Assembly (NCBI GenBank): GCA_038145705.1
Contig: JAYQQF010000009.1
Location: forward strand, 68,422-132,421
DNA from: Alphaproteobacteria bacterium
Lineage (GTDB): Bacteria; Pseudomonadota; Alphaproteobacteria; SMXQ01
Direction: 5' to 3'
DNA length: 64,000 nt
Within the stretch, counting starts at the first letter, position 1. Every line of letters starts with the position of its first letter. Of this stretch, positions 1 through 64,000 are shown one piece after another. Both the position numbers and the translations under genes were made by a program. The notes beneath the pieces are model-generated. The model was not told the origin of the DNA, did not search any database, and worked only from the letters and a program-made list of their open reading frames with translations.

Positions 1-732
1 GAAGGTGCCAAGCTGATCGGCTTTCCTGAAAACGTCGCTTTCATGGCCCCCGACGGCCAGGGCGTGCGCGAGGCGGCGCGCCCCGAAGCCACCCATCCCG
101 CGCTCGCGCGCTTCCGGGAGCTGGCGAAGGAACTCGACGCCTGGCTTTTGATCGGATCGCTTGGCATTGCCGGCGCCGACGATCAGGGCCGCGTCGCCAA
201 CCGCAGCTTCGTCATCGATGCGGGCGGCAATATTGTCACCCGCTATGACAAGATTCACATGTTCGACGTCGAACTGCCGGGCGGGGAAACTTACCGCGAA
301 TCGGCGACTTTCTGTCCCGGCGCCGAAGCCGTGACCGTGGCGACACCTTGGGCGAAATTGGGGCTGACCATCTGTTACGACGTCCGCTTTCCCTATCTCT
401 ACCGGGCGCTGGCCCATGGGGGCGCGGACATCATCGCGGTCCCGGCCGCCTTCACCCTGACAACGGGCCGTGCGCACTGGCATACCCTGTTGCGGGCGCG
501 CGCCATCGAAACCGGCGCTTTCGTCTTTGCCCCCGCCCAGTGCGGAACCCACCCGCGCGGCCGCAAGACCTTCGGCCATTCGCTGATCGTCGATCCGTGG
601 GGCGAGGTGCTTGCCGACGGCGGCGAGGAACCGGGCTTCGTCACTGCCGAGATCGATCTCGGCATGGTCGCCCGCGTACGTGCGCAGATCCCGTCGCTTC
701 GCCATGACCGGGGCTTTGCGTCACCCGCCTGA
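1..732 (+). CDS. carbon-nitrogen hydrolase (nitrilase superfamily) family protein, 5'-truncated by the window edge
   Basis: The reading frame is open from nt 1 (EGAKLIGFPENVAF...). The C-terminal part has the typical CN-hydrolase pattern (CYDVRFP...IIAVPAAF...). Stop at 730-732. Confidence 0.7.
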   Translation, partial: EGAKLIGFPENVAFMAPDGQGVREAARPEATHPALARFRELAKELDAWLLIGSLGIAGADDQGRVANRSFVIDAGGNIVTRYDKIHMFDVELPGGETYRESATFCPGAEAVTVATPWAKLGLTICYDVRFPYLYRALAHGGADIIAVPAAFTLTTGRAHWHTLLRARAIETGAFVFAPAQCGTHPRGRKTFGHSLIVDPWGEVLADGGEEPGFVTAEIDLGMVARVRAQIPSLRHDRGFASPA

Positions 733-740
733 CCTCTTGC

Positions 741-2015
741 TCATAGCCGATGCTCGATCATGCCTGCCGCGACCGTGGCGTTGGTGCGCGAATCGATGAT
801 GATGAAGGCGCCCGTCGCCCTGCAGGCGGCGTAAGCGTCATAGGCGATGTCGTCTTGCAGGCGGATGCGCGCCTCGCCGATGTCGTTGGTGCAAAGCGGC
901 TCGCCGCCCAGCCCGCGGGCGAGGGTATGGATGTCGAGGCGCGACTCGGGCAGGGCGACGCGGGCGGCAACCTCGCGGGTGCCGATGCGCATCAGGTAGG
1001 GCGCGCGCGGGTCCTGGGGCGCGGGGTCGAGCCAGCACAGCGCCGCCGTCACCTCGCGCGCTTCGGAGGGTGGTGATGCTGTGTCCGCCAGCATGAAGCC
1101 GCGTCCTGCGTCGATGTCGTCGGCGAGCGACACCGTCACCGACTGGCCCGCTGTCGCCGTCGCTGCCGGTCCATGGGGGGTAAGTATTTCCGTCACCGTG
1201 CTTTGACGCCCGCCCGGGGAAATGACGATGCGGTCGCCAACGGCGAGCCTGCCTTGCGCGATGCGGCCCATGTAGCCACGAAAATCGTGGGTGGATGCGC
1301 CCTGCGGCCGGTTGGCGATCTGCACGGCCATGCGGAAGGGGCCGGCGGCAGCGGTGACGCTCGCGGGGATGCCTTCCAGAACGTTCAGCAGCGGCGGACC
1401 CCCGTGCCAGTCCATGTGTTCCGAGCCGCGCACGACGTTGTCGCCACGCTTGGCCGAGAGCGGCACGTAATGGCGCGAGGCGAAGCGCAGTCTTTCGGTG
1501 AAGGAGTCGATTTCGCCGCGCAGGCGGAGGAAGGCCTCTTCGGACCAGTCGACGAGGTCCATCTTGTTCACGGCAAAGACTACGTCCTGAATACCCAGCA
1601 GCGCCGCGATGCAGATGTGGCGCCGGGTCTGGGCGGTCATGCCCGCACGCGCATCGACCAGCAGCAGCGCTGCCGTCGCCTTGGAAGCGCCCGTGACCAT
1701 GTTGCGCGTGTACTGCTCGTGTCCCGGCACGTCGGCAAGGATGAAGCTGCGTTTGGGCGTCGCGAAATAGCGATAGGCGACGTCGATGGTGATGCCCTGT
1801 TCGCGCTCCGCCGTCAGGCCGTCGGTAATGCGGGCAAGGTCGATCTGCTCCTGACCGTCGCGCACGGCCTGTGCGGCGAGCGCGCTCAACTGGTCTTCGG
1901 TCAGGGCGCCGGCGTCGGCAAGAATGCGGCCGATCAGCGTCGACTTGCCATCGTCGACGCTGCCCGCGGTTGTCAGGCGCAAAAGATCGCGCCCTTCGCT
2001 TCCGTATTCGGACAT
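741..2015 (-). CDS. cysN: sulfate adenylyltransferase subunit 1 (GTPase)
   Basis: GTP-binding motifs (DDGKST, DVPGH, NKMD) and EF-Tu-like fold. The ATG at 2013-2015 (MSEYGSEG) is preferred over the longer upstream ORF extension. It lies immediately downstream of cysD. Confidence 0.9.
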   Translation of the reverse strand: MSEYGSEGRDLLRLTTAGSVDDGKSTLIGRILADAGALTEDQLSALAAQAVRDGQEQIDLARITDGLTAEREQGITIDVAYRYFATPKRSFILADVPGHEQYTRNMVTGASKATAALLLVDARAGMTAQTRRHICIAALLGIQDVVFAVNKMDLVDWSEEAFLRLRGEIDSFTERLRFASRHYVPLSAKRGDNVVRGSEHMDWHGGPPLLNVLEGIPASVTAAAGPFRMAVQIANRPQGASTHDFRGYMGRIAQGRLAVGDRIVISPGGRQSTVTEILTPHGPAATATAGQSVTVSLADDIDAGRGFMLADTASPPSEAREVTAALCWLDPAPQDPRAPYLMRIGTREVAARVALPESRLDIHTLARGLGGEPLCTNDIGEARIRLQDDIAYDAYAACRATGAFIIIDSRTNATVAAGMIEHRL

Positions 2016-2025
2016 GTTGAAAACC

Positions 2026-2955
2026 TCAGAAATAACCGGCGAGCTTGCGCCGTTCCATCGCCGCCTCGGAAACGGCATCGTCGAGCCGCGTGGCCCCGCG
2101 TTCGGACGTTTCGGCGGCAAGGGTCTCGATCAGGATGTCTGCCGCCGTGCTGGCCGTGGACGGCACCGGGCAGGTGCAGGTGATGTCGCCCACGGTGCGG
2201 AAGCGCACGCTGCGCCGGACCGGCGTTTCGTTCGCACGCAGCGGCACCAGCGGATGCACGGGGATCAGGCGGTTGCCGCGCTCGACCACCTCGCGCTCAT
2301 GGGCGAAATAGAGCGAGGGGAGCGCGATCTCCTCGCGGGCGATGTAGCGCCAGACGTCGGCTTCGGTCCAGTCGCTGATGGGAAAGACCCGCATGTTCTC
2401 GCCCGGCGCGATGCGTCCGCAATAGAGATCCCACAGCTCCGGACGCTGGCGGCGCGGGTCCCAGCCGCCGAAGGCATCGCGGAAGGAAAACACGCGTTCC
2501 TTGGCGCGGGCCTTTTCCTCGTCGCGGCGGGCCCCGCCGATGCAGGCGTCGAACTGGAATTCCTCGATCGCATCGAGAAGCGTGATCGACTGGTGGGCAT
2601 TGCGGCTTTCGTTCGGATCGCGCAGCACGACGCGGCCCTGGCGGATCGAGTCCTCGACCGAGCGCACGACCAGCCGCGCACCCGCGGCCGCCGCGGCCTC
2701 GTCGCGGTAGGCGATCACTTCGGGATAATTGTGGCCGGTATCGACATGCATCAGCGTGAAGGGCATGCGGCCGGGCCGGAAGGCCTTCACCGCCAGGTGC
2801 AGCACGACGGCGGAATCCTTGCCGCCCGAAAACAGCAGCGCCGGTCGTTCGAACTGGGCGGCGGCTTCGCGCAGGATGTAGATGCCTTCGCTCTCGAGCA
2901 GGTCGAGGTGCCCGGGCGCGGGCCCGGATGCGGAAAGTATGTCGGATGCGGTCAT
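2026..2955 (-). CDS. cysD: sulfate adenylyltransferase subunit 2
   Basis: PAPS-reductase-like ATP pyrophosphatase fold (LFSGGKDSAVVLHL). Start MTASDIL at 2953-2955. Its stop is 10 nt before the cysN start. Confidence 0.9.
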   Translation of the reverse strand: MTASDILSASGPAPGHLDLLESEGIYILREAAAQFERPALLFSGGKDSAVVLHLAVKAFRPGRMPFTLMHVDTGHNYPEVIAYRDEAAAAAGARLVVRSVEDSIRQGRVVLRDPNESRNAHQSITLLDAIEEFQFDACIGGARRDEEKARAKERVFSFRDAFGGWDPRRQRPELWDLYCGRIAPGENMRVFPISDWTEADVWRYIAREEIALPSLYFAHEREVVERGNRLIPVHPLVPLRANETPVRRSVRFRTVGDITCTCPVPSTASTAADILIETLAAETSERGATRLDDAVSEAAMERRKLAGYF

Positions 2956-3005
2956 GGTTTCGGTAAACGGAACTGAAGTCGTTCGTGGGGATTGGGGCCG
3001 GGCGT

Positions 3006-3710
3006 TCACGGGCGCTTGGCGTCGAAGTAACCCGGGTGCAGGCCGCATTCGCGGCTGTCGGCGTTTTCCCACCACCAGCGCCCGGCGCGTTCGTCCTCGC
3101 CGGGCTTGAGCGCGCGCGTACAGGGCGCGCAGCCGATCGAGGCGTAGCCGCGGTCGTGCAGCGCGTTGTAGGGAACCTCGCGGGCGCGGATATAGGCCCA
3201 GACGTCTTCCGACGACCACGCGGCGAGCGGGTTGAACTTGAACAACCCGTGCTCGCCGTCCCAGCTTTTCTCCGGCACTGCCGTGCGGGTGGCCGACTGG
3301 TTCCGGCGCAGGCCGGTGATCCAGCTGCCCCGCCCCGAAAGGGCGCGCTTGAGCGGCACCACCTTGCGCGCATTGCAGCAGGCCTTGCGGGCCGTCACCG
3401 ATTCGAAGATCTGCGCATCGGTCCAGGACTGGCGGAAATCGCGCAGCGCTTCGTCATCGGGCTGATAGACGTCGATGGCGAGCCGGTAGCGCTTGCGCGC
3501 GCGCGCCAGCAGTTCGAGGGTTTCATCGTGCAGGCAGCCGGTATCGAGCATGAAAGCGCCGACCGCGAGCCGGCTGCGAGCGATCAGGTCGAGCAGCACC
3601 ATGTCCTCGGCGCCGAGCGAGCAAGCGAACACGGCCGGCGCGAAGTCGTTGGCGGCTTCGGCGAGAACGGCGCGGGCGGATTCGATGCGGGCGGCAAGTT
3701 CCGGGGTCAT
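3006..3710 (-). CDS. cysH: phosphoadenosine phosphosulfate / adenylylsulfate reductase (thioredoxin-dependent)
   Basis: PAPS-reductase family with a C-terminal ECGLH motif and a Cys pair (KACC...C) typical of the Fe-S APS-reductase subtype. Start MTPELAARIE at 3708-3710. It is the first gene of the cysH-cysD-cysN operon. Confidence 0.88.
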   Translation of the reverse strand: MTPELAARIESARAVLAEAANDFAPAVFACSLGAEDMVLLDLIARSRLAVGAFMLDTGCLHDETLELLARARKRYRLAIDVYQPDDEALRDFRQSWTDAQIFESVTARKACCNARKVVPLKRALSGRGSWITGLRRNQSATRTAVPEKSWDGEHGLFKFNPLAAWSSEDVWAYIRAREVPYNALHDRGYASIGCAPCTRALKPGEDERAGRWWWENADSRECGLHPGYFDAKRP

Positions 3711-3914
3711 TGGAAAACCAAATAATGTTTGTAATTTCTTATATAAGAACGAAACAAAAATGTAAAACAAATTAAACAACAATAATATTTGGTAATTTTG
3801 GCAAGAGGGCCGGCGGGATGTTTGCCTAACCCCCTGGAAAATCGTCAAAGCCCGCCCATTTTTAGTTTCGGTGGCGCTTGCGCCCTGCTGAATTCCCCGC
3901 TATCGGTGGCACCC
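3711..3914. promoter_or_regulatory. AT-rich divergent intergenic region (cysH-cysD-cysN promoter / DUF1178 promoter) with AAACAA-type repeats
   Basis: The first roughly 90 bp (3715-3800) are well below 40% GC and lie between divergent genes in a genome that is otherwise about 65% GC. They contain a degenerate AAACAA repeat array (gaaacaaaaatgtaaaacaaattaaacaacaataat). Confidence 0.35.
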
Positions 3915-4343
3915 ATGATCGTTTTCAACCTCTCCTGTTCGCAGGGACACGCCTTCGAGGGCTGGTTCAAGGACGCCCGCGCCTTTGGCGCGCAGCGCAA
4001 GGCGCGCAAGGTGTCCTGTCCGTCCTGTGGCGATACCGATGTGACGAAGGTGCCCGCGGGGGCGCGCATCTCCCGTGGCCGCGCCCGCGCCGTCGATGAG
4101 GCCGCCGCCGCCGGGGCCCGCGCCCAGGCGCTGCGCGAGGCGGTCGCCGAACTGCATGCCAAGGTGGCGGCGAGCTGCGAGGACGTTGGCCCGCGTTTCG
4201 CCGAAGAGGCCCGCAAGATTCATTACGGCGAAGCCAAGGAGCGCGGCATCTTCGGCGAGGCCACGCTGTCGGATGCCAAGGAACTGGTGGAGGAGGGCGT
4301 ACCGGTTCTGCCGCTCCCCAAACTGCCGGAAACGGATGCGTGA
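3915..4343 (+). CDS. DUF1178 family zinc-ribbon protein
   Basis: N-terminus MIVFNLSCSQGHAFEGWF plus CPSCG is typical of alphaproteobacterial DUF1178. The ATG at 3915 is preferred over the upstream ORF extension. Confidence 0.7.
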   Translation: MIVFNLSCSQGHAFEGWFKDARAFGAQRKARKVSCPSCGDTDVTKVPAGARISRGRARAVDEAAAAGARAQALREAVAELHAKVAASCEDVGPRFAEEARKIHYGEAKERGIFGEATLSDAKELVEEGVPVLPLPKLPETDA

Positions 4344-4901
4344 ATGTTTCTTGTCGGGTCCTACCTTTTTTCCGGTGACAATCTCGAAGCCTATCTCGCC
4401 GGCCGCCGCGACGCGGCGCTGAAGGCGCTGTCGGAAATCCCGCCCGACGACATCAGGGCGAAGGGCCGTAACGCCGTCCTGCGCGAATTGCGCGACCGGT
4501 TCGCCGTTCCCCAGACAACCCTGCATGTGGATGATGCGTATTTCCAGGCCGAGCGCGCGCTCAAGCCCGACGAGCTCGAAGCCATCGGCGCCCGTCCCGA
4601 GGACGCGGAAAAATTCAAGGCGCTCGCCATCGTCATCCCGTTTTCGGGCGACGAGCATCTGCTGACCTGCACGCCGAACATCTATTCGGCGAACCAGCCC
4701 CAGGCGGATGTGGCGGACGGCAAGGTGACGGTCACCTATTTCCTCAACGAGATCGAGGAAATGCAGCTCGAGAACAATTTCAAGCGCCTTGTCGCGCTGG
4801 TCGAGCGCACCCTGGAAGTGACCCAGTGGCAGGCCATGGGCCATAACGAAAAGCTGGTCGACGCGTTGTCTGCGGCGCTCGCCGAGCGCCTGGGCGCCTA
4901 G
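4344..4901 (+). CDS. hypothetical protein (translationally coupled to the DUF1178 gene)
   Basis: Its start sits directly against the upstream stop (TGAATG). It has coding-like codon usage and no recognisable family signature. Confidence 0.5.
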   Translation: MFLVGSYLFSGDNLEAYLAGRRDAALKALSEIPPDDIRAKGRNAVLRELRDRFAVPQTTLHVDDAYFQAERALKPDELEAIGARPEDAEKFKALAIVIPFSGDEHLLTCTPNIYSANQPQADVADGKVTVTYFLNEIEEMQLENNFKRLVALVERTLEVTQWQAMGHNEKLVDALSAALAERLGA

Positions 4902-5677
4902 GGCTTTTCCGCCGCGATCAGGTAATTCACCCCGGTATCCGTGCCAAGCCGCCAGCGCCCGCTGAGCGGATTGTAGATCATGCCCGCCGTGCCCGCAGGG
5001 ATAAGCCCGCGCGCGGCAAGTTGCCCGGAGAGCTCTTCGGGCGGGATGAACTTGTTCCAGTCGTGGGTTCCTACCGGCAGCCAGCGCATGACGTACTCTG
5101 CGCCTATGATGGCGAGTGCGTAGGAGCGGAGCGTCCGGTTGAGCGTCGCCAGCACCACGAGGCCACCCGGCTTCGCCAGCGCTGCGATGGCATCGAGGAA
5201 TACGCCGACGTCGGCGACATGCTCGACAACTTCCATCGCCAGCACGATGTCGAAGCGTGCGCCATCCGCGGCCAGCGCTTCCGCCGTCGTCGCCCGGTAG
5301 TCGATATCCAGTCCCATCTGGCCCGCATGGGTGCGGGCGATGCCGATGTTCTTTTCCGACGGATCAATGCCGGTAACGGCGGCGCCGAGCCGCGCCATGG
5401 GTTCTGCCATCAGTCCGCCGCCGGTTCCGATGTCGACCAGGCTGAGGCCCGAAAGCGGCTGCGCCTGCGCGCCGTCGCGGGAGAATCGGGCAAGGGCATG
5501 GTCGCGCACGAAGCGGACCCGTTCGGGGTTGAACCGGTGGAGCGGCCGGAAACGGCCGTCGGGATCCCACCATTCGGCGGCCATCGCCTCGAAGCGGGCG
5601 ATCTCGGCGGCGTCGACGGTGCTGGCGGGGCCCCGGCCGGGGGCGGGATTGCTCGGATTCTGGGAAGAAGGTGCCAT
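4898..5677 (-). CDS. ubiG: bifunctional 3-demethylubiquinone 3-O-methyltransferase / 2-polyprenyl-6-hydroxyphenol methylase
   Basis: Class I SAM methyltransferase motif (LVDIGTGGG) and a UbiG-like C-terminus. Start MAPSSQ at 5675-5677. Confidence 0.85.
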   Translation of the reverse strand: MAPSSQNPSNPAPGRGPASTVDAAEIARFEAMAAEWWDPDGRFRPLHRFNPERVRFVRDHALARFSRDGAQAQPLSGLSLVDIGTGGGLMAEPMARLGAAVTGIDPSEKNIGIARTHAGQMGLDIDYRATTAEALAADGARFDIVLAMEVVEHVADVGVFLDAIAALAKPGGLVVLATLNRTLRSYALAIIGAEYVMRWLPVGTHDWNKFIPPEELSGQLAARGLIPAGTAGMIYNPLSGRWRLGTDTGVNYLIAAEKP

Positions 5678-5839
5678 TTCAATAACATGATACGCGTTTT
5701 CAGGGCCTTTGGCTTGCCTGGACCCCGGTTCCAGAGTATGAATTGGCGCCTTTTCGGGGGCAAGCCGCGCTTTTCCGCGCTTTTTCTGCGCGTTCGGCCG
5801 GTGCTGGACGCCCCCCCGGAGATCGCGGGAAAGCAGCAC

Positions 5840-7060
5840 ATGGCCCTTATAGTTCAGAAATTCGGCGGCACATCGGTCGCGGACCTCAATCGCATTCGCG
5901 CGGTGGCGGACCGCGTCGCGGCAACCGTGCGTGCCGGCAACCAGGTCGCCGTCGTCGTGTCCGCCATGGCCGGCGTCACCAACCAGCTCGTCGCCTGGGT
6001 GCGCGAGGCGCATGCCGATTTTGATCCGCGCGAATACGATACCGTCGTGTCCACCGGCGAACAGGTGACGACGGGGCTGCTCGCGCTCGCGCTCAACAAC
6101 ATCGGAATTCCCGCGCGCTCGTGGCTCGGCTGGCAGTTGCCGATCCGGACCGACGGTTCGCACGGCCGCGCGCGTATCGACGAGATCGCCACCGACGAGC
6201 TGATGAAGGGCCTGTCGAAGGGCGAGGTCCAGGTCATCGCCGGTTTCCAGGGCCTGGCGCCGGGCAATCGCGTCTCGACGCTGGGGCGCGGCGGCTCAGA
6301 TACTTCCGCCGTAGCGGTCGCGGCGGCGCTCAAGGCGGAACGCTGCGACATCTACACGGACGTCGATGGCGTCTATACGTCGGACCCGCGCATCGTTGCC
6401 AAGGCCCGCAAGCTGGATAAAATCACCTACGAAGAGATGCTCGAGATGGCGTCGCTCGGCGCCAAGGTCCTGCACACCCGCTCGGTCGAACTGGCAATGA
6501 AGTACAATGTGCGCCTGCAGGTGCTCTCCAGCTTCAGTAACGAGCCGGGCACTCTTTGCGTCAACGAGGATGAGATCGTGGAACAGGAACTGGTCAGCGG
6601 CATTACCTATTCGCGTGACGAAGCCAAGATCACGCTGGTGCGCGTGCCCGACAAGCCGGGCATCGCGGCCAAGCTTTTCGGGCCGCTGTCGGACGCCGAA
6701 GTCAACGTGGACATGATCGTTCAGAACGTGTCCGAGGACGGCAAGGCCACCGACATCACCTTTACGGTGACCAAGGGCGATCTCAAGGCGGCCTTGAAGG
6801 TCGTCGAATCGCTCAAGGGCGAGCTCGGCTACGCCGCGCTCGTGCCCGACTCCAACGTGGTCAAGGTTTCGGTCATCGGCGTCGGCATGCGCAGCCATGC
6901 GGGCGTCGCCAAGACCATGTTCGAAACCATGGCCGCCAAGGGCATCAACATCCAGGTGATCTCGACCTCCGAGATCAAGATTTCCGTTCTTATCGCCGAG
7001 GAATACACGGAGCTGGCGCTGCGCGCGCTGCACTCGGCCTACGGGCTCGACTCGGCCTAA
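5840..7060 (+). CDS. lysC: aspartate kinase
   Basis: N-terminus MALIVQKFGGTSV, an amino-acid kinase domain and two C-terminal ACT domains. The long upstream ORF extension (5021-5839) overlaps ubiG on the opposite strand and is rejected. Confidence 0.92.
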   Translation: MALIVQKFGGTSVADLNRIRAVADRVAATVRAGNQVAVVVSAMAGVTNQLVAWVREAHADFDPREYDTVVSTGEQVTTGLLALALNNIGIPARSWLGWQLPIRTDGSHGRARIDEIATDELMKGLSKGEVQVIAGFQGLAPGNRVSTLGRGGSDTSAVAVAAALKAERCDIYTDVDGVYTSDPRIVAKARKLDKITYEEMLEMASLGAKVLHTRSVELAMKYNVRLQVLSSFSNEPGTLCVNEDEIVEQELVSGITYSRDEAKITLVRVPDKPGIAAKLFGPLSDAEVNVDMIVQNVSEDGKATDITFTVTKGDLKAALKVVESLKGELGYAALVPDSNVVKVSVIGVGMRSHAGVAKTMFETMAAKGINIQVISTSEIKISVLIAEEYTELALRALHSAYGLDSA

Positions 7061-7064
7061 CGCC

Positions 7065-8102
7065 ATGGACAGGGCGTCGGCGAAAGCGAGACTGGACCGG
7101 CTCTGGCAACGGGGCAGGGACTTTCTCGGTGTCGAATACGCCATCATGGGCGGCGCCATGTCCTGGGTGTCCGAGCACAACCTCGTCGCCGCCATTTCCA
7201 ACGGCGGCGGTTTCGGCGTCATCGCCTGCGGTTCCATGTCGCCCGACCTGCTGGGGAAGGAAATCGCCGCGACCCGCGCGCTGACGAAGAAGCCCTTCGG
7301 CGTCAACCTGATCACCATGCATCCGGAACTGGTGAAGCTGTCCGACGTCTGCATCGAGGCGGGCATCGGACATGTCGTGCTGGCGGGCGGCCTGCCGGCC
7401 TCCGCAACCATCTCGCGCCTCAAGGATGCGGGCTTGAAGGTGCTGTGCTTTTCGCCGGCTCTGCCCTTCGCCAAGCGCCTTGCGCGCATGGGCGTCGATG
7501 CCATCATCATCGAAGGCAACGAGGCGGGCGGGCATATCGGGCCGGTTTCGACATCCGTGCTGGCGCAGGAAATCCTGCCGGCCCTTCCGGAAGTACCGGT
7601 TTTCGTTGCCGGCGGCATCGGCCGCGGCGAGGCGGTGGTGAGCTATCTTGAAATGGGCGCGTCCGGCGTGCAGATGGGTACGCGCTTCGTCTGTGCCACC
7701 GAATCGATCGCGCACCCCAACTTTAAGCAGGCCTTCATCCGCGCCAATGCGCGCGATGCGGTTCCTTCGGTGCAACTCGATCCGCGTTTCCCGGTCATTC
7801 CTGTGCGCGCGCTCGCCAACAAGGCGACGGAGCGTTTCCTCGAACGCCAGCAGGAAGTGATTTCCCGTTACCGCGACGGCAAGATGGACCAGAAAACCGC
7901 CCAGCTCGAGATCGAGCATTTCTGGGCCGGTGCGTTGCGCCGCGCGGTCATCGACGGCGACGTCGAAAACGGCTCGGTGATGGCGGGCCAGAGCGTCGGC
8001 ATGGTGACCCGCGAACAGCCCTGCGCGGAAATCATTTCTGAAATCGTCGACCAGGCACTGGCCGCGCTGATGGTTCGACACCGATCAGAGGCAGCCGAAT
8101 AA
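7065..8102 (+). CDS. nitronate monooxygenase / NAD(P)H-dependent flavin oxidoreductase (NMO, FabK-like) family protein
   Basis: FMN-binding TIM-barrel signatures (GVEYAIMGGAMSWVS, IIIEGNEAGGH, VFVAGGIG). Confidence 0.8.
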   Translation: MDRASAKARLDRLWQRGRDFLGVEYAIMGGAMSWVSEHNLVAAISNGGGFGVIACGSMSPDLLGKEIAATRALTKKPFGVNLITMHPELVKLSDVCIEAGIGHVVLAGGLPASATISRLKDAGLKVLCFSPALPFAKRLARMGVDAIIIEGNEAGGHIGPVSTSVLAQEILPALPEVPVFVAGGIGRGEAVVSYLEMGASGVQMGTRFVCATESIAHPNFKQAFIRANARDAVPSVQLDPRFPVIPVRALANKATERFLERQQEVISRYRDGKMDQKTAQLEIEHFWAGALRRAVIDGDVENGSVMAGQSVGMVTREQPCAEIISEIVDQALAALMVRHRSEAAE

Positions 8103-10369
8103 TGCAGCCCGTCCCATCCGTTGTGGGGCCCCGGCGGCTGCTGCGACGAATTCGGGACGTCATGGCAAGCGAAGCGGAGGCCCAGTCCAAGCTGGACCAG
8201 GTCGTGCGCGTCATCGCTTCCGATATGGTGGCCGAGGTCTGCTCGATCTACGTTCAGCGCGCGGGCGAAGTGCTCGAACTGTTCGCTACCGAAGGCCTGA
8301 ATCCGGAAGCCGTGCACAACACGCGCCTGCGCGTCGGCGAAGGTCTCGTCGGCGAGGTCGCGGCCCGCGCCCAGCCCCTGGCGCTGGCCGATGCGCAATC
8401 CCACCCGGCCTTCGTCTATCGCCCGGAAACGGGCGAAGACCCGTATCATTCCTTCATGGGCGTTCCGATGCTGCGCCAGGGCCATGTGGTCGGCGTCGTC
8501 GTCGTGCAGAACCGCACCCAGCGCACCTACGACGAGGAAGAGATCGAGGCGATGGAAACCGTCGCCATGGTGCTGGCGGAACTGGTCGGCGGCAGCGGTC
8601 TCGTCAGTCCTGAAGAAACCGCGCCCGCCGAAGGCAATGCGGTTCTGCCGGTGCGCCTCGACGGCGTTCAGGCCAATGGCGGCATCGCGCTCGGCAAGGC
8701 GATCATCCACCGTTCCGACGTCGCCATCCGCCAGCTCGTCGCCGAAGATCCGGAAACCGAGCTGCGCCGTCTCGACGAGGCGCTGGCCGAAGTGCACCGC
8801 AACCTCGACCGCTTGTTCGGTGCGCGCGAACTGGCCCAGCAGGGCGAGCACCGCGACGTTCTCGAAACCTATCGCATGTTTGCCGCCGACGCGGGCTGGC
8901 TCAACCGCATCAGGGATGCGATCACCTCGGGCTTGACCGCCGAAGCGGGCGTCCAGCAGGTGCGCGAAAACACGCGCCTGCGCATGGCCCAGATCACGGA
9001 TCCTTACCTGCGCGAGAGGCTGGCCGACCTCGAAGACCTTGCAGTGCGTGTTCTTCTGCAGCTGACCGGCGCGGAAGCAGGGGCGCGGGCCGATCTGCCC
9101 GACGACGCCATTCTTGTCTGCCGTGTCATGGGGCCGGCGGAACTTCTCGACTACGACCCGAAGAAACTGCGGGCGCTGGTGATGGAGGAAGGCTCGGCCA
9201 CGGCGCATGTTTCCATTGTCGCCCGCGCCCTCGACATTCCCGTGATTGCGCAGGTCAAGGGCCTGCTCACGCGGCTTCGCAACGGCGACACGGTGATCGT
9301 GGACGGCGACAACGCCCAGATTTTCGTGCGTCCGTCCGACGATGCGGTGCAGTCCTTCCACGACAATCTGCGCGTGCGTGCCGCCCGCCGCGAGGTCTTT
9401 GCCCAGTTGCGCGATGCGCCTTCGGTGACCGAGGACGGCGCCGCCGTGTCGCTCAACATCAATGCCGGCCTGGAACTCGACGTGCCGCAGCTGCATGCGA
9501 CGGGGGCCGATGGCATCGGCCTGTTCCGCACCGAAATCCCGTTCATGGTGCGCGCGACCTATCCCGATGTGGGCGCGCAGACGGCCCTTTACCGCAACAT
9601 CCTCGATCAGGCCGAGGGCAAGCCGGTTATCTTCCGTACCCTCGATGTCGGCGGCGACAAGGCCTTGCCCTATTTCGCGAGCGAACCGGGAGAGAACCCG
9701 GCGCTCGGCTGGCGCGCCATGCGCATGACGCTGGACCGTCCCGCGATGCTGCGCCAGCAGATGCGCGCGCTCGTGCGTGCCGCCAACGGCCGCCCGCTCG
9801 CGGTGATGTTTCCGATGATCGCCGAGGTCGCGGAATTTTCCCGCGCCCGCGCCATCCTCGATCTCGAACTTGCGCGTGAGGAAAAATCGGGCGGCAAGCT
9901 GCCGCGCGAACTCAAGGTCGGCGCCATGGTCGAAGTGCCGTCCCTCCTCTGGCAATTGCCCGCGCTGCTGGCCCACGCCGATTTCCTGTCGGTCGGGTCC
10001 AACGACCTGATCCAGTTTCTTTTTGCGTCCGACCGTGGCAACCCGCGGCTCGCCGATCGTTACGATTCGCTCTCCCCCGTCGTACTGCGGGTCGTCCGCG
10101 ATCTCGTTCGCGACGCCGACAAGGCGGGTGTGCCCGTGTCGGTGTGCGGGGAAATGGCGGGCCGGCCGCTCGAGGCCATGGCCCTGATCGGCCTCGGCGT
10201 GCGTACGCTGTCGATGACGGCAAGCTCCATCGGCCCGGTCAAGGCGATGGTCCGGGCGTTGCGTCTGCGGCCGCTGGCCGATTACCTCAAGACCGTCCTC
10301 GACAGTTCGGATCACAGCCTGCGCGACCGGCTCCGGGCCTTTGCCCGGGACCACGAAATACCGGTCTGA
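8102..10369 (+). CDS. ptsP: phosphoenolpyruvate-protein phosphotransferase EI-Ntr (N-terminal GAF domain plus PEP-utilizing enzyme)
   Basis: A GAF domain followed by EI domains. The lysC-ptsP neighbourhood is typical of alphaproteobacteria. The N-terminus LLRRIRDVMASEAE resembles that of E. coli PtsP. Confidence 0.9.
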   Translation: MQPVPSVVGPRRLLRRIRDVMASEAEAQSKLDQVVRVIASDMVAEVCSIYVQRAGEVLELFATEGLNPEAVHNTRLRVGEGLVGEVAARAQPLALADAQSHPAFVYRPETGEDPYHSFMGVPMLRQGHVVGVVVVQNRTQRTYDEEEIEAMETVAMVLAELVGGSGLVSPEETAPAEGNAVLPVRLDGVQANGGIALGKAIIHRSDVAIRQLVAEDPETELRRLDEALAEVHRNLDRLFGARELAQQGEHRDVLETYRMFAADAGWLNRIRDAITSGLTAEAGVQQVRENTRLRMAQITDPYLRERLADLEDLAVRVLLQLTGAEAGARADLPDDAILVCRVMGPAELLDYDPKKLRALVMEEGSATAHVSIVARALDIPVIAQVKGLLTRLRNGDTVIVDGDNAQIFVRPSDDAVQSFHDNLRVRAARREVFAQLRDAPSVTEDGAAVSLNINAGLELDVPQLHATGADGIGLFRTEIPFMVRATYPDVGAQTALYRNILDQAEGKPVIFRTLDVGGDKALPYFASEPGENPALGWRAMRMTLDRPAMLRQQMRALVRAANGRPLAVMFPMIAEVAEFSRARAILDLELAREEKSGGKLPRELKVGAMVEVPSLLWQLPALLAHADFLSVGSNDLIQFLFASDRGNPRLADRYDSLSPVVLRVVRDLVRDADKAGVPVSVCGEMAGRPLEAMALIGLGVRTLSMTASSIGPVKAMVRALRLRPLADYLKTVLDSSDHSLRDRLRAFARDHEIPV

Positions 10370-10500
10370 AGCCGCGGAAACCTGCGGTTTCGGCACTTGG
10401 CGATTGCGCCCGGGCCCTGATATGCGATAACAAATCCCTGTTTTTGTGTAGGAAATTCCGTGTTGCCTGCCCCCGTGGGGAAGGCGCGGCGCGGAGCTGA

Positions 10501-11709
10501 ATGGGGATGGCAATGGCCGACGAACCCTCCAAGCGCAAGGTTTTGCCCGACAGCCAGAACGGCGATGGCGGCGATTTCGCTGCCGTTGTCCAGGGCGAGG
10601 CCCGGGTTGGCGATGTGCTGGCGCATATGCGCGCGGCGCGCGGCATTGAGCTTGGCGAGATCGCGTCGCACCTGCGCATTCGCGAACAGTACCTGGTGGC
10701 CATCGAATCGGGTGATCTCAGCCATCTGCCGGGTCCCACCTATGCCATTGGCTTCGTGCGCAGCTACGCCAATTTCCTTGGCCTCGACGGCGACGAAGCC
10801 GTCCGCCTGTTCAAGGGCGAGCGCGAAGGCGATGCCCAGAAGGCCGCTCTCAATTTCCCCGAACCGGTCTCCGAAAGCCGCATCCCGCGCGGCGCGCTCC
10901 TGTTCGTGTCGCTGGTGCTGGCGCTGGTTGCCTACGGCGGCTGGTATTACCTGTCGTCCCGCGACATGCAATTGGCAGATCTGGTGCCGCAGGTTCCCCA
11001 GAGCATGAATCCCGGCACGCCCGCAGGCGAAACCGCCAAGCCCGATGCCGCCGCGCCCGCGCAGCCGGCTCCGGCCGCTTCCGCGCCTGCCGCTCCGTCG
11101 TCCGAGCCCGCGACGCCTGCTCCCGTGACGGCAGAAGCCGACAAGAAGGCGAAGGAGGCAATGCCCGCGCCCGTTCAGTCCTCTGCGCCGACGCCGACGC
11201 CGGCCCCGGCCGCGGCCACGCAACCGGCACCTGCCGCCGCACCTGCACAGCCTGCCCCCGTCGCGGCGGCTCCTGTTGCGCCCGCGCCCGCGCCTGCGCC
11301 CACACCTGCTCCGGCGGCCCCGGCTCCGGCCGCGTCTGCCCCCGCCCCGACGCCTGCACCTGCGCCTACGCCGGCACCCGCGGCTCCGGCCCCGGTCGCG
11401 AGCGCGCCCCAGGCCGCACCCCAGACCGCTGCCGTGTCGGCTGCCATCGAAATTCGCGCCAAGGGCGACAGCTGGGTGCAGATTCGCGGGCAGGGCGGGC
11501 GCGTTGTCGTCATGCGCATCTTCCGCACCGGCGACACCTACAAGGTTCCCGACGAAAAGGGCCTGACGCTGATGACCGGCAATGCCGGCGCCATCGAGAT
11601 CGCGGTCGACGGCAAGGTCGTGCCTGCGATCGGCCCCTTTGGCGCGGTGCGTCGCGACGTGGCGCTCGACCCCGAACGCCTGAAGGCGGGCACAGCGGCC
11701 GGCCGCTAG
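10501..11709 (+). CDS. rodZ: RodZ-like cytoskeleton protein (HTH_XRE N-terminus, one TM helix, Pro/Ala-rich linker, C-terminal DUF4115)
   Basis: N-terminal HTH ([21 protein letters not shown]), a TM segment ([19 protein letters not shown]), a long PAPAPT linker and a C-terminal DUF4115-like domain. The start could be 10501 or 10513. Confidence 0.7.
11011..11440 (+). repeat. low-complexity GC-rich coding repeat (degenerate GCN-CCN units) encoding the Pro/Ala/Thr-rich RodZ linker
   Basis: Tandem degenerate repeats encoding [19 protein letters not shown]... are visible directly in both the DNA and the translation. Confidence 0.6.
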
Positions 11710-11809
11710 CCCTGCCGGGGCTTGGAATCGCCGCGAATTTGTTGATTTTCAGGGACCGAGCGCGCAGGAATACCGCTCACCGCGCGCCGTTCGCCAACCG
11801 GGACCAAGC

Positions 11810-12958
11810 ATGAGCCAGCGCCCTTATCGCGAGATCATCCGCCGCAAGAGCCGACAGATCCATGTCGGGTCCGTTGCCGTGGGCGGCGATGCGCCGATTT
11901 CGGTGCAGTCGATGACCAATACGCTGACCACCGACGTCAAGGCGACTATCGATCAGGTCCACCGGCTGGAAGCGGCCGGCGCGGATATCGTCCGCATATC
12001 GTGCCCCGACGAAGAGTCGAGCCGCGCGCTCAAGGACATCATCCGTGAGGTCCATGTCCCCATCGTCGCCGACATCCATTTCCATTACCGCCGTGCCATC
12101 GAGGCGGCGGAAGCGGGGGCCGCGTGCCTGCGCATCAATCCGGGCAACATCGGCTCGGCCGAGCGCGTGCGCGAGGTGATCAAGGCCGCGCGCGATCACG
12201 GCTGCTCGATCCGCATCGGCGTCAATGCCGGCTCGCTCGAGAAGCACCTGCAGGAAAAATACGGCGAACCCTGCCCGGAAGCGCTGGTTGAAAGCGCTCA
12301 GGCGCACATGCACATCCTTGAAGACAACGACTTTTTCGAATTCAAGGTGTCGGTCAAGGCGTCCGACGTCTTTCTTGCCGTCGCCGCCTACCAGCAGCTT
12401 GCCGACGTCTGCGACTATCCCCTGCACCTCGGCATCACCGAGGCGGGTGGCCTGCGCACCGGCACGGTGAAATCGGCCATCGGCATGGGATCGCTTCTAT
12501 GGGCCGGAATCGGCGATACCATTCGCGTTTCGCTTTCCGCCGACCCGGTCGAAGAGGTTCATGCGGGATTTGAAATCCTCAAGGCTCTCAACCTGCGTCA
12601 CCGCGGCGTCAATATCATCGCCTGCCCGTCCTGTGCCCGTCAGCAGTTCCAGGTCATCGACACGGTGGCGAAGCTGGAAGAACGGCTCGCCCATATCACC
12701 ACGCCGATCACGCTGTCGATCATCGGCTGCGTCGTCAACGGCCCGGGCGAGGCGAAGGAAACCGACATCGGCATCACCGGTGGCGGCAACCGCAACCACA
12801 TGGTCTACATGGCGGGCGCGCCCGACCATAAAGTGGGCGAGGAGCAGATGATCGAACATATCGTCGAGCTTGTCGAAAAACGCGCCGCGGCCATCGAAGT
12901 CGCGGCAAAAGACCAAGAGGCCGACGCCGGTGCCAAGCGCCCGGCAGGCGCCCATTAG
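11810..12958 (+). CDS. ispG: 4-hydroxy-3-methylbut-2-en-1-yl diphosphate synthase (flavodoxin)
   Basis: GcpE family with cysteines CPSC...C. Full-length protein of 382 aa. Confidence 0.92.
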
Positions 12959-12975
12959 TCCGGGGGAAAGTTCCA

Positions 12976-14220
12976 GTGGCATCGCTTCAGCCGGTTCGCG
13001 GCACCCATGACCTTCTGCCCGATGAAGGGCGCAAGCACCGTCACATCGCCGACACGGCGCGCGGGCTCGCCGCGCACTATGGCTATGAAGAAGTGGCGAC
13101 GCCGATCTTCGAATTTACCGAGGTCTTCAAGCGTACCCTTGGCGACACCTCCGACGTCGTCACCAAGGAGATGTACACTTTCGAGGACCGCTCGGGCGAC
13201 ATGATCACGCTCCGCCCGGAGGGCACCGCGGGCATCGCGCGCGCCGTGATTTCCGGCGGGCTCAGCCAGAACCTGCCGCTCAAGTTCTTCTACTACGGCC
13301 CGATGTTCCGCCATGAACGTCCGCAGAAGGGCCGCCTGCGCCAATTTCATCAGATCGGCGTGGAGCTGCTGGGCGTCCCTGCACCGCTTGGCGATATCGA
13401 GGTGATCGCGCTCGGCGCGCATATCCTCGACGAGCTCGGCATCCTTTCCCGCTGCAGGCTGGAACTGAACACGCTCGGCGATTCCGAAAGCCGCATTGCC
13501 TACCGTGATGTCCTTGTGAAGTATCTGAGCGGCCATATCGACAGCCTGTCCGAAGACAGCCGCGAGCGGCTCAACCGCAATCCGCTGCGCGTCCTCGATT
13601 CCAAGGACGAAGGCGACAAGCGCGTCGTCGCCGATGCGCCGGCCTTCGGCGATTACCTGACGGAAGCCGCCCGCGATTTCTTCGCCCGCGTGACCGACGG
13701 GCTCGATGCGCTCGGCATCCGTTACGAGCTCAATCCGCGTCTTGTGCGCGGTCTCGATTACTACTGCCATACCGCTTTCGAATTCACGACCGACGCGCTC
13801 GGCGCGCAGGGCACGGTGCTGGCGGGTGGTCGCTACGACGGGTTGATCGAAACCATGGGCGGTCCGGCGACGGCGGGCGTCGGCTGGGCGGCGGGCGTCG
13901 AGCGGCTGGCGATGCTGGCCGAGGGTTCGGCTGCCCCGGCGCGGCCCATCGCCGTCATCCCCATCGGCGCCGCGGCGGAAGCGGCGGCATTGAAGATCAC
14001 TTTCGACCTGCGCCGGGCGGGTTTTTCCGTCGACCTCGGCTTTTCCGGCAACCTGTCGCGCCGCATGAAGCGGGCCAACAAGCTCGATGCCGTCTGTGCC
14101 GTGATCCTGGGCGACGACGAGATCGCCAAGGGCGTCGCCACGCTGCGCGACATGGGCTCCGGCGAACAGACTACCGCACCGCTCGGCGAGATCGCCGCCC
14201 GTCTCGCCCGCTACCGTTAG
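12976..14220 (+). CDS. hisS: histidine--tRNA ligase
   Basis: Class II aaRS motifs (GTHDLLP, FRHERPQKGR, GGRYDGL). The start is GTG. Confidence 0.9.
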   Translation: MASLQPVRGTHDLLPDEGRKHRHIADTARGLAAHYGYEEVATPIFEFTEVFKRTLGDTSDVVTKEMYTFEDRSGDMITLRPEGTAGIARAVISGGLSQNLPLKFFYYGPMFRHERPQKGRLRQFHQIGVELLGVPAPLGDIEVIALGAHILDELGILSRCRLELNTLGDSESRIAYRDVLVKYLSGHIDSLSEDSRERLNRNPLRVLDSKDEGDKRVVADAPAFGDYLTEAARDFFARVTDGLDALGIRYELNPRLVRGLDYYCHTAFEFTTDALGAQGTVLAGGRYDGLIETMGGPATAGVGWAAGVERLAMLAEGSAAPARPIAVIPIGAAAEAAALKITFDLRRAGFSVDLGFSGNLSRRMKRANKLDAVCAVILGDDEIAKGVATLRDMGSGEQTTAPLGEIAARLARYR

Positions 14221-14241
14221 CGGCCGGGAAGGGAAGGGCCG

Positions 14242-15567
14242 ATGTCGCCGGATCGCATATCCGAAACGCCGCGGCCCGCCGCGCCGCTGGAAGCGCGCAT
14301 CTTTCTCACCGGTGCCAATCACCGCACGGCCGGACAGGAACTGCGGGACACGCTGTTCGTCGAGGACAAGGCGCTGCCCGCCTTCTACGACCGCCTGCGC
14401 GCGGCAGGGGCCGGGGAATCCATGGTGCTGTGCACCTGCGACCGGGTCATGGTCGCGGCACTTGCCGATGACGCGGACGCGGTTGCCGCGCGTGTACGCG
14501 GCCTGCTTGCCGAAAGCGCCGGCATCAACGATGCCCGCATCGAGGGTGCGTTCCTGACCCTCAAGGGTGTCGATGCGCTCCAGCATCTGTTCGCCATCGC
14601 CGCTTCGCTGGAAAGCCAGGTGGTGGGCGAGCCGGAAGTGCTGGGCCAGGTCAAGGAAGCACACCGCCGCGCGGCGGAACTTGGCGCCATCGGTCCGGGG
14701 CTTCACCGCGTGCTCGATGCGGCCTTTGCCGCGGCCAAGCGGGCGCGCAGCGAAACGGCGATCGGCGAAAGCGCCGTTTCGATCGTTTCCGCCGCGGCGC
14801 AGGTGGCGCGCGAGGTTCTCGGCCGCTTCGATACCGCTCACGCGCTGATGATCGGCGGTGCCGAAATCGGCGTCACCGTGATCGAGCGCCTCAAGGCCGA
14901 GGGGCTGACGCATATTACCGTCGCCGATCCGCTGGCCCCGCGCGGCGACGCGCTGGCGGCCAGGTTCGGTGCCCATCGTCTGGCCATGGACGGGGTCGCG
15001 GCGGGCCTTGGCGAATTCGATATCGTGCTGACCGGCCTTGGTGCGAGCCGCCCTGCGGTTCTTGCCGCAGATGTCGCCGTCGCCTTGAAGGCGCGGCGCT
15101 TCCGGCCCATGTTCCTGCTCGATGCGGCGGTGCCGCCCGACGTGGAAAAGGGCGTGCGCGATCTCGATGACGCCTACCTGTTCGATCTTCACGATCTGGA
15201 GCGCATCGCCCTGACCGGGCAGGAGAAACGCGGCCAGGCCGCGGCCGAGGCGCGCGCCATCGTTGAAGAAGAGGTGGGCCGGTTCGTTGCCGCCGACAGC
15301 GGCCGGCAGGCGGCACCCGTGGTCGCCGAATTACGCCGCCATTTCGAAGACGTGCGCGAGCAGCTCCTGCGCGAACAGCCGGGCATCACTGCCGACGAAG
15401 CGACGCGGCTTCTCGTCAACCGGCTGCTGCATGCGCCTTCGCGGGCGCTGCGTGAAATCGTGGCGGAAGCGCCGTCCGCCGAAAAGGCCGGGCGCCCGGC
15501 CGAGGCGGGACTGATACAGCGCCTGTTCGGGCTTGGCCGCAAGGCGGGCCGGGACGGCGAAAAATGA
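14242..15567 (+). CDS. hemA: glutamyl-tRNA reductase
   Basis: The N-terminus [10 protein letters not shown] with the catalytic Cys (CTCDRV) and an NADPH-binding Rossmann fold (GGAEIG). Confidence 0.88.
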
Positions 15568-15589
15568 TTCCAACCCTGGAGAACGTGAC

Positions 15590-16702
15590 GTGAGTACGGA
15601 ACAGCGTGGCAATGGCGGGTCGCTCGAGGCGATTCGCGAAAAGCTCGATCAGGTCGTGGCGCGCTACGCGACGGTGGGCGATCGCCTGGTGTCGGCGGGC
15701 GATCTCGGGAACGACGAGCGGCGCAAGTTGCAGAAGGAGTATTCCGACCTTTCCGACATCGTCGCGGCGATCCAGGAATGGAGCAAGTCCTGCGCGGAAA
15801 TCGCTTCTCTCAGGGCGATGATCGACAGCCCGTCGGAAGATGCCGACGTCAAGGCCATGGCGGAAGAAGACCTCGAATCCCTGGAGACGCGACTGCCCGA
15901 TCTCGAAAACGCCATCCGGGTCGGCCTTCTGCCCAAGGACGAGGCGGATGAAAAGAACGCGATCCTCGAGGTGCGCGCCGGTACCGGCGGCGAGGAAGCG
16001 GCCCTTTTCGCAGCCGATCTGTTTCGCATGTACCAGCGCTATGCCGAGTTGCATCGTTGGCGCTTCGAGGTGATGGAACTCTCCCACGCCGACAAGGGCG
16101 GCTACAAGGAAGCGACGGCCAATATTTCCGGCGCCGGGGTGTTCGCCCGGCTCAAGTTCGAATCGGGCGTCCATCGCGTGCAGCGCGTGCCCGAAACCGA
16201 AGCCCAGGGCCGCATCCATACTTCGGCTGCGACCGTGGCCGTGCTGCCGGAAGCGGAAGAAGTAGATATCGAGATCAACGAAAAGGACCTGCGCATCGAC
16301 GTCTTTCGCGCTTCCGGCCCGGGCGGCCAGTCGGTGAATACGACCGACTCGGCGGTGCGCATCACCCATATCCCGACCGGCGTCGTCGTGTCCCAGCAGG
16401 ATGAAAAGTCCCAGCACAAGAACAAGGCCAAGGCGATGAAGATCCTGCGCGCGCGCCTCTACGAAAAAAAGCGCGAGGAGCAGGACGCGGCCCGCGCCGC
16501 GAACCGGCGTTCGCAGGTCGGCTCCGGCGACCGTTCGGAGCGCATCCGTACCTACAACTTCCCGCAGGGCCGCGTGACCGATCACCGCATCGGCCTGACC
16601 CTGCATAAGATCGACCGCGTGATGGAAGGAGAGGCCCTCGACGAGGTCATCGACGCGCTGATTTCCCAGGACCAGGCGGCGCGGCTTGCCGCCATCGACT
16701 AG
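15590..16702 (+). CDS. prfA: peptide chain release factor 1
   Basis: GGQ motif (SGPGGQSVN) and PxT-class RF1 features. A GTG start at 15590 preceded by GGAGAA is preferred over the in-frame ATG at 15533, which overlaps hemA. Confidence 0.9.
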
Positions 16703-16706
16703 GCCG

Positions 16707-17630
16707 ATGATGGGCGCCGCTTCCGTTGCCCTTGCCGCGCTGATCAATGACGCCGCACGCCTGATCGGCGGCGCCGGGATCGCGGGCGCGCGGGCCGAGG
16801 CGACGGCCCTTGCCTGTGCCGTGCTCGGGCTCGGTCGCGAGCGTCTGGTGGCGGCGCCGGACATGGCGATCGCTGCCACGGACGCCGCGCGTTTGCTTGA
16901 CGCGGCAAGGCGCCGCGCCGCCCATGAACCCTTTGCCCGTATCGTCGGACGGCGGGAATTCTGGAGCCTCGACTTCGTGCTGTCCCCCGATACGCTGGTA
17001 CCGCGCCCGGAAACGGAAACCCTGGTCGAGGTCGTGCTCGAAGCGGTTGCCGATCGGGCGGCGGAAATTTCGATCCTCGATCTTGGTACCGGTTCGGGGT
17101 GCATCCTGCTGGCGCTCCTGTCGGAACTGCCCAATGCCCACGGCATCGGCATCGACGCGGCGCCCGGCGCCGTCGCGACGGCGCAGGAAAACGCCCGGCG
17201 TCTCGGGCTTGCGGCCCGCGCCGAATTCCGGGTCGGCGACTGGGGGCTGGGTGTCGTCGGCCCCTTCGATGTCGTCGTGTCGAATCCGCCCTATATCGCC
17301 GAAGGCGATCGCAAGACCCTCGATATCGAGGTGCGTGAGCATGATCCGGCGCTTGCGTTGTTTGCCGGCGATGACGGGCTCGCGGCTTATCGCGCGATCA
17401 TGCCGCAGCTCGACGGACTGCTCGCCTGGGGTGGCCTCGCGGCCTTCGAATGCGGGGCCGGGCAGGCCGGAAAAATCCGGCAATTTATTGATCTCGCGGG
17501 CCTCGCCGAGACCGGTTCGCGGCACGATCTGGCGGGCCACGAGCGCGTCGTCTGGGGCCGCCGGGAAGGCTTTAACCGGGCTTTAAGACAAGTGAAAAAA
17601 ACTGTTGGAAAAGGCGACATTCCCGTCTAG
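16707..17630 (+). CDS. prmC: release factor glutamine N5-methyltransferase
   Basis: NPPY motif (VVSNPPYI) and SAM-binding motif (ILDLGTGSG). It lies directly downstream of prfA, the conserved arrangement. Confidence 0.85.
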   Translation: MMGAASVALAALINDAARLIGGAGIAGARAEATALACAVLGLGRERLVAAPDMAIAATDAARLLDAARRRAAHEPFARIVGRREFWSLDFVLSPDTLVPRPETETLVEVVLEAVADRAAEISILDLGTGSGCILLALLSELPNAHGIGIDAAPGAVATAQENARRLGLAARAEFRVGDWGLGVVGPFDVVVSNPPYIAEGDRKTLDIEVREHDPALALFAGDDGLAAYRAIMPQLDGLLAWGGLAAFECGAGQAGKIRQFIDLAGLAETGSRHDLAGHERVVWGRREGFNRALRQVKKTVGKGDIPV

Positions 17631-17780
17631 TTTGCCTTTGCAGAGCGTGCACGGGGGTGCACTGCTCTTATCCCTCAAGGATACTCCCTTCACCGGCGGG
17701 CAGCGATTTAAGGCTGCTGCACCGGCTTCATCGAAGGCGTACCTGGGGCCCGACTCCGACATAACTGCGACAGAAAACGC

Positions 17781-18359
17781 ATGAGACAGGTACCGAACGG
17801 TAAGCGATCGCGTAATCGCCCTGGCCGCAATAACAACCGGCCACAGTACAACAACAGAAACCAGACGTTTGATTCCAGCGGTCCCGAAGGCAAGGTCCGC
17901 GGCACTGCGAATCAGGTCTATGAAAAGTATCTTGCGCTGGCTCGCGATGCGTCCTCTTCGGGCGACCGCGTGACGGCGGAGAACTTCTTCCAGCACGCCG
18001 AACATTATTTCCGAATCATGCTTGCCAGCGGCCAGCAGATGCGGCCCCGTCCGATGGACGGCTTCGGCGCGGACGGTTTCGAGGGCGAAGGCGCCGAAGG
18101 ACAGGACGGCCAGCCGTTCCCGGCCGAACAGCCCCAGCCCCAGCCCCAGGCACAGACTCAGCCCCAGCCGGTTGTGCACGCCGGGGGCAACGGCAACGGT
18201 GCGGCGGTCGAGCCGCAGGAAGCGGCGCCCCAGCCCGCCGCCGAGCGTCGGCCCGAAACGCCGGCGGAGCTTGCCCAGGCGGCGGCGGCCAATGCCGACG
18301 AACGCAGTCGCGAACGCGGACGCCGTCCCCGTCGCGGCAGCGCTCCGGTCGAGGCCTGA
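17781..18359 (+). CDS. DUF4167 domain protein (Arg/Asn-rich N-terminus, Gln/Pro-rich repeats)
   Basis: The motif GTANQVYEKYLALARDA...AENFFQHAEHYFRI typifies alphaproteobacterial DUF4167. The gene sits downstream of prmC, as is common. Confidence 0.7.
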   Translation: MRQVPNGKRSRNRPGRNNNRPQYNNRNQTFDSSGPEGKVRGTANQVYEKYLALARDASSSGDRVTAENFFQHAEHYFRIMLASGQQMRPRPMDGFGADGFEGEGAEGQDGQPFPAEQPQPQPQAQTQPQPVVHAGGNGNGAAVEPQEAAPQPAAERRPETPAELAQAAAANADERSRERGRRPRRGSAPVEA

Positions 18360-18399
18360 CGTCGGGGTTATTCTCGTGGCCAAGGTGCGGGTATAGACC

Positions 18400-19020
18400 A
18401 TGACGTTTCCCGACAAGCGCTACGAGGACATCGCCGGATTTGCCGGTGATTATTTCGCGCATTACGGTCAGGCCGCGGCAAGCGTCCCGCGCGAGGCTCT
18501 CGCCCGGGCGGCCGATGTTCTGAAGGCTGCTTACGCCGGCGGCGCCAATGTCTATGCCTGCGGCAACGGCGGCTCGGCGGCGATTTCCAACCACCTGCTG
18601 TGCGATCATGCAAAATGCGTGCGCACCGATACCGGCTTGATGCCGCGCGTGGTCAGCCTGTCCGCCAACCTCGAACTCATTACGGCCATCGCCAACGACA
18701 TCGCCTATGACGATGTGTTCGTCTACCAGCTCCAGAGCCTGGGGCGCAAAGGCGATGTTTTGGTCACCATCAGTTCCTCGGGCGATTCGGAAAATGTCGT
18801 GCGTGCGATCCAGTGGGCGCGTGACAACGGGCTTCATACCATCGCGATGACCGGCTTTTCCGGCGGGCGCACGGCCAAGCTGGCCGACGTCAGCCTGCAC
18901 GTGGATGGAGACAACTACGGCGTGATCGAGGACGTGCACCAGTCGCTCATGCATATCCTTGCCCAGTACGTCCGTCTGTCCCATATGCCCGACGGTCTGA
19001 TCCGCGAGCGCAAATTCTAG
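18400..19020 (+). CDS. gmhA: SIS-domain sedoheptulose-7-phosphate isomerase (phosphoheptose isomerase)
   Basis: SIS fold with GNGGSAAISNH and TISSSGDSENV motifs, about 200 aa. Confidence 0.65.
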   Translation: MTFPDKRYEDIAGFAGDYFAHYGQAAASVPREALARAADVLKAAYAGGANVYACGNGGSAAISNHLLCDHAKCVRTDTGLMPRVVSLSANLELITAIANDIAYDDVFVYQLQSLGRKGDVLVTISSSGDSENVVRAIQWARDNGLHTIAMTGFSGGRTAKLADVSLHVDGDNYGVIEDVHQSLMHILAQYVRLSHMPDGLIRERKF

Positions 19021-19040
19021 CGCCCGCCCGCCCGCGCCCC

Positions 19041-19069
19041 CTTGCCGCGGCGAAATTTCGACCCATATA
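19041..19069 (+). promoter_or_regulatory. putative RpoH (sigma-32) heat-shock promoter for clpB
   Basis: CTTGCCG, a 14-nt spacer, then aCCCATAT, compared with the sigma-32 consensus CTTGAA-N13-15-CCCCATnT. It lies about 120 bp upstream of the clpB start. Confidence 0.35.
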
Positions 19070-19075
19070 GCTAAT

Positions 19076-19100
19076 AGCCCTTGAAATCCGAGGGCTTTTT
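19076..19100 (+). terminator. hairpin followed by a T-tract (possible terminator of the gmhA-like gene, or an attenuator in the clpB leader)
   Basis: A 6-bp stem (AGCCCT ... AGGGCT), a 9-nt loop and then TTTTT. Confidence 0.3.
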
Positions 19101-19186
19101 AACGGTTCCACAACCCCGGGCCGCGAAGATCGCGGCCGAGCGCTGCCCGATCGGGGGCGCGAGGGGCCGGAGACTGAGGAAGACAT

Positions 19187-21772
19187 ATGGATTTCGAAAA
19201 ACTGTCCGAGCGCGTGCGCGGTTTCGTCCAGGCGGCCCAGACCAAGGCCGCCGGGCTCAAGCACCAGGAACTTTCCCCCGAACATCTGCTCAAGGTCCTG
19301 CTCGAGGACGAGGAAGGACTTTGCGCCAACCTGATGCAGGCTGCGGGTGCCGATCCCAAGGCAGCGCAGAAGGCTGTCGATGCCGAGCTTGCCCGCCGTC
19401 CCAAGGTTGAAGGCCCGGGTGCGTCGCAGGTCTATCTGGGCCGAGCCCTTGCCGCCGTTTTTGAGAGCGCCGCCGAAATCGCCAAGAAGTCCGGCGACAG
19501 TTTCGTTACCGTCGAGCGCATCCTGCTGGCGCTCGCCATGGCCGCCGGTACGCCCGCGGCGAAGATCCTCAAGGATGCGGGCCTTACGCCGCAGGCATTG
19601 AATTCCGCCATCAACGACCTGCGCAAGGGGCGCACCGCCGACACGGCTAGCGCCGAGCAGGGTTATGACGCGCTCAAGAAATACGCGCGCGACCTGACTG
19701 CCGTCGCCCGCGAAGGAAAGCTCGACCCCGTCATCGGGCGCGACGACGAAATCCGCCGCACCATCCAGGTGTTGTCGCGGCGCACCAAGAACAACCCGGT
19801 GCTGATCGGCGAACCCGGCGTCGGCAAGACAGCCATCGCCGAGGGCCTGGCACTGCGCATCGTCAACGGCGACGTGCCAGAGGGCCTCAAGCGCAAGCGA
19901 CTCCTGTCCCTCGACCTCGGCGCGCTGATCGCGGGTGCCAAGTTCCGCGGCGAATTCGAAGAACGCCTCAAGGCCGTGCTGCAGGAAATCTCGGCCGCGG
20001 GCGGCGAGGTAATCGTGTTCATCGACGAGTTGCACACGCTGGTCGGGGCGGGCGCGGCCGAAGGCGCGATGGATGCGTCCAACATGCTGAAGCCCGCGCT
20101 TGCGCGCGGCGAGCTGCATTGCGTCGGCGCCACGACCCTCGATGAATACCGCAAGCACATCGAAAAGGATGCGGCCCTTGCACGGCGCTTCCAGCCGCTT
20201 CTGGTCAGCGAGCCGACGGTGGAAGACACCATTTCGATCCTGCGCGGGATCAAGGAAAAATACGAGCTGCACCACGGCGTGCGGATTTCCGATTCGGCCC
20301 TTGTCGCTGCCGCGACCCTGTCCAACCGCTATATCGCCGACCGATTCCTGCCCGACAAGGCCATCGACCTGATGGACGAGGCGGCGAGCCGGCTGCGCAT
20401 GGAAGTCGATTCGAAGCCTGAAGACATTGACGAACTGGACCGGCGCATCATCCAGCTCAAAATCGAACGCGAGGCCCTGCGCAAGGAAGACGATGCCGCG
20501 TCCCGCGACCGGCTGGTGGCGCTTGAAAAGGACCTTACCGATCTCGAAGCGAAGTCGAAGGACCTGACGGCCGCGTGGCAGGCGGGCAAGGAGAAACTTG
20601 CCTCCGCCCAGAAGATCAAGGAGGAGCTGGACAAGGCCCGCTCCGAGCTCGAGATCGCGAGCCGCGAGGGCAACCTCGCGCGCGCGGGCGAGCTGACCTA
20701 TGGCGTCATTCCCGATCTGGAAAAGAAGCTCAAGTCGGCCGAAAGCGAAGGCAGCGCAGTGAAGGAGGAAGTCTCGCCCGAGAACATCGCCTCTGTCGTC
20801 TCGCGCTGGACGGGCATCCCCGTCGACAAGATGCTGGAAGGCGAGCGCGAGAAGCTCCTGCACATGGAGGAAAAGCTCGGCGAGCGGGTGATCGGACAGA
20901 AACAGGCGATCGAGGCCGTGTCCAACGCCGTGCGCCGCGCGCGCGCGGGCCTGCAGGATCCGAACCGGCCCATCGGCTCGTTCATGTTCCTGGGCCCGAC
21001 CGGCGTCGGCAAGACGGAACTGACCAAGGCCCTTGCCGAATTCCTGTTCGATGACGACACGGCCATGGTGCGCATCGACATGTCGGAATACATGGAAAAG
21101 CACGCGGTGGCGCGTCTGATCGGCGCACCTCCGGGCTATGTCGGCTACGAAGAAGGCGGCGCGCTGACCGAGGCCATCCGCCGCCGTCCCTATCAGGTCG
21201 TGCTGTTCGACGAGATCGAGAAGGCGCACCCGGACGTGTTCAACGTGCTGTTGCAGGTGCTCGACGATGGCCGCCTGACCGACGGCCAGGGCCGCACGGT
21301 CGATTTCACCAATACCCTGATCGTGATGACGTCGAACCTCGGTTCCGAACTGCTGGCGGCGGACGCCGGCGCGAAGGAGGTCGATGCCATGCGCGACACT
21401 GTGATGGAAGTCGTGCGCAGCCACTTCCGGCCCGAGTTCCTCAACCGCCTAGACGAGATCCTGCTGTTCCACCGCCTGACCCGCGACGAGATGGGGGCGA
21501 TCGTTTCCATCCAGTTGAAGCACCTCGAAAAGCTGCTGGCCGACCGCAAGATCACCCTCAAGCTCGACCAGGGTGCCAAGGACTGGCTGGCGAACGCGGG
21601 CTTCGATCCCGTCTATGGCGCGCGGCCCTTGAAGCGCGTCATCCAGCGCGCACTCCAGAACCCGCTCGCGACCCTGCTGCTCGAAGGGGCGGTCGTGGAC
21701 GGCGAAACGGTCAAGGTCAGCGCCGGGGCGGACGGCCTTTCCATCAACGGCAAGGTGGCCCGCGCGGCCTGA
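19187..21772 (+). CDS. clpB: ATP-dependent chaperone ClpB
   Basis: Two AAA+ modules with Walker A motifs ([16 protein letters not shown]), a middle coiled-coil and a Clp N-domain. 861 aa. Confidence 0.95.
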
Positions 21773-21824
21773 CGAAGCCTACGGGCGCGATTACAAGTCC
21801 GGGCCTTTGTGGTAGAAGGCTTGC

Positions 21825-22784
21825 ATGACTGCGCCTCTGACCAAGAGCGATAAAATCTACGTGGCGGGCCACGGCGGCCTTGTCGGCGGCGCCGTGGTGC
21901 GCGCCCTCAAGGCGCGCGGCTACGGCAATGTCCTGACGGCACGCCATCGCGATCTTGAGCTTACCGATCAGCAGGCGGTGCGCGCCTTCTTCGCGCGCGA
22001 GAAGCCTGCCGCCATCATCATGTGCGCGGCGCGCGTCGGCGGTATCGTTGCCAACGACAGCTACCCTGCCGATTTCATCGCCGACAACCTGATGATCCAG
22101 ACCAACACCATCGATGCCGCCTGGCGCGAGGGGGCGAAGAAATTCGTCTTCATGGGCACGTCCTGCATCTATCCGCGCGAGCCCGCGCGCATGCCGATCA
22201 CCGAGGACCTGCTGCTGACCGGCCCGCTGGAGCAGACAAACCAGTGGTACGCGGTGGCCAAGATCGCCGGCATCAAGATGTGCGAGGCCTATCGTCGCCA
22301 GCATGGTTTCGATGCGGTCAGCGTCATGCCCGCCAATCTCTATGGCCCGGGCGATTATTTCGATCTGGAAAAGGCCCATGTCATCCCGGCGCTGATGCGC
22401 AAGTTTCACGAAGCGAAACTGGCAGGGGCGAAATCGGTAACGGTCTGGGGCACCGGCAAGCCGCGGCGCGAATTTCTTTATGTCGACGACCTGGCGGAGG
22501 CGACGGTTTTCGTCATGGAAAACTACAGCGCGCCGGAACTGGTCAACATCGGCACCGGCGAGGACATCGCCATCGGTGATCTCGCCCGCCTGATCGCAGA
22601 CATCGTCGGTTTTGAAGGCAAACTGGAATTCGATACCTCGCGCCCGGATGGCGTTGCCCGCCGTATCCTCGATTCATCGAAGCTGGACAGGCTTGGCTGG
22701 CGGGCCAGCACTTCGCTGGAAGACGGGCTGCGGCGGACCTATGCCTGGTTCGCGGAAAATTTCGAAACCGCCCGCCTGGGCTGA
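21825..22784 (+). CDS. fcl: GDP-L-fucose synthase (GDP-4-keto-6-deoxy-D-mannose 3,5-epimerase-4-reductase)
   Basis: Near-collinear with E. coli Fcl (GGIVANDSYPADFI...SCIYP...GPGDYF...VIPALMRKFHEA). Confidence 0.85.
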   Translation: MTAPLTKSDKIYVAGHGGLVGGAVVRALKARGYGNVLTARHRDLELTDQQAVRAFFAREKPAAIIMCAARVGGIVANDSYPADFIADNLMIQTNTIDAAWREGAKKFVFMGTSCIYPREPARMPITEDLLLTGPLEQTNQWYAVAKIAGIKMCEAYRRQHGFDAVSVMPANLYGPGDYFDLEKAHVIPALMRKFHEAKLAGAKSVTVWGTGKPRREFLYVDDLAEATVFVMENYSAPELVNIGTGEDIAIGDLARLIADIVGFEGKLEFDTSRPDGVARRILDSSKLDRLGWRASTSLEDGLRRTYAWFAENFETARLG

Positions 22785-22800
22785 GTCCCGCAGACAGGTT

Positions 22801-23787
22801 TTACTTTGCCTGCCGCTGGGCCTGGTGCCAGCGCCAGGCATCGCCGATGATTTTCTCGATACCTGAGCGTTTTGCTTCCCACGCCAGAATTTCGCGGGCG
22901 CGCGCAGGGTCGGCGACAAGGGCCGGGGGGTCGCCGGGCCGCCGCGGCGCCTGGATGGTCGGGATTTTCCGGCCGGTGACTTTTTCCGCCGCTGCGATGA
23001 CGTTCCTGACCGAATGGCCGGCCCCCGTGCCGAGGTTGAGGCTTTCGCCCGGGTCGCCCGCCAGCAGGCTGCGCAGGGCGGCCACATGGGCATCGGCCAG
23101 GTCGCAGACATGGATGTAGTCGCGAATGCAGGTGCCGTCGGGTGTCGGGTAGTCGTTGCCGAACACCGATATGTTCGACCGCAGCCCGGCTGCCGCATCG
23201 AGGACGAGCGGAATGAGATGGGTTTCCGGGTCGTGGCATTCGCCGATCTCGCCGTCGGGGTCGGCGCCGGCGGCATTGAAATAACGCAGCGCATAGGAAC
23301 GGAACCCATAAGCCTGCCGGTAGTCGTCGAGGATCTGTTCGATCATCAGCTTGCTGCGGCCGTAAGGGTTGATCGGCCGACAGGGCTCCGATTCGGGGAT
23401 AGGCACGGACTCGGGAACGCCATAAAGCGCACTGGTGCTGGAAAACACCAGGCAGTCGACGCCCGCGTCCCTCAGCGCATCGAGCAGCGACATCGTGCCG
23501 CCGACGTTGTTGCGATAGTAGAGATCGGGTTTTTCGACGGATTCGCCGACACAGATGTAAGCTGCGAAGTGAATCACCCCGGCGGGACGATGCTTTTTGA
23601 TAACGGCATCGAGGCGGGTCCGGTCGTGGAGGTCCCCCTGTTCAAGTGGACCCCATTTCACGGCGGAAGCATGGCCGCGCGCGAGGTTGTCATAAGTGAC
23701 GGGGACGAATCCGGCATGGGCCAGCGTCTTGCAGGTATGGCTGCCGATATAGCCGGCGCCACCGGTGACGAGGATGGTCTGGGTCAT
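22801..23787 (-). CDS. galE: UDP-glucose 4-epimerase
   Basis: Motifs GGAGYIGSH and YGRSK plus GalE-like length. The ATG at 23785-23787, preceded by GGAGGA, is preferred over the upstream TTG. Confidence 0.85.
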   Translation of the reverse strand: MTQTILVTGGAGYIGSHTCKTLAHAGFVPVTYDNLARGHASAVKWGPLEQGDLHDRTRLDAVIKKHRPAGVIHFAAYICVGESVEKPDLYYRNNVGGTMSLLDALRDAGVDCLVFSSTSALYGVPESVPIPESEPCRPINPYGRSKLMIEQILDDYRQAYGFRSYALRYFNAAGADPDGEIGECHDPETHLIPLVLDAAAGLRSNISVFGNDYPTPDGTCIRDYIHVCDLADAHVAALRSLLAGDPGESLNLGTGAGHSVRNVIAAAEKVTGRKIPTIQAPRRPGDPPALVADPARAREILAWEAKRSGIEKIIGDAWRWHQAQRQAK

Positions 23788-23827
23788 GTCCTGCCCGTCC
23801 TCCAATGGCTGCCGGGTGTGGCCGGTA

Positions 23828-25300
23828 TCAGGGCCCGCCCACGCCGAGTTGCTGTTCTGCCCTGGCGCGGGCGGCCCGGGTTTTCTTCGGCGCGCCGGCG
23901 CGGCGCCCGTCGGCAGGCACCGCCGGCAGGGCTGCGAAGGTGCTGTCTATTTCCTGGCGCGCCGAGAGGAAGCGGTTGCGCTCGGCGCCGTGCAGGGTGC
24001 GCCCGGTCGGCAGCTTGATCGACAGCGGATTCATGTGCCGGTTGTTGTAGAGCACTTCGTAGTGCAGGTGCGGGCCGGTCGAGCGCCCGGTGGTGCCGAC
24101 ATAGCCGATGATCTGGCCCTGGCTCACGCGTGCGCCGCGGTTGATGCCCTTGGCGAAGCGGCTCATGTGGGCGTAGGCAGTCGAATAGGTCGTGTTGTGA
24201 CGGATGCGGACGTAGCGGCCATAGGCGCCGTTCCAGCGCGCATCGACCACCACGCCGCGGCCTGCCGCCATGATCGGAGTGCCGGTCGGAGCGGCGAAGT
24301 CGATGCCCTTGTGCACCTTGGTATAGCCGAGGATGGGATGGCGCCGCTTGCCGAAGCGAGACGACAGGCGGGCGCCGTCGATGGGCGTGCGCATCAGCGC
24401 CTTGCGGGTGCTTTCGCCCTTGCCGTTGAAGTAGTCCCAGGTACCGTCGTCGCCGCGGAAGCGGTAAATCTCGAGCTTCTTGCCCGAAAGTGTCAGCGCC
24501 GCGTAGATGACGTCGCCGGAACCGACGACGTTTCCTTCGGTATCCTTGATGCGGTCGAACAGCAGGTCGAAACGGTCCTGGGGCTGGATATCGCGCTGGA
24601 AATCGACGTCATAGGAAAAGGCGCGGATCATCTCGACGATTACGGGCGGCGGCACGCCGGCATTCACCGAATCGACGTAAAGGCTGTTTTCGATACTGGC
24701 CGAGGCGCGGGTCTGTTCGTGAGTCAGCTTGGTTTTCGACAGATAGGCCTCGAATGCATTGTCCCAGGTGCGGGCGACGCCGACGGTTTCACGGATGGAC
24801 GGCATGAATTCGAAGCCGCGGAAGGATTCGCCCGCCTTGTTGTCGGGACCAAGGGGCTGGAAGCTCAGTTCCAGCTCGGTCCCGGCCACCAGTTCGCGCG
24901 GGTTGAACACCTTGCGCAGGGCGGAGACGGCCGCATGGGCATCATCGGAACGTACCCGCGCGCGGGCGAGTACCGTCGTCAGGGTGTCGCCGCTGCGCAC
25001 TTTCACGACCCGGGTGACGCTCCTTTGGCGATTTTCAAGAGCGCTATCGGGGGTGGTCAGGGACAGGACCGCCTGCCGGGCGTCGATGCGTGCCTCGTGG
25101 TCGGCGGGCGCCAGCGCGTCCCCGCGCGGCGCCGGCGCGATCCATGGTGCGACCCAGATCGCGACGCCCCAGGTCAGGGCGCCGATGGCGGCGGCGGTGA
25201 CGAGGCCCGGCTTCGGCAGGTACTGCGGCAGGCGCTGCCACCAGCGTCGTTCGACGGGCGGGGGGGAAGTCTGGTCGGATAAGGGGGTCTGGGAAGTCAT
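23828..25300 (-). CDS. M23 family metallopeptidase with an N-terminal membrane anchor
   Basis: C-terminal LytM/M23 domain (HKGIDFAAPTGTPI...GTTGRSTGPHLHYEV) and an N-terminal TM helix. The start MTSQTPL at 25298-25300 is chosen over the 899-aa ORF extension. Confidence 0.8.
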   Translation of the reverse strand: MTSQTPLSDQTSPPPVERRWWQRLPQYLPKPGLVTAAAIGALTWGVAIWVAPWIAPAPRGDALAPADHEARIDARQAVLSLTTPDSALENRQRSVTRVVKVRSGDTLTTVLARARVRSDDAHAAVSALRKVFNPRELVAGTELELSFQPLGPDNKAGESFRGFEFMPSIRETVGVARTWDNAFEAYLSKTKLTHEQTRASASIENSLYVDSVNAGVPPPVIVEMIRAFSYDVDFQRDIQPQDRFDLLFDRIKDTEGNVVGSGDVIYAALTLSGKKLEIYRFRGDDGTWDYFNGKGESTRKALMRTPIDGARLSSRFGKRRHPILGYTKVHKGIDFAAPTGTPIMAAGRGVVVDARWNGAYGRYVRIRHNTTYSTAYAHMSRFAKGINRGARVSQGQIIGYVGTTGRSTGPHLHYEVLYNNRHMNPLSIKLPTGRTLHGAERNRFLSARQEIDSTFAALPAVPADGRRAGAPKKTRAARARAEQQLGVGGP

Positions 25301-25579
25301 CGAATTCCGGTGACGTTGATATGCGCCTCTGTCCGTTTGCGGTCCTTTTCGCCCGGCGACCGCGAACAGGGGTGAAATTCCGGCCTCCCGAGCCGTGCCT
25401 GCCATCGGCAAACCGTTTACCGGTCTTAAGGCTGGCCGCAGCAGAATGGAGTCAAGCCCCCGCGCTGTCAACAAGGGGCCGGAGGATTTCCGGGGTTTTC
25501 GCTCGCATATGAAAATGATATCGCTACCGCGCGAACGTCGGGCCGGCACAGGCAAGCCGGTTTGGGGATACGGGAAAAA

Positions 25580-26560
25580 ATGGGCGAGAACACGGGTTTT
25601 TCGACACGACAACTCGCGATCATCGAGAGGATTTTCGGTGTCGCGGGGCGGCCCGAGGGCGACGCCATCGTCATCGGCGACAGAAAAATCCCGGTTCGCG
25701 ACGGCGTCATTCTGCTGGATGAGGCGGTCGCCGCGGGCGAGGCGCTCAAGAGCGACGTCATTCGCTCCTTCGGCAACGAATGGCAGGCCTTTGCCGACCT
25801 CAAGCCCGAACATCAGCTCGAATTCGATTGCTATTTCGACGTCGTCGAGGTTGCCGGGCTTGCGGGCAAGTCGGTGATCGACCTCGGCTGCGGCATGGGG
25901 CGCTGGTCGCGTATCCTGATGGACCGCACCACGCCGGACTTCCTCGTTTGCGTGGATCTGTCCGATGCCATTTTCGTTGCCCGCGAAAACCTCAAGGGTT
26001 GCGACAACGTCGTGTTCATCAAGGCGGACCTCGAACACCTCGACTTTCCGGGATTCCGGTTCGACTTCGCCTTTTCGCTGGGTGTTCTGCATCATATTCC
26101 CGCCGGTATCGAGACGGCGGTGGGAAATATCCACGGCTATGCTGCCCGCTTTCTTTGCTATCTTTATTACAGCCTTGAAAACCGGGGCCTCGGCTTTCGC
26201 CTGCTGTTCGGCGCGGCGACCTTGGTGCGCAAGGTTCTGTCGTCGATCGGACATGAGGGCACGCGCCGCTTCCTGTCCTGGCTGATCGCGGTCTTCGTCT
26301 ACAAGCCGCTGACGCTGATCGCTGATCTCGCGGGCGCGCTTGGCATGAACAAGGAGCGCGTGCCGCTCAACGCCTATTGCGGGTTTTCGATCGGCCGTAT
26401 CCAGCAGGATGCCTATGATCGCTTCTTCACCAAGGTCGAGCATAGGTTTTCGCGCGCCGACATCCAGCGCATCTTTTCGCCTTACTGGGAGCGGATAACG
26501 ATCTCGGACATTCAGCCGTTCTGGCATTTCTTTTGCGAGGGACGGCGGGAGAGACGATGA
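25580..26560 (+). CDS. class I SAM-dependent methyltransferase
   Basis: SAM-binding motif VIDLGCGMGRWS. ATG at 25580. Confidence 0.7.
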   Translation: MGENTGFSTRQLAIIERIFGVAGRPEGDAIVIGDRKIPVRDGVILLDEAVAAGEALKSDVIRSFGNEWQAFADLKPEHQLEFDCYFDVVEVAGLAGKSVIDLGCGMGRWSRILMDRTTPDFLVCVDLSDAIFVARENLKGCDNVVFIKADLEHLDFPGFRFDFAFSLGVLHHIPAGIETAVGNIHGYAARFLCYLYYSLENRGLGFRLLFGAATLVRKVLSSIGHEGTRRFLSWLIAVFVYKPLTLIADLAGALGMNKERVPLNAYCGFSIGRIQQDAYDRFFTKVEHRFSRADIQRIFSPYWERITISDIQPFWHFFCEGRRERR

Positions 26561-27438
26561 CCTGGATTTCGTCCGTCGCCGGCAAACTGCCCTGGTGGGC
26601 GAAGATCGCGGGAAAGGTCGTCCTTTCCAGGCTGCCGGTCAGCGGCAAGGTGTGGCAGAAGATCGGCCTGTTTTCGCCGGGCCTGATGTGGCGGCCCGAT
26701 TACGCCATCGGCGTGTTCGATTTCCATTACCGCGCGGCGGGATCGCCCGCGGCGGGCTTTTCCTACCTGGAACTCGGCCCGGGGGATTCCGTGGCCTCGG
26801 CTGTCGTCGGCAAGGCCTATGGCGCGGCGCGAGCGTGGCTGGTCGATTCGGGGTCCTATGCCAGCCGGGACATGGATCTGTACCGGGAAGTGGTGCGGCG
26901 CCTCGCGGCGGAACGGCCGGGCACAGACCTCTCCGTCTTGCGCGATGCGCCGGGCCTCGACGCACTGCTGCAGGCCTGCGCGACGACCTTCCTTGAACAG
27001 GGCCTAGCCAGCCTCAAGCAGGTGCCGGCCGAAAGCTGCGATTTCATCTTTTCCGAAGCGGTGCTGGAGCACGTGCCCCTTGGCGAATTCGATGCCGTCA
27101 TGGGCGAACTGCACCGCATCCTGAAGCCGGGCGGGGTCGCCACGCACCGGGTCGATTTCCGCGATCACCTGGGCGGCGGCTGGAATAACCTGAGGTTTTC
27201 CGCCGATCTCTGGGAGTCGCCGTGGTTCGCCCTGCGGTCGGGGTTCTACACCAATCGGCTGCGTCTTTCGGTAATGACCGCGAGGCTGCAGGCAGCCGGT
27301 TTCGCTGTTGAGGTGTCGCAGCGGTCGTCCTGGCCCGCCCCGCCGATTGCGCGGGGCCTGCTGGATGGCGGCTTCCAGGGTCTTTCCGAGGAAGACCTGA
27401 TGACCGATCAGGCCCATATCCTTGCCAGAAAACCCTAG
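26557..27438 (+). CDS. class I SAM-dependent methyltransferase (Methyltransf_11-like)
   Basis: ATGA overlap with the upstream gene. Motifs LELGPGDS and HRILKPGGV. Confidence 0.7.
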   Translation: MTWISSVAGKLPWWAKIAGKVVLSRLPVSGKVWQKIGLFSPGLMWRPDYAIGVFDFHYRAAGSPAAGFSYLELGPGDSVASAVVGKAYGAARAWLVDSGSYASRDMDLYREVVRRLAAERPGTDLSVLRDAPGLDALLQACATTFLEQGLASLKQVPAESCDFIFSEAVLEHVPLGEFDAVMGELHRILKPGGVATHRVDFRDHLGGGWNNLRFSADLWESPWFALRSGFYTNRLRLSVMTARLQAAGFAVEVSQRSSWPAPPIARGLLDGGFQGLSEEDLMTDQAHILARKP

Positions 27439-27458
27439 GGTTTCGCCCCCGAACCTAT

Positions 27459-27535
27459 ATTCACGCGATGAATCACCGGTTCATTTTTAATTAACTATCT
27501 GATAATATTGAAATATTAATATTCATGGCGTGAAT
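27459..27535. promoter_or_regulatory. cluster of dyad-symmetric ATTCAY/RTGAAT motifs (candidate operator) in an AT-rich intergenic region
   Basis: ATTCACgcgATGAAT at 27459-27473, ATGAATcaccggTTCAT at 27468-27484 and ATTCATggcGTGAAT at 27521-27535. The last is the near reverse complement of the first, with a 47-bp AT-rich spacer between them. Confidence 0.4.
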
Positions 27536-27544
27536 AATCGCGCC

Positions 27545-27573
27545 TTGACGGGGCGGTCGTTAAGCTTATAAAT
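27545..27573 (+). promoter_or_regulatory. sigma-70-like promoter (TTGACG - 17 nt - ATAAAT) for the regulator / rfaH-like operon
   Basis: A near-consensus -35 and -10 with a 17-nt spacer, 25 bp upstream of the GTG start at 27598. An RBS-like AAGGGGA precedes that start. Confidence 0.45.
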
Positions 27574-27597
27574 TGCGCAGATTCAAGGGGATAATCC

Positions 27598-28239
27598 GTG
27601 TTTTCGACGAAGCCGCGCGCCAAGACCGAACTGGATTTCCTTGCCGCCCTCGAGCGCGGCGAGGTCGTAACCCAGGCAACCCTGTCGCGCCGGATCGGCA
27701 TCGCCATCGGGCTGGTCAACGCGCTTCTCAAGCGCGCGACGCTGAAGGGCTTCGTCAAGGTTCGCACCGCCCCCTACAAGCGTTACGCCTATTACCTCAC
27801 GCCCCGCGGCTTCGCCGAGAAGAGCCGTCTGGTGGCCGAATACCTCGAAGTTTCCCTCGAATTCTTCCGCGAGGCGCGGCGCCAGTACCAGGACCTGCTC
27901 TGGCGTGCCGAACAGTCGGGCCGCAAGCGTCTTGTCTTGGTCGGCGGCGGCGAACTTGCGGAAATCGCGGTCCTTGCGTCGCGCGATCTCGGCGTCGAAC
28001 TGGTCGCCGTCGTCGATGCCGAAACCAACAGGAGCAGCCTGTTCGGCCTTCCCGTCGTGAGGAACATTGATCAGGCCGCAGATTGGGACGCCGTCATCAT
28101 TACCGACAGCAAGCGGCCGCAGGCTGTATATGACGAGATTAAGGGCATTGTGGATCCCGCACGCTTGCTGGCCCCCGAACTGCTCAAGATTACCCTTGCA
28201 CCGTCCGAGGGGCTCGAAGAGGGGGAGAGCGCCGCATGA
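27598..28239 (+). CDS. transcriptional regulator with an N-terminal winged helix-turn-helix and a C-terminal CoA-binding-type Rossmann domain (Rex-like architecture)
   Basis: wHTH (TQATLSRRIGIAIGLVNALLKRATLKGFVKV) followed by a Rossmann-like module (RLVLVGGGELAEIAVLASRDLGVELVAVVD...GLPVV...DAVII). GTG start. Its stop overlaps the next gene's start (ATGA). Confidence 0.55.
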   Translation: MFSTKPRAKTELDFLAALERGEVVTQATLSRRIGIAIGLVNALLKRATLKGFVKVRTAPYKRYAYYLTPRGFAEKSRLVAEYLEVSLEFFREARRQYQDLLWRAEQSGRKRLVLVGGGELAEIAVLASRDLGVELVAVVDAETNRSSLFGLPVVRNIDQAADWDAVIITDSKRPQAVYDEIKGIVDPARLLAPELLKITLAPSEGLEEGESAA

Positions 28240-28733
28240 AGGGCTGGTACGTCGTCTGTACCCATCCGAATCAGGAAAGGCGCGCCGAGGAAAACCTCCG
28301 TCGCCAGGGATTCCGCCCTTGGGTGCCGAGTTTCGCGCGCCTGCGCCGGCATGCGCGTCGCGTCGAGCGGGTGCGCGCGCCGCTTTTCCCGGGCTATCTG
28401 TTCGTCGAACTTGACCCCGTGCGCGAACCCTGGTCTGCGATCAATTCGACCTTTGGCGTGAAGCGGCTGATTTGCCGCAAGGATGTTCCGGCCAGGCTGC
28501 CCGAGGGGTTCGCCGAAGATCTGCGCGCCAGCGTCGAATCGCCCGATTTCATTGCCCCCGAAGACCGGCTCGATGCCGGAGATCGGGTACGCATTACCGA
28601 TGGCCCGTTTGCCGATGCGGTCGGCTTTATCAGCTCGATCGATCCGCAGCAGAGGGTGTCGCTGCTTTTGAGTCTGCTCGGACGCGAAGTATCCGTCGTC
28701 GTGCCGCGCGACTTGGTCGTCCTCGCTTCCTGA
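28236..28733 (+). CDS. rfaH: RfaH-like specialised NusG paralog (operon-specific transcription antiterminator)
   Basis: NGN domain (MKGWYVVCTHPNQERRAEENLRRQG...PLFPGYLFVELDP) is collinear with E. coli RfaH (MQSWYLLYC...PLFPNYLFVEFDP). It has a KOW-like C-terminus and is 165 aa. There is no secE/rplK context. It lies immediately upstream of an exact ops element. Confidence 0.7.
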   Translation: MKGWYVVCTHPNQERRAEENLRRQGFRPWVPSFARLRRHARRVERVRAPLFPGYLFVELDPVREPWSAINSTFGVKRLICRKDVPARLPEGFAEDLRASVESPDFIAPEDRLDAGDRVRITDGPFADAVGFISSIDPQQRVSLLLSLLGREVSVVVPRDLVVLAS

Positions 28734-28761
28734 GCGGGGCGTGTTTTCAGTCCTGGTCGAT

Positions 28762-28782
28762 GGGTGAAAGCCGTTTTCACCC
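28762..28782 (+). other. perfect 8-bp hairpin (GGGTGAAA-gccgt-TTTCACCC) in the operon leader, 4 nt upstream of ops
   Basis: Read directly from the sequence. No downstream U-tract, so it is not an intrinsic terminator. Confidence 0.5.
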
Positions 28783-28786
28783 AAAC

Positions 28787-28798
28787 GGCGGTAGCGTG
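28787..28798 (+). promoter_or_regulatory. ops (operon polarity suppressor) element GGCGGTAGCGTG, the RfaH recruitment/pause site
   Basis: Exact 12/12 match to the canonical E. coli ops sequence on the non-template (coding) strand. It lies 53 nt after the rfaH-like stop and 36 nt before the first biosynthetic gene. Confidence 0.75.
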
Positions 28799-28833
28799 CC
28801 GAAAGCCGGCCGCAGTCATATGGGAAGGTTCGC

Positions 28834-29772
28834 ATGAAGATTTTCGTTACCGGGGGATGCGGGTACAAGGGCACGGTGCTGGTGCCGAAGCTCCTGCGCG
28901 ACGGTCATGAGGTCGAGGTCCTCGACACCCAGTGGTTCGGCAATTTCCTTCCGAAGCATGCGGCGCTGAAGGTGCGCAAGGGCAGCGTCCTCGATATCGA
29001 GCGCATCAACCTTGAAGGCTTTGATGCCATCATCCACCTGTCGTCGGTTGCCAACGATCCTTGCGGCGATCTCGACCCGAAACTCACGTGGGAGATCAGC
29101 GCGCTCGCGACCATGCAAATCGCCGACAAGGCGGTTCGCCAAGGGGTGAAGCAGTTCATCTATGCGTCGTCGGGCAGCGTTTACGGCGTCAAGGAGGAAG
29201 AGCAGGTCACCGAGGATCTCGAACTGCTCCCCATCTCCGAATACAACAAGACCAAGATGGTGGCGGAACGGGTGCTGCTGTCCTACGAGCCGCAGATGGC
29301 CATTCAAATCGTTCGACCGGCGACGGTCTGCGGGCTGTCGCCGCGCATGCGCCTCGATGTTTCGGTCAACATGCTGACCATGCAGGCGCTCGAGCGGGGG
29401 CAAATCACCGTGTTCGGCGGTGACCAGACGCGCCCCAACATCCACATGGACGACATCACCGACGTTTACCTGCATCTCCTCGGCAACCCGGAAATCCGCG
29501 GGGTTTACAACGCCGGCTTCGAAAATCTCTCGATCATGGAAATTGCCGAGATGGTGACGTCCTTCGTTCCGGCGAAGATCGTCAAGCAGGGATCGAACGA
29601 TCCGCGCTCCTATCGCGTCAATTCGGACAAGCTTCTTGCGACCGGTTTCACGCCGCGCAAGACGGTGCGCGACGCCATCGCCGAGATCGTCGCGGCCTAC
29701 AAGGCGGGCGATCTCAAGAACGAACCGCATTTCCACAATCTGAAGTGGATGCAGGAAAAGGTTTTGGGTTAG
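28834..29772 (+). CDS. NAD-dependent epimerase/dehydratase (extended SDR) family protein
   Basis: Motifs VTGGCGYKG and the catalytic YNKTK. RBS GGGAAGG. Confidence 0.75.
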   Translation: MKIFVTGGCGYKGTVLVPKLLRDGHEVEVLDTQWFGNFLPKHAALKVRKGSVLDIERINLEGFDAIIHLSSVANDPCGDLDPKLTWEISALATMQIADKAVRQGVKQFIYASSGSVYGVKEEEQVTEDLELLPISEYNKTKMVAERVLLSYEPQMAIQIVRPATVCGLSPRMRLDVSVNMLTMQALERGQITVFGGDQTRPNIHMDDITDVYLHLLGNPEIRGVYNAGFENLSIMEIAEMVTSFVPAKIVKQGSNDPRSYRVNSDKLLATGFTPRKTVRDAIAEIVAAYKAGDLKNEPHFHNLKWMQEKVLG

Positions 29773-29786
29773 GTGGAGTTGTAAAC

Positions 29787-30791
29787 TTGACGCAAGGAGC
29801 GCCGAAGGTTCTGGTTTTGGGCAGCAACTCGTTCTCCGGGGCGAGTTTCGTTGCCCACGCGCTCGCACGCGGCGCGGACGTGATCGGCGTCAGCCGTTCC
29901 CCGGAACCCAACGCTGTCTTCCTGCCTTACCGCTGGGGCGGGGGGCTCGACCGCTTCCGTTTCCGCGCCCTCGACATCAATCGGGACCTTGATGCGATCA
30001 TTTCCCTGACGACCGCGGAAAAGCCCGATTACTTCGTAAATTTTGCCGCCCAGAGCATGGTCGGCGAAAGCTGGGACCGGCCCGAGGACTGGTTTCGTAC
30101 CAATGCGGTTTCCACCGTCATGCTGCACAACAGGCTGCGCAAGGAATGCGGCTTCCTCAGGAAGTTCGTGCATGTGACGACGCCCGAGGTCTATGGCAGT
30201 ACCCAGGGTTTCATCGACGAGACCACGCCCTTCAACCCGAGCACGCCCTACGCAGCGTCGCGCGCGGCGGGCGACATGAGCCTCAAGACTTTCGTCGAGG
30301 CCTACGGGTTCCCGGCCGTTTCCACCCGCGCCGCCAATGTTTACGGGCCGGGCCAGCAGCTTTACCGGATCATTCCGCGCACGATCCTGTTCATCCGCAT
30401 CGGCCGGAAGCTGCAGTTGCAGGGTGGCGGTCTGTCGGAGCGTTCATTCATCCATATAGACGATGTCAGCGACGCGACCTGGCGCGTCATGGAGGATGGC
30501 CCGGCCGGCGAGGTCTATCACATCTCCACCAACGAGATCGTGACCATCCGCGCGCTGGTCGAGCGCATCTGCGCGTTGATGAAGGTTTCCTTCGACGAGG
30601 TGGTCGAGGTCGTCGGCGACCGTCTGGGCAAGGATTCGGCCTACAAGCTCGACAGCACGAAAATCCGCAAATCTCTGGGTTGGACCGACCGCATCGGTCT
30701 GGACGAAGGCCTCGGGCAATGCATCGACTGGGTCGACCGCAACCTCGATGTCCTCAAGACCCAGGAAATGAATTACATCCACAAGCCGTGA
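29787..30791 (+). CDS. NAD-dependent epimerase/dehydratase (sugar-nucleotide 4,6-dehydratase-like) family protein
   Basis: Extended SDR fold (LVLGSNSFSGASF...TPYAASRAAGD). The start is uncertain: TTG at 29787 with a GGTGGAG RBS, or GTG at 29745, which overlaps the upstream gene. Confidence 0.65.
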   Translation: MTQGAPKVLVLGSNSFSGASFVAHALARGADVIGVSRSPEPNAVFLPYRWGGGLDRFRFRALDINRDLDAIISLTTAEKPDYFVNFAAQSMVGESWDRPEDWFRTNAVSTVMLHNRLRKECGFLRKFVHVTTPEVYGSTQGFIDETTPFNPSTPYAASRAAGDMSLKTFVEAYGFPAVSTRAANVYGPGQQLYRIIPRTILFIRIGRKLQLQGGGLSERSFIHIDDVSDATWRVMEDGPAGEVYHISTNEIVTIRALVERICALMKVSFDEVVEVVGDRLGKDSAYKLDSTKIRKSLGWTDRIGLDEGLGQCIDWVDRNLDVLKTQEMNYIHKP

Positions 30792-30813
30792 ACCGTTAGG
30801 GCACATAAAAACG

Positions 30814-32385
30814 ATGGCTGAACAAAAACCTTTCGATCGCCGTAGCCAGCCGCGCATGGCGCGCAACAAGATCCGCTCCATTGCGGAACTCGGCGAGATA
30901 TCTGCGCGCGCCAAGGCCGAGGGCCGCAAGGTCGTTCTCTGCCATGGCGTTTTCGACCTGTTGCACATGGGCCATGTCCGTCACCTTGAGGCCGCGCGCC
31001 GCGAAGGCCATGTCCTGTTCGTGACGCTGACCGCGGACAAGCATGTCAACAAGGGGCCCGGCCGGCCCGTCTTCACGGAACAGCTGCGCGCCGAGATGAT
31101 CGGATCGGTCGAATATGTCGATTGGGTCGGCATCAACGAAGCGCCCAGCGCGGAGCCCGTTCTTCAGGCCATCAAGCCCGATATCTACGTCAAGGGCAGC
31201 GACTACAAGAACCCGGGCGAGGACGTCACGGGCCGCATCGTTTCCGAACAGGAGGTTGTGGAGGCCCACGGCGGAAAGATCGTTTTCACCGACGACATCG
31301 TTTTTTCCTCGTCGGCGCTGATCAACCAGCATCTGGGGATTTACGAGCCGACGCTTCAGGCCTATCTCGGGCGGCTGCGCGACGAAGGCCGCCAGCAGCA
31401 GCTTCTCGATGCGATTGAGCGGCTCAGAGATCTCAAGGTCGTGGTCATCGGCGATGCCATTATCGACGAGTACCAGTACGTCCAGCCGATGGGCCGTTCG
31501 GCCAAGGAAAACATGATCGCGACCCTGTTCCAGGAACGCGAGGTCTTTGCCGGGGGCGTCTTCGCCGCGGCCAACCATGTCGCCGATTTCTGCGAGAACG
31601 TCACGGTCATCACCGGTTTCGGCGGCTACGACACCTACGAGGAAATGGCGCGCGGCAGCCTCAAGCCGAACATCTCGCTTCGGGCCGTATACCGGAAGGA
31701 AGCGCCGACCACGCGGAAGTGCCGCTTCATCGACCATGGCTATTCGATGCGCAAGATGTTCGAGGTCTACTTCATGGACGACAGGCCGTTGTCTGAAGAA
31801 AGCAGGCTGTCTCTAAACCGAGAGATTGAAAAAGCAATCACGGACGCCGATGTAGTCATTGTCACCGATTTCGGTCATGGCCTGCTTAGTGGCGACAGCA
31901 TCGCGCTTCTGGAGCAGAAATCGAAATTCCTCGCGGTGAATTCGCAGTCGAACGCCGGCAATCACGGCTACAACCTGGTCAGCAAATACAGGCGGGCGGA
32001 TTACGTGTGCGTCGACGGAACCGAGGCGCGGCTGGCGGTCCATGACAAATTTTCCGACATGGAAGATGTCGTAACAAAGCTTTTGCCCGGCCTGATTGAC
32101 TGCAACAACATCGTCGTCACGTTGGGCAAAAACGGCTGCTTCGCGTTCGACCGCAAGGCCGGCCTTTGCAAGGTTCCGGCCTTGACCAGTTCCATTGTCG
32201 ATACGGTCGGCGCGGGCGATGCGTTTTTCGCGCTCAGCGCGCCGATGGTAGCCGTCGGCCTGCCGATGGAACTGGTCGGCTTCTTCGGCAATGCGGCGGG
32301 CGCCATGAAGGTCGGCATCGTCGGCCACCGTTCCTCGGTCGAGAAAGTCCCGATGATCAAGTTCCTGACGGCGCTGCTGAAATAG
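30814..32385 (+). CDS. bifunctional heptose-1-phosphate nucleotidyltransferase / heptose-7-phosphate kinase-like protein (HldE-like, domains in reversed order)
   Basis: The N-terminus is an HxGH cytidylyltransferase-like domain (LCHGVFDLLHMGHVRHL...VTLTADKHVNKGPGRPV), as in HldE domain II. The C-terminus is a PfkB/ribokinase-family kinase (DTVGAGDAFF), as in HldE domain I. Confidence 0.65.
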   Translation: MAEQKPFDRRSQPRMARNKIRSIAELGEISARAKAEGRKVVLCHGVFDLLHMGHVRHLEAARREGHVLFVTLTADKHVNKGPGRPVFTEQLRAEMIGSVEYVDWVGINEAPSAEPVLQAIKPDIYVKGSDYKNPGEDVTGRIVSEQEVVEAHGGKIVFTDDIVFSSSALINQHLGIYEPTLQAYLGRLRDEGRQQQLLDAIERLRDLKVVVIGDAIIDEYQYVQPMGRSAKENMIATLFQEREVFAGGVFAAANHVADFCENVTVITGFGGYDTYEEMARGSLKPNISLRAVYRKEAPTTRKCRFIDHGYSMRKMFEVYFMDDRPLSEESRLSLNREIEKAITDADVVIVTDFGHGLLSGDSIALLEQKSKFLAVNSQSNAGNHGYNLVSKYRRADYVCVDGTEARLAVHDKFSDMEDVVTKLLPGLIDCNNIVVTLGKNGCFAFDRKAGLCKVPALTSSIVDTVGAGDAFFALSAPMVAVGLPMELVGFFGNAAGAMKVGIVGHRSSVEKVPMIKFLTALLK

Positions 32386-33357
32386 ATGATGGACGCAACC
32401 ACCCGCAAGGCGCTTTACCGTGCCATGAGCCGCATCCGCACCGTCGAGGAACGGATCGCGGACCTGTATCCCGAGCAGGAGATGCGCTGTCCGGTGCATC
32501 TGTGCATCGGGCAGGAGGCGGCGGAGGCCGGAACCGGTCTGGCGCTCGATCGGCGCGACTATGCGCTGTCGGGGCACCGGTCCCATGGCCATTACCTTGC
32601 CAAGGGCGGCGATCTCAAGGGCATGATGGCTGAAATCTACGGCAAGGCCACGGGATGCGCGGGCGGCAAGGGCGGCTCCATGCACCTTGTCGATCTCGAT
32701 GCCGGGTTCCTCGGCGCCGTGCCCATCGTCGGCAGCACCATTCCCATCGCCGTCGGCACCGCCTTCAGTTCGAAAATGAAGGGCGAGGACCGGGTGACCA
32801 TGGTCTTCTTCGGCGACGGCGCGACGGAGGCGGGCGTGTTTCACGAAAGCCTCAACTTCGCCGCCCTGCATGCTCTGCCCATCGTCTTCGTCTGCGAAAA
32901 CAACCTCTATTCCGTGTATTCGCCGATGGGCGTGCGCCAGCCTGACGGGCGTTCCATCGCCGGGATTGCCGCGGCCCATGGTGTCGCGACCCAAACGGGC
33001 GACGGCAATGATGCCGAGGCGGTCTTCACGCTCGCCAGCAAAGCAGTGGATGCTGCCCGGCGCGGACAGGGGCCGGTTTTCATCGAGCTTTCCACCTATC
33101 GCTGGCGCGAGCATTGCGGACCCAATTTCGACAATCACATCGGCTATCGCACCGAGGCCGAGTACGAGGAATGGCGGCAGCGAGATCCGCTGGCGCTCTA
33201 CCGCGCCCGGCTGATTGCCGACGGCGCCGCCACGGGCGCGGAACTCGCCGCCATCGATGCGGAACTCGCCGCCGAAATGGAGGACGCCGTAACGTTCGCG
33301 AAGTCCTCCCCGTTCCCGCCGCGCGAGAGCGCCGGCCAGCACATCTACGCTGAGTGA
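32386..33357 (+). CDS. thiamine-diphosphate-dependent dehydrogenase E1 component, alpha subunit (PDH/acetoin-DH E1-alpha-like)
   Basis: ThDP-binding motif GDGATEAG...NN and E1-alpha-like length and pattern. Confidence 0.8.
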   Translation: MMDATTRKALYRAMSRIRTVEERIADLYPEQEMRCPVHLCIGQEAAEAGTGLALDRRDYALSGHRSHGHYLAKGGDLKGMMAEIYGKATGCAGGKGGSMHLVDLDAGFLGAVPIVGSTIPIAVGTAFSSKMKGEDRVTMVFFGDGATEAGVFHESLNFAALHALPIVFVCENNLYSVYSPMGVRQPDGRSIAGIAAAHGVATQTGDGNDAEAVFTLASKAVDAARRGQGPVFIELSTYRWREHCGPNFDNHIGYRTEAEYEEWRQRDPLALYRARLIADGAATGAELAAIDAELAAEMEDAVTFAKSSPFPPRESAGQHIYAE

Positions 33358-33367
33358 GGGCCGCGCC

Positions 33368-34426
33368 GTGACCAGACAGATCAAGTTTTTCGAAGCGCTG
33401 CGCGAAGGCCTTGACCAGTGCATGGGGGCCGATGCCTCCGTCTACGTGATGGGCCTCGGCGTGCCCGATCCGGGCGGAATCTTCGGTTCGACCAAGGGGC
33501 TTGTGGAAAAATACGGGGCATCCCGGGTGCTCGACATGCCGCTCGCCGAAAACACCATGACAGGCGTTGCCATCGGTTCGGCGCTGACGGGACTGCGGCC
33601 GGTGCTGACCCACCAGCGCGTCGATTTTGCCATCCTGTCGATGGAGCAGCTCGTCAACCAGGCGGCCAAGTGGCACTACATGTTCGACGGGCGCATGCGC
33701 GTGCCGCTGGTCGTGCGCATGATCATCGGGCGCGGCTGGGGGCAGGGCCCGCAGCATTCCCAGAGCCTGCAGGCGATGTTCGCCCAGGTGCCGGGCCTCA
33801 AGGTGGTAATGCCGACCACGGCGTATGACGCCAAGGGTCTGCTGATCGCCGCCATCGAGGACGATAACCCGGTGGTCATGCTCGAGCACCGCTGGCTTTA
33901 CGGCATCGCCGACGATGTCCCCGAAGAGGCCTATCGGGTTCCGCTCGGCAAGGCCAAGATCATGCGCGAGGGCGGCGACGTCACCATCGTCGGGCTGTCC
34001 TACATGAGCCTGGAAAGCCTGCGCGCGGCAGATATTCTGAAGGGCTACGGCATTTCCGCCGAGGTCATCGACCTTCGTTCGCTGCGTCCCCTCGATGAAG
34101 CGACGATCCTGGCGTCGTTGCGCAAGACGGGCCGTCTTGTCGTCACCGATACGGCGCACGGGCCTTTCGGGGCGACGTCGGAGATCATGGCGCTCGCGGC
34201 GGAAAAGGCATTCGGCGCCCTCAAGGCGGCGCCGTCGCGGGTCTGCCTGCCCGATCATCCAGCACCGACCAGTCCGGCGCTTGCCGACGATTTCTATCCG
34301 CGCGCCGGCCACATCGCCGCCGCGGTGCTGCGCCAGTTGGGCCGCGAACCGGATGCCGCGCTGTTTGCGCCGCCCGCGGGCCGCCGCCTCGACCAGCCCG
34401 ATTCATCGTTTCAGGGGCCATTCTGA
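33368..34426 (+). CDS. E1 component beta subunit (transketolase-like pyrimidine-binding domain plus C-terminal domain)
   Basis: E1-beta pattern (MPLAENTMTGVAIG...RVPLVVR...VVMLEH...VTIVGLS). GTG start. Confidence 0.8.
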   Translation: MTRQIKFFEALREGLDQCMGADASVYVMGLGVPDPGGIFGSTKGLVEKYGASRVLDMPLAENTMTGVAIGSALTGLRPVLTHQRVDFAILSMEQLVNQAAKWHYMFDGRMRVPLVVRMIIGRGWGQGPQHSQSLQAMFAQVPGLKVVMPTTAYDAKGLLIAAIEDDNPVVMLEHRWLYGIADDVPEEAYRVPLGKAKIMREGGDVTIVGLSYMSLESLRAADILKGYGISAEVIDLRSLRPLDEATILASLRKTGRLVVTDTAHGPFGATSEIMALAAEKAFGALKAAPSRVCLPDHPAPTSPALADDFYPRAGHIAAAVLRQLGREPDAALFAPPAGRRLDQPDSSFQGPF

Positions 34427-35619
34427 TGAGTGAATTGCTTTCCAGCCTGTCGACGTCGCTCGGTACCGCTTGCGCAGTCTGTGGTGGGCCCACGGAGTCG
34501 ACCCTTGAACTGCCCGGGTTGCCTCTGACCGATACCTTCACGCGGACGCCGGTCGACAATCCCGTGAGCGGCATCGACCAGACGTTCAGGTTCTGCGAGG
34601 CCTGCGGGCACGGCCAGTTGGGGCATCAGGTCGCGCCCGAGGTGCTTTACGGCAGCAATTACTGTTTCCGCACATCGGCAAGCCCGACGGCGCGAAAGGG
34701 TACCGATTTCTTCATGTCGCTGCTGGACGAGGTAGCGGCAGGACGCCAGTTTCGCTCGGCCATCGATCTTGGCTGCAACGATCTTTTCCTTCTTGATCGT
34801 GTCGGCGACCGTGCCGCATTGCGCACAGGCGTCGATCCGATCTGGAAGGGGCGCGAGCATGAAATGGATGGCCAGCCCATCCGCGTGATCGGCGCCCCCA
34901 TCGAGGACGTGGATCTTTCCGTGCTGGACCAGAAGCCGGACCTCGTGATGTGCCGCCACACGCTCGAACACATCGCGCGTCCGCGCGATGTCGTTGCGGG
35001 ACTGCTGGCGGGCGCGGCTGACGATGCCATTTTCGTTTTCGAGGTTCCGGGCATCGAGGCTCTGGTCAACCGCTGTCGTTTCGACCAGGTGTTTCACCAG
35101 CATCTCCAGTATTTTTCGATGCGGTCGTTTCTGAAAATGCTGGAAGGCCTTGGCGCCAGGGCCATCGCGGTGAAGTCGCACTATCACGACTGGGGCGCCT
35201 TCGCGGTCGCGTTCGCCAAGGGTGGCGATGGTGGCGCGGCGCCCCTGCTGGATGCCCCGGACGGGGAGAAGATGTCTTCTCGGCTGAAGGTTTTCCGCTC
35301 GCAGATGGCTGCGAACGCGGAATTGATACGATTGATCGATGGACCGGCCTTCGGTTACGGCGCCGCGCAGATGTTGCCGGTGCTCGCCTATCACATGGGC
35401 ACGGATCTCGGGTTTCTCGACGCGGTGATCGATGACGATCCGGAAAAGGAAGGCGTATTCTACTGGAACCTGCCGGTCAGCATCCGGCCGCTCGCAGCGG
35501 TGGGAAGCCTCGATGCCGCGACGGTCCTGATTACGGCGGTCGACAGCGCGCAGCCCATTTTGCGCCGTCTTCTCGAAAGGCGGCCCCGTCACATCATTCA
35601 TCCCTTCAACATGATTTAA
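34426..35619 (+). CDS. C-methyltransferase-family protein (N-terminal zinc ribbon, SAM methyltransferase, C-terminal C-MT domain; TylC3/NDP-hexose C-methyltransferase-like)
   Basis: CAVCG...CEACGHG zinc-binding pairs, a methyltransferase core (IDLGCNDLF) and a long C-terminal domain, as in sugar C-methyltransferases. Confidence 0.6.
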   Translation: MSELLSSLSTSLGTACAVCGGPTESTLELPGLPLTDTFTRTPVDNPVSGIDQTFRFCEACGHGQLGHQVAPEVLYGSNYCFRTSASPTARKGTDFFMSLLDEVAAGRQFRSAIDLGCNDLFLLDRVGDRAALRTGVDPIWKGREHEMDGQPIRVIGAPIEDVDLSVLDQKPDLVMCRHTLEHIARPRDVVAGLLAGAADDAIFVFEVPGIEALVNRCRFDQVFHQHLQYFSMRSFLKMLEGLGARAIAVKSHYHDWGAFAVAFAKGGDGGAAPLLDAPDGEKMSSRLKVFRSQMAANAELIRLIDGPAFGYGAAQMLPVLAYHMGTDLGFLDAVIDDDPEKEGVFYWNLPVSIRPLAAVGSLDAATVLITAVDSAQPILRRLLERRPRHIIHPFNMI

Positions 35620-35640
35620 ATCGGAAGCAGGTCGCAACAG

Positions 35641-36330
35641 ATGTCAGACGGCAAAGCCAGGGAATTCCAGAACCAGAGCCAGATCGACGACTATGGGAGC
35701 CGTGGCGGCGTATCCTTCGGGCCGTGGACGAGCCACATCTGGCGCACCGACCCACGCCACCTCGCCTTTCTGATGTCGCGCTACAAGTTCATTTCGAAGA
35801 TGCTGGCCGGACGCGAAAAGGCCTTCGAGGTCGGCTGCGGCGATGCGGCGGGCACACCGGTCGTGCTGCAAACCGTGAAGCGCGTCTTCGCCATCGATTT
35901 CGAGCCGCTGGTTCTCGAGGATGCGCGCAGGCGCTATGCCGCGGAAGGAGACGACCGGGTGCGTTTCGCCGTTCACGATATCTGCAGCGCGCCGGTGGAT
36001 GAAAAAGGTTTCAACGGCGCCTATTGCCTGGACGTGATCGAGCACGTCCCCGCCGAGCGCGAAGCCCTTTTCATGCGCAACATCGTCGCATCCCTCGATC
36101 GCCACGGCGTGTTCATCATCGGCACGCCCAATGTGACGGCCCAGCAGTATTCCAGCCCGGCGAGCATGGAAGGGCATATCAACCTCAAGAGTGCCAAGAC
36201 GCTGCATGAACTGATGGCCGTTCATTTTCACAATGTTTTCGACTTTTCGATGAATGACGAAGTCGTGCACACGGGGTACTCGCCGATGGCGCATTACCTG
36301 TTCTGCATGGGCGTCGGGGTCAAGTCGTAG
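35641..36330 (+). CDS. class I SAM-dependent methyltransferase
   Basis: Motifs FEVGCGDAAG and CLDVIEHV. Confidence 0.65.
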   Translation: MSDGKAREFQNQSQIDDYGSRGGVSFGPWTSHIWRTDPRHLAFLMSRYKFISKMLAGREKAFEVGCGDAAGTPVVLQTVKRVFAIDFEPLVLEDARRRYAAEGDDRVRFAVHDICSAPVDEKGFNGAYCLDVIEHVPAEREALFMRNIVASLDRHGVFIIGTPNVTAQQYSSPASMEGHINLKSAKTLHELMAVHFHNVFDFSMNDEVVHTGYSPMAHYLFCMGVGVKS

Positions 36331-36353
36331 GAACTGGCGCGGGGTATCGAATC

Positions 36354-37133
36354 ATGGACCTTGGAATCAAAGGCAAGCTGGCGCTGGTGACGGGGGCGGG
36401 TCGCGGCCTTGGCCGCGCGATTGCGAAGTCCCTTGCCGACGAGGGCGCGCGGGTCGTCGCGACGTCGCGGACGGAAGCCGACCTCGATGAATTGATGGCC
36501 GAGATCGGCGGAACTGGCGCCGGGCATCTTTCGGTCCCGATGGACATCGTGCCCGAGGGCGGGCCGGCGGAGCTTTTGCGCAAGTCACGCGAAGGCGGTT
36601 TCGATCATTTCGACATCGCCGTCCATAACGTCGGCGGGACCCTCGACATAAAGGATCCTTTCTGCTCCGTCGAGGACTGGCGGCGCGTCTACCGCTTCAA
36701 CTTCGAGGTCGCGGTCGAGCTGAACGCCTTGATCGTGCCCGCCATGCAGAAGCGCAAATGGGGCCGTGTCGTGCATATTTCCTCGATTTCGGCGATGGAA
36801 AACCATGGTCCCGTCACCTATTGCGCGATGAAGGCGGCATTGACCGCCTATACCCGCAGTTTCGGCGGCGTTGTCGCGCCCGACGGCGTGGTGATCTCGG
36901 CTGTCCTGCCGGGCGCCGTATTCACCGAAGGCGGTTACTGGGATACCACATCGCGGGAAAACCCCGAGCATGTGCGCAAGTATCTGACGGAACGTCAGCG
37001 CATCGGCCGCTTCGGCCGGCCCGAGGAAATCGGTAACTACGTAGCCTACCTCTGTTCCGAACTCGCATCCTTCAGCACGGGCAGCATCGTGCCGGTGGAC
37101 GGCGGGCAGGGCAGGGGCTATTTCGGCCAGTAA
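36354..37133 (+). CDS. SDR family oxidoreductase
   Basis: TGAGRGLG with a YxxxK core (YCAMKAA). Confidence 0.8.
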   Translation: MDLGIKGKLALVTGAGRGLGRAIAKSLADEGARVVATSRTEADLDELMAEIGGTGAGHLSVPMDIVPEGGPAELLRKSREGGFDHFDIAVHNVGGTLDIKDPFCSVEDWRRVYRFNFEVAVELNALIVPAMQKRKWGRVVHISSISAMENHGPVTYCAMKAALTAYTRSFGGVVAPDGVVISAVLPGAVFTEGGYWDTTSRENPEHVRKYLTERQRIGRFGRPEEIGNYVAYLCSELASFSTGSIVPVDGGQGRGYFGQ

Positions 37134-37164
37134 TCAGGGCCAGTAATCAGGGCAGGAACCCAAT

Positions 37165-37953
37165 ATGACCGCCAACGTGCTCAACAAGGATTTGCGCCGG
37201 CTGATCGTCGACATGACTGTCGCCGGGCGCGACGGGCATATCCCGAGCGCCTTCTCGATCGTGGATATCATCACCTATCTTTACGACCATGTTCTTCGGA
37301 TCGATCCGAAGAAACCGGATGATCCCGCGCGCGATTATTTCGTCCTCAGCAAGGGGCATGGATGCCTGGCGCTTTACGTCAACCTGCGCCGGCATGGGTT
37401 CATTACCGATCACGATATCGACACCTTCTGCAAGAAGGGCGGGATCCTCGGCGAGCATCCCGATCTGTGCAAGGTGCCGGGCGCCGAAGCGTCGTCGGGC
37501 TCCCTCGGCCATGGGCTCAGTTTTGCGGTCGGCATCGCGATGGGGCACAAGATCAAGAAGATGAACAACCGCATGTTCGTCCTGATCGGCGATGGCGAAA
37601 GCCACGAAGGCACCGTCTGGGAAGCAGCCCATGTCGCGGCCAATCACCGGCTGAAGAACCTCTGCGTGATCGTCGACTGGAACCGCTCGGGCATGCAGCT
37701 TCTGCCGATGGACGACCTGCCGGCGAAGTGGCGGGCCTTCGGCTGGCACACCCAGGAAATCGACGGCCACGACGAGGCCCAGATCAAGGCTGCCTGCGAT
37801 GCGGTCGCGGCCAAGACGACGGACCAGCCGAGCGTGATCGTTGCTCATACGGTCAAAGGCAAGGGCGTGCCGATGATCGAAGGACACGGCATGTGGCATC
37901 ACCGCATTCCCAACAAGGACGAATACGCTCACATCATGGAAGTGTTGTCATGA
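37165..37953 (+). CDS. transketolase, N-terminal (ThDP-binding) subunit of a split transketolase
   Basis: HIPSAFSIVDI...LSKGHG...GSLGHGL...GDGESHEG, the transketolase N-section. Confidence 0.8.
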   Translation: MTANVLNKDLRRLIVDMTVAGRDGHIPSAFSIVDIITYLYDHVLRIDPKKPDDPARDYFVLSKGHGCLALYVNLRRHGFITDHDIDTFCKKGGILGEHPDLCKVPGAEASSGSLGHGLSFAVGIAMGHKIKKMNNRMFVLIGDGESHEGTVWEAAHVAANHRLKNLCVIVDWNRSGMQLLPMDDLPAKWRAFGWHTQEIDGHDEAQIKAACDAVAAKTTDQPSVIVAHTVKGKGVPMIEGHGMWHHRIPNKDEYAHIMEVLS

Positions 37954-38882
37954 CCCCGGAAAAAGCCCTGCGTCAGCAGTTCGCCGATACCATGCTGGCG
38001 GTCGGCCAGGAAGACAGAGACCTCGTCGTCATCGTCGGCGACATCAGTCACGGCATCCTCCAGCCCTTCGCCAAGGCCTGCCCGGAGCGTTATTTCAACA
38101 TCGGCATCCTTGAACCGACGACCATGAGCCTGACCGCCGGCATGGCCCGCGTCGGTTTGTATCCGGTGCTGCACACGATCGCCCCGTTCCTGATCGAGCG
38201 CTCGTTCGAGCAGATCAAGCTCGATTTCTGCTATCACAAGCTGCACGGCAACATCATCACCGTGGGCAGCGCCTTCGACTATTCGAACCTCGGCTGTACC
38301 CATCACTGTTACGGCGACTTCGCCTTGCTCAAGACCCTGCCGGGTGTCGAGATCACCTACCCGGGATCGGCCGTCGAGTTCGATGCGCTCTTCCGTCAGG
38401 CCTATCGCAACGACAAGGTGACCTATTACCGCCTGCCCGGTACGCCGCACGGGGTCGTGTTCAAGCCCGAGGACGTCGTGCTAGGCAGGGGCATCAAGGT
38501 GGCAGAGGGGTCCGATATCACCCTGATCGGGACCGGCCCGCACCTGCGCACCGCACTGGATGTGCGTGACCGCCTGGCGGCCGAAGGCAAGAGCGCCGAG
38601 GTGCTCTACATCCATACCATCCGCCCCCTCGATTGCGAGCTGGTGCGCGCGAGCATTGCCAAGACCCGGAGGGCCGTGGTGATCGAGGAACACATGCGAT
38701 CGGGCGGGCTCGGCGACGAGGTGCTGAGAGAAACGCGGGACATTCCCGATGTCAAGTTTGCCTCCGCTTCGATCCCGGACCGCTTTGTCACCGGCTACGG
38801 TACCTACGAGGACCTGCTCGAGAGCATCGGGCTGACGGTTGATGGGGTCCTGTCGCTGATCGCGGAAAAGCGTTTCTTCTGA
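37950..38882 (+). CDS. transketolase, C-terminal (pyrimidine-binding plus C-terminal domain) subunit
   Basis: ATGA overlap with the upstream subunit. Transketolase C-section motifs (YFNIGILEPTTMSLTAG...). Confidence 0.8.
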   Translation: MTPEKALRQQFADTMLAVGQEDRDLVVIVGDISHGILQPFAKACPERYFNIGILEPTTMSLTAGMARVGLYPVLHTIAPFLIERSFEQIKLDFCYHKLHGNIITVGSAFDYSNLGCTHHCYGDFALLKTLPGVEITYPGSAVEFDALFRQAYRNDKVTYYRLPGTPHGVVFKPEDVVLGRGIKVAEGSDITLIGTGPHLRTALDVRDRLAAEGKSAEVLYIHTIRPLDCELVRASIAKTRRAVVIEEHMRSGGLGDEVLRETRDIPDVKFASASIPDRFVTGYGTYEDLLESIGLTVDGVLSLIAEKRFF

Positions 38883-38893
38883 AAGTCAGGGAA

Positions 38894-39892
38894 ATGAGCA
38901 ACGAGCGCACGCGAGCCATTGTTCTGGAACAGGTCGCTGCCCTTTCGGGCAAGGCGGATACGGTGGTTTCCGTCTGGGACACGCAGATTTTCCCGCTGAC
39001 CGTCGGCGGGCTGCTCATCGGGTTGCAGGAAATCCTGATGCTGCGCGCGCTCGTGGGGGCGCGGCGCGGCGTTCTTTGCGTGATTTCCCCGAAGGATGCC
39101 GGAGGCGGCGTGGCATTCAGGGCCGGCGATGCCGTGCCGAACCCGCTCGTGGAATTTGCGATGGCGACGCAAGCCATCGAGGAGTTCCATTACCTGCCCG
39201 ACCACGCTGCGGTTGCCGGCGTTGTCGCCGGGCGCTCCGCCCTGCTCTGGCCGTCCGAAACGGTTGCGCGGGAGCGGGCCCATGTTTATGGCACCACGCT
39301 TTACCTTCAGGCCCTTTACGACAGGCTCGGCAGGTTGCCGATGCTCTCGGTAGCAGGTCCCGCAAAAGAGTGGGCTCGGCGGTTTCTGGCTGAAAAATTC
39401 GGCGCCCGCCCGGTCATCGCCCTGCACCTGAAGAACAAGCCTGGTGCGATCAACGAAAGCAACGCGAATTTCCCCGCCTGGGCGGAATTCCTCGCAGAGG
39501 CGCCGGTGCGCCACGAGTGCGGCTTCGTCCTCGTCGGCAACGAGCCGGTGCCTGATTCGGTTCGGTCCCTGCCGCATGTCGTGCTCGCAGCCGACCATGG
39601 CAGCGCCTTGTGCCGCGATCTCGCCCTGATCGACTGTGCCCAGGCGTTCATGGGCATGGCGAGCGGCCTTTGCCAGATGGCGATGTTCGGTTCGAAGCCC
39701 TACATCGTGTTCAAGAATCCCGGACACCATGCCCCGGAAATGCAGCTTGAGCTTGGCGATGCCGATGGCTTCAACTTTTCGGGCAGGGCGCAGAAACTGC
39801 TGCGCATCCTTGATTCCCAAGATGTCCTTTTCCGCGAGTTCGGCGACGTTCTCGATGCTCTCGAATGCGGGACCGAGGAGGCCAGAACATGA
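38894..39892 (+). CDS. hypothetical protein, glycosyltransferase family 9 (heptosyltransferase)-like
   Basis: A weak GT9-like pattern (RPVIALHLKNKPGA...FVLVGNEP...ALIDCAQAFMGMASGLCQMAMFGSKPYIVF). Confidence 0.4.
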   Translation: MSNERTRAIVLEQVAALSGKADTVVSVWDTQIFPLTVGGLLIGLQEILMLRALVGARRGVLCVISPKDAGGGVAFRAGDAVPNPLVEFAMATQAIEEFHYLPDHAAVAGVVAGRSALLWPSETVARERAHVYGTTLYLQALYDRLGRLPMLSVAGPAKEWARRFLAEKFGARPVIALHLKNKPGAINESNANFPAWAEFLAEAPVRHECGFVLVGNEPVPDSVRSLPHVVLAADHGSALCRDLALIDCAQAFMGMASGLCQMAMFGSKPYIVFKNPGHHAPEMQLELGDADGFNFSGRAQKLLRILDSQDVLFREFGDVLDALECGTEEART

Positions 39893-40695
39893 CCAGTGGA
39901 ATTTCCGGAAAGATTGCACTCGTGACCGGCGGGGGCAGCGGCATCGGGGCCAATATTTCGAAAAAGCTGGCGGCGCTTGGCGCCCATGTCTGGATGTTCG
40001 GCCTGCACGAGGAGAACCTTGTCCGGACCGCGGATGAAATCCGCCGTGACGGCGGGTCGGCGGAGTTCCGCGTGACGGATTTTGCAAAGCCCCATGCTCC
40101 CGAAGAGGCCGTGCGCCTTGTCGTTTCGCACGCCGGCCGCATCGATATTCTGGTCAACAATGCACGCAACCGGCAGCGGACGAATCTGCAGACGGAGACG
40201 CTTGAAAGCTGGAATGAATCGATTGCAGTGCTGCTGAGCCTGCCTTTTTTCGCCTCCCAAGAGGCCATGAAAAGCATGGAAGCCCGGAAATCCGGGTGCA
40301 TCGTCAACATCAGTTCGACCTCGGGCCTGTATTCGAGCCATGAGTCGCCCGCCTATCATGTGACCAAGGCGGCACTCATTCATCTGACCCGGTATCTTGC
40401 CAACCGGGGCGGCCCTTCGGGTATCCGGGTGAATACCGTCACCCCTGGTTTCATCATCAAGGATGAACATAGGGCGCGATACCAAGGCGACGGAAACGAG
40501 GCTTTTCGCGAAATGGTGGAATACATCCATCCGCTGCGGCGCCCCGGTTACCCGGATGATGTCGCCGAGGCGGTCGCCTTTCTCGCTTCGGATGAGGCGG
40601 CCTTCATCACCGGTCAGAATTTGACGGTTGATGGCGGCCTTGTCGACCAGGGGCCGTGGGAATTGTTGACGGGTTATCTCAAGGACAGGGAATAA
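39889..40695 (+). CDS. SDR family oxidoreductase
   Basis: TGGGSGIG with YHVTKAA. ATGA overlap with the upstream gene. Confidence 0.8.
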   Translation: MTSGISGKIALVTGGGSGIGANISKKLAALGAHVWMFGLHEENLVRTADEIRRDGGSAEFRVTDFAKPHAPEEAVRLVVSHAGRIDILVNNARNRQRTNLQTETLESWNESIAVLLSLPFFASQEAMKSMEARKSGCIVNISSTSGLYSSHESPAYHVTKAALIHLTRYLANRGGPSGIRVNTVTPGFIIKDEHRARYQGDGNEAFREMVEYIHPLRRPGYPDDVAEAVAFLASDEAAFITGQNLTVDGGLVDQGPWELLTGYLKDRE

Positions 40696-40784
40696 ATTCA
40701 GTCTTCATGTGATCAGGTAAGTACTGCCTTGCGAAAATCTTGCGGGGCCATCTGCAAAAGGGAAAAGTCCAAAAAGGATAGCCA

Positions 40785-41453
40785 ATGGGTCAGGAAATCA
40801 ATCTTCTCTCGGAATATCCGCGTTCCAAACGACCGATCGACGATCGCGCCAAGCTGATTACCGAAGAGCATCGCGCCGTCGCCCGCAAATTTGGCCCGGA
40901 ATTCTTCGATGGGGACCGGCTGACCGGGTATGGAGGGTTTAATTACCATCCGAGGTTCTGGACCGATACGGTGCGCCGGTTCCGCGATCATTACAATCTG
41001 GCATCCGACGCGCGGGTTCTCGATGTCGGCTGCGCCAAGGGCTTCATGATATATGACTTCAAGCTGCTGATGCCTGAAGCTGATGTGCGCGGTATCGATG
41101 TTTCCAGCTACGCGATAGAGCATGCGAAAGAAGAGGTTCGGGAGTTCGTGCAGGTTGCCGATGCAATGCAGCTGCCATATCCCGACAACTCCTTCGATCT
41201 TGTGATCTCGATAAACACTATCCATAACCTGCCTCTTGATCAGTGCAAGCAGGCTTTGCGGGAAATCCAGCGCGTATCGAAAAAAAACGCCTTCGTAACG
41301 ATGGACGCTTGGCGCAACGAAGCGGAAAAAAAGGCGATGCTCGCGTGGAATCTCACCGCGCTCACCTACATGCATGTGGATGACTGGAAAAAAGTTTTTG
41401 ATGAGGTCGGTTACACCGGTGACTACTATTGGTTCATTGCTGAATCGGCCTGA
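40785..41453 (+). CDS. class I SAM-dependent methyltransferase
   Basis: Motifs VLDVGCAKG and DLVISINTIHNL. Confidence 0.7.
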   Translation: MGQEINLLSEYPRSKRPIDDRAKLITEEHRAVARKFGPEFFDGDRLTGYGGFNYHPRFWTDTVRRFRDHYNLASDARVLDVGCAKGFMIYDFKLLMPEADVRGIDVSSYAIEHAKEEVREFVQVADAMQLPYPDNSFDLVISINTIHNLPLDQCKQALREIQRVSKKNAFVTMDAWRNEAEKKAMLAWNLTALTYMHVDDWKKVFDEVGYTGDYYWFIAESA

Positions 41454-41474
41454 TTCGACTGGGACCCTGCTCCG

Positions 41475-42470
41475 TTGTCATCCTTAAGACCGGATTTAGG
41501 AACGATCGCGAGGCTGTTGATCGGTTTCGCCCTGCTAGGGCTGCTTTATTACCAGGGGGCGCTGGATCCGGTATGGCTGTTGAACCTGTTCCAGAACAAG
41601 GCCCATGCCAGCCTGGCGATATTGCTGCTGTTTGCGACCGTTCCCCTGTCTGCCGTGCGGTGGCACATACTGCTTCGTGCCGCGGGCCATCGCCAGGCGT
41701 TCAGCAGCAAGATGCGGATGGCTTTCATCGCCAATTTTTTCAACGTCTTCCTGCCCGGATTATTCGGCAGCGATTTCGTGCGGGCGACACTGGCCGTGCG
41801 CGGCGCCCATGAGCGTTATACGGGACTCGCGCTTTCCGTCATCGCTGACCGGCTGATCGGTCTCGGCGGGTTGATCATTCTCGGCGCCATTGTCGTGTTA
41901 TGCGGTGGCGTACAGCCGATGGGCCAGATTGCCGTCCTGATTCTGCCTCTTTTGATTGGGTACGTAATGGGTATAGCGATCGTGGTTTCGCCGGCGCGCG
42001 CCTTGGTGACGAATTTGATGCGGCGGTTCATTCCATCGGGACAAAAAGTAAATGTCTTCATCGAAGAGGTAAGTACGACGCTGAGGTCTTGCAGCGACCG
42101 CTTCCTTGTGTTGTGCCTCGCTCTGGCGCTCTCGGTCATGCTCAGCGTAATGTCGGTCGCCGGTCTCGTGTTTATTGCTGCTGGACTGGGCAGCCTGAGC
42201 CTGCCGGTTCTGACCTTTGGTGCCATCGGCACGCTATCCCTCCTCGCCAACGCGATTCCGCTGACGCCTGTTGGAATCGGAGTTGGGGAGTTAGCCTTTA
42301 TCCACTTCGCCGAAGTGGCCAGCAATGAAGCCGTTGGTTCTATGGCGATGGTATTTCTCGGCTACAGGATGTTTTCCATAATGGTCGGGCTGACGAGACT
42401 GGTGCCCTTTATCCTCTCGCACTGCGCAAAAAATTCTGTCGAAGGACAGCAAAAGGAGCACGTGTCATGA
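41475..42470 (+). CDS. flippase-like domain (lysylphosphatidylglycerol synthase TM region / UPF0104) integral membrane protein
   Basis: About 8 predicted TM helices and the UPF0104-typical RW..LLRA motif near the N-terminus. Confidence 0.55.
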   Translation: MSSLRPDLGTIARLLIGFALLGLLYYQGALDPVWLLNLFQNKAHASLAILLLFATVPLSAVRWHILLRAAGHRQAFSSKMRMAFIANFFNVFLPGLFGSDFVRATLAVRGAHERYTGLALSVIADRLIGLGGLIILGAIVVLCGGVQPMGQIAVLILPLLIGYVMGIAIVVSPARALVTNLMRRFIPSGQKVNVFIEEVSTTLRSCSDRFLVLCLALALSVMLSVMSVAGLVFIAAGLGSLSLPVLTFGAIGTLSLLANAIPLTPVGIGVGELAFIHFAEVASNEAVGSMAMVFLGYRMFSIMVGLTRLVPFILSHCAKNSVEGQQKEHVS

Positions 42471-43522
42471 GTGCGCCAACCATTCAGGCACGCGCCGCGG
42501 TGTTGTCGCAGATCGGGTGTCCACTCGAACTGGTCGATCTCGAGATTCCGGAACTCAAGCCTGGACAGGTCCTGGTCGATATCGCCTGGAGCGGCGTCTG
42601 TCACAGCCAGCTCAACGAAGTCGAAGGCCTTCGCGGACCTGATCCATATATTCCGCATGCTTTGGGACATGAAGGCAGCGGCATCGTCAGGAGCATCGGC
42701 GGTGACGTCGCGAAGGTCCGTCAGGGCGATCGGGTCGTATTGACCTGGATCAAGGGTACCGGCGCCGATGTTCCCGGGACCGTCTATGGGAGCAAGCTTG
42801 GGGCGATCAATTCCGGCGCGGTCAGTACCTTCATGACGAGAGCGGTGGTCAGCGAAAACCGCATCGTACGTATTCCGGATGATTTCCCATTGCGTGAGGC
42901 GGCTTTGTTGGGTTGCGCCGTCCCGACGGGAGCGGGTATCGTCTTCAACACGCTATCGCCCAAGTCGGGCCAATCCATCGCGGTATTCGGTATCGGCGGG
43001 GTCGGCGTGAGCGCCGTCATGGCCGCGGCGATGTTGGGCGCCGGCCCCATCATCGCGGTGGATCTCAACGACGACCGCTTGGCAATTGCCAGGCGCTTCG
43101 GCGCCACACACCTCATCAATGCCGTGCGCGAAGACGTGCTTGCCGCGATCCGTGAAGCGACGGGAGGACAGGGCGTCGATTTCTCGATAGAGGCTGCCGG
43201 CCGCAGCCAGACGATGGAAAATGCCTTTGCCGCGGTCCGTGGCGCCGGAGGGCTGTGCGTGGTGGCCGGAAATCCGCCTCATGGCACGAAGGTAAGTATC
43301 GACCCCTATGATCTCATTCGCGGCAAGCGGCTGGCGGGGTCCTGGGGCGGCGATTCGCGCCCGGACCGCGATATCCCGGTTTACGCGGGCCTTTATCGAG
43401 ACGGCAAAATGCCCCTCGATCTTTTCTCCGGCAGGGAATACGGACTCGACGCAATCAATGCCGCATTGGATGACCTCAGGACAGGCCGCGTCCTGCGTCC
43501 GCTGATCAACATGTCGTCATGA
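42467..43522 (+). CDS. zinc-binding alcohol dehydrogenase family (MDR) oxidoreductase
   Basis: GHEGSG catalytic-zinc motif and the Rossmann motif GIGGVG. Confidence 0.8.
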   Translation: MSAPTIQARAAVLSQIGCPLELVDLEIPELKPGQVLVDIAWSGVCHSQLNEVEGLRGPDPYIPHALGHEGSGIVRSIGGDVAKVRQGDRVVLTWIKGTGADVPGTVYGSKLGAINSGAVSTFMTRAVVSENRIVRIPDDFPLREAALLGCAVPTGAGIVFNTLSPKSGQSIAVFGIGGVGVSAVMAAAMLGAGPIIAVDLNDDRLAIARRFGATHLINAVREDVLAAIREATGGQGVDFSIEAAGRSQTMENAFAAVRGAGGLCVVAGNPPHGTKVSIDPYDLIRGKRLAGSWGGDSRPDRDIPVYAGLYRDGKMPLDLFSGREYGLDAINAALDDLRTGRVLRPLINMSS

Positions 43523-43669
43523 TAGTGTTCGCTCACATCTACGGGGGTCGCTACTCGGTGCTATTCGGCTATTGCCTCGATGTATCCGACCTGTCGCTTG
43601 CCAAGGTGTCGGCGAAATTTCCCATCATGGATTCTCAAGAAAATTATTCCCCAACAAAATAGTTCAGGC

Positions 43670-44863
43670 ATGAAGAAGCGAATCCTTTTCATAACCGTTG
43701 ACTTGGACATCGGCGGAACACAGTGGCACTTGGTGCAGCTCTTGCCGGAACTTGTGAAGCGCGGCATCGAGCCAACGGTTTATACCATCAGACATAAGGG
43801 TAGGCTGGCGGATATCCTCGAAGGTGCCGGAATCGAGGTGATCGCGCCGCCGTTTGCCAAGGGTATGCGATTCATTCCCCAGCCGCTCAGACGCATCGTA
43901 GTCATTGTCGTCAGCGGAATCAGCCTGTATCTGCTGCTTTGGCGGCGGCGGCGGGATTACATACATTTCTTTCTACCGATGGCTTACCTGATGGGTGGCC
44001 TGTTGAGCTTGTTCGTTCCGGTCAAGATTCGAATCATGAGCCGGCGCAGCATGAATCTTTATCAACGTGCGCATCCCGTTCTCGTGCGTATCGAGCGCTG
44101 GCTCCACCAGTTTGTCGATGCCGCACTCGCCAACGCGAAATGCGTCGTTGCCGAGCTTCGGGAAGAAGGCGTAAGCGAGAGCAAGCTGGGATTGATCTAC
44201 AACGGGATCGACCTCAGGCGGTTCGAGGGACTCCCCAGCCGTCGCGAGACACGGGCGGAACTGGGAATCGACGAAAATGCTTACGTGATGACCATGGCGG
44301 CGAATTATCTGGCATCAAAGGGCCACGCCGACCTGTTGACGGCTCTGGCGTTGATCAGGGATGAACTGCCATCAGATTGGCACCTCCTGCTTGCGGGCGA
44401 GGACCACGGGTCCTTGCGCGCCCTCCAGGAGCAGACCGCGCGAAGCGGTCTTGGCCCGCACATCCACTTTCTCGGGGGTAGAAAAGATATTCCCGCGCTT
44501 TTGGGGGCTTCGGATATCGGAATACTCTCCTCTCATCAGGAGGGCTTCTCCAATAGTGTTCTCGAGGGAATGGCGGCGCGCCTGCCGATGATCGTCACGC
44601 GCACGGGCGGTAATCCCGAAGCAATCACGGATCGGCAAAACGGTATCGTGGTGCCGGTCAGTAGCCCGAAGGAACTGGGTGACGCCATACTCGTGCTGGC
44701 CGCAGATCGTGAACTTGGGCGCCGCTATGCGGAAAATGCGCGTGCCCGCGTTGAATCGGAATTCACCATCGACGCCTGTGCTGAACGGTATTGCCGCTTC
44801 TATGCCGGGCTCGGTAAAGGGGAAAAAGTCGACCTAAGGTCGATTCTCCCCAATGACGACTAA
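43670..44863 (+). CDS. glycosyltransferase family 4 (GT-B)
   Basis: C-terminal GT4 motif (SHQEGFSNSVLEGMAARLPMIVT). The start MKKRILFIT at 43670 is chosen over the upstream ORF extension. Confidence 0.8.
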   Translation: MKKRILFITVDLDIGGTQWHLVQLLPELVKRGIEPTVYTIRHKGRLADILEGAGIEVIAPPFAKGMRFIPQPLRRIVVIVVSGISLYLLLWRRRRDYIHFFLPMAYLMGGLLSLFVPVKIRIMSRRSMNLYQRAHPVLVRIERWLHQFVDAALANAKCVVAELREEGVSESKLGLIYNGIDLRRFEGLPSRRETRAELGIDENAYVMTMAANYLASKGHADLLTALALIRDELPSDWHLLLAGEDHGSLRALQEQTARSGLGPHIHFLGGRKDIPALLGASDIGILSSHQEGFSNSVLEGMAARLPMIVTRTGGNPEAITDRQNGIVVPVSSPKELGDAILVLAADRELGRRYAENARARVESEFTIDACAERYCRFYAGLGKGEKVDLRSILPNDD

Positions 44864-45065
44864 ATTGGCGACTTCCTGATATGTCTGGATGCATAAAATG
44901 TTTTGCCGCCCGCAAGGCGCCACTCGATGCAGCCGTTATTCCCGCGCGCTTGAACTTCAGGCAGCGGCAAGCAGGAATTTCCGCTTAGTGAGAACAGCGG
45001 CTTCGGCATTGTCCATTGTGACCGGTCCCGATGTTTCAGAACAGCGAAGTCAGCCGATGGGTGAA

Positions 45066-45668
45066 CTAGTCGCCGTGTCTGCTGGCGTGCTTCAGAATAT
45101 GGGCCGCCGCCGCGCTCAGGTCGGGGAAAATCGCCGTCGCCCGTGGCAGTCCTCGTTCTTTTTCATGTGCCAGCCGATCGATTTCCTTGGCGCCATGGCC
45201 ACTTCGCAGCAGGTAGGTGGTGCCGAGCCCTGCATTGATGCCGGCTTCGATGTCGGTAAGCGTGTCACCGATCATAATGCTGGACGAAAGCTCGATACAG
45301 AAATCGCGGGCGGCCTGCAGAAGGAGACCCGGGCCCGGTTTTCTGCAGTCGCTCGCGCGCCGATAGGCTTCAACAGAAGCTTCAGGATGGTAGGGCGAAA
45401 AATATATTGCGTCGATTTTTGCGCCCTCTATCGCAAGAAGAGTCAGAAGCCGTTCGTGTATTTTTTCGAGCCCCTCCTCACTGAGGTACCCACGGGCAAT
45501 CGCGGATTGATTTGTCACGACGATGACAAGCCATCCCGCAAGATTGAGCGATCGCACGGCTTCCGCCGCGCCAGACAGCAATGCGATCTGATCCGGATCC
45601 GTGATGTAACTTTGCTCACGGTTCAGAACGCCGTCGCGGTCCAGAAAAATTGCACTCCTTTTCCGCAT
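45066..45668 (-). CDS. gmhB: D-glycero-D-manno-heptose 1,7-bisphosphate phosphatase (HAD-IIIA)
   Basis: Motifs FLDRDGVLN, VVTNQS and KP..G. About 200 aa. It is the only minus-strand gene inside the locus. Confidence 0.8.
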   Translation of the reverse strand: MRKRSAIFLDRDGVLNREQSYITDPDQIALLSGAAEAVRSLNLAGWLVIVVTNQSAIARGYLSEEGLEKIHERLLTLLAIEGAKIDAIYFSPYHPEASVEAYRRASDCRKPGPGLLLQAARDFCIELSSSIMIGDTLTDIEAGINAGLGTTYLLRSGHGAKEIDRLAHEKERGLPRATAIFPDLSAAAAHILKHASRHGD

Positions 45669-45865
45669 CGTGTGATGACCTTGGCAAAACTCTCGCGTCT
45701 CAAGTCCGCCCATCCGCAGCGGGTAACGCCCAGAATCTTAGATTGTTTTCAACGAGTCAATTCTTGGTACGCAGGGCACCCATTCTCGGCGCCCCAGGGC
45801 ATGGACATTAAAAATATCCGGCAACAACGGCGATGTATCGAGCCTTATAAGGCGGAGTCAACGAC

Positions 45866-47029
45866 ATGAAAATCTCTCTCTCTCGCATCAAGGGGTTGAT
45901 CAATCACATCCGCAAGGATGGCATCGCCTGGTCGATCCGCAACAGCCTCGTTGTCAGTGGGCTTCGGCGGCATAAACCCAGGAAATCCCCTACGCCGGTG
46001 GGCGGGCAGTTAACAGGTGAGGATACACTATATGCGTTCTATGACATGAGTGTAGACCCCGCCACTTATGACGTCGCCTGGTTCTGCGTCTGCGCTGAAA
46101 TGGCCAGGCGCGAACGCGGTTTGGCGAATCTGGAAATTGTTATCGTTCCCGGGCCGCTCGAGGGATTGCGGGAGGAATCCACCGATTATGATTCATCCGT
46201 GGACCTTCGGGCCCGACATTGGCGGGTGAACAATCTCGTCATTCCGTGCATTTGCCTTTTGCGTCCCCAAGCGGCGCTCCGGATCCTGCGGCGGATTTCG
46301 GATCTCGAGTACGAAGACATCGATCCGAAGAACATATTCCCCCTTGGTTACAACCCGTATTTCTTCCCCGCGCCGATCACGCACGAGGATTTCGCGGCAT
46401 TGAACAAGAAGCTTTGCGAAACCGGGCTGGAGGATTTTTTTTCGGTAGGGCGCATAGGGCGACGCTATGTGGATCAATGGCGTGCATCGGCGCGAGCGGC
46501 GAAAAGGTTGGTTGTCATCACCTTGCGCTACTACAGCTACCATACCGAACGAAACAGTAATCTCGAAGCATGGCTCGAATTCGCAAGGAGTCTCGATAAG
46601 GACTTGTATACGGTTGTTTTCATCCCGGACACGGAGACGGCATTTTCGGAGGCGATGCTCGCAATCGAGAGAGAGTTCATCTTGTTGCGCGAGGCATCGT
46701 TCCTGCTTCACTTGAGGCTCGCGTTTTACGAGGCTGCGTACGTCAACATGGCAGCTCTCACCGGCCCGACGGCGTTATTCACGCTGAATAAGTCATCTCG
46801 TTATATTCTCTTGAAAATGATCGTACCGTCGGCTCCTCTTAATACAGATGCCGCAATGCGAAACCTAGGGTATACGCCCGGTACGGCGCCATCTTATGCA
46901 TCTGAACTACAAAGGTGGGTGTGGGAAACCGACGATGTCGAAGTCATAAAGCGCGAGTTTGTCAAGTTTCAGGCCCTCGCTGAAAAGCAGGGAGTTCCGG
47001 ATGCTCCGCCGGTCGATATCCTCGATTAG
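45866..47029 (+). CDS. hypothetical protein (387 aa, no recognisable family)
   Basis: A long ORF in lower-GC DNA with coding-like periodicity. No motif was recognised. Confidence 0.45.
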   Translation: MKISLSRIKGLINHIRKDGIAWSIRNSLVVSGLRRHKPRKSPTPVGGQLTGEDTLYAFYDMSVDPATYDVAWFCVCAEMARRERGLANLEIVIVPGPLEGLREESTDYDSSVDLRARHWRVNNLVIPCICLLRPQAALRILRRISDLEYEDIDPKNIFPLGYNPYFFPAPITHEDFAALNKKLCETGLEDFFSVGRIGRRYVDQWRASARAAKRLVVITLRYYSYHTERNSNLEAWLEFARSLDKDLYTVVFIPDTETAFSEAMLAIEREFILLREASFLLHLRLAFYEAAYVNMAALTGPTALFTLNKSSRYILLKMIVPSAPLNTDAAMRNLGYTPGTAPSYASELQRWVWETDDVEVIKREFVKFQALAEKQGVPDAPPVDILD

Positions 47030-47082
47030 TCCGGCTACTGCGATGGCTGGTTTGCCGCCTCTGTATGGCGGAATTTTTGCGC

Positions 47083-48501
47083 ATGGGCGAACGAGCGCGC
47101 CGGAAACCCTATTTACCGTTCCATGTCCAATGGCAGGAAAAGCCAGTTTTGTCGTTACCCAATAGGTTAAGCGCGCTTTGGCTGACGCTTCGTTCGAAGG
47201 TCACCAACAACGGCACGTATTTCAATGGCATCCTAGCCGCTTACGTTTCCCAAGCGTTGCAGATGGTCGCGCAAATCATTCTCATCCCGCTTTATGTAAA
47301 TCATCTTGGCGAACAATACTTCGGTGTTCTGATGATCGTCATGACGACGATGGCCGCGACGAACATCATCGCCACATGGTCTATCGGCGGCATCACCCGG
47401 CGCTTTGGTGATTGTTTCAGCCGTGACGATATTGCAGCGCTTCGTGTGCGCTATGCGGCCGCGAAGTACGTTTTTCTGGGTTTCGGCGGGTCGATGATAC
47501 TCATCGAGACCCTCATCGGCCTGGCGATCTGCGGCTACGTTTATTCCAAGCCTGGCGCACATGTTGACTATGACGTCGTGCTGACCATCATTTTTGCAGC
47601 CGTTAATGTGTTCCTGACTGTCGACAACATGGTCGAGGTGGCGGCACTCACGGCAAAGAATCGCTTGTCTGCCGCATACGCCCTGCAAATCGAGAGCCTT
47701 ATTGTTTTTTTCTTTTGCGTCGTCATGTGGTTCGAATTGGGGGGCGGTCTGGCCGGTGTGTTCCCTTCCATGATTGCCGGTGCGATTTGTTCGCGAATTA
47801 CGGTTTGGTTCTATTGGCGCCGCCAGGGCTTGCAACTGCGATGGAGGTGCCTACGCGATGAGGTTCGCGTCGAGGCGGCACAGCTCTTCGATACGTTGAA
47901 GCGTGGGTATCCAATGTATAGTCTGATTTTCGCCGGTCTTCAGATGGATACGGTTGTGCTCGGGATTCTCGGCAACCCGGTGGTTGTCGGAAAATATGTG
48001 CTCATCTGGAAAATCGCCGAGGTCGGCATTTTTCTTATTTGGCGCTTTTCGGAGAATCTGCAGCCGGAAATTTTTCGAGCTTTCGATACAGGAGATCGAG
48101 AGCGGGTGATTCGAATTTATCGCCTTGGGATCAGGTCAATAGCGGCGATATCGGCTCTGGCCGCGATCGTTTATGCGTTGTTCGGAAATTGGCTGGTAAG
48201 AATTTGGATCGGGAGCGGAGCGGTGCCGGAGGATTGGCTCGCTTATGCGCTTGCCGGGGCGGCGATATTCTGGTTGGGAACGGCGCGGCTATCTCAAATT
48301 GTTGCATTCTCGAGTTCCAATCTCAAGGGACTGATACGGGTATCCGCTGTCGAATTGGTCGCTCGTCTTGCGATTTTCGCGGTCTTGGCGCCTTTCGTCG
48401 GATACCTAGCTCCGTTGATAGCGATCAATGCCGTTCACGCTCTCGGCTGCGCCTATGCCTACGTCAAGATTGCCAGGGCGGGTGTCGCGGGTCGCCGATG
48501 A
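47083..48501 (+). CDS. MOP-superfamily polysaccharide flippase (Wzx-like)
   Basis: About 12 TM helices and an N-terminal Polysacc_synt-like pattern (LRSKVTNNG...YVSQALQ...PLYVNHLGEQYFGV). The start is uncertain: ATG at 47083, or TTG at 47149. Confidence 0.6.
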   Translation: MGERARRKPYLPFHVQWQEKPVLSLPNRLSALWLTLRSKVTNNGTYFNGILAAYVSQALQMVAQIILIPLYVNHLGEQYFGVLMIVMTTMAATNIIATWSIGGITRRFGDCFSRDDIAALRVRYAAAKYVFLGFGGSMILIETLIGLAICGYVYSKPGAHVDYDVVLTIIFAAVNVFLTVDNMVEVAALTAKNRLSAAYALQIESLIVFFFCVVMWFELGGGLAGVFPSMIAGAICSRITVWFYWRRQGLQLRWRCLRDEVRVEAAQLFDTLKRGYPMYSLIFAGLQMDTVVLGILGNPVVVGKYVLIWKIAEVGIFLIWRFSENLQPEIFRAFDTGDRERVIRIYRLGIRSIAAISALAAIVYALFGNWLVRIWIGSGAVPEDWLAYALAGAAIFWLGTARLSQIVAFSSSNLKGLIRVSAVELVARLAIFAVLAPFVGYLAPLIAINAVHALGCAYAYVKIARAGVAGRR

Positions 48502-48550
48502 TTCATTTGCCCCGAATTAACGATTTTTCTCGCAGGCCGAGTGCCGATGA

Positions 48551-50437
48551 ATGATTAAGCACTTCCGGATCTTTTTGGCTTATTTCGGGCTCGGCTATGG
48601 CCGAGCCATGATCCTGATCGTTTTGGGCAGCGTTGTCGTTGCTATCTTTGAAGCGATGGGGGTTCTGCTCATATTTCCTTTGATGGCTCTTGTCGTGAAT
48701 CCCGCAGAGGCAATCAGCAGTGGCATGATCGGGCGCCTCTATGATTTTGTCGGAAGTCCGCCCATCAAGGTTTTTACTGCTTTATTCAGTGTAATCGTCG
48801 GGGCCGTTTATCTTGGGAGAGCACTGTTCCAGATCGGCTTCACGCGTTGGCAATACCGCCTTATCGCGCGGTGGAAAATTGCGATCTGCTATCGCTTCTT
48901 CTGCAAGTTTCTTGATGCCGATTACGGCTACCACGTACAGAGAAATTCAACGCGGATCATATCGCTGATTACTACTACCGTAGAGTTGGTGTTGAACAAC
49001 TTTATGTATCACATCATTTCCTTGACGGCCCAAATCATCACTGCAACGCTTTTGTGCCTATCGATGATTATTTTCCACCCTCTCGTCACTGTCGTGGTGG
49101 GTATTTTCTTTTTCGTTTTGTTTCAGTTTCAGAATACGTACATCAAGAAACGCATCCGCGATGTCGGTGGTCATGTTGCCCAGTTCAAGGCGGAAAACGC
49201 ATTCGCCATTCAGCAGGCGCTCGGGGCATACAAGGAGACGAAGGTCAATCTCAAGGAAAAGTACTTCCGGACCATGTTCATGAGTGCAAACAAGAGGCTC
49301 ATGGATGCGGAAGGCAGGCTTCTATTTTTCCAGAGCATCCCAGTAACGACGACCGAAATTATTGTTTTGTCTGTCGTTATTATTGCGTTCAACATGATCA
49401 CGGTGGCAGGCGAGACCAGTCAGGCGGTCATGCAGAGCCTCGCCGTCATTGTCGTGACGATGTTCCGTCTGATTCCCACCGTCAATCGCAGTCTAACGTC
49501 GATTACATTCATCAATAGCGCCATCTATCCGCTCGATATGCTGGTCAAGGAAGCCGATGCGGTCGGTTTCCGCGCCGGTGCGACCGACGCCGTCGACGAG
49601 GCAGAACCGCCTGCGATGGTGTTAGAGCAGGCTCTCAGCCTGCGCGGCGTAGGTTATACCTATCCGGGCGCCGCACAGCCGGCCTTGCGCGACATCAACT
49701 TAACCATTCGCAGGGGCGAATTCGTCGGCATCATCGGGCCTTCCGGAGCGGGCAAGACCACTTTGATCGCTGTCTTGCTTGGGTTTCTTCGGGCTGAAAC
49801 CGGCGATTACGACGTTGACGGCAAGCGGATCGACGATCAGCGTATCAGGTCCCTGCGCCACAGCATCGGTTACGTCGATCAACAGCCGTTTATCTTCGAT
49901 GCGACCGTGATGGAAAACGTCGCCTTCGGTGTCGAGAAGGCGGATATCGACCGCAATCGGGTCGAGCAAGCACTCCATCAGGCCCAATTGTGGGATGTGG
50001 TCAGCGGCCTTGAGAGCGGCATCGATAGCTTTGTCGGTGAAAACGGCAAGTGCTTTTCCGGCGGCCAGAGGCAGCGCTTGGCGATCGCGCGCGCCCTTTA
50101 TAAACAGCCGTCATTGCTCATTCTGGACGAAGCGACGTCGGCGTTGGACGTGGATACCGAACAGCGATTGTCCGAAACGATCCGTCACCTCAAGGGCTCC
50201 CTGACCATCATCGTTATCGCTCACCGGCTTTCGACGCTGCAGGCCTGCGACCGCCTTATCATGATGAAGGACGCACGTATTGTTGACGACGGCGCTTATG
50301 AAGAACTGCTGCAGCGCAACGAGACTTTCCGTCACTTGGTATATGCGTCGCAGGTGCGGGGTACAGACGACAGGGACCGCCGCGAGACGCCGATCGATGC
50401 CGTGTTGGGCTGTGACGACAGCCCGGAGGGGCAATAG
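48551..50437 (+). CDS. ABC transporter, fused permease/ATP-binding protein (type I exporter, MsbA-like)
   Basis: A 6-TM domain followed by an NBD with Walker A (GPSGAGKTT), the ABC signature (LSGGQRQRLAIARAL) and Walker B (ILDEATSALD). Confidence 0.85.
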   Translation: MIKHFRIFLAYFGLGYGRAMILIVLGSVVVAIFEAMGVLLIFPLMALVVNPAEAISSGMIGRLYDFVGSPPIKVFTALFSVIVGAVYLGRALFQIGFTRWQYRLIARWKIAICYRFFCKFLDADYGYHVQRNSTRIISLITTTVELVLNNFMYHIISLTAQIITATLLCLSMIIFHPLVTVVVGIFFFVLFQFQNTYIKKRIRDVGGHVAQFKAENAFAIQQALGAYKETKVNLKEKYFRTMFMSANKRLMDAEGRLLFFQSIPVTTTEIIVLSVVIIAFNMITVAGETSQAVMQSLAVIVVTMFRLIPTVNRSLTSITFINSAIYPLDMLVKEADAVGFRAGATDAVDEAEPPAMVLEQALSLRGVGYTYPGAAQPALRDINLTIRRGEFVGIIGPSGAGKTTLIAVLLGFLRAETGDYDVDGKRIDDQRIRSLRHSIGYVDQQPFIFDATVMENVAFGVEKADIDRNRVEQALHQAQLWDVVSGLESGIDSFVGENGKCFSGGQRQRLAIARALYKQPSLLILDEATSALDVDTEQRLSETIRHLKGSLTIIVIAHRLSTLQACDRLIMMKDARIVDDGAYEELLQRNETFRHLVYASQVRGTDDRDRRETPIDAVLGCDDSPEGQ

Positions 50438-51438
50438 TGGCATCGCTCAGGGGAAGCGATTCGGACGAGTTTACCATCGTCGGCGGATTTAAATCCGATG
50501 TGCCGCTACGGCTGTCAGTCGCTATCATCACCTATAACCAACGCGATCGAATTGCAGCTCTTCTCGATGATCTGGTTTCCGAACTGGGGACAATGACCGG
50601 CGTCGAGGTCATCGTCAGCGACGATGGGTCGCAAGACGGAACACAGGATCTGCTGCGGGACTATGCGGCGCGTTGGCCGCATCTAATTTGGGCGATTCTT
50701 GGCAACAGGAACGTCGGCATCTGGGCTAACGCCAACCGGGTTCGGAACGCCTCGAGGGGCGCGTATGTGGCCCCGATGGCCGGCGACGACCGCATTTTGT
50801 CAGGTAAATTCCGTCGTCAGATGGATTTTCTTGATCACCATCCGGATGTCGGAGTGTGCTACCACGATGTCGAAGTTATCTATGATCCGCCCCTGCGGCG
50901 ACCTTGGCTCTTCAGCAGCCGGCATTGCCAGCGGCGGGGAGATGCCGCGACGGTGATTCGCTATGGAGCATTCTTTCCGTGTCAGTCAGTCATGGGGCGC
51001 CGCGCTGTGTTTCAGGCGGCCGCGACGCGGCCAGAGGTCGGAATTTCCGGGGACTCGCTGTTCTATGCCGAGGCTCTGGCGAATACGGGGAGCAAAATCG
51101 ACTTTATCCCTGGGGTATACATGCAATACATCCGCCATGATTCGAACGTTACGACGATGTGGGCTTCGGAGATCGCCGAGGAAAAAAGCGCGGAACTCGG
51201 CATTTTGAGCACCCAGTTTCCGCAATACGAACGGGAACTGCGGTTGCGGCGCTCAGACCATGAATTTATCCTCGCTATTCGCAGTTTGTTTGATGGCCGG
51301 TTGTGGACGGTACTCCGCCACCTAGGCCGGAGTCTGGTATTGGGCCGCTGGACCTGGCCGGCGCTCGGCATCGCATTTGTGGAGGCACGTTTTTTTGTGA
51401 GCCATAGATTAAAGGAAATTCTGCGTGTTGCTGCTTAG
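50437..51438 (+). CDS. glycosyltransferase family 2
   Basis: SVAIITYNQ...SDDGSQDGT...GDD GT-A motifs. GTG start overlapping the upstream stop. Confidence 0.8.
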   Translation: MASLRGSDSDEFTIVGGFKSDVPLRLSVAIITYNQRDRIAALLDDLVSELGTMTGVEVIVSDDGSQDGTQDLLRDYAARWPHLIWAILGNRNVGIWANANRVRNASRGAYVAPMAGDDRILSGKFRRQMDFLDHHPDVGVCYHDVEVIYDPPLRRPWLFSSRHCQRRGDAATVIRYGAFFPCQSVMGRRAVFQAAATRPEVGISGDSLFYAEALANTGSKIDFIPGVYMQYIRHDSNVTTMWASEIAEEKSAELGILSTQFPQYERELRLRRSDHEFILAIRSLFDGRLWTVLRHLGRSLVLGRWTWPALGIAFVEARFFVSHRLKEILRVAA

Positions 51439-52435
51439 CGGTGCGGCTGGCTTCATCGGAAGCCAGATGGTGCGTACGGCAATCGGCCTGGGGCACCGTG
51501 TTGTCGGCCTGGACAAGCTGACCTATGCTGGGTCGACTGATAATGTTGCCGGTTTGCCGGGGGATCGTTTTGAACTGGTGGTGGGCGACATATGTGACGC
51601 GGACTTGGTGCGGGACCTGTTGCACAGGTGTCGGCCGACGGCGGTACTGAATTTTGCGGCGGAAACCCATGTCGACAGGTCCATCGTCTCTTCCGATGCG
51701 TTCGTCCAGACAAATATCATCGGAACCTTGACGCTGCTGAAAAGCTGTCTCTCCTACTACGAAACTTTGTCCGGTCAGACGCGGGCGGATTTCCGCTACG
51801 TGCAGATTTCTACAGATGAGGTTTACGGCTCTCTGGGCGACGAGGGTGTCTTCGATGAAGGAAGTCACTATCGACCGCGTTCTCCCTATGCGGCATCCAA
51901 GGCCGCCGCCGATCATCTGGTCGATTCGTGGCACCACACATACGGCCTGCCGACGATCGTGACGCATTGCTCGAACAATTATGGCCCCCGGCAATTTGCG
52001 GAGAAGCTGATTCCGCATATGATCACCCAAGCGTTGTCAGGCGCCCAGTTGCCGGTTTACGGCAATGGTCGGAACGTCCGCGACTGGATTCATGTCAATG
52101 ATCATTGCGCCGGCGTCATCGCGGCCCTCAGCCGCGGCATACCGGGACAACACTATTGTTTCGGCGGAAATTGCGAATGGCGCAATATCGATCTGGTTAA
52201 CCGTGTTTGCGACATACTCGACGAGATCTGCCCGCGGGGCGACGGGGCATCCTATCGGTCGCAAATCACCTTCGTGACGGATCGCCTTGGGCACGATTTC
52301 CGCTACGCGATCGATTTCGCGCGTGCCCGTGACGAACTGGGATTTTCACCGAGTGTTGATTTCGCGGCCGGGTTGAGGAATACCGTGTCCTGGTACAGCG
52401 AACGCTACAAGAAAGCCGGGAGCGGGACATCATGA
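51425..52435 (+). CDS. rfbB: dTDP-glucose 4,6-dehydratase
   Basis: Motifs GAAGFIGS, YAASKAAAD and THCSNNYGP. GTG start. Confidence 0.9.
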   Translation: MLLLSGAAGFIGSQMVRTAIGLGHRVVGLDKLTYAGSTDNVAGLPGDRFELVVGDICDADLVRDLLHRCRPTAVLNFAAETHVDRSIVSSDAFVQTNIIGTLTLLKSCLSYYETLSGQTRADFRYVQISTDEVYGSLGDEGVFDEGSHYRPRSPYAASKAAADHLVDSWHHTYGLPTIVTHCSNNYGPRQFAEKLIPHMITQALSGAQLPVYGNGRNVRDWIHVNDHCAGVIAALSRGIPGQHYCFGGNCEWRNIDLVNRVCDILDEICPRGDGASYRSQITFVTDRLGHDFRYAIDFARARDELGFSPSVDFAAGLRNTVSWYSERYKKAGSGTS

Positions 52436-53295
52436 AGGGCATATTGCTGGCTGGCGGGAGTGGCACCCGGCTCGCGCCGCTGACATGGAGCATTTCGAAG
52501 CAGCTTCTTCCTATATACAATAAGCCTTTGATTTATTACCCGCTGACGATGCTCATGTATGCGGGTGTGCGTGACATTCTCGTCATTTCGACGCCGCGCG
52601 ATACGCCTATGATCGAACAACTCATGGGCGATGGAAACCAGTTCGGATTGCAACTGAGCTACGCCGTTCAGGAGCATCCTAGGGGAATCGCCGAAGCATT
52701 TTTGATCGCTGAGGAAAGATGCGGCGGTGAACCCGTCTGTCTGGTGCTAGGCGACAATATTTTCCACGGCCATGAATTGCCCGCACTTCTGGATCGGGCC
52801 GCGCGAAATAATGATGGGGCGACTGTTTTCGCCTGCCATGTCTCCAATCCCACGGCCTATGGCGTGGTGACGCTGGATCATGCGGGGCGACCGATCGAAA
52901 TCGAAGAAAAACCCGTTCATCCAAAGTCCGATTTGGCAGTCGCCGGATTGTATTTCTACGATTCTTCGATCTACGATGTAGCCAGAGGATTGCGCCCCTC
53001 GGCGCGCGGAGAACTGGAGATAACAGACGTCAACCGTCATTATCTTACCGAGGGTCGTTTGAGCGTCCAGAAGATGGGCCGTGGCACTGCGTGGTTTGAT
53101 GCGGGTACGTTCGATAGCATGCTGTCGGCCAGTCAATTCGTGCAAATGCTTGAAGCAAAACAGGGCTTGATGATCGGCCTGCCCGAGGAAGTCGCATTCC
53201 GAAAAGGTTTTATTTCCGTTGAAGAGATCACCGAACAGGCCGAGCTGATGAAGAACAGTCCGCTCGGTGATTACTTGAGGAGGTTGCTGGCATAA
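52432..53295 (+). CDS. rfbA: glucose-1-phosphate thymidylyltransferase
   Basis: GGSGTRLAPLT...YDKPMIYYP-like N-terminus. 287 aa. Confidence 0.9.
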   Translation: MKGILLAGGSGTRLAPLTWSISKQLLPIYNKPLIYYPLTMLMYAGVRDILVISTPRDTPMIEQLMGDGNQFGLQLSYAVQEHPRGIAEAFLIAEERCGGEPVCLVLGDNIFHGHELPALLDRAARNNDGATVFACHVSNPTAYGVVTLDHAGRPIEIEEKPVHPKSDLAVAGLYFYDSSIYDVARGLRPSARGELEITDVNRHYLTEGRLSVQKMGRGTAWFDAGTFDSMLSASQFVQMLEAKQGLMIGLPEEVAFRKGFISVEEITEQAELMKNSPLGDYLRRLLA

Positions 53296-53744
53296 TGGCC
53301 TCTCCTGGTTTGGCTCGGCGCGCGTATTTGGTGCCGGTGACGACGATTCAGGACGCAACCGGTACCATCGGCGTCGCGGAAATCGCCGACTTGGCCGGAT
53401 TCGCCGCCAAACGTTTCTATTTTCTCTACGGTGTTAAAGGGCGACGGGGCGGCCACGCGCATAAGCAGTTGCACCAACTGCTGATTGCCCTGACCGGAAC
53501 TGTCGAAATCAAGGTCGAAGCCGGGCCGGAATCGGCGACATTTGTACTGTCCTCGCCGCGTGAAGCCCTGGTCATAAAGCCGATGGTCTGGCGGGATATC
53601 ACGATGAGCCAAGGCGCGGTGTTAGGGGTGCTGGCATCCGAATCTTTCGATGAAGAGGATTACATCCGTGACCACGCTGCCTTTCGCGCCTTGTCGGCGC
53701 CCTCGGAGACCGGCGGCAAAGTACCGTGGACCACGGAACGTTGA
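53295..53744 (+). CDS. dTDP-4-dehydro-6-deoxyglucose 3,4-ketoisomerase (FdtA/QdtA/WxcM cupin family)
   Basis: Cupin core with RGGHAHK..HQ and VWRD, about 149 aa. It sits between rmlA and a DegT-type aminotransferase. Confidence 0.7.
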   Translation: MASPGLARRAYLVPVTTIQDATGTIGVAEIADLAGFAAKRFYFLYGVKGRRGGHAHKQLHQLLIALTGTVEIKVEAGPESATFVLSSPREALVIKPMVWRDITMSQGAVLGVLASESFDEEDYIRDHAAFRALSAPSETGGKVPWTTER

Positions 53745-53745
53745 A

Positions 53746-54846
53746 ATGACCAACACGCCCATCCCCTTCGTCGATCTTCGGGCCCAGTATGCGGCGATCG
53801 GGAGTGAAATTCAGCAAGCGATTTCCGCCGTTCTTGAAGGCTGTGACTATATCCTCGGGCCTGAAGTGGAGCGTTTCGAGCGCGAATTTGCCGATTATTG
53901 TGGCGTGCCGTATGCCGTTGGCGTCGGCAATGGCGTCGATGCCTTGACTTTGTCGGCCCGTGCTTTGGGAATCGGTCCGGGTGACGAAGTGATCGTGCCG
54001 GCGATGACTTTTGTTGCTACGGCGCTGGCGTTCAGCCTGGTGGGTGCAAAACCGGTCCTGGTGGATGTTGAGGCCGATACGGCGCTGATCGATCCGGCCC
54101 GGATAGAGGGCGCGATCACTAGCCGCACAAAGGCGATCTGTCCCGTGCACCTGTTCGGTCAATGTGCCGACATGGACGCGGTCAAAGCCGTTGCCGCGCG
54201 CCACGGCCTATCAGTAATTGAAGACGCGGCGCAGGCCCACGGCGCCACATTCAACGGTGTCAGGGCCGGCGCCCTGGGGCACACCGGGTGTTTCAGTTTC
54301 TATCCGGCAAAGAACCTCGGGGCCTATGGCGACGGTGGACTGGTTTCGGTAGCTGATCCAGCGGCTTATGAGCGCCTGTTGGCGCTGCGAAATTACGGCT
54401 CCAAGGTGAAGTATCATCACGATATCCAGGGTACCAACAGCCGCCTTGATGTCATCCAGGCAGCCGCCCTGCGCGTCAAGTTGCGCCATCTTGAAGGCTG
54501 GAATGCGGCCCGCCGAGGCCATGCCCGGCGTTATGATGACGTTCTGGCTGATGTCCCGAATGTCCGCCGCACCCGTTATAGAGACGGCAGCGTTTATCAT
54601 CTCTACGTGGTCAGGGTGCCCGATCGCGATGCCGTTCTGGCGCGACTGCATACGGCTGGAATCGGTGCCGCCATCCATTATCCCTTCGCTGTTCATCAGT
54701 CCGCCTGCTACGCCGATCTGGAATATGGCGAAGGTTCGTTCCCTATGGCCGAAAACTGGGCGGCGAATTGTTTGTCGTTGCCGCTCTACCCGGAATTGCC
54801 GTCGGACGCACCGGAACGGGTCGCAGAGGTTCTCAGGCGCGCATGA
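53746..54846 (+). CDS. dTDP-3-keto-6-deoxyhexose 3-aminotransferase (DegT/DnrJ/EryC1/StrS family, FdtB/QdtB-like)
   Basis: PLP-dependent sugar aminotransferase pattern (DALTLS...IVPAMTF...PVHLFGQ...FSFYPAKNLGAYGDGG). ATG at 53746. Confidence 0.8.
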   Translation: MTNTPIPFVDLRAQYAAIGSEIQQAISAVLEGCDYILGPEVERFEREFADYCGVPYAVGVGNGVDALTLSARALGIGPGDEVIVPAMTFVATALAFSLVGAKPVLVDVEADTALIDPARIEGAITSRTKAICPVHLFGQCADMDAVKAVAARHGLSVIEDAAQAHGATFNGVRAGALGHTGCFSFYPAKNLGAYGDGGLVSVADPAAYERLLALRNYGSKVKYHHDIQGTNSRLDVIQAAALRVKLRHLEGWNAARRGHARRYDDVLADVPNVRRTRYRDGSVYHLYVVRVPDRDAVLARLHTAGIGAAIHYPFAVHQSACYADLEYGEGSFPMAENWAANCLSLPLYPELPSDAPERVAEVLRRA

Positions 54847-55013
54847 AACAAAGCGCATCTGTTTCGTTGCGGATGTCATTGACCGCTGGCGATGTAGTTG
54901 GCAAAAGGCTATTCAATTGACTCGCAGCCTGCGACAATGCGTGCACGGAATGATCGGGGCCGTGCCGGGCCACGCGGTTACTGCCTTGGGTAACAATCCG
55001 TAAGGCACTATTC

Positions 55014-56396
55014 GTGACGCCGTTTTACAAGAATATTAATCGCCATCCGATGAATGCGCGATATGTCACGTGGCTTCAGGCGTTATATCTGAAGTACTTT
55101 TGCCGTTACGCCGTATTCAGGTGGTGCAAGCCCTGCGTTGTCGGGGCTATAACCTGGGCGACTTACAAGTTTCGCCAGTTGCTGCCCTATTCCGTACATC
55201 TCTTCAGCGGGCAGGGGTGGTGGCTGCTGCTTCCGAAGCAGCTTACGACGATCAGCACATTGACTGTTGCGCGACGGCAAACACTTGAATCCGACGACTT
55301 CATCGAAGTGCTCGGGCCGCGCTCCTTCAACGGGTTCCCATCGGGTGTATCGATCCTGGATCGCTACAAAATACATTCCCCGTTTGTCGGCGCATATGAA
55401 ATCCAGTCGGCCATTGTGATGGGGAACACCAATTTTGTGATCGGCGACTGGGGGATAGCTTACCCCGATATTTTCGATATCGAAAACCATGCCTGTCCCG
55501 CCGAAATACTCAAGGTGATCACCATAAATTTGGAGAAACACACCGGGCGCATCTTGCCAGCATACAAAACGCGGAATCTTCCTTACAAACGCGCCATTTC
55601 CATCCTTAACCAGTGCAGCAGCAATTACATCCATTGGCTGCTGGAAACGCTGCCACAACTGACGCTCATCGACCAAATTCCGGAGTATGACGGCTTGCCC
55701 ATTCTGGTCGATGGTGAGGTTCATCCGAATATCATGGAGTCGCTGCGGCTTTTAAATTCGACTGGCCGGGAAATCATCCCGGTTGCGGCCTATGAGCCTG
55801 TAATGGTCGAGTCCTTGATCGTTATTTCACCGCCAGGGTATGTGCCTTATGAACCGCGCTCGATCGTCACGGGCAAAGTGGGCGAAGTGCGTTATGATGA
55901 ACTTCATTTTTCTCCTATGGCTCTCTGCGCGCTCAGGCAGGCGGCCTGGCGCGCTGTCTCCGCGGCGCCGGGGCCAGACAGGATATACCTGCGCAGGCAG
56001 GGCCTGCACCGTCCCCTGATCAATTCGGGTGAAATAGAAGCCTTGGTGCGGAACTATGGGTTCGAAGTCGTTGTGCCGGATGTGCTCAGTTTTCGGGAAC
56101 AGGTTTCGCTGTTCAGAAACGCAAAGTGCATTATTTCGCCGGTCGGGGCGGGCCTGGGGAACATGATATTTGCACCCAGTGGGTGTAGGGTCGTGTCCAT
56201 GGGCTTTTTCACCACCGTCCCGAATTTCTACTTTTTCGACGGCATCGCGAAAGTTCTGGGACACAGGCACGAATACGTACTGGGTCCCTATATCGACCGC
56301 CCCGGTGACTCCGTGAACCACAGGAGCTACAGCATTGACGTCGATGTCATGAGACGATTATTGGACGAAATTGTCAGTGAAATCGGACGGTCATAA
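55014..56396 (+). CDS. glycosyltransferase family 61 (DUF563) protein
   Basis: NYIHWLLETLP and IYLRRQG motifs typical of DUF563/GT61. GTG start; an alternative ATG at 55050. Confidence 0.55.
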   Translation: MTPFYKNINRHPMNARYVTWLQALYLKYFCRYAVFRWCKPCVVGAITWATYKFRQLLPYSVHLFSGQGWWLLLPKQLTTISTLTVARRQTLESDDFIEVLGPRSFNGFPSGVSILDRYKIHSPFVGAYEIQSAIVMGNTNFVIGDWGIAYPDIFDIENHACPAEILKVITINLEKHTGRILPAYKTRNLPYKRAISILNQCSSNYIHWLLETLPQLTLIDQIPEYDGLPILVDGEVHPNIMESLRLLNSTGREIIPVAAYEPVMVESLIVISPPGYVPYEPRSIVTGKVGEVRYDELHFSPMALCALRQAAWRAVSAAPGPDRIYLRRQGLHRPLINSGEIEALVRNYGFEVVVPDVLSFREQVSLFRNAKCIISPVGAGLGNMIFAPSGCRVVSMGFFTTVPNFYFFDGIAKVLGHRHEYVLGPYIDRPGDSVNHRSYSIDVDVMRRLLDEIVSEIGRS

Positions 56397-56416
56397 ATGC
56401 AAGAGACATCAATACA

Positions 56417-57592
56417 GTGAAAACACTTCTTGTCGGCACCAGCTTCAGTGCGGCGCCCGTTTACGCAGCCCTCAAGAGAAAAGGGCATCATGTTGCCGTT
56501 TGTGGCGGCATCCCGGGTGATCCCTGCCATCAGTACGCGGACGCATCCATCCACATCGATTATTCCTCACGCGAGGATCTTTTGGCGGCAGTAAAGAGCG
56601 GGGGGTACGACTTCATCGTGCCGACCTGCAATGATACATCGTACATGTCGACCGCGTGGGTCGCGGCCCAACTCGGCTATCCCGGATTCGATTCATTTCG
56701 AACGACCGAAATCCTGCATAACAAACCGCTGTTTCGCGAATTCGCGCTGGGAGTGGGGCTTCCGGTTCCCGCCGCGTATAGGGTTGTCTCCGCCAGCACG
56801 GATGTGGCGGGCAAAGTTCGCTTCCCCGTCCTGGTAAAGCCGTCCGACAGTTTCAGCGGCCGGGGCGTGACCAAGGTCGGGCGACCAGATGAACTAGCGC
56901 TAGCCATCGACGCGGCTTTGGCGGTATCGCACGATGGCAATGCCGTTGTTGAGGACTTTATCGAAGGAACCTTGCACAGCCACTCGGCCTTCATCGTCGA
57001 TCAAAAGATCATTCTCGATTTTTTTGTCGATGAATACTGTACGGTTTACCCCTACCAGGTGAATTGCTCCAATCACCCGTCCGGGCTGGCTGACGACCTG
57101 CGGCGCCAGACTCGCGACGTTATAACGAAGATGATTGTTGCCCTCGGACTATCCGATGGCCTGCTCCATACCCAGTTCATCGCGCAGGACGACAGGATCC
57201 AGATCATTGAGTGTATGCGCCGCGCGCCAGGCGACCTCTACGGACAATTTGTCGGCGCTTCGACCGGGATTGATTACGCCGATTTATATGTGCGCCCCTT
57301 CGTGGGCGAGAAAATTCCGACGGATATTGTCGTCCAGAGCCCAAAACCGATGGCGCGCCACACCATCAGTGTCGATACACCCCAAATCGTCGCAGATTTC
57401 ACCGTTACCGGACCAGCGAAGTCTGTACGCATCATTCCCCTCAAGGAAAGCGGCGAATTATTGGGCGTTGCTCCCTTCGACAAGCTGGCAATCGTTTTTG
57501 CCGAATTCGAAACGATGGATGATATGCTGAACTTGGCGCCCTTTTTCGATCGCTACATTGTCATCGAGCCACTGGACATCCAATGCCGATAA
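56417..57592 (+). CDS. ATP-grasp domain protein (carboxylate-amine ligase)
   Basis: ATP-grasp core (FPVLVKPSDSFSGRGV...VVEDFIEG). GTG start. Confidence 0.7.
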   Translation: MKTLLVGTSFSAAPVYAALKRKGHHVAVCGGIPGDPCHQYADASIHIDYSSREDLLAAVKSGGYDFIVPTCNDTSYMSTAWVAAQLGYPGFDSFRTTEILHNKPLFREFALGVGLPVPAAYRVVSASTDVAGKVRFPVLVKPSDSFSGRGVTKVGRPDELALAIDAALAVSHDGNAVVEDFIEGTLHSHSAFIVDQKIILDFFVDEYCTVYPYQVNCSNHPSGLADDLRRQTRDVITKMIVALGLSDGLLHTQFIAQDDRIQIIECMRRAPGDLYGQFVGASTGIDYADLYVRPFVGEKIPTDIVVQSPKPMARHTISVDTPQIVADFTVTGPAKSVRIIPLKESGELLGVAPFDKLAIVFAEFETMDDMLNLAPFFDRYIVIEPLDIQCR

Positions 57593-58767
57593 TACAGCCC
57601 CCGACACCATTATCGCTCGCGGTCAAGGGCGGACCACGCAAGCTGCGGGTTGCGTTTCTGGGCGGGGGTATAGATTCCGCAGTCGGACAGGTTCATCAGA
57701 TCGCGATCGGCATGGATCAAAGATTCGACTTGGTCGCGGGCTGTTTCAGCCGCGAGATGGAAATCAATCAGTCGAGCGGCGTTGCCTATGGCGTTGATCC
57801 GGATCATGTATACCCTTCGCTCGAAGACCTGATTGCTGCCGAGGCCAAATCAATTGATGCGTTCGTGGTCGTCACGCCGACCGATCAGCATCTGGACCAT
57901 GTGCTCCGCTGCGTAACGGCGGGCATTCCTGTGATCTGCGAAAAGGCCTTGGCACTGGACGATGCCGAAGCGATGAAAATCAAAGAAGCGCTGGATCGCC
58001 ACAACGGCTACTTGGCGGTGACATACAATTATCTTGGATATCCGATGTTGCGCGAACTGAAGGATATCATCGCACGGGGCCAGCTTGGGGCGATCCATCA
58101 GGTGCATGTTGAAATGCCGCAGGAGGGCTTCAGCAAGGTCCGGATTCAAGACGGGAACCCTATCGTTCCGCAGGACTGGAGATTGCATGACGGAAACGTC
58201 CCGACGGTATCGCTCGATCTCGGTGTTCATTTGCACATTATCACCAAATTCCTGACCGATGCCGTTCCATTGGAAACGGTCGCTACGGCGAGTAGCTTTG
58301 GTAACTTTGACAATATCGTCGATAACGTAATTGCGACGGTTCGCTACAGCGGCGACATGGTTACCAGCATCTGGTACGGAAAGGTCGCGTTGGGGTGCCG
58401 AAATGGCTTGAAAGTCAGAGTCTTCGGTGAAGCGGGTGCGGCAGAGTGGTGCCAGGAATATCCCGAAGACCTCCTACTCAGTGACCGTTACGGTCGGCGC
58501 TTCCGGCTGGACCGTGGGCATCCGGATGTGCGCGTGTCTAACGCTGCTCGTTATACTCGTTTCAAGGCGGGGCATCCCACGGGGTTCATTGAGGCGTTCG
58601 CGAACCTTTATGTCGATATAGCCGACCACCTTCTGCGCTTTCATGAAAGCAGGCAATGTGGCGAAACCGAATACGTTTACGGGATCGATGGCGCCATCGA
58701 GGGGTTGCGGCTACTGAGCGCGATTGCCCATTCTGCACGGGAAAAGCGCTGGGTACGCGTGTCCTGA
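57583..58767 (+). CDS. Gfo/Idh/MocA family oxidoreductase
   Basis: N-terminal NAD(P) Rossmann domain (RVAFLGGG) with EKA and a C-terminal alpha/beta domain. Confidence 0.8.
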   Translation: MPIIQPPTPLSLAVKGGPRKLRVAFLGGGIDSAVGQVHQIAIGMDQRFDLVAGCFSREMEINQSSGVAYGVDPDHVYPSLEDLIAAEAKSIDAFVVVTPTDQHLDHVLRCVTAGIPVICEKALALDDAEAMKIKEALDRHNGYLAVTYNYLGYPMLRELKDIIARGQLGAIHQVHVEMPQEGFSKVRIQDGNPIVPQDWRLHDGNVPTVSLDLGVHLHIITKFLTDAVPLETVATASSFGNFDNIVDNVIATVRYSGDMVTSIWYGKVALGCRNGLKVRVFGEAGAAEWCQEYPEDLLLSDRYGRRFRLDRGHPDVRVSNAARYTRFKAGHPTGFIEAFANLYVDIADHLLRFHESRQCGETEYVYGIDGAIEGLRLLSAIAHSAREKRWVRVS

Positions 58768-58921
58768 CCGGCTGCGGCCGATGCTGGAACGAGCGTGCAG
58801 GCCGGCCTTCGGCGCTTGACAGGCTGCCGCCAATATTCTCCACAGGGTCTCGTCGTAGAGATGGGGAACGACGCATCTCGTGCGGCGGCGATTCATAAAT
58901 CAACTTATGCGGTACGGTGTA

Positions 58922-60082
58922 ATGAACAATTTCTATAGCTATAATCCCACCAAGATTCTTTTCGGTAAGGGCATGATTGCGCGAATCGGTGCCGAGCTTC
59001 GCGACGTTTCCAAGATACTGCTGGTCTACGGCGGCGGATCGATCAAGCGGAACGGGGTTTATGATCAGGTTCGGTCCGCGTTGAAGGACTGGAAGGTCGT
59101 CGAATTCGGCGGCGTGGAACCCAACCCTGAATACGAGACCTGCGTCTCGGCCATAAAATTCTCTCGTGCGGAAGGGGTCGACTTCGTTCTAGCCGCCGGC
59201 GGAGGTTCGACGATTGATGCGGCGAAGTTCATCGCCTTGGCCTATGCCGCCGACATCGAAGATTCGTGGCGAATCGTCACCGGCGAGGCGGCGGTGCCTG
59301 CCAAAGTGCTGCCGGTCGGTTGCATCCAGACGCTGCCCGCCAGCGGGGCGGAAATCAACAATGCGTTGGTTCTGAGCCGCAGGTCGATCCGGCGCAAGCT
59401 TTCGTTCAATACCATCGCCCTGTATCCTCGCTTCAGCGTGCTCGATCCCGAGGCAACCATGACCCTGTCGCGTCACCAGACGGCCTTGGGCATGGCCGAT
59501 ATTTTCATGCATGTGCTGGAACAATACATGACCTATCCGGCGGGCGCGCTGCTGCAGGACCGTCAGTCGGAGGCGATACTGTCAACGCTTGTCGAAGTCG
59601 CTCAGCCCCTGCTAGAAAGACTCGATGATTACGATCTGCGCGCGACGGTAGCGTGGTGCGCTGCGCAAACCTCGAATGGCACCATCAATCGTGGCGTGCC
59701 CACCGATTGGGCGACGCATGCAATCGGTCACGAGTTGACGGCGCTTTACGATATTCCCCATGCCCAGACACTCGTCTTGGTCGTCGGCGGAATGTATCTG
59801 CATCAAATCGAACGGAAAAAAGCCAAGCTGGCCCAGTATGGCCGCCGGGTCTGGGGTCTTTCCGGTTCAGATGGCGAAGTTGCCCGTGCGGCAATCGACT
59901 GCACCGTGGCGTTTTTCGATGCGATGGGATTGCCGACGCGATTCTCCGCTTTGGGCATGGATATCGCTGAGGTGGCGCCGGCGGTCCGGCGCCAGTTCGA
60001 GCAAAGCGGATTCCAGCCTATCGGCGAGCACAAGGATATCGACCTGAACGCCATAGATTCAATTCTGGCACTCTGCGCCTAG
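58922..60082 (+). CDS. iron-containing (group III) alcohol dehydrogenase
   Basis: Fe-ADH motifs (GGGS.ID.AK, GHELTALYDIPH). ATG at 58922. Confidence 0.8.
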   Translation: MNNFYSYNPTKILFGKGMIARIGAELRDVSKILLVYGGGSIKRNGVYDQVRSALKDWKVVEFGGVEPNPEYETCVSAIKFSRAEGVDFVLAAGGGSTIDAAKFIALAYAADIEDSWRIVTGEAAVPAKVLPVGCIQTLPASGAEINNALVLSRRSIRRKLSFNTIALYPRFSVLDPEATMTLSRHQTALGMADIFMHVLEQYMTYPAGALLQDRQSEAILSTLVEVAQPLLERLDDYDLRATVAWCAAQTSNGTINRGVPTDWATHAIGHELTALYDIPHAQTLVLVVGGMYLHQIERKKAKLAQYGRRVWGLSGSDGEVARAAIDCTVAFFDAMGLPTRFSALGMDIAEVAPAVRRQFEQSGFQPIGEHKDIDLNAIDSILALCA

Positions 60083-60092
60083 CGGGTCGATC

Positions 60093-61355
60093 GTGGTTCC
60101 ACTTGTTACGCGACAGGGCTTGCCGATTTCGGACCTCAGGTCACTGGTCGGCGAACGCAGAGTCCTGGTCTGGGGAGTCGGCGATATGGCGCTTGATGTC
60201 GTCACCAGCCTGACGAAGGCGGGGTTGCGACCGCGGGCGTTGTTGCACAGCGATATGTCGGTGGTCGGCAGTGACCGCCATGGATTGCCCGTATGGTCGG
60301 CGTCCAGTGTCCTGTCCCCGGCGCAGTCCGATAGAAATTTCATTGTTCTGGCCGCGCCAGCCTATCGGCGAGAGGGTGAGGCTGCCTGCGTCGAAGCCGG
60401 GCTGCGCAAGAGCGCGGACTTTCTTTCGTTCCTGTCCATCCCGCGTCCGCAGGCGATCGTCGAAGTGGCCAACGATTGTTCGTTGCAGTGTCTTGGATGT
60501 CTGCAATCCACCGTCGGTGGTCCGTCTGCGTCCCAGCGGATGTCCGCCGATACGTTTTCGAAGGTGGCAGCCAAATTGGATGCGGACTTGCCCTTGCTCA
60601 GTCATATCGAATTGGCGCTTTGGGGCGAACCGACGCGAAATCCGGATTTGCCTGCAATCATCCGCTTGGCGCAGGCTGTCGCGCCCTGCACGGTGGCGAC
60701 CGGACTGCCGGCCGATGTGTCCTTGGAGTCCGTGGTCAGGGCTGAGCCCGCGCGGCTCGACATCACGGCAATGGGCTTCGGCGAAACCTACGAGGCGCGG
60801 GTGCCCGGCGGGAGCTGGCCTGCCTTCACCCGACAGCTTGCCGTCCTCCGCGAATTGATCGACGATAGCCGACCGTCCACGAGGTTTCAGGTCCGACTTT
60901 ACCGGTGGCGCAACGACCCCTCGGACCTGGTGGAGAAGTGGCGCGGTCTGCTCGGCGACTCGGGCATCCTGCTATCTCCGCAAACGCCCTATGTCATGCC
61001 CTATGACCAGACCCTGGCATATTGTGAAAGCGGGGCGTGGTCGGAGAAGGCTCTGAAGGCTGCGGAAATGCTGCCATGGCACCTGCAGCGCACACTGGAC
61101 GCCTGCCGGGTGGAGCGGGACCGTCCCTGCCTCTCGCAGCGGATTTTCCCGGTCATCAACGTCGATCTCTCGGTCGGGCTGTGCCACCTTTATGCTCAGC
61201 CGCAGGTGGCTGCAAATTTCCTATCAATATCCTGGGATAATTTGCTTCAAGCTCGGCATAAATCGGATTTTTGCCAGCGTTGCCAAAGGTTTGGATTGCA
61301 TAGGCTTGATCTGGATGTTATTAAAAATCAGTATGGTAATCTCCTTGATGTCTAA
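60093..61355 (+). CDS. radical SAM protein with an N-terminal NeuD/PglD-like Rossmann domain and a C-terminal Cys-rich tail (paralog 1)
   Basis: CSLQCLGC (CX3CX2C) about 125 aa from the N-terminus. N-terminal VLVWGVGDMALDV...NFIVLA. C-terminal CQRCQRFGLH. GTG start. Confidence 0.6.
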   Translation: MVPLVTRQGLPISDLRSLVGERRVLVWGVGDMALDVVTSLTKAGLRPRALLHSDMSVVGSDRHGLPVWSASSVLSPAQSDRNFIVLAAPAYRREGEAACVEAGLRKSADFLSFLSIPRPQAIVEVANDCSLQCLGCLQSTVGGPSASQRMSADTFSKVAAKLDADLPLLSHIELALWGEPTRNPDLPAIIRLAQAVAPCTVATGLPADVSLESVVRAEPARLDITAMGFGETYEARVPGGSWPAFTRQLAVLRELIDDSRPSTRFQVRLYRWRNDPSDLVEKWRGLLGDSGILLSPQTPYVMPYDQTLAYCESGAWSEKALKAAEMLPWHLQRTLDACRVERDRPCLSQRIFPVINVDLSVGLCHLYAQPQVAANFLSISWDNLLQARHKSDFCQRCQRFGLHRLDLDVIKNQYGNLLDV

Positions 61356-61375
61356 TTCTTTTCGGGAAGTGCGCG

Positions 61376-62674
61376 ATGAGTCCTGACAGCCGGGTCCTGA
61401 CCCGACCAGACGCGATGTCGACGATGGGGCGGGAGCAATTCAAGGCTCTCGTGGGCAATCGGAAGATCTTCATTTTCTCGGTGAATCTCGAAGGTGTCGG
61501 TTTCCTGCGCCGCTTTACCCGCATGGGGTTGGACGTCGGTGGCTTCATCGATTCCCGCCCGTTCAAGGACGGCAAGCAGCGCGGCAAGCCGGTGATCTCG
61601 CCGGACGAATTTTTTGCCGGCGAAAACCGCGATGTCTTCGTATTGATCACCGCGAAGCATCGGCAGACGCGGAAATGGGCGATCGACCTTTGCGAGTCCG
61701 CTGGGCTCGCAAAGGGGACCGGGTACATGTATTCGACCATGTTGTGCGATTACTTCCCGACCATCGAAGTCGCGGGCGTGTGCAATCTGCGCTGCATTTC
61801 CTGCAACATGGGGCAGCCCGATGCCAACAGGGGCAAGGGCGTAATGTCGGCGGAAAGATACCGCCAAGTCCTTGAGAAAATGAGTCAGGAAATACCCTTC
61901 CTGAATTCGGTTTATCTCTATTTGTGGGGTGAGCCCTTGCTGAACAAGGAGCTGCCCGAAATCGTTCGCATCACCCGCGAACTGGGCGCCGCATCCGAGA
62001 TTTCGTCCAATCTCGTCGATGGCGCCAGGCTCGAAGCTTTGATCGAAGCACAACCCGATGTGCTCGTGGCGCCCTGTTCGGGTGTCGGCGAAAATTTCGG
62101 CCTTGCCCGCACTGGCGGAACTTGGGACGAATACCGGGACAACCTTTACAAGCTGCGCGAATACCTGGATCGCCACAATGCGGAAACGGTGGTCCGCATC
62201 ACTTATCATATGTACAAGCACAATCTCGAGAAGGACTACGATACGGTCGAAAAGATCGCTAAGGAGCTGGGATACCAGTTCCTCCCCGTTCTGGCCCAGA
62301 TTTTCCCGGAAAAGGTGCTGCGCAACGTCATCAACGGGGAGGCCATTCCGGAAGAGATGCTGCGCGCCAACGAGATGTTGTATTTCCCGATCCATGAGCA
62401 GCTCGCCTATGCGCAGAGCGTCAAGGACAGAAACTGCTTCATGATGAAGGTCTTCCCCAGCATTCGTTGGGACGGTTCCGTCGTGCATTGCAGCAATCTG
62501 ATGAATCCGGTGCTGACGCGAAACTATCTGGACATCTCGCTCGACGACCTTCTCGACCAGCGCGGCGCCAATGGCTTCTGCAACTCGTGCATGGATCACG
62601 GAATGCATCGTTTCTTCGATGTGTCGGCTTCCGTGACGGTGAAAAACGGCCGCCGGGTGCCGCAACGCTCCTGA
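61376..62674 (+). CDS. radical SAM protein with an N-terminal NeuD/PglD-like Rossmann domain and a C-terminal Cys-rich tail (paralog 2)
   Basis: CNLRCISC (CX3CX2C), N-terminal KIFIFSVNLEGVGF...VFVLI and C-terminal CNSCMDHGMH. It is collinear with paralog 1 (LYLWGEPLLNKELPEI versus ELALWGEPTRNPDLPAI). Confidence 0.6.
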   Translation: MSPDSRVLTRPDAMSTMGREQFKALVGNRKIFIFSVNLEGVGFLRRFTRMGLDVGGFIDSRPFKDGKQRGKPVISPDEFFAGENRDVFVLITAKHRQTRKWAIDLCESAGLAKGTGYMYSTMLCDYFPTIEVAGVCNLRCISCNMGQPDANRGKGVMSAERYRQVLEKMSQEIPFLNSVYLYLWGEPLLNKELPEIVRITRELGAASEISSNLVDGARLEALIEAQPDVLVAPCSGVGENFGLARTGGTWDEYRDNLYKLREYLDRHNAETVVRITYHMYKHNLEKDYDTVEKIAKELGYQFLPVLAQIFPEKVLRNVINGEAIPEEMLRANEMLYFPIHEQLAYAQSVKDRNCFMMKVFPSIRWDGSVVHCSNLMNPVLTRNYLDISLDDLLDQRGANGFCNSCMDHGMHRFFDVSASVTVKNGRRVPQRS

Positions 62675-62759
62675 CGCGAAGGGCGCGCCAAGCTTCGGCG
62701 CCCCGGCGTTTGCCGGGGTATCATCAAGTTTTCGGCCGACACTGACCGCTGTTTCCGAT

Positions 62760-63869
62760 ATGAGCACAGATACCCTCAAATCCGTCCTGGCAAGTTTCGA
62801 CCAATGGCAGGCGTCTCCGTTGGAGGTGCGTTCGCATCTGGACGATGTGCTTCGCGGTAAACGCCGTTGCTACGTCCTTGGTCGGAATCACAACAGCGCT
62901 TTCATGGCCGAACGCTTGCCGGTCGCCGGGTTTCTGGACGACTTCGTGGAACCGGGCACCGTCTGGCACGGGTTGCCCGTGCTGCCTTGCAGCGACCTCC
63001 CCACCGGATCGGTCGTTATCAATGCCGTCCTCCTGCGCCGGCCCCATCAGGCTCTGGCGCGGCTGGCTTCCTTGCCGCAGCCTCCCATCGTCGTTCACTA
63101 CGCGGATTTCATGCGTCTGGATCCGGTTAAATTTGTGCCGCCGATCTTCGTGCAGGAGGCGCGGTCCGTCGTCGCCGACCGCGCCGATGCCTTCGCTGCG
63201 TTGGGAGACCGACTGGAAGACGAAGAGTCGCGCGAGGTCATGAAGGATGTCCTTTTGTATCGCCTGACCGGTGATCCCGCCTTTACCAGGGGATATCAGA
63301 TCCGGGACGAGGACGAATATTTTGACCTGCCGTTCGTCCTGCCTCAGGGACCGGTTTTCGTTGACGGCGGTGCCTATCGCGGTGAAACGACCGAATTGTT
63401 CTGCCGGCATTATCCCGATTACAGCTGTGTCCACCTGTTCGAGCCGAATGCCGGCTCTCTGGCGAAGGCAAAGTCGAGGCTCGGCAGCCTGGAACACATC
63501 CACTATTACAACAATGCCGTTGGCGATGTTCGTGCTCATGTTGCGTTCGACGACAGCGCGGAGAATGCATCGCGAATCACCGGAGAAGGCGGTGAGGGTA
63601 TCGAAGCAATGCCCATTGATGAATTGTCCGGCAAAGTCGATTTTATCAAGCTGGATGTCGAAGGCTATGAGACCAAAGCCCTGGTTGGTGCTCGGAGATC
63701 GATCTCTGACTTTCATCCGTCGCTTGCGATCTGCATCTACCATCGCATCACGGACTTTATCGACGTTCCAGGCGTGGTTCTCGCTATCCGTGACGATTAC
63801 CGCTTGTATATTCGCCACTACACCGAGGGTCTGGAAGAGACGGTCATGTATTTCGTGCCGCGGAATTGA
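62760..63869 (+). CDS. FkbM family methyltransferase
   Basis: Methyltransf_21 pattern (FVDGGAYRGETT...VDFIKLDVEGYE). Confidence 0.75.
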   Translation: MSTDTLKSVLASFDQWQASPLEVRSHLDDVLRGKRRCYVLGRNHNSAFMAERLPVAGFLDDFVEPGTVWHGLPVLPCSDLPTGSVVINAVLLRRPHQALARLASLPQPPIVVHYADFMRLDPVKFVPPIFVQEARSVVADRADAFAALGDRLEDEESREVMKDVLLYRLTGDPAFTRGYQIRDEDEYFDLPFVLPQGPVFVDGGAYRGETTELFCRHYPDYSCVHLFEPNAGSLAKAKSRLGSLEHIHYYNNAVGDVRAHVAFDDSAENASRITGEGGEGIEAMPIDELSGKVDFIKLDVEGYETKALVGARRSISDFHPSLAICIYHRITDFIDVPGVVLAIRDDYRLYIRHYTEGLEETVMYFVPRN

Positions 63870-64000
63870 CGGCGTCTTGTCATCGGATCGGCATTCTTCC
63901 AAACAGATCGACAGAGTACGGCGGCCGCAGGGAAGTAAAACTTGCCGTTCAAGGCATCTTACAACGAGCAGACGGTGACGGGGCGCGATGAAGGTCGGGA

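Follow-up and report, generated by a model that had tools for sequence, protein, structure and literature searches.

Here we report that the intergenic island at 27439-27597 of a 64-kb stretch of alphaproteobacterial DNA (hereafter referred to as the window) is probably the promoter–operator region of a long glycan operon, in which dyad-symmetric elements serve as the sites of the winged-helix regulator encoded by the first gene. The two 15-bp palindromes in the island, sites A and B, belong to a motif that precedes the same regulator gene in well over 100 other bacterial loci, with GC contents from 42% to 70%. The motif is coupled to the regulator gene and recurs at fixed positions relative to the promoter. 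On the basis of this distribution, the palindrome is very probably the binding site of the adjacent regulator, which probably represses its own promoter. Collectively, our findings describe the promoter architecture of the regulator loci and provide an uncharacterised regulator family with a concrete DNA target to test, RTTCAY-N3-RTGAAY, while overturning no known principle.

Sequence elements of the island

The island spans precisely the interval that separates a methyltransferase open reading frame, whose stop codon ends at 27438, from the regulator open reading frame, which begins with GTG at 27598. Every feature listed in an earlier, sequence-only reading of this DNA was found where that reading had placed it. 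The island is AT-rich as described there, with a GC content of 40.9% (29.3% over 27459-27540), although the background of the whole window is 61.5% GC and not the roughly 65% quoted. The predicted distal operator, site A (ATTCACGCGATGAAT), occupies 27459-27473 (core 27460-27472, centre 27466), and the predicted proximal operator, site B (ATTCATGGCGTGAAT), occupies 27521-27535 (core 27522-27534, centre 27528). As the sequence-only reading had reported, these dyads are near reverse complements with 47 nt between them; their extended 16-nt arms are 94% complementary, and their centres lie 62 bp apart. Like the island itself and the AT-rich spacer between the sites (27474-27520), both are features of the duplex, assigned to neither strand.

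The pattern ATTCAYNNNRTGAAT, with at most one mismatch, matches sites A and B only within the 64-kb window. Two copies of it arose in 0 of 20,000 dinucleotide shuffles of the island, a test that is weak alone, as the pattern was picked post hoc. A weight matrix trained exclusively on other loci (maximum, 23.9 bits) assigned 22.1 bits to site B and 17.6 bits to site A, the top two scores in the window, followed by a third match at 13.8 bits. Since a matrix derived from other loci ranks both of them at the top of the window, sites A and B go beyond chance; they are real, and they are its sole two strong matches.

The remaining palindromes of the island fared differently. The sequence-only reading had proposed an operator array of three dyads, in which sites A and B are supported, whereas the third, overlapping dyad (ATGAATCACCGGTTCAT, 27468-27484) is not: it scores −7.6 with the matrix, and its geometry, TGAA-N7-TTCA, is not among the enriched palindromes of related loci. 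The spacer between the operators holds its right arm, TTCAT (27480-27484), together with three AATATT repeats starting at 27504, 27512 and 27518. These repeats are present as described, but they are not conserved even in relatives of 70-72% identity; we rejected them as functional sites and read them as compositional. Comparison of relatives, the palindrome list and the weight matrix detected no conserved site in this spacer. A match to the IHF consensus WATCARNNNNTTR lies there on the minus strand (TATCAGATAGTTA, 27492-27504), with its centre, 27498, at the midpoint of sites A and B, and a relative of 92% identity (L081) retains the consensus, with differences confined to degenerate positions. 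IHF-consensus matches occur upstream of regulator genes at 0.39 versus 0.055 per kb (about sevenfold), a weak excess that is partly compositional, these regions being AT-biased, and the IHF-like site midway between A and B is therefore only a lead.

On the plus strand, 9 nt separate the end of site B from a −35 hexamer, TTGACG (27545-27550), which is followed after a spacer of 16 nt by a −10 hexamer, TATAAA (27567-27572). The latter can alternatively be read as ATAAAT at 17 nt, the form in which the sequence-only reading had described a near-consensus sigma-70 promoter. That description holds: the element consists of two hexamers with a spacer in the 16-18 nt range of sigma-70-type promoters, and both boxes are kept in relatives of 70-72% identity while the surrounding bases diverge. 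The boxes are conserved in L081, L084, L087, L001 and L002, with TTGACG invariant among the window, L081, L084 and L087, and the −10 box conserved as TATAmA (TATACC in L001 and TATATC in L002, at a 17-nt spacer). Transcription is predicted to start near 27579-27581, which places the centres of sites A and B at about −114 and −52, respectively. A Shine–Dalgarno sequence, AAGGGGA (27585-27591), and the regulator GTG start codon (27598-27600) follow on the plus strand, and AAGGGAT and the position of the start are conserved. Two further candidates in this region were discarded. A second promoter over site B (TTGAAA ... AATAAT) has a 19-nt spacer, was missed by the promoter scan and is not conserved in L084 or L087, which are relatives of 70-72% identity. 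In relatives, a pseudo-site, TTCAYnnnTTGAC, lies over the −35 box; its window counterpart is decayed, at −3.1 bits, and was not counted as a site.

Conservation of the palindrome and its coupling to the regulator gene

The phylogenetic comparison that had been suggested as a check on the dyads bore out the palindrome of sites A and B. Within 200 nt upstream of the orthologous regulator gene, the family consensus RTTCAY-N3-RTGAAY (TTCA-N5-TGAA) is present at 76 of 82 loci, and when all palindromes of the form 4-mer, gap, reverse complement were listed without bias, TTCA-N5-TGAA ranked first, again at 76/82 loci. We counted 79 exact copies of the core TTCAYNNNRTGAA in the 21.5 kb that lie upstream (3.68 per kb) and 8 in 652 kb of flanking sequence (0.012 per kb), an enrichment of approximately 300-fold; 64 of 83 loci carry the exact core, and 77 of 83 carry it with at most one mismatch. 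At least five of the eight background hits are themselves embedded in promoters, two preceding a second regulator paralogue and three lying at promoter-like sequences internal to the same clusters. Several genomes have two or more cassettes that share a common core motif, with a site directly upstream of each paralogue. The motif lends itself to regulon prediction by genome scanning.

When the RfaH-like gene served as the anchor for a sample of 80 independent metagenomic loci, the site was found in 33 of 38 loci with the regulator and in 1 of 22 without it (Fisher p = 1.6e-10). Moreover, the site persists in L084 and L087, where the regulator is present and the RfaH-like gene is absent. Because of this asymmetry and this retention, we conclude that the site tracks the regulator gene and not the RfaH-like gene. 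Site B is conserved in L081, L084, L087, L001 and L002. Site A is present in L081 and decayed in L084 and L087; being known from the window and L081 alone, it offers too little divergence to demonstrate selection.

The site also keeps a limited set of positions relative to the promoter. Counted between the first base of TTGAC and that of the site, the offsets cluster at −22 (15), −19 (8), +6 (22, within the spacer), +25 (10, over the −10 box) and +28 (13, at +1), and the same arrangements recur in independent loci. The offset in the window is −23, which puts site B in the class just upstream of the −35 box. Most relatives have one site in the spacer or over −10/+1, whereas both window sites lie upstream of −35.

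The regulator, its operon and a model of control

The regulator (27598-28239, plus strand) consists of 213 residues, in which a winged helix of MarR type (residues 5-67) is followed by a helix of 38 residues (69-106) and then by a small Rossmann-like domain (111-200). In a structure model with a mean pLDDT of 85.5, the winged helix superposes on the MarR-family structures 3bj6 and 4gxo at 1.9-2.0 Å over 82 columns, and a fold search found no full-length structural match to the model. N41, R46 and K50 are invariant in the predicted recognition helix, as are K61 and R62 in the wing, and the protein is on these grounds a plausible DNA binder. The protein falls below the Pfam cut-offs for MarR_2 (21.4 bits versus 27) and HTH_24 (20.2 versus 21.9); among 32 family members, 27 have sub-threshold MarR_2 matches and 7 have weak TrmB matches. 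TIGR04176, the MarR family EPS-associated regulator, covers the N-terminal 98 residues at 46.7 bits against a cut-off of 88. By sequence comparison, the family is related to TIGR04176 but is distinct from it and longer, and it comprises about 325 clusters at 50% identity at E ≤ 1e-30 and about 1,600 at E ≤ 1e-10. Towards the C terminus, a weak local similarity (E = 0.007) links residues 112-155 to the N-terminal domain of perosamine N-acetyltransferase, and the C-terminal domain of the regulator has weak NeuD and CoA_binding_3 matches. From its resemblance to the nucleotide-sugar-binding N-terminal domain of the NeuD/PglD/PerB acetyltransferases, the Rossmann-like domain probably has a nucleotide or nucleotide-sugar as its ligand, which would modulate DNA binding.

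The start of the next gene, which encodes a 165-residue RfaH-like NusG paralogue (28236-28733, plus strand), overlaps the regulator stop codon by 4 nt, and in 66 of 84 loci an RfaH-like gene immediately follows that of the regulator. The protein exceeds the cut-offs for NusG (71.2 bits) and KOW (22.5 bits). It does not reach that of the RfaH equivalog TIGR01955 (119.3 bits versus 144.5), although RfaH is still the top NusG subfamily. A putative terminator-like hairpin with a T-run (28721-28749, plus strand) overlaps the RfaH-like stop codon, as one does in L081, and may limit the transcription from the regulator promoter that reaches the ops element. It is followed on the same strand by a second hairpin, GGGTGAAA-gccg-TTTTCACCC (28762-28782), and an exact ops element, GGCGGTAGCGTG (28787-28798), the sole match in the window. 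The 12-nt element, GGCGGTAGnnTG, thus lies on the coding strand upstream of its target genes. At the same relative position, ops is exact in 25 loci and found in about 42 with [G/T] at the first position; an extended form, TTCACCCGAAs[G/T]GCGGTAGCRTG, occurs in about 40 loci, and a further conserved stretch, TTCACCCGAA, precedes the element. A co-directional array of glycan-biosynthesis genes spanning about 35-36 kb follows (28834-63900, plus strand), which encodes NDP-sugar epimerases/dehydratases, an RfaE-like kinase/nucleotidyltransferase, TPP enzymes, methyltransferases, GT4/GT2/GT61 glycosyltransferases, an ABC exporter, RmlA/RmlB-like enzymes and a DegT aminotransferase. The 4-nt gene overlap, the exact ops element and the co-directional glycan genes support the proposal of the sequence-only reading that the island controls an operon of the regulator, the rfaH-like gene and the glycan genes.

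These features suggest a model in which one regulator dimer binds site B, next to the −35 box, and a second dimer binds site A further upstream. Since 62 bp correspond to about six helical turns, the two dimers would occupy the same face of the DNA, and the AT-rich stretch between them, perhaps bent by IHF, could allow them to cooperate. The resulting complex would set the activity of TTGACG-N16-TATAAA, with repression as the most likely sign. Because the transcript of this promoter encodes the regulator itself, the circuit would be autoregulatory. The same transcript would encode the translationally coupled RfaH-like antiterminator, which would be loaded onto RNA polymerase at ops (28787), ahead of the ~35 kb of glycan genes. 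As the promoter would drive the antiterminator that ops loads, the island may act as the entry switch of the whole cluster, and mutation of an operator could switch surface-polysaccharide clusters on or off. We also consider an extension that we regard as speculative and rather doubtful: the regulator may use its PglD/PerB-like domain to sense a nucleotide-sugar product or intermediate of the cluster and may, along with operator, RfaH-like gene and extended ops, form a self-contained, transferable cassette for the control of glycan operons, whose paralogues could cross-bind and thereby rank the glycan loci of a genome. The putative nucleotide-sugar feedback is directly testable.

Repression is favoured because a regulator bound in the spacer, over −10 or at +1 would exclude RNA polymerase. 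In the window, neither operator overlaps the −35 box, the spacer, the −10 box or +1, and sites centred near −52 and −114 would also allow the same regulator to activate, through contact with the alpha C-terminal domain or sigma region 4 from about −52 or by displacing a silencer from the AT-rich DNA, with site A and the AT-rich tract forming an upstream enhancer-like module. Some MarR/SlyA-type proteins are counter-silencers at AT-rich promoters, and eight loci carry the site upstream of −35 alone. However, the sites of most relatives could not activate a promoter with a 17-bp spacer, and the upstream site is often part of an array of 14-bp period that crosses the −35 box. Orthologues of one family could differ in sign, although this is not the simplest reading, and we consider activation in the window unlikely, with a chance that is small but appreciable.

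Autorepression further presupposes that the adjacent regulator is the binder. If another protein, such as a global envelope or glycan regulator, bound the palindrome and the adjacent regulator had a different target, the common core in multi-cassette genomes could reflect a shared trans-acting factor. The site nevertheless follows the regulator gene and neither the RfaH-like gene nor the type of cluster, stands immediately before each paralogue, is nearly absent from ~650 kb of flanking DNA and occurs in strong form only twice in the window, so that a separate binder is improbable. It is more improbable still that the dyads act as nucleic-acid hairpins, either in RNA, as a hairpin or terminator that serves the upstream methyltransferase genes, or as a non-template-strand hairpin that recruits the RfaH-like protein, even though RfaH reads such a DNA hairpin (PMC5995543), a stem of 5-6 bp could form in each dyad, A is complementary to B and the region folds better than its shuffles (z = −3.1). 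The base identity of the dyad is itself conserved, with no covariation between its two variable, potentially pairing positions (p = 0.82). The predicted minimum-energy fold contains no A:B pairing, and we accordingly rejected a long A:B hairpin or terminator. In the majority of loci, the site either occurs singly or is embedded in promoter elements, a canonical ops is already present downstream, and no Rfam family, including JUMPstart, matched 27300-28900 at E ≤ 1. Given the conserved bases, the lack of covariation and the location of both window sites ahead of the predicted start of transcription, a protein site on duplex DNA is the better reading. Finally, AT-rich DNA is rich in short palindromes, and the island is only mildly unusual in its total of 6-N3-6 dyads, a count attained by 676 of 20,000 shuffles. 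Chance low-complexity features are nonetheless scarcely credible as a source of an element found at fixed promoter offsets in more than 100 loci of such varied GC content; for sites A and B this explanation is refuted, whereas it still accounts for the third dyad and the AATATT repeats.

Comparison with known regulatory systems

The arrangement resembles MarR-family autoregulation, as exemplified by Escherichia coli MarR at marO, in which a winged-helix dimer binds usually two palindromic operators near its own −35/−10 elements and ligand relieves repression. The winged helix, the palindromic operators by the promoter of the regulator's own gene and the usual pair of sites are common to both. 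Operators overlap that promoter across the family, whereas those of the window abut the core promoter upstream of −35. The present protein is sub-threshold in Pfam and, instead of the single ~140-residue domain with a dimer interface of N- and C-terminal helices, has a separate α/β domain of Rossmann-like type after its long helix. The palindrome is compact, at 13-15 bp, and its half-site centres, 8-9 bp apart, leave little room for a MarR-type dimer. TrmB-type regulators of Thermococcales likewise combine a winged helix, a long helix and a C-terminal ligand domain, respond to sugar effectors and bind TCAC...GTGA sites over or next to promoter elements. They share with the present family this domain order and palindromic, promoter-linked sites, and differ from it in the C-terminal domain, the spacing (N5, versus N3 here) and the domain of life; the Pfam TrmB matches of the family are only weak. 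The Rex redox repressors also pair a winged helix with a Rossmann domain, and their operator, TGTGAA-gap-TTCACA, contains identical half-site pentamers, GTGAA and TTCAC. The half-site order is reversed, however (TTCAC-N3-GTGAA here versus GTGAA-gap-TTCAC), and we rejected a Rex-like reading; no Rex structure was among the top 50 fold matches of the regulator model, and no Rex sequence match was found.

The MarR-family repressor ScoC requires two separated palindromic operators and represses by looping (PMC12297555). It provides a precedent for two operators in one promoter region and for cooperation between sites A and B across 62 bp, although ScoC is a tetrameric global regulator of Gram-positive bacteria and looping in the window is only proposed. 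As in RfaH/ops systems, an RfaH-like NusG paralogue is accompanied by an exact 12-nt ops element before a long glycan operon (PMC5995543, PMC7593976), whereas here the RfaH-like gene, with its sub-equivalog score, is second in its own target operon, behind a dedicated regulator and operator. A literature search found no description of the regulator family or its operator, and the only related statement is that an HTH regulator gene accompanies one of the RfaH clusters, CL4 (PMC7593976). In Bacteroides fragilis, as cited in PMC7593976, a NusG paralogue, UpxY, and a second small regulator, UpxZ, head each of several capsule loci per genome. In the account given there, UpxZ inhibits the UpxY of other loci; it is not a DNA-binding winged helix, and the taxa and proteins are unrelated to those described here. 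If regulator paralogues cross-bind, they would be an operator-based counterpart of this UpxY/UpxZ cross-regulation. We know of no operator of the RTTCAY-N3-RTGAAY kind at UpxY/UpxZ loci.

The operator–promoter, regulator, RfaH-like gene and extended ops recur together as a control cassette heading alphaproteobacterial glycan clusters. In Caulobacter, IHF-assisted promoter control by GafY and dedicated anti-termination by GafZ govern a gene transfer agent cluster (PMC11150451). GafY, an activator, and GafZ, which is not a NusG paralogue, are unrelated to the proteins described here, but the two systems share, in alphaproteobacteria, a two-tier logic in which control at the promoter would be followed by read-through of a long cluster.

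The AT-rich island and its sequence features

The island (27439–27597) occupies the entire gap between a methyltransferase open reading frame (ORF; 26533–27438) and a 213-codon ORF with a GTG start codon at 27598, which encodes the regulator. Its GC content is 40.9%, and that of the segment 27459–27540 is 29.3%, as compared with 61.5% for the window. Every feature listed in the sequence-only reading is present: three dyads, namely site A (ATTCACGCGATGAAT, 27459–27473), site B (ATTCATGGCGTGAAT, 27521–27535) and an overlapping third dyad (ATGAATcaccggTTCAT, 27468–27484), three copies of AATATT, and a promoter in which TTGACG (27545–27550) is followed by TATAAA after 16 nt or ATAAAT after 17 nt. 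Sites A and B are reverse complements except for the central triplet, with a centre-to-centre distance of 62 bp. They are the sole matches to the 15-mer pattern, with at most one mismatch, in a scan of the 64-kb window, and none of 20,000 dinucleotide-shuffled versions of the island contained two copies of the pattern; as the shuffled pattern was picked post hoc from the sequence, we place weight on the independent comparative tests. Site B (22.1 bits) and site A (17.6 bits) are also the top two 17-mers of the window according to a weight matrix trained without the window and its 92% identity relative.

The third-best weight-matrix score (13.8 bits; CGCTCAGACCATGAATT, 51250–51266) falls inside a GT2 glycosyltransferase ORF, at its 3′ end, with the RmlB-like gene some 160 nt downstream, and could represent a weak internal site or a chance match. 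A GC-rich 7-nt inverted repeat (CGCCCCC, 27444–27450; GGGGCGG, 27551–27557) flanks the AT-rich island. The RNA folding prediction (z = −3.1) pairs its arms, the right one being located within the promoter spacer, and this repeat is probably due to chance.

Conservation of the site and its association with the regulator gene

A word-indexed protein search identified more than 1,100 relatives of the regulator, and a profile search of cluster representatives identified 325 at E ≤ 1e-30 and 1,609 at E ≤ 1e-10. We compared 80 genome loci with identities of 45–68%, mostly from Alphaproteobacteria (Chelatococcus, Kiloniella, Thalassospira, Ferrovibrio, Micavibrio and Hyphomicrobium, among others), and added closer metagenomic relatives with identities of 92%, 72% and 70%. 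This phylogenetic footprint, a check proposed in the sequence-only reading, revealed that the dyad is conserved: among all palindromes composed of a 4-mer, a gap and its reverse complement, scored with no prior pattern, TTCA-N5-TGAA ranks first (76 of 82 loci), followed by its extensions GTTC-N7-GAAC and CGTT-N9-AACG. In a non-redundant set of 83 loci, we counted 79 exact copies of the core TTCAYNNNRTGAA within the 21.5 kb located between −250 and +10 relative to the regulator start, versus 8 in the other 652 kb (3.68 versus 0.012 per kb). At least five of these eight background matches are real sites; two precede a second, divergent regulator paralogue in one locus (L009), and three lie in promoter-like contexts within the same clusters. 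The 83 loci contain one site in 44 cases, two in 32, three in 1 and none in 6, with spacings of 14, 21–24, 27–28, 47, 55–56, 62 and 96 bp. Close relatives share site B, the −35 and −10 boxes and the ribosome-binding site, with divergence in the adjoining bases, and site A is retained solely in the 92% relative. Overall, sites A and B and the promoter are real features, far beyond chance.

A further 80 metagenomic loci were collected independently, with the RfaH-like gene instead of the regulator as the anchor. Among them, TTCA-N5-TGAA lies within 250 nt of the regulator start in 33 of the 38 loci that have the regulator directly upstream and enough upstream sequence, versus 1 of the 22 loci lacking the regulator gene (400 nt upstream of the RfaH-like gene; Fisher p = 1.6e-10). 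Of the five loci that have the regulator but lack the motif, four (L095, L112, L113 and L169) carry the variant GTTCGC-N3-RTGAAC. Furthermore, two relatives with 70–72% identity, L084 (4731–5978) and L087 (6001–7248), keep the regulator, site B, the promoter and the left-hand synteny (ClpB, M23 peptidase and methyltransferases) without an RfaH-like gene, and have a SIS/GmhA-like gene after the regulator. Thus, the site goes with the regulator gene, a pattern that we interpret as the signature of an autoregulated transcription factor.

The variant half-site, with TTCG for TTCA, stands in for the standard site or occurs beside it in the metagenomic loci L095, L112, L113, L126, L127, L151 and L169. 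At +798, L087 retains an ops-like sequence carrying a single mismatch. Many genomes carry at least two copies of the regulator cassette (contig pairs L024 and L051, L033 and L064, L036 and L041, L006 and L007, L022 and L037, and L043 and L053). In L009 (1865–2527, minus strand, and 2530–2580), two paralogous regulator genes are divergently oriented 1.4 kb apart, the second being preceded by TTGACA, a site, TGTAAT and a second site. The core motif is identical in all cassette copies, so the regulator of one cassette could bind the sites of another.

Site placement and the mode of control

A dyad could act as a hairpin or as a protein site on duplex DNA. The would-be pairing positions Y5 and R9 (C/G 28, T/G 21, C/A 16 and T/A 14) do not covary (p = 0.82), and the half-site bases that flank them keep their identity. 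Moreover, both window sites precede the predicted transcription start, sites A and B are unpaired in the predicted minimum-energy RNA fold, and a search of Rfam returned no family match. These observations fit putative protein sites on duplex DNA rather than hairpins.

Measured between the first bases of TTGAC and of the site core, the offsets across loci are sharply clustered at a few values: −22 (15 cases) and −19 (8 cases), in which the site ends 9 and 6 nt upstream of the −35 box, respectively; +6 (22 cases), in which the site fills the spacer; +25 (10 cases), over the −10 box; and +28 (13 cases), directly past it. The commonest layout, seen again in the independent metagenomic set, comprises a site, about 9 nt, TTGACG, a second site and the −10 box. 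In several genomes, the inter-site stretch is itself a degenerate site with its right half forming the −35 box (TTCAYnnnTTGAC), generating a three-unit array with a 14-bp period. Occupancy of a site in the spacer, over the −10 box or at +1 would be mutually exclusive with bound RNA polymerase, from which we infer that members of the regulator family are mainly repressors. The window falls in a minority upstream-only class (offset −23). Decay has reduced its degenerate −35 unit to a score of −3.1 bits and the distal site A has appeared, making the sign of regulation less certain at this promoter. The sequence-only proposal of an operator array controlling the regulator, RfaH-like and glycan operon is supported in outline.

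The spacer between the sites contains an exact match (TATCAGATAGTTA, minus strand, 27492–27504) to the IHF consensus WATCARNNNNTTR, centred at 27498, next to the midpoint of the operator centres (27497), and in the 92% relative this stretch differs at degenerate consensus positions only. As the family-wide enrichment of the match is modest and confounded by base composition, we treat possible IHF-assisted looping between sites A and B as a lead.

The regulator, the downstream genes and known systems

The regulator ORF (27598–28239, plus strand) has sub-threshold matches to MarR_2, HTH_24 and TIGR04176 (MarR, EPS-associated) and a weak C-terminal match to CoA_binding_3 (NeuD-like). Its AlphaFold model (mean pLDDT 85.5) comprises a winged helix (residues 5–67), a single 38-residue helix (69–106) and a small α/β domain (111–200) with a GGGELAE glycine-rich turn. 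In Foldseek searches, MarR proteins match the winged helix only, and no solved structure matches the whole chain. The single PDB sequence match aligns residues 112–155 with the N-terminal domain of perosamine N-acetyltransferase. In the PglD/PerB family, this domain contributes to binding the nucleotide moiety of the sugar substrate, hence our tentative proposal that the effector may be a nucleotide-sugar.

The RfaH-like NusG paralogue (28236–28733, plus strand) has NusG and KOW domains above threshold, with RfaH as the best-scoring subfamily (119 bits versus an equivalog cut-off of 144.5). Its start codon overlaps the regulator stop codon by 4 nt (28236–28239), suggesting translational coupling. 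A terminator-like GC hairpin with a T-run (28721–28749, plus strand), also present in L081, the 92% relative, overlaps the RfaH-like stop codon upstream of ops, so that transcripts initiated at the island promoter may reach ops only in part. A further hairpin (28762–28782, plus strand) precedes the exact E. coli-type ops element GGCGGTAGCGTG (28787–28798, plus strand), the sole ops match in the window; a 12-nt ops signal of this kind is found in the leaders of RfaH-controlled operons (PMC5995543). The ops region has no match to Rfam JUMPstart. In this clade (about 40 related loci), the ops element, located roughly 1.2 kb past the regulator start, has a conserved upstream extension, TTCACCCGAAs, which usually pairs as a hairpin with a left arm, GGGTGAA. 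The operator pentamers GTGAA and TTCAC recur in these arms in reversed order.

From 28834 to at least 63.9 kb, every sizeable ORF of the glycan array lies on the plus strand, and the products include NDP-sugar-modifying enzymes, methyltransferases, three glycosyltransferase families, an ABC exporter, RmlA/RmlB-like enzymes and a DegT aminotransferase. Unusual tailoring genes (32386–38882 and 56417–63869) encode TPP-dependent E1 α/β subunits, a split transketolase, C-methyltransferases, ATP-grasp and radical SAM proteins and an FkbM methyltransferase, hinting at a heavily modified or branched-chain sugar.

On the features tested, the regulator does not qualify as a member of the MarR family proper, of TIGR04176 or of Rex. 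One RfaH cluster associated with an HTH regulator gene was noted previously (PMC7593976), and we found no description of the regulator family, operator or promoter architecture in the open-access literature. The value of our analysis is that an uncharacterised regulator family of considerable size, encoded at the start of glycan clusters, is now linked to a precise motif and architecture. IHF-assisted promoter control in combination with anti-termination is documented in Caulobacter (PMC11150451), and ScoC, a MarR-family repressor that requires two separated operators and loops DNA, provides a precedent for possible looping between two operators (PMC12297555). By analogy, the island would work like a MarR-type autoregulatory operator–promoter feeding an RfaH/ops antitermination module, the latter resembling that of enterobacterial polysaccharide operons.

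Follow-up and report, generated by a model that had tools for sequence, protein, structure and literature searches.

The locus studied here raises the question of whether an rfaH-like gene located directly ahead of a canonical ops element and a long glycan operon forms a regulatory module with them, and where such a module would stand in the evolution of RfaH. RfaH is the textbook fold-switching transcription factor. In current models, ops recognition and autoinhibition arose together and late, which enabled action in trans, and the ancestral forms acted in cis without the need for a DNA signal. In the window (the whole stretch of 64 kb that was analysed), a MarR_EPS-like gene was followed by the rfaH-like gene, by a hairpin, a spacer of about 4 nucleotides and the ops element, and then by a glycan operon that extends over at least 35 kb. 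We consider, with a probability of roughly 0.7, that this locus represents a true elongation/antitermination module of the RfaH type.

The rfaH-like gene (28236–28733, plus strand) started with an ATG and encoded a protein of 165 amino acids. The NGN domain and the KOW-like C-terminus described in the first-pass annotation were recovered by Pfam, the NusG NGN domain at residues 3–92 (E 1e-19) and the KOW domain at residues 115–142 (E 9.6e-5). That annotation had also proposed a comparison with the NusG, RfaH, UpxY, and LoaP family models. Among the NCBIfam models, RfaH TIGR01955 was the top model with 119.3 bits (equivalog cut-off 144.5), followed by RfaH PRK09014 with 83.9 bits (cut-off 124), UpxY NF033644 with 74.8 bits (cut-off 100), NusG TIGR00922 with 64.8 bits (cut-off 135.7), and LoaP NF033641 with 58.2 bits (cut-off 125); RfaH thus ranked first, but all five scores were below the respective curated cut-offs, and the RfaH assignment is one of best rank. 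In the PDB search, E. coli RfaH was the top structure match (E 2.4e-16, residues 1–154), and many relatives of the protein carry the name RfaH in the JGI and NCBI annotation. No secE, nusG, rplK, or rplA gene was found around the rfaH-like gene, whose neighbours were MarR-like and epimerase genes, and no second NGN-encoding ORF was found within the 64-kb window. In agreement with the first reading of the DNA, the sequence marks the protein as an RfaH-type paralog of NusG that is distinct from the housekeeping NusG.

The ATG of the rfaH-like gene and the stop codon of the upstream gene shared a 4-nucleotide ATGA overlap. The upstream gene (27598–28239, plus strand) encoded a protein of 213 amino acids with a MarR_EPS-like winged helix at residues ~9–98 and a Rossmann-like C-terminal domain. 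The protein scored 46.7 bits against TIGR04176 MarR_EPS (cut-off 88), and it matched the NeuD N-terminus weakly, as it did MarR_2, HTH_24, and CoA_binding_3 in Pfam. Among 80 related loci, about 65 carried a homolog immediately before the rfaH-like gene and in the same orientation. The MarR-like gene of the window was preceded by a sigma-70-like promoter candidate (TTGACG-18-TAAATT, 27545–27574, plus strand) with 9 of 12 matches. One such site was counted against 1.1 expected in shuffles, so the candidate is not significant alone, and it is a weak, possible operon promoter.

A gap of 100 nucleotides separated the stop codon of the rfaH-like gene (28733) from the start codon of the following gene (ATG at 28834). 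The gap contained the ops element GGCGGTAGCGTG (28787–28798, plus strand), which started 53 nucleotides past the stop codon. The element was the exact enterobacterial 12-mer, in agreement with the enterobacterial-type ops reported earlier for this DNA, and no other match was found in the 64 kb, where chance would give 0.08. The 12-mer carried the ops sequence that marks RfaH systems (GGCGGTAGnnTG), on the non-template (coding) strand and in the leader of the presumptive target operon. The ops core GCGGTAGC was invariant or nearly so across 33 related leaders.

In this family, ops was always preceded by a hairpin with the consensus GGGTGAA-loop-TTCACCC. The hairpin of the window, (U)GGGUGAAA-GCCGU-UUUCACCC(A), was located at 28761–28783 (plus strand), and its 3' end lay 3–4 nucleotides before ops. 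Single-sequence folding gave the hairpin as the minimum-free-energy structure in 32 of 33 homologous leaders. The pairing was found in 78.5% and 82.2% of cells as against 33–51% with slid partners, and the inner stem pairs were found to covary. When the MAFFT alignment was given to RNAalifold, the upstream hairpin was not recovered and a 2-bp ops mini-hairpin was the sole result, because indels in the loop put the 5' arm out of register; the hairpin was resolved through single-sequence folds and a hand-specified structure. A covariance model built on the leader matched 28754–28806 with 54.8 bits, and this was its sole match in the window. The Rfam JUMPstart model (RF01707) scored 13.7 bits against the leader, below its gathering score of 35, in an alignment that covered the ops part only. 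The Rfam scan of the whole window gave no match at gathering score, and the tRNA search of the window found none.

A weak terminator-like stem-loop with a T-rich tail (28721–28749, plus strand) spanned the stop codon of the rfaH-like gene. Terminator-like sites were found in 5 of 33 related loci against a background of 3.8%; for this reason, a terminator ahead of the leader was considered but not counted as a part of the module. A sigma-70-like promoter was found in 0 of 93 cases in the 118 nucleotides before the hairpin, which is weak negative evidence because the scan relied on the E. coli consensus and alphaproteobacterial promoters may escape it.

The order of gene and signal was found to be conserved. 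The labels of the 80 nearest loci pointed to an alphaproteobacterium-like source of the DNA. An ops-like site, with no more than two mismatches, was present within 300 nucleotides downstream of the rfaH-like gene in 33 of 80 related loci as compared with 2.4% of background windows, and upstream of the gene in none of the 80. The covariance model placed the element downstream on the same strand in about 50 of these loci, with no credible element upstream or antisense of the gene in the 80, and left about 30 loci where the element was undetected. In the metagenome search from the element, an rfaH-like gene ended 44–230 nucleotides upstream in 71 of 120 matches; among the metagenome loci having an rfaH-like gene, the signal was downstream of the gene in 71 of 78. 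The distance from stop codon to ops was 40–100 nucleotides in 94% of 104 cases, with a median of 65 nucleotides. As the layout recurs in relatives, the arrangement is more than chance, and the cis arrangement noticed at the single locus is conserved across many Alphaproteobacteria. The plasmid-borne relatives (Cereibacter, Bradyrhizobium, Sulfitobacter; ~41% identity) were without the element and without a downstream operon. They therefore represent a different sub-arrangement and were rejected as tractable models of the module.

The leader was followed by a co-directional glycan-biosynthesis cluster of about 30 genes (28834–63869, plus strand), the presumptive target operon. The cluster extended over at least 35 kb and reached the window end, and its gaps were short, the largest being 355 nucleotides (53295–53650). 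Pfam domains of the cluster included epimerases/dehydratases, an HldE-like kinase/cytidylyltransferase, TPP enzymes, methyltransferases, SDRs, GT4, GT2, and GT61 glycosyltransferases, an ABC exporter, RmlA/RmlB-like enzymes, a DegT aminotransferase, ATP-grasp, Gfo/Idh, Fe-ADH, radical SAM, and FkbM. At least 10 copies of the element without a nearby rfaH headed other polysaccharide operons, and the genes after them encoded CpsB, Wzy, Wzc, CapD, NeuB, and sugar transferases; no marR-like gene was found near these stand-alone elements. Their position before other polysaccharide operons suggests trans action, and the rfaH-like factor probably acts in trans as well.

The state of the C-terminal domain was predicted by AlphaFold2 with two different alignments, and both gave a beta-barrel (pLDDT 86.5 and 87.5). 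In Foldseek, the model matched active RfaH (8phk_P, 6c6s_D) along its full length, whereas autoinhibited RfaH structures aligned with its N-terminal domain only. Of the two forms that the first-pass annotation had proposed to distinguish, the beta-barrel with the active-RfaH fold was obtained and the helical, autoinhibited form was not. E48 is required for the autoinhibitory salt bridge of RfaH, and it was absent at position 48 in 121 of 121 relatives; the equivalents of I93 and F130 were altered in the window protein. An autoinhibited alpha-helical C-terminal domain of the metamorphic type, defined by E48, I93, and F130, is accordingly absent from the prediction. The Leu-rich RfaH-type segment LLLxLL was retained in the C-terminal domain, with the L142 equivalent in 119 of 121 relatives, and R138 was retained as well. 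AlphaFold2 is unreliable for fold switchers. On this prediction, which cannot exclude fold switching, the protein would remain in the active (beta) state at all times and would not be autoinhibited.

The residues that contact ops are K10, H20, R23, Q24, and R73 in E. coli numbering. R23 was kept in 119 and Q24 in 120 of 121 relatives, and R16 and T72 were conserved alongside them in the NGN domain. The H20 position contained N in 95 relatives and H in 23, the K10 position contained H, L, Q, or R, and position 73 contained R in none of the 121, F in 84, and Y in 15. In the window protein, three of the five base-contacting residues were changed (K10 to H, H20 to N, and R73 to F). Recognition of ops is therefore proposed from the co-occurrence of protein and element and not from conserved contacts.

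In the module, the leader would probably be co-transcribed with rfaH. RNA polymerase would pause at ops ~65–75 nucleotides beyond the rfaH stop codon, at a point where release of the leading ribosome would just have taken place, and the NGN domain of the rfaH-like protein would bind the non-template DNA of ops and the paused polymerase. The protein would then displace or exclude NusG and block Rho-dependent polarity, and its beta-barrel KOW domain would recouple the polymerase with a ribosome over the genes downstream, which would allow expression of the distal part of the long glycan operon. If the active state is permanent, as predicted, specificity would come from ops and from the local production of the factor in cis, and not from autoinhibition. 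We propose more tentatively, as a doubtful but serious possibility, that the clade is a 'missing intermediate' of RfaH evolution, that is, a non-autoinhibited RfaH that uses the canonical ops and is loaded by a co-translational hand-off in cis. In that case, the ops pause ~65 nucleotides past the stop codon would hold the polymerase that had just transcribed rfaH, and the newly released protein would load onto the same transcription complex. Monomorphic RfaH homologs were ops-independent when tested in E. coli (Tabilo-Agurto et al., 2026, preprint; PMC13015549), and for this reason ops may be dispensable for loading in the module of the window.

Other explanations of the locus were weighed against the RfaH-type module. 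The NGN and KOW architecture would also suit a housekeeping nusG, or a generic NusG without a dedicated target. We give this explanation next to no weight, as the NusG model scored below both its own cut-off and the RfaH model, the secE/rplK/rplA context was absent, and a specific DNA element accompanies the family. It is unlikely, too, that the protein changes fold and is autoinhibited as E. coli RfaH is, is activated by ops alone, and acts essentially in trans, with the adjacency of gene and element reflecting a regulator clustered with its main operon. The confident beta-barrel of the two AlphaFold2 runs, the loss of E48 from all relatives, and the altered I93 and F130 equivalents argue against a metamorphic protein, and clustering alone poorly explains why ops follows the stop codon at so tight a distance; the retained LLLxLL segment and R138, the trans action implied by the stand-alone elements, and the weakness of AlphaFold2 with fold switchers argue for it.

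The palindromic repeat GGGTGAA-N5-TTCACCC could instead be a duplex DNA operator of the MarR-like regulator, which would act at initiation, while the rfaH-like protein would load in cis without ops. This would agree with the linkage of the winged-helix gene in most loci, with four loci (L017, L018, L058, and L075) where the element adjoined the marR-like gene even though rfaH was elsewhere, and with the ops-independence of the monomorphic homologs in E. coli. We regard it as distinctly improbable, because the core GCGGTAGC is non-palindromic, invariant, and the same as in the enterobacterial ops, because the marR-like gene was missing near the stand-alone elements, and because the pairing is asymmetric. 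At the two wobble-informative inner pairs, where the 3' partner was mostly T, AT and GT were counted 35 and 12 times in one pair and 23 and 10 times in the other, and A-C was not found; A or G opposite a fixed T is what wobble pairing within a single RNA strand would give, and it does not suit a symmetric duplex site. A reading of the element as a promoter, with a −35 of TTCACC, a spacer of 17–18 nucleotides, and a −10 of GNAAAT, would leave ops untranscribed and its likeness coincidental. TTCACC resembles TTGACA, an A-rich hexamer was often found after ops, and no other promoter was detected upstream of the hairpin. The reading is nevertheless very improbable and was rejected on account of the invariant 'spacer', as invariance over 8 nucleotides and identity with ops are unexpected for a promoter; moreover, the putative −10 was poorly conserved (CCGAAA in the window), and the 5' arm of the hairpin covaried with the putative −35, which is needless for a promoter.

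RfaH-type modules in Alphaproteobacteria are of a kind already known, and the fixed layout of gene and then signal is apparently undescribed. Previous studies reported that 18% of 1,922 rfaH genes were alphaproteobacterial and that RfaH clusters CL2–CL8 neighbour envelope-biogenesis genes, CL4 with an HTH regulator (Wang et al., 2020; PMC7593976), and that RfaH homologs predicted to be non-metamorphic are located in or next to long LPS operons (PMC13015549). Both studies proposed ops-free recruitment in cis, and no ops site was reported near such genes. In view of these catalogues, the description of the locus as an unusual and possibly undescribed module was overstated. The window clade resembles the monomorphic orthologs and CL2–CL8 in the predicted beta C-terminal domain, in the missing key residues for ops binding and autoinhibition, and in being located beside or within a long operon for envelope polysaccharides, and it shares the HTH neighbour with CL4. 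It differs from them in having the canonical ops and hairpin, which follow the gene at a fixed distance, and in the stand-alone copies of the element. In the searchable literature, we found no account of a conserved hairpin and ops leader ~65 nucleotides past the rfaH stop codon, of stand-alone copies of hairpin and ops, or of a canonical ops paired with a predicted non-autoinhibited RfaH without E48 and R73. The literature searches on JUMPstart/ops in Alphaproteobacteria and on RfaH in rhizobia gave nothing relevant.

With enterobacterial RfaH, the window family shares the two-domain NGN-KOW structure of ~165 amino acids, R23, Q24, and R16, the identical 12-nucleotide ops, and, as in the E. 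coli JUMPstart leader, a hairpin directly 5' of ops in the leaders of long LPS, capsule, or EPS operons. In contrast, the C-terminal domain is an alpha-hairpin in E. coli RfaH and is predicted to be beta in the window protein, E48 and R73 are absent from the window family, the window hairpin differs in sequence from that of JUMPstart and lies ~4 nucleotides from ops, and the Rfam JUMPstart model scored below its gathering score. Bacteroides UpxY (with UpxZ) is likewise a NusG paralog inside the polysaccharide operon that it presumably controls, with a small partner gene adjacent. However, upxY opens its operon and is preceded by its recruitment signal in the 5' UTR, whereas the signal of the window clade is downstream in most loci; the partner in the window is a winged-helix protein and not UpxZ, the UpxY model scored below its cut-off, and no UpxZ-like partner was identified at the window locus, where the rfaH-like gene follows the MarR-like gene. 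LoaP antiterminators are associated with polyketide clusters and an RNA hairpin signal; the genes here are for glycan biosynthesis, and the LoaP model scored below its cut-off. Plasmid-borne RfaH paralogs of the PrfaH/ActX type are present in tra operons and control conjugation genes (PMC11880322). They resemble the window module in having a resident paralog encoded in cis and, within one transcription unit with it, an ops-like site, and differ in their conjugation targets, in the ops-like site downstream of the paralog's own promoter, and in forming a separate clade, PDB 9ik0 matching the window protein weakly (E 0.0045).

In the widespread alphaproteobacterial clade, ops is thus unchanged, and the protein is without two hallmark residues and, by prediction, without autoinhibition; the clade would show ops reading without R73. 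If the intermediate reading is true, ops recognition predates autoinhibition and R73. The order of these evolutionary steps is directly testable, since cultured carriers exist (Thalassospira mesophila and Kiloniella antarctica). The covariance model of hairpin and ops would also be a simple marker for surface-polysaccharide operons and RfaH regulons in Alphaproteobacteria.

The rfaH-like gene (28236-28733, plus strand) encodes a protein of 165 aa, in which Pfam recognised a NusG NGN domain (E 1e-19) at residues 3-92 and a KOW motif at residues 115-142. The top relative among solved structures was E. coli RfaH (E 2.4e-16, residues 1-154). The NCBIfam models were ranked in the order RfaH TIGR01955 (119.3 bits), RfaH PRK09014 (83.9), UpxY (74.8), NusG (64.8), and LoaP (58.2). 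The RfaH-like NGN and KOW architecture proposed in the first-pass annotation was therefore borne out; in the comparison of families that it had suggested, RfaH stood first, but the protein remained under the curated cut-off of every model scored. The exact ops 12-mer GGCGGTAGCGTG was found at 28787-28798 on the plus strand, 53 nt past the rfaH-like stop and 35 nt before the next ATG (28834), directly 3' of the gene, in the cis position that had been claimed for it. It was present once in the window, where 0.08 occurrences were expected. Across the rfaH stop codon, at 28721-28749, there is a stem-loop with a T-rich tail that resembles a terminator; only 5 of 33 relatives contained a similar site, against a background of 3.8%.

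In the related loci, the ops consensus after the rfaH-like stop was KGCGGTAGCNTG. All 33 non-redundant leaders contained an inverted repeat, GGGTGAA-loop-TTCACCC, followed by a 4-nt spacer 5' of the ops, with invariant CACCC and GCGGT-GC, and in 32 of them this hairpin was the minimum-free-energy fold. In the alignment of the 33 leaders, 78.5% of cells were paired, against 33-47% when the partners were slid, and both-sided change was found at four hairpin pairs. The covariance model built from this alignment (R1) gave only one match in the window, at 28754-28806 (54.8 bits). Metagenome contigs were scanned with CACCCNNNNKGCGGTAGCNTG, a pattern which leaves the 5' arm of the hairpin outside, and 120 loci were returned. 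The unselected 5' arm was found in 78 metagenome elements; the paired share of cells was 82.2% there (35-51% with slid partners), and the observed covariation score was reached by none of 500 shuffles. At the two inner pairs with a mostly-T 3' partner, the base opposite T was A or G (AT 35 and GT 12 at one; AT 23, GT 10, and CG 13 at the other), and A-C was absent. This wobble on one strand speaks for a transcript hairpin rather than for a symmetric duplex operator. The element is alike to JUMPstart, the enterobacterial leader, in its architecture of a hairpin and then ops, but it is not a member by the Rfam model, because only the ops part aligns, at 13.7 bits where the gathering score is 35.

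The association of the rfaH-like gene with this leader is real and conserved. The database contained 363 relatives of the protein at E 1e-5 or better, many of them named 'transcriptional antiterminator RfaH' by JGI or NCBI, from sources such as Hyphomicrobium, Rhodospirillaceae, and Kiloniella. One genome per species was scanned, which gave 80 related loci, nearly all labelled Alphaproteobacteria; among them are the cultured strains Thalassospira mesophila JCM 18969 (locus L015) and Kiloniella antarctica KCTC 42186 (locus L021). Within 300 nt past the stop, the best 12-mer match had 0, 1, and 2 mismatches in 10, 10, and 13 loci, respectively (33 of 80), against a background of 2.4% of 300-nt windows for two mismatches or fewer and 0 of 80 for the upstream regions. 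R1 matched directly 3' of the gene in about 38 of the 80 loci; in about 11 others the match was co-directional with the gene and lay 1-6 kb beyond it. Credible matches were found neither upstream of the gene nor antisense, and about 30 loci were devoid of the element. Among the 120 metagenome loci, the rfaH-like gene ended 44-230 nt upstream of the element on the same strand in 71 and was found elsewhere in 7, while 12 were too short for judging the upstream gene. Between the stop and the ops, 94% of 104 cases had 40-100 nt (median 65).

No rfaH-like gene was found in the remaining 30 metagenome loci, each with 700 nt or more of sequence 5' of the element, and at least 10 of them contained the full hairpin and ops (40 bits or more). 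The genes 3' of these stand-alone elements (for example in the metagenome loci L149, L103, L129, L142, L159, L189, L146, and L090) encoded CpsB/CapC, Wzy-type ligase/polymerase, Wzc-like kinase, CapD-like, Wzx-like, NeuB, sugar-transferase, and FkbM proteins. They look like candidate further targets, which would be reached in trans. In 4 of the 7 loci with the gene elsewhere (L131, L147, L172, and L203), the element was about 100-200 nt 5' of the rfaH-like gene; this UpxY-like order would place the factor under its own control. RfaH-like genes with about 41% identity were also found 3' of a sugar-transferase gene on the Cereibacter sphaeroides plasmid p.A (L206) and a Bradyrhizobium sp. ISRA443 plasmid (L207). 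Within 7 kb the hairpin-ops element was not found there, and a co-directional downstream operon was absent; this sub-arrangement is a different one, and its hosts are genetically tractable.

The C-terminal domain, for which helical and beta-barrel forms had been considered, was predicted by AlphaFold2 as a five-stranded beta-barrel with family alignments of both 121 and 31 sequences, and both models were confident (pLDDT 86.5 and 87.5). In Foldseek, fully recruited or active RfaH (8phk_P, 6c6s_D) aligned over the full length, whereas autoinhibited RfaH (5ond, 2oug) aligned with the N-terminal domain only. E48, I93, and F130 are reported to be needed for autoinhibition, and R73 to be a late acquisition (PMC7593976). 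Among 121 relatives, at E. coli RfaH positions, E48 was found in none (A in 71) and R73 in none (F in 84, Y in 15). R23 and Q24 were almost invariant, position 20 (H in E. coli) contained N in 95 and H in 23, and position 10 (K in E. coli) was variable. The RfaH-type RVxLLLxLLGR segment was retained in the C-terminal domain.

The protein and neighbourhood type is already known, since alphaproteobacterial and LPS-adjacent RfaH proteins have been described. Wang et al. (2020) assigned 18% of rfaH genes to Alphaproteobacteria and found non-CL1 clusters beside envelope-biogenesis genes (PMC7593976). Tabilo-Agurto et al. (2026) predicted about 14% of homologs to be monomorphic; these were located in or beside long LPS operons and lacked some ops-binding residues, those tested were ops-independent in E. 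coli, and cis recruitment was proposed (PMC13015549). Neither PMC7593976 nor PMC13015549 reported an ops beside such rfaH genes, and searches for literature on JUMPstart or ops in Alphaproteobacteria and on RfaH in rhizobia found nothing. Of the undescribed antiterminator module supposed in the first-pass annotation, the parts that appear new are the conserved hairpin and ops at a fixed distance 3' of the gene, the stand-alone copies, and the combination with a protein for which autoinhibition is not predicted.

Gene order, element, conservation, strand bias, and spacing are observed features of this module; its action may follow that of E. coli RfaH. We infer that rfaH and the leader share one transcript; no consensus promoter was found within 118 nt 5' of the hairpin in 93 cases (background 2.3%; the consensus is that of E. 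coli, which alphaproteobacterial promoters may escape). The polymerase would pause at the ops right after the ribosome completes rfaH, and the factor would bind the ops DNA and polymerase, keep out NusG and Rho, and recouple translation over an operon of at least 35 kb. Belogurov and Artsimovitch reportedly established this kind of mechanism for E. coli RfaH. Pausing, ops/polymerase binding, NusG/Rho exclusion, and recoupling are established for that protein (PMC7593976). The fixed stop-to-ops spacing also raises the idea, rather unlikely on balance, that the factor might be handed off co-translationally in cis.

A MarR_EPS-like gene (27598-28239, plus strand, 213 aa) lies directly 5' of the rfaH-like gene, whose ATG overlaps its TGA (ATGA). 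Its product contained an N-terminal MarR_EPS-like winged helix (TIGR04176; 46.7 bits against a cut-off of 88) and a Rossmann-like C-terminus, which the NeuD N-terminus and CoA_binding_3 matched weakly; the gene is translationally coupled to rfaH. A weak sigma-70-like site was found at 27545-27574. Two methyltransferase genes are located 5' of the MarR-like gene, and a divergent M23 peptidase gene farther out. A homolog of the MarR-like protein is encoded directly 5' of the rfaH-like gene, in the same orientation, in about 65 of the 80 loci. In a few related genome loci the MarR-like gene adjoins the element, away from rfaH (L017, 12523-13254; L018, 8540-9266; L058, 12755-13412; L075, 11590-12318); there the rfaH-like gene is several kb off and the MarR-like gene/element order varies. 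The three components behave as a shuffled triad. This linkage fits the association of CL4, an RfaH cluster, with an HTH regulator (Wang et al., 2020; PMC7593976), although the clade is only possibly CL4.

From 28834 to the window end, about 30 co-directional genes form a glycan cluster of at least 35 kb with a biggest gap of 355 nt, the type of long glycan operon served by RfaH-type factors. It contained NDP-sugar epimerases/dehydratases, an HldE-like kinase/cytidylyltransferase, RmlA/RmlB-like enzymes, C- and other methyltransferases, SDRs, GT4, GT2, and GT61 glycosyltransferases, a fused ABC exporter, DegT aminotransferase, ATP-grasp, Gfo/Idh enzymes, Fe-ADH, radical SAM, and FkbM. Five ORFs (38894-39892, 44889-45869, 45866-47029, 47065-48501, and 60093-61355) had no Pfam match. 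Two sets of TPP-dependent enzymes were present, an E1 alpha/beta pair (32386-34426) and a split transketolase (37165-38882), and the C-methyltransferase has a zinc-binding domain. The enzyme content at 30814-38882 and 58880-63869 (TPP sets, C-methyltransferase, radical SAM, Fe-ADH, HldE-like) suggests that the sugar is an unusual one, either branched or heavily modified.

Follow-up and report, generated by a model that had tools for sequence, protein, structure and literature searches.

The window, by which we mean the whole 64,000-nt stretch of DNA analyzed here, encodes a 213-residue, two-domain regulator whose gene is coupled to an rfaH-like gene and followed on the same strand by a conserved hairpin, an exact ops element, and a long glycan operon. 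We propose, with moderate confidence, that the regulator is a one-component transcription factor, in which an operator-bound winged helix would set expression of the whole regulator-rfaH-ops-glycan unit and the C-terminal domain would provide the input. Sequence comparison yields the family and its domain layout, the operator together with its location, the order of genes, the hairpin, and ops. The features of the locus, in order along the window, are as follows.

27459 to 27473: distal operator palindrome ATTCACGCGATGAAT, of the form RTTCA-N5-TGAAY
27521 to 27535: proximal operator palindrome ATTCATGGCGTGAAT, ending 9 nt upstream of the predicted -35 element
27545 to 27574, plus strand: predicted sigma-70-type promoter (TTGACG, 18 nt, TAAATT; from a consensus scan only)
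27598 to 28239, plus strand: regulator coding sequence (GTG start, 213 aa, stop included; assigned from homologues)
27610 to 27801, plus strand: N-terminal MarR-like winged helix-turn-helix, residues ~5 to 68 (TIGR04176 and MarR_2/HTH_24 matches, conservation)
27802 to 27915, plus strand: long connecting helix, residues 69 to 106 (AF2 prediction), with the conserved motif EKSRLVAEYLxxSLxFFRxAR
27919 to 28197, plus strand: C-terminal PglD_N-like Rossmann-type alpha/beta domain, residues ~108 to 200 (AF2, hhalign, conservation)
28236 to 28733, plus strand: RfaH-like NusG paralog coding sequence, coupled to the regulator through ATGA at 28236 to 28239
28761 to 28783, plus strand: conserved stem-loop UGGGUGAAA-gccgu-UUUCACCCA, ending 3 nt upstream of ops
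28787 to 28798, plus strand: exact ops element GGCGGTAGCGTG, the site of RfaH recruitment, with no other exact match in the window
28834 to 63869, plus strand: cargo of co-directional genes for glycan biosynthesis, at least 35 kb (gene annotation)

RESULTS

An alphaproteobacterial regulator family with a conserved winged helix

The stop of the regulator open reading frame had been said to overlap the start of the rfaH-like gene as ATGA, and both the frame and the overlap are present in the sequence. A Shine-Dalgarno sequence (AAGGGGA, 27585 to 27591) precedes it, and the motifs VLVGGGELAEIAVLASRDLGVELVAVVD, GLPVV, and DAVII are all found in its translation. The regulator has more than 1,100 full-length homologues, and 137 clusters at 50% identity score at E values of ≤1e-30; thus, the gene is real and not a chance open reading frame. 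Essentially all members are alphaproteobacterial, and they carry generic names only ("winged helix" or "hypothetical"). The best match among species-representative genomes is 60% identical, nearer relatives being found on metagenome contigs, and some genomes have two modules. The module had been called uncharacterized as far as known. In agreement with this, our literature search yielded no characterized family member and nothing specific on TIGR04176 or alphaproteobacterial RfaH, and no data on the "CL4 + HTH regulator" cluster of PMC7593976 turned up in the supplements searched.

Family members begin with a MarR-like winged helix that is highly conserved, continue with a long helix, and end in an alpha/beta domain that evolves faster. 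Weak domain matches and an AF2 model bear out the initial annotation, which had described a winged helix joined to a Rossmann-like module. The best N-terminal match was TIGR04176 (MarR_EPS; residues 9 to 98, E value of 2.6e-12), at 46.7 bits against a cutoff of 88 bits. The Pfam searches that had been suggested returned MarR-type matches that fell below cutoff, namely, MarR_2 (PF12802; E value of 2.9e-4, 21.4 bits, gathering threshold of 27) and HTH_24 (E value of 4.4e-4, 20.2 bits, threshold of 21.9), while Put_DNA-bind_N (PF06971) and CoA_binding (PF02629), also proposed, were unmatched in the regulator at E values of ≤1. A profile search of the PDB with the winged helix gave only marginal MarR (E value of ~0.01), eS25, and DtxR-type winged-helix matches. 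AF2 modeled this domain with low confidence (pLDDT of 45 to 60) but in the order helix-helix-helix-wing-helix. Residues Q26, G38, N41, K50, G51, K54, Y65, and T68 are invariant, and the wing carries the motif APYKRYAYYLTPxG. In the model, helix 69 to 106 is a likely dimerization helix.

The DNA-binding domain is conserved far above the C-terminal domain (mean column entropy of 1.63 versus 2.56; identity of 51% versus 34%), which matches the invariance of the operator described below. Where the operator does vary, Arg27 tracks the outer G of the half-site, occurring in 39 of 48 loci with a G-type half-site and in 0 of 11 with an A-type half-site.

The C-terminal domain is probably related to PglD_N domains

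AF2 predicts a small Rossmann-like fold for the C-terminal domain with pLDDT values of 94 to 98, and Foldseek with this model returned generic Rossmann matches only. The domain had been likened to the N-terminal domains of NeuD and PglD, and profile comparison supports the likeness: hhalign of the family profile against 6 PglD_N (PF17836) sequences gave 91% probability (E value of 1e-6, 64 columns), compared with <1% for classical SDR/ADH Rossmann controls and 0.6% for a GFO/IDH/MocA control built from one sequence; among 20 shuffles, 1 rose to 31%. PerB-type members account for most of the similarity, which varies across PglD_N. When the PglD_N sequences were compared singly, 2 of the 6 scored 90 to 95% and the other 4 scored <10%, and Pfam PglD_N matched only 2 of 55 family members at E values of ≤0.05, with no score reaching the Pfam threshold. 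A NeuD model matched the regulator C terminus weakly (E value of 6e-3). The further likeness to the WbaP N-terminal domain held in part: a CoA_binding_3 (PF13727) match exists, but it is marginal (17.3 bits, E value of 5e-3, below the 25-bit gathering threshold; 2 of 55 members at E values of ≤0.05). From these comparisons, the closest relative of the C-terminal domain appears to be the PglD_N domain of the NeuD/PglD/PerB sugar N-acetyltransferases. The domain search found no hexapeptide-repeat match in the regulator, which ends ~13 residues past the C-terminal domain.

The claimed resemblance of the Rossmann module to Rex did not hold up. Matches to CoA_binding were found in 4 of 55 family C-terminal domains, at E values of 0.0066 or higher, and there were no Rex chains among the PDB search matches at E values of ≤10. 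A Rex-type NADH sensor was rejected, since there is no detectable sequence relationship and both the loop motif and the operator differ.

The family motif in the C-terminal domain is G116-x-[GS]-[ED]-L-A-E122-I-A. G116 is kept in 97% of the family and aligns with VioB Gly8, a contact of the NDP ribose, and the loop residue after G116-x is Gly (53%) or Ser (42%). At the position equivalent to VioB Gly11, a beta-phosphate contact, 99% of family sequences have Glu or Asp, and only 64% keep the acidic residue following beta2. The initial annotation had tied its reading to a dinucleotide-binding fold in this part of the protein. The predicted fold is indeed Rossmann type, but the loop G-x-[GS]-[ED]-L-A-E is of neither the dinucleotide nor the NDP-phosphate kind. 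Conservation centers on G116, E/D119, E122, D164, T169, and P174-Q175. These residues come just after strands beta1 and beta4, which would place them at the usual ligand-binding edge of a Rossmann fold, judged from secondary structure and not from coordinates. Because the phosphate-contact glycine is replaced by Glu or Asp, we offer nucleotide-sugar sensing as a hypothesis; it is plausible but speculative, with regard to both the existence of a ligand and its identity.

The WbaP PF13727 domain binds UMP/UDP and regulates the enzyme, and it is also a dimerization element (PMC10942596). That second role, in a homologous domain, lends some weight to a ligand-independent autoregulator in which the C-terminal domain would be an oligomerization or cooperativity module bridging operator-bound dimers, its only effect being homeostatic negative feedback on the amounts of regulator and RfaH. 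The usual pairing of operators with fixed helical phasing, the loss of the phosphate-contact glycine, and the low overall conservation of the domain would all suit such a bridge. On the other side, the best-conserved residues of the domain follow beta1/beta4, the usual ligand edge (from secondary structure only), the long helix 69 to 106 in the model already offers a dimer interface, and faster evolution of the domain fits a sensor tracking variable cargo. We regard this alternative as possible but rather improbable.

Candidate operators and the predicted promoter

Inverted repeats between 27459 and 27535 had been singled out as possible binding sites, and they now prove to be a family-wide conserved candidate operator. 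The 15-bp palindrome RTTCA-N5-TGAAY is enriched ~1,000-fold just upstream of regulator genes: of the exact palindromes, 93 fall in the 170 nt preceding these genes, in 65 of 78 loci, versus 5 in the other 845 kb. The two palindromes of the window, both ATTCA-N5-TGAAT, are its only matches to RTTCAN5TGAAY; 0.15 was expected, and 2 of 100 shuffles reached two. The position of the distal operator is conserved in L083, a 92%-identical locus. An operator followed after 8 or 9 nt by TTGACG also occurs in L083, L085, and L086, and as an upstream site in L003 to L007.

The position of the TTGAC element relative to the operators is conserved across loci. A TTGAC -35 element abuts an operator in 41 of 79 upstream regions, 28 of which have a second operator over the -10 element or transcription start site, and a further 10 of the 79 have an operator over the -10/start site only. 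In total, core promoter elements bear operators in no fewer than 51 of the 79 promoters of the family. Start-to-start spacings of operators are 21 to 23 nt (38 cases), 14 nt (9 cases), or 28 nt (4 cases); the spacing in the window is 62 nt. Taken together, the regulator family appears from these sequences to autoregulate its own promoter, and the location of operators in or over the core promoter in most members suggests autorepression as the default mode.

In the window itself, the sequence at 27545 to 27574 is the single promoter-like match of the consensus scan between 27300 and 29000, and the operators are centered near -53 (proximal) and -115 (distal) relative to the predicted start. As in L083, L085, and L086, both operators are upstream of the predicted -35 element and the spacer site is degenerate. 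Repression therefore does not follow directly for the window, where activation or looping is possible. One alternative is that in this lineage the regulator is an activator or dual regulator that, upon a signal, would recruit RNA polymerase from the sites near -53 and -115 to a weak promoter. Both exact operators sit upstream of the -35 element, with the spacer operator of other clades degenerated; the predicted -10 element (TAAATT) with its 18-nt spacer is suboptimal; and the layout is conserved in L083, L085, and L086. We nevertheless consider activation unlikely. The operators on core elements in most family promoters are typical of repression, a site abutting the -35/UP-element region can repress too, and repression by looping would suit a pair of sites spaced 62 nt apart on either side of an AT-rich stretch; the promoter itself is only predicted.

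The rfaH-like gene, a conserved hairpin, and ops

RfaH is a textbook fold-switching antiterminator. The open reading frame at 28236 to 28733 has the NusG NGN and KOW Pfam domains, and its best model is RfaH (TIGR01955; 119.3 bits, E value of 1.5e-34, below the 144.5 cutoff). In a comparison sample of 80 genomes/loci, an rfaH-like gene lies directly downstream of the regulator in 65 and is not adjacent in 15, and the 4-nt overlap of the two genes recurs in 40 of 60 loci with an assignable start, in line with the coupling that had been proposed. The initial annotation recognized this coupling and the antiterminator but missed the exact ops and the hairpin downstream of rfaH, which show how both regulators are wired to the operon.

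The coding-strand ops GGCGGTAGnnTG that RfaH-ops systems require is present as an exact 12-mer 36 nt upstream of the first cargo gene. A 22-nt position weight matrix of the hairpin arm and ops gave 47 matches on the plus strand and 0 on the minus strand of the 80 loci, 45 of them just after the module. The hairpin and ops are found 50 to 100 nt downstream of rfaH in 41 loci and directly downstream of the regulator in 4 loci without an adjacent rfaH; the ops motif is absent within 6 kb in ~35 of the 80 loci. With sequences folded singly, 39 of 44 loci pair the CACCC arm of the hairpin, with covariation between CACCCG/CGGGUG and CACCCA/UGGGUG. Because its loop differs in length among loci, the hairpin escaped RNAalifold run on the ungapped ops alignment, which recovered only a two-pair C:G/G:C mini-stem inside ops. 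In Rfam, no family matched at E values of ≤1, not even JUMPstart. Two other kinds of candidate were set aside as chance occurrences: the five ops-like sites with 1 mismatch elsewhere in the window (6 found versus 4.05 expected), and a terminator-like hairpin at 28721 to 28741 (2 found versus 2.0 expected).

The module had been placed at the head of a glycan operon, and a cluster of at least 35 kb does follow it in the window, as glycan genes do across loci. The cargo encodes NDP-sugar epimerases/dehydratases, an HldE-like enzyme, TPP E1/transketolase-like pairs, methyltransferases, RmlA-like and DegT enzymes, glycosyltransferases of the GT4, GT2, and GT61 families, and an ABC exporter; the glycan genes downstream of the module vary among loci. 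Five downstream proteins of 590 to 640 aa that were considered as PglF-like PF13727 carriers are actually ABC exporters, a NeuB fusion, and an asparagine synthase.

We think it very improbable that the regulator's main target is the RfaH-like protein, for which it would be an anti-antiterminator or chaperone, much as Bacteroides UpxZ is for UpxY, with DNA binding secondary. Tight, conserved coupling to rfaH could ensure stoichiometric coproduction, and control of cross talk would be useful in genomes with two modules, but the 15 loci without an adjacent rfaH keep the regulator and operator (4 of them also keep ops), conservation is highest in the winged helix, which covaries with the operator, and the regulator shows no similarity with UpxZ, the top score in the UpxY family being that of the neighboring RfaH-like gene (74.8, below the cutoff of 100).

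DISCUSSION

In the one-component circuit that we favor, a MarR-like winged helix, presumably dimeric, would bind the 15-bp palindromes upstream of its own gene. The bound regulator would set the activity of a promoter driving the regulator, the rfaH-like gene, the hairpin and ops, and the glycan operon as one unit. By default this would be autorepression, given that most members have operators between the -35 and -10 elements and across the start site. With rfaH upstream of ops on one transcript, the promoter would drive both the antiterminator and its target, and a feed-forward step would result, the cargo being read through only after RfaH accumulates. The PglD_N-like domain would be the input domain, most likely binding a small molecule of glycan metabolism (for example, a nucleotide or nucleotide-sugar) that alters DNA binding. 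A broader and more tentative version, to which we assign a low probability, is that the module is a portable operon-head cassette whose PglD_N-derived domain reads the nucleotide-sugar or NMP/NDP pool of the cluster, gating 30 to 40 kb of antitermination by metabolite supply and codiversifying with the cargo.

The control of RfaH's own supply is, to our knowledge, largely unknown. About 65 other loci have the same design as the window, in which RfaH would be cotranslated with a dedicated, probably autoregulated transcription factor immediately upstream of its loading site, and exact coordinates for the operator, promoter, hairpin, and ops make the circuit directly testable. If the C-terminal domain does sense a sugar-nucleotide, it would represent a new class of transcription factor sensor recruited from glycan enzymes, linking precursor supply to surface polysaccharide expression in a major bacterial class. 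The work also offers a way into the function of more than 1,000 proteins that are now generically annotated.

Several known systems resemble parts of the module. The C-terminal domain appears to share a small beta-alpha-beta fold with the PglD_N/PF13727 domains of PerB, PglD, VioB, and WbaP. In VioB, an enzyme, Gly8 and Gly11 of the PglD_N domain contact the NDP of the sugar-nucleotide. These glycan enzymes carry a left-handed beta-helix or PGT catalytic domain, whereas the regulator has neither. Rex, like the regulator, is a protein of ~210 aa with an N-terminal winged helix and a C-terminal Rossmann-type domain; both have palindromic operators with TTCA/TGAA half-site cores, and both are likely to be metabolite-gated repressors. 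The two differ in the loop (GxGxxG dinucleotide loop in Rex; G-x-[GS]-[ED]-L-A-E here), in the operator (TGTGAA-N-TTCACA type in Rex; RTTCA-N5-TGAAY here), and in context (respiration/fermentation genes for Rex; glycan operons here). In the MarR family, a palindromic operator usually overlaps the regulator's own promoter; judged by sequence comparison, the regulator family is alike, with the palindrome upstream of the gene in 65 of 78 loci and on core promoter elements in at least 51 of 79. TIGR04176 proteins are likewise associated with exopolysaccharide/glycan loci; they are single-domain proteins of ~105 aa, and the regulator family adds a conserved ~100-aa C-terminal alpha/beta domain.

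Like the module, the UpxY-UpxZ heads of Bacteroides operons can occur several times in one genome. Their partner protein is an anti-UpxY protein encoded after the NusG paralog, whereas here it is a winged-helix DNA-binding protein encoded before the paralog, and the recruitment site here, unlike that of UpxY heads, is downstream of the NusG paralog gene. The closest parallel to the downstream half of the module is the E. coli RfaH/ops (JUMPStart) system of lipopolysaccharide, capsule, and conjugation operons. Its ops 12-mer, GGCGGTAGCGTG, is identical to that of the window, and in both cases ops lies upstream of a long glycan operon and an RfaH-like NusG paralog is present, the paralog in the window scoring below the RfaH equivalog cutoff. 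In E. coli, rfaH stands by itself and its product acts in trans. In the window, the rfaH-like gene lies in cis, immediately upstream of ops; it is predicted to be cotranslated with a dedicated transcription factor, and a conserved stem-loop precedes the recruitment site.

The regulator and its rfaH-like neighbor

The initial annotation placed a winged-helix protein with a Rossmann module directly ahead of an rfaH-like gene. The coordinates and the ATGA overlap with the rfaH-like start were confirmed in the sequence, and the architecture and context of that reading were largely borne out.

Features of the module in the window
27459 (start): distal operator, ATTCA-N5-TGAAT, a 15-bp palindrome
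27521 (start): proximal operator, ATTCA-N5-TGAAT, ending 9 nt before the predicted -35
27545-27574, + strand: predicted promoter (TTGACG, 18 nt, TAAATT), the sole promoter-like site in 27300-29000
27598-28239, + strand: regulator gene, GTG start, 213 aa, AAGGGGA ribosome-binding site ahead
28236-28733: rfaH-like gene, ATG inside the ATGA shared with the regulator TGA stop
28761-28783, + strand: stem-loop GGGTGAA-loop-TTCACCC, 9 bp, ending 3 nt before ops
28787-28798: exact ops element GGCGGTAGCGTG, 53 nt past the stop of the rfaH-like gene, with the first cargo gene 36 nt further on

The protein encoded at 28236-28733 has NusG NGN and KOW domains (Pfam/NCBIfam). Its top model is RfaH TIGR01955 (119 bits; cutoff, 144.5), and the UpxY, NusG, and LoaP models scored lower. 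The regulator matched Pfam and NCBIfam models only below threshold: MarR_2, HTH_24, and TIGR04176 ("MarR family EPS-associated regulator"; E 2.6e-12) at the N terminus and CoA_binding_3 (E 5e-3) and NeuD (E 6e-3) at the C terminus.

A word-indexed search returned 1,104 relatives of the regulator, the best 120 of which were all 207 to 255 aa with at least 83% query coverage. When representatives clustered at 50% identity were scanned exhaustively with HMMER, 2,271 matched at E ≤ 1e-3, and the 137 that reached E ≤ 1e-30 were likewise full length. Database names are limited to "winged helix-turn-helix," "MarR family," or "hypothetical," and the description of the control module as uncharacterized held, since literature searches found no published study of the family. 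Scanning one genome per species confirmed 547 loci, and the comparisons use 80 of them. These belong almost entirely to Alphaproteobacteria (Rhodospirillales, Kiloniellales, Thalassospira, Micavibrio, Ferrovibrio, Hyphomicrobium, and Chelatococcus). Four comparison loci (L008, L024, L063, and L068) are labeled Gammaproteobacteria, a cyanobacterium (Phormidesmis), Gemmatimonas, or Chloroflexota; because they lie on short or MAG contigs and the modules are typically alphaproteobacterial, these labels more likely reflect mis-binning or contamination than a genuine presence beyond Alphaproteobacteria.

Of the 80 loci, 65 have an RfaH-like ORF no more than 100 nt past the regulator. In the 60 of these with an assignable rfaH-like start codon, stop and start overlap by 4 nt in 40 and by 1 nt in 5, and the start lies 1 to 33 nt from the regulator stop in the remainder. 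This adjacency and overlap agree with the coupling first proposed and mark it as an ancient and conserved feature.

A palindromic operator at the predicted regulator promoter

The inverted repeats noted initially at 27459-27535 proved to be the two copies of the 15-bp palindrome, and these are the only matches to RTTCA-N5-TGAAY in the 64-kb window (0.15 expected). Among the 78 loci with sufficient upstream sequence, the 170 nt before the regulator held 93 exact copies in 65 loci (7.0 per kb); the other 845 kb of the loci held 5 (0.006 per kb). A TTGAC -35 hexamer directly adjoins an operator in 41 of 79 upstream regions, with the operator taking up the -35/-10 spacer. A second operator, past the -10 and covering the start site, is present in 28 of the 41, and in 10 further regions of the 79 the operator lies over the -10/transcription start site only. 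Across the family, this predicted geometry is the classic autorepressor layout. The winged helix is the best-conserved region of the regulator (about 20 nearly invariant residues), and position 27 carries Arg in 39 of the 48 loci with G-initial half-sites and in 0 of 11 with A-initial half-sites. Both observations tie the operator to the regulator, the second being suggestive and confounded by phylogeny.

The window departs from this layout: the spacer-operator position of other clades is degenerate, and the two exact operators start 62 nt apart with an AT-rich stretch between them. That stretch (27474-27520, 47 nt, in surroundings of roughly 60% GC) holds further half-sites (GTTCA at 27479, TGAAA at 27509) and could serve for bending or looping or as an UP element. 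The arrangement "operator, 8-9 nt, TTGACG" recurs in L083 (92% identical) and in L085 and L086 (70 to 72%), and it is the upstream site of the L003-L007 group of loci. Because of this recurrence, binding of the regulator at the window's putative operators upstream of the -35 is well supported. In this lineage, binding may result in repression, looping, or activation.

The C-terminal domain

AlphaFold2 modeled residues 100 to 200 with pLDDT values of 94 to 98, in the order beta-alpha-beta-beta-beta-alpha, and a long helix at residues 69 to 106; the winged helix was poorly modeled (pLDDT 45 to 60). Foldseek against the PDB returned only local NAD(P)-type Rossmann matches (E ≥ 3e-3), including UDP-glucose dehydrogenase, aspartate dehydrogenase, and a GFO/IDH/MocA protein, and no full-length structural analog. 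A PDB profile search was marginal (meso-DAP dehydrogenase, E 0.025; PerB, E 0.6), and single-sequence phmmer against the PDB gave PerB at E 0.007.

The Rossmann module had been likened to Rex and to the NeuD, PglD, and WbaP N-terminal domains. Rex is alike in overall architecture but not in sequence: Rex domains were not detected in Pfam and PDB sequence searches, and the loop, unlike that of Rex, is not GxGxxG, so this relationship was dropped. The half-site order of the Rex operator is also opposite to that of RTTCA-N5-TGAAY. The likeness to NeuD and PglD stood. A PglD_N profile of six domains (PerB, PglB-ATD, and VioB from PDB alignments and three NeuD-like locus proteins) matched the family C-domain profile with 91% probability (E 1e-6, 64 columns). 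Control profiles from SDR epimerases, an SDR, and a zinc ADH, in each case the N-terminal Rossmann domain, scored below 1%, and column-shuffled controls scored below 2% in 19 of 20 trials. Since the signal came mainly from PerB-type members and Pfam found PglD_N, CoA_binding, or CoA_binding_3 in only 2 to 4 of 55 family C-domains, we regard the domain as a probable divergent PglD_N relative outside any curated family. For WbaP, the likeness is marginal (subthreshold CoA_binding_3 match, E 5e-3).

The loop of VioB contacts its dTDP-sugar through two glycines, Gly8 at the ribose and Gly11 at the beta-phosphate (PMC9271549). In the family alignment, the Gly8 equivalent, G116, is kept in 97%, while the Gly11 equivalent is always Glu or Asp. 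The PF13727 domain of WbaP binds UMP/UDP, is destabilized with UDP-Gal, and mediates dimerization (PMC10942596). Given the conserved G116 and UMP/UDP binding by this related domain, a nucleotide or sugar-nucleotide is, by analogy, a reasonable lead for the ligand; with the second loop glycine replaced, the predicted binding mode cannot be the enzymatic one. Dimerization through the same WbaP domain (PMC10942596) makes an oligomerization module, instead of a ligand sensor, a serious rival. By its sequence, the regulator belongs to a large, unstudied alphaproteobacterial family in which a putatively autoregulatory winged-helix protein carries a PglD_N-like domain at its C terminus.

A hairpin-ops element ahead of glycan operons

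A hairpin-ops element is present just after the module in 45 of the 80 related loci. The 22-nt composite motif TCACCCGRAnKGCGGTAGCRTG is strictly specific in strand and position, with 47 plus-strand and 0 minus-strand matches in the 80 loci; 41 of the 47 sit 50 to 100 nt after rfaH, and in 4 loci without an adjacent rfaH the motif lies 99 to 274 nt after the regulator. Minimum-energy folds pair the CACCC arm in 39 of 44 loci, and the region had no Rfam family match at E ≤ 1. The hairpin arms GTGAA and TTCAC (28763-28781) are operator half-sites (GTTCAC/GTGAAC) in everted order, an arrangement that could be fortuitous or could reflect a second way for the regulator to bind. Because loop lengths differ among loci and arm changes are compensated (CACCCG/CGGGUG by CACCCA/UGGGUG), we favor a hairpin in RNA or a single strand over a protein site in the duplex. 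For the everted half-sites, too, the variable loop length speaks for an RNA structure. When RNA polymerase pauses at ops position 11, about 14 nt would separate the end of the stem from the RNA 3′ end; speculatively, the stem might stabilize the pause used for RfaH loading.

The window cargo comprises at least 35 kb and about 34 codirectional genes. In the loci compared, the first gene after the module is variable but overwhelmingly glycan related (NDP-sugar dehydratases/epimerases, DegT aminotransferases, GFO/IDH/MocA oxidoreductases, NeuB, glycosyltransferases, and ABC exporters). In the 15 loci without an adjacent rfaH, the regulator still heads a set of sugar-nucleotide genes; the regulator gene of Chelatococcus shares 4 nt with a gene for GDP-mannose dehydratase.

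Part of the window cargo
30814-40695, + strand: HldE-like kinase/nucleotidyltransferase, several SDRs, and a Methyltransf_13/23 enzyme
32386-34426 and 37362-38882, + strand: two TPP-dependent E1/transketolase-like sets within this part

Together, these enzymes point to a sugar that is branched-chain or heavily modified in some other way and possibly heptose derived. Four window ORFs (38894-39892, 44889-48501, and 60093-61355) had no Pfam match at E ≤ 1e-5. The 899-aa ORF at 23828-26527 (- strand) is an overextension that overlaps the plus-strand methyltransferase gene at 25562-26560; the real gene, at about 23828-25300 and divergent from the cluster, encodes an M23 peptidase of about 490 aa (Csd3_N2 plus Peptidase_M23).

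L085 and L086 keep the window synteny (M23 peptidase, methyltransferases, and regulator), with a GmhB-like HAD phosphatase before the regulator. After it, a GmhA-like SIS isomerase and a transaldolase-like gene replace rfaH, and there is no hairpin-ops. The rfaH-ops part can thus be gained or lost within one locus lineage.

Proposed wiring of the module

Since rfaH, ops, and cargo follow in order, a single regulator-guarded promoter would drive both the RfaH-like antiterminator and its ops-bearing target operon, an inference from position. With rfaH upstream of ops, RfaH-like synthesis would be independent of ops, and the downstream cargo could depend on it. The regulator, a cis-encoded RfaH paralog, and the hairpin-ops site are, on comparative grounds, a conserved head module of variable glycan operons.

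Some genomes have two regulator copies: L016 and L039 (CBDCKM010000001.1, 25 kb apart), L027 and L031 (OZ244839.1), and L014 and L029 (one MAG). Paired modules within one genome have a common operator consensus. Cross-regulation between their glycan loci is a possibility, by analogy with the multiple Upx loci of Bacteroides. The module itself is a one-component regulator combined with RfaH/ops control, each of a known kind.
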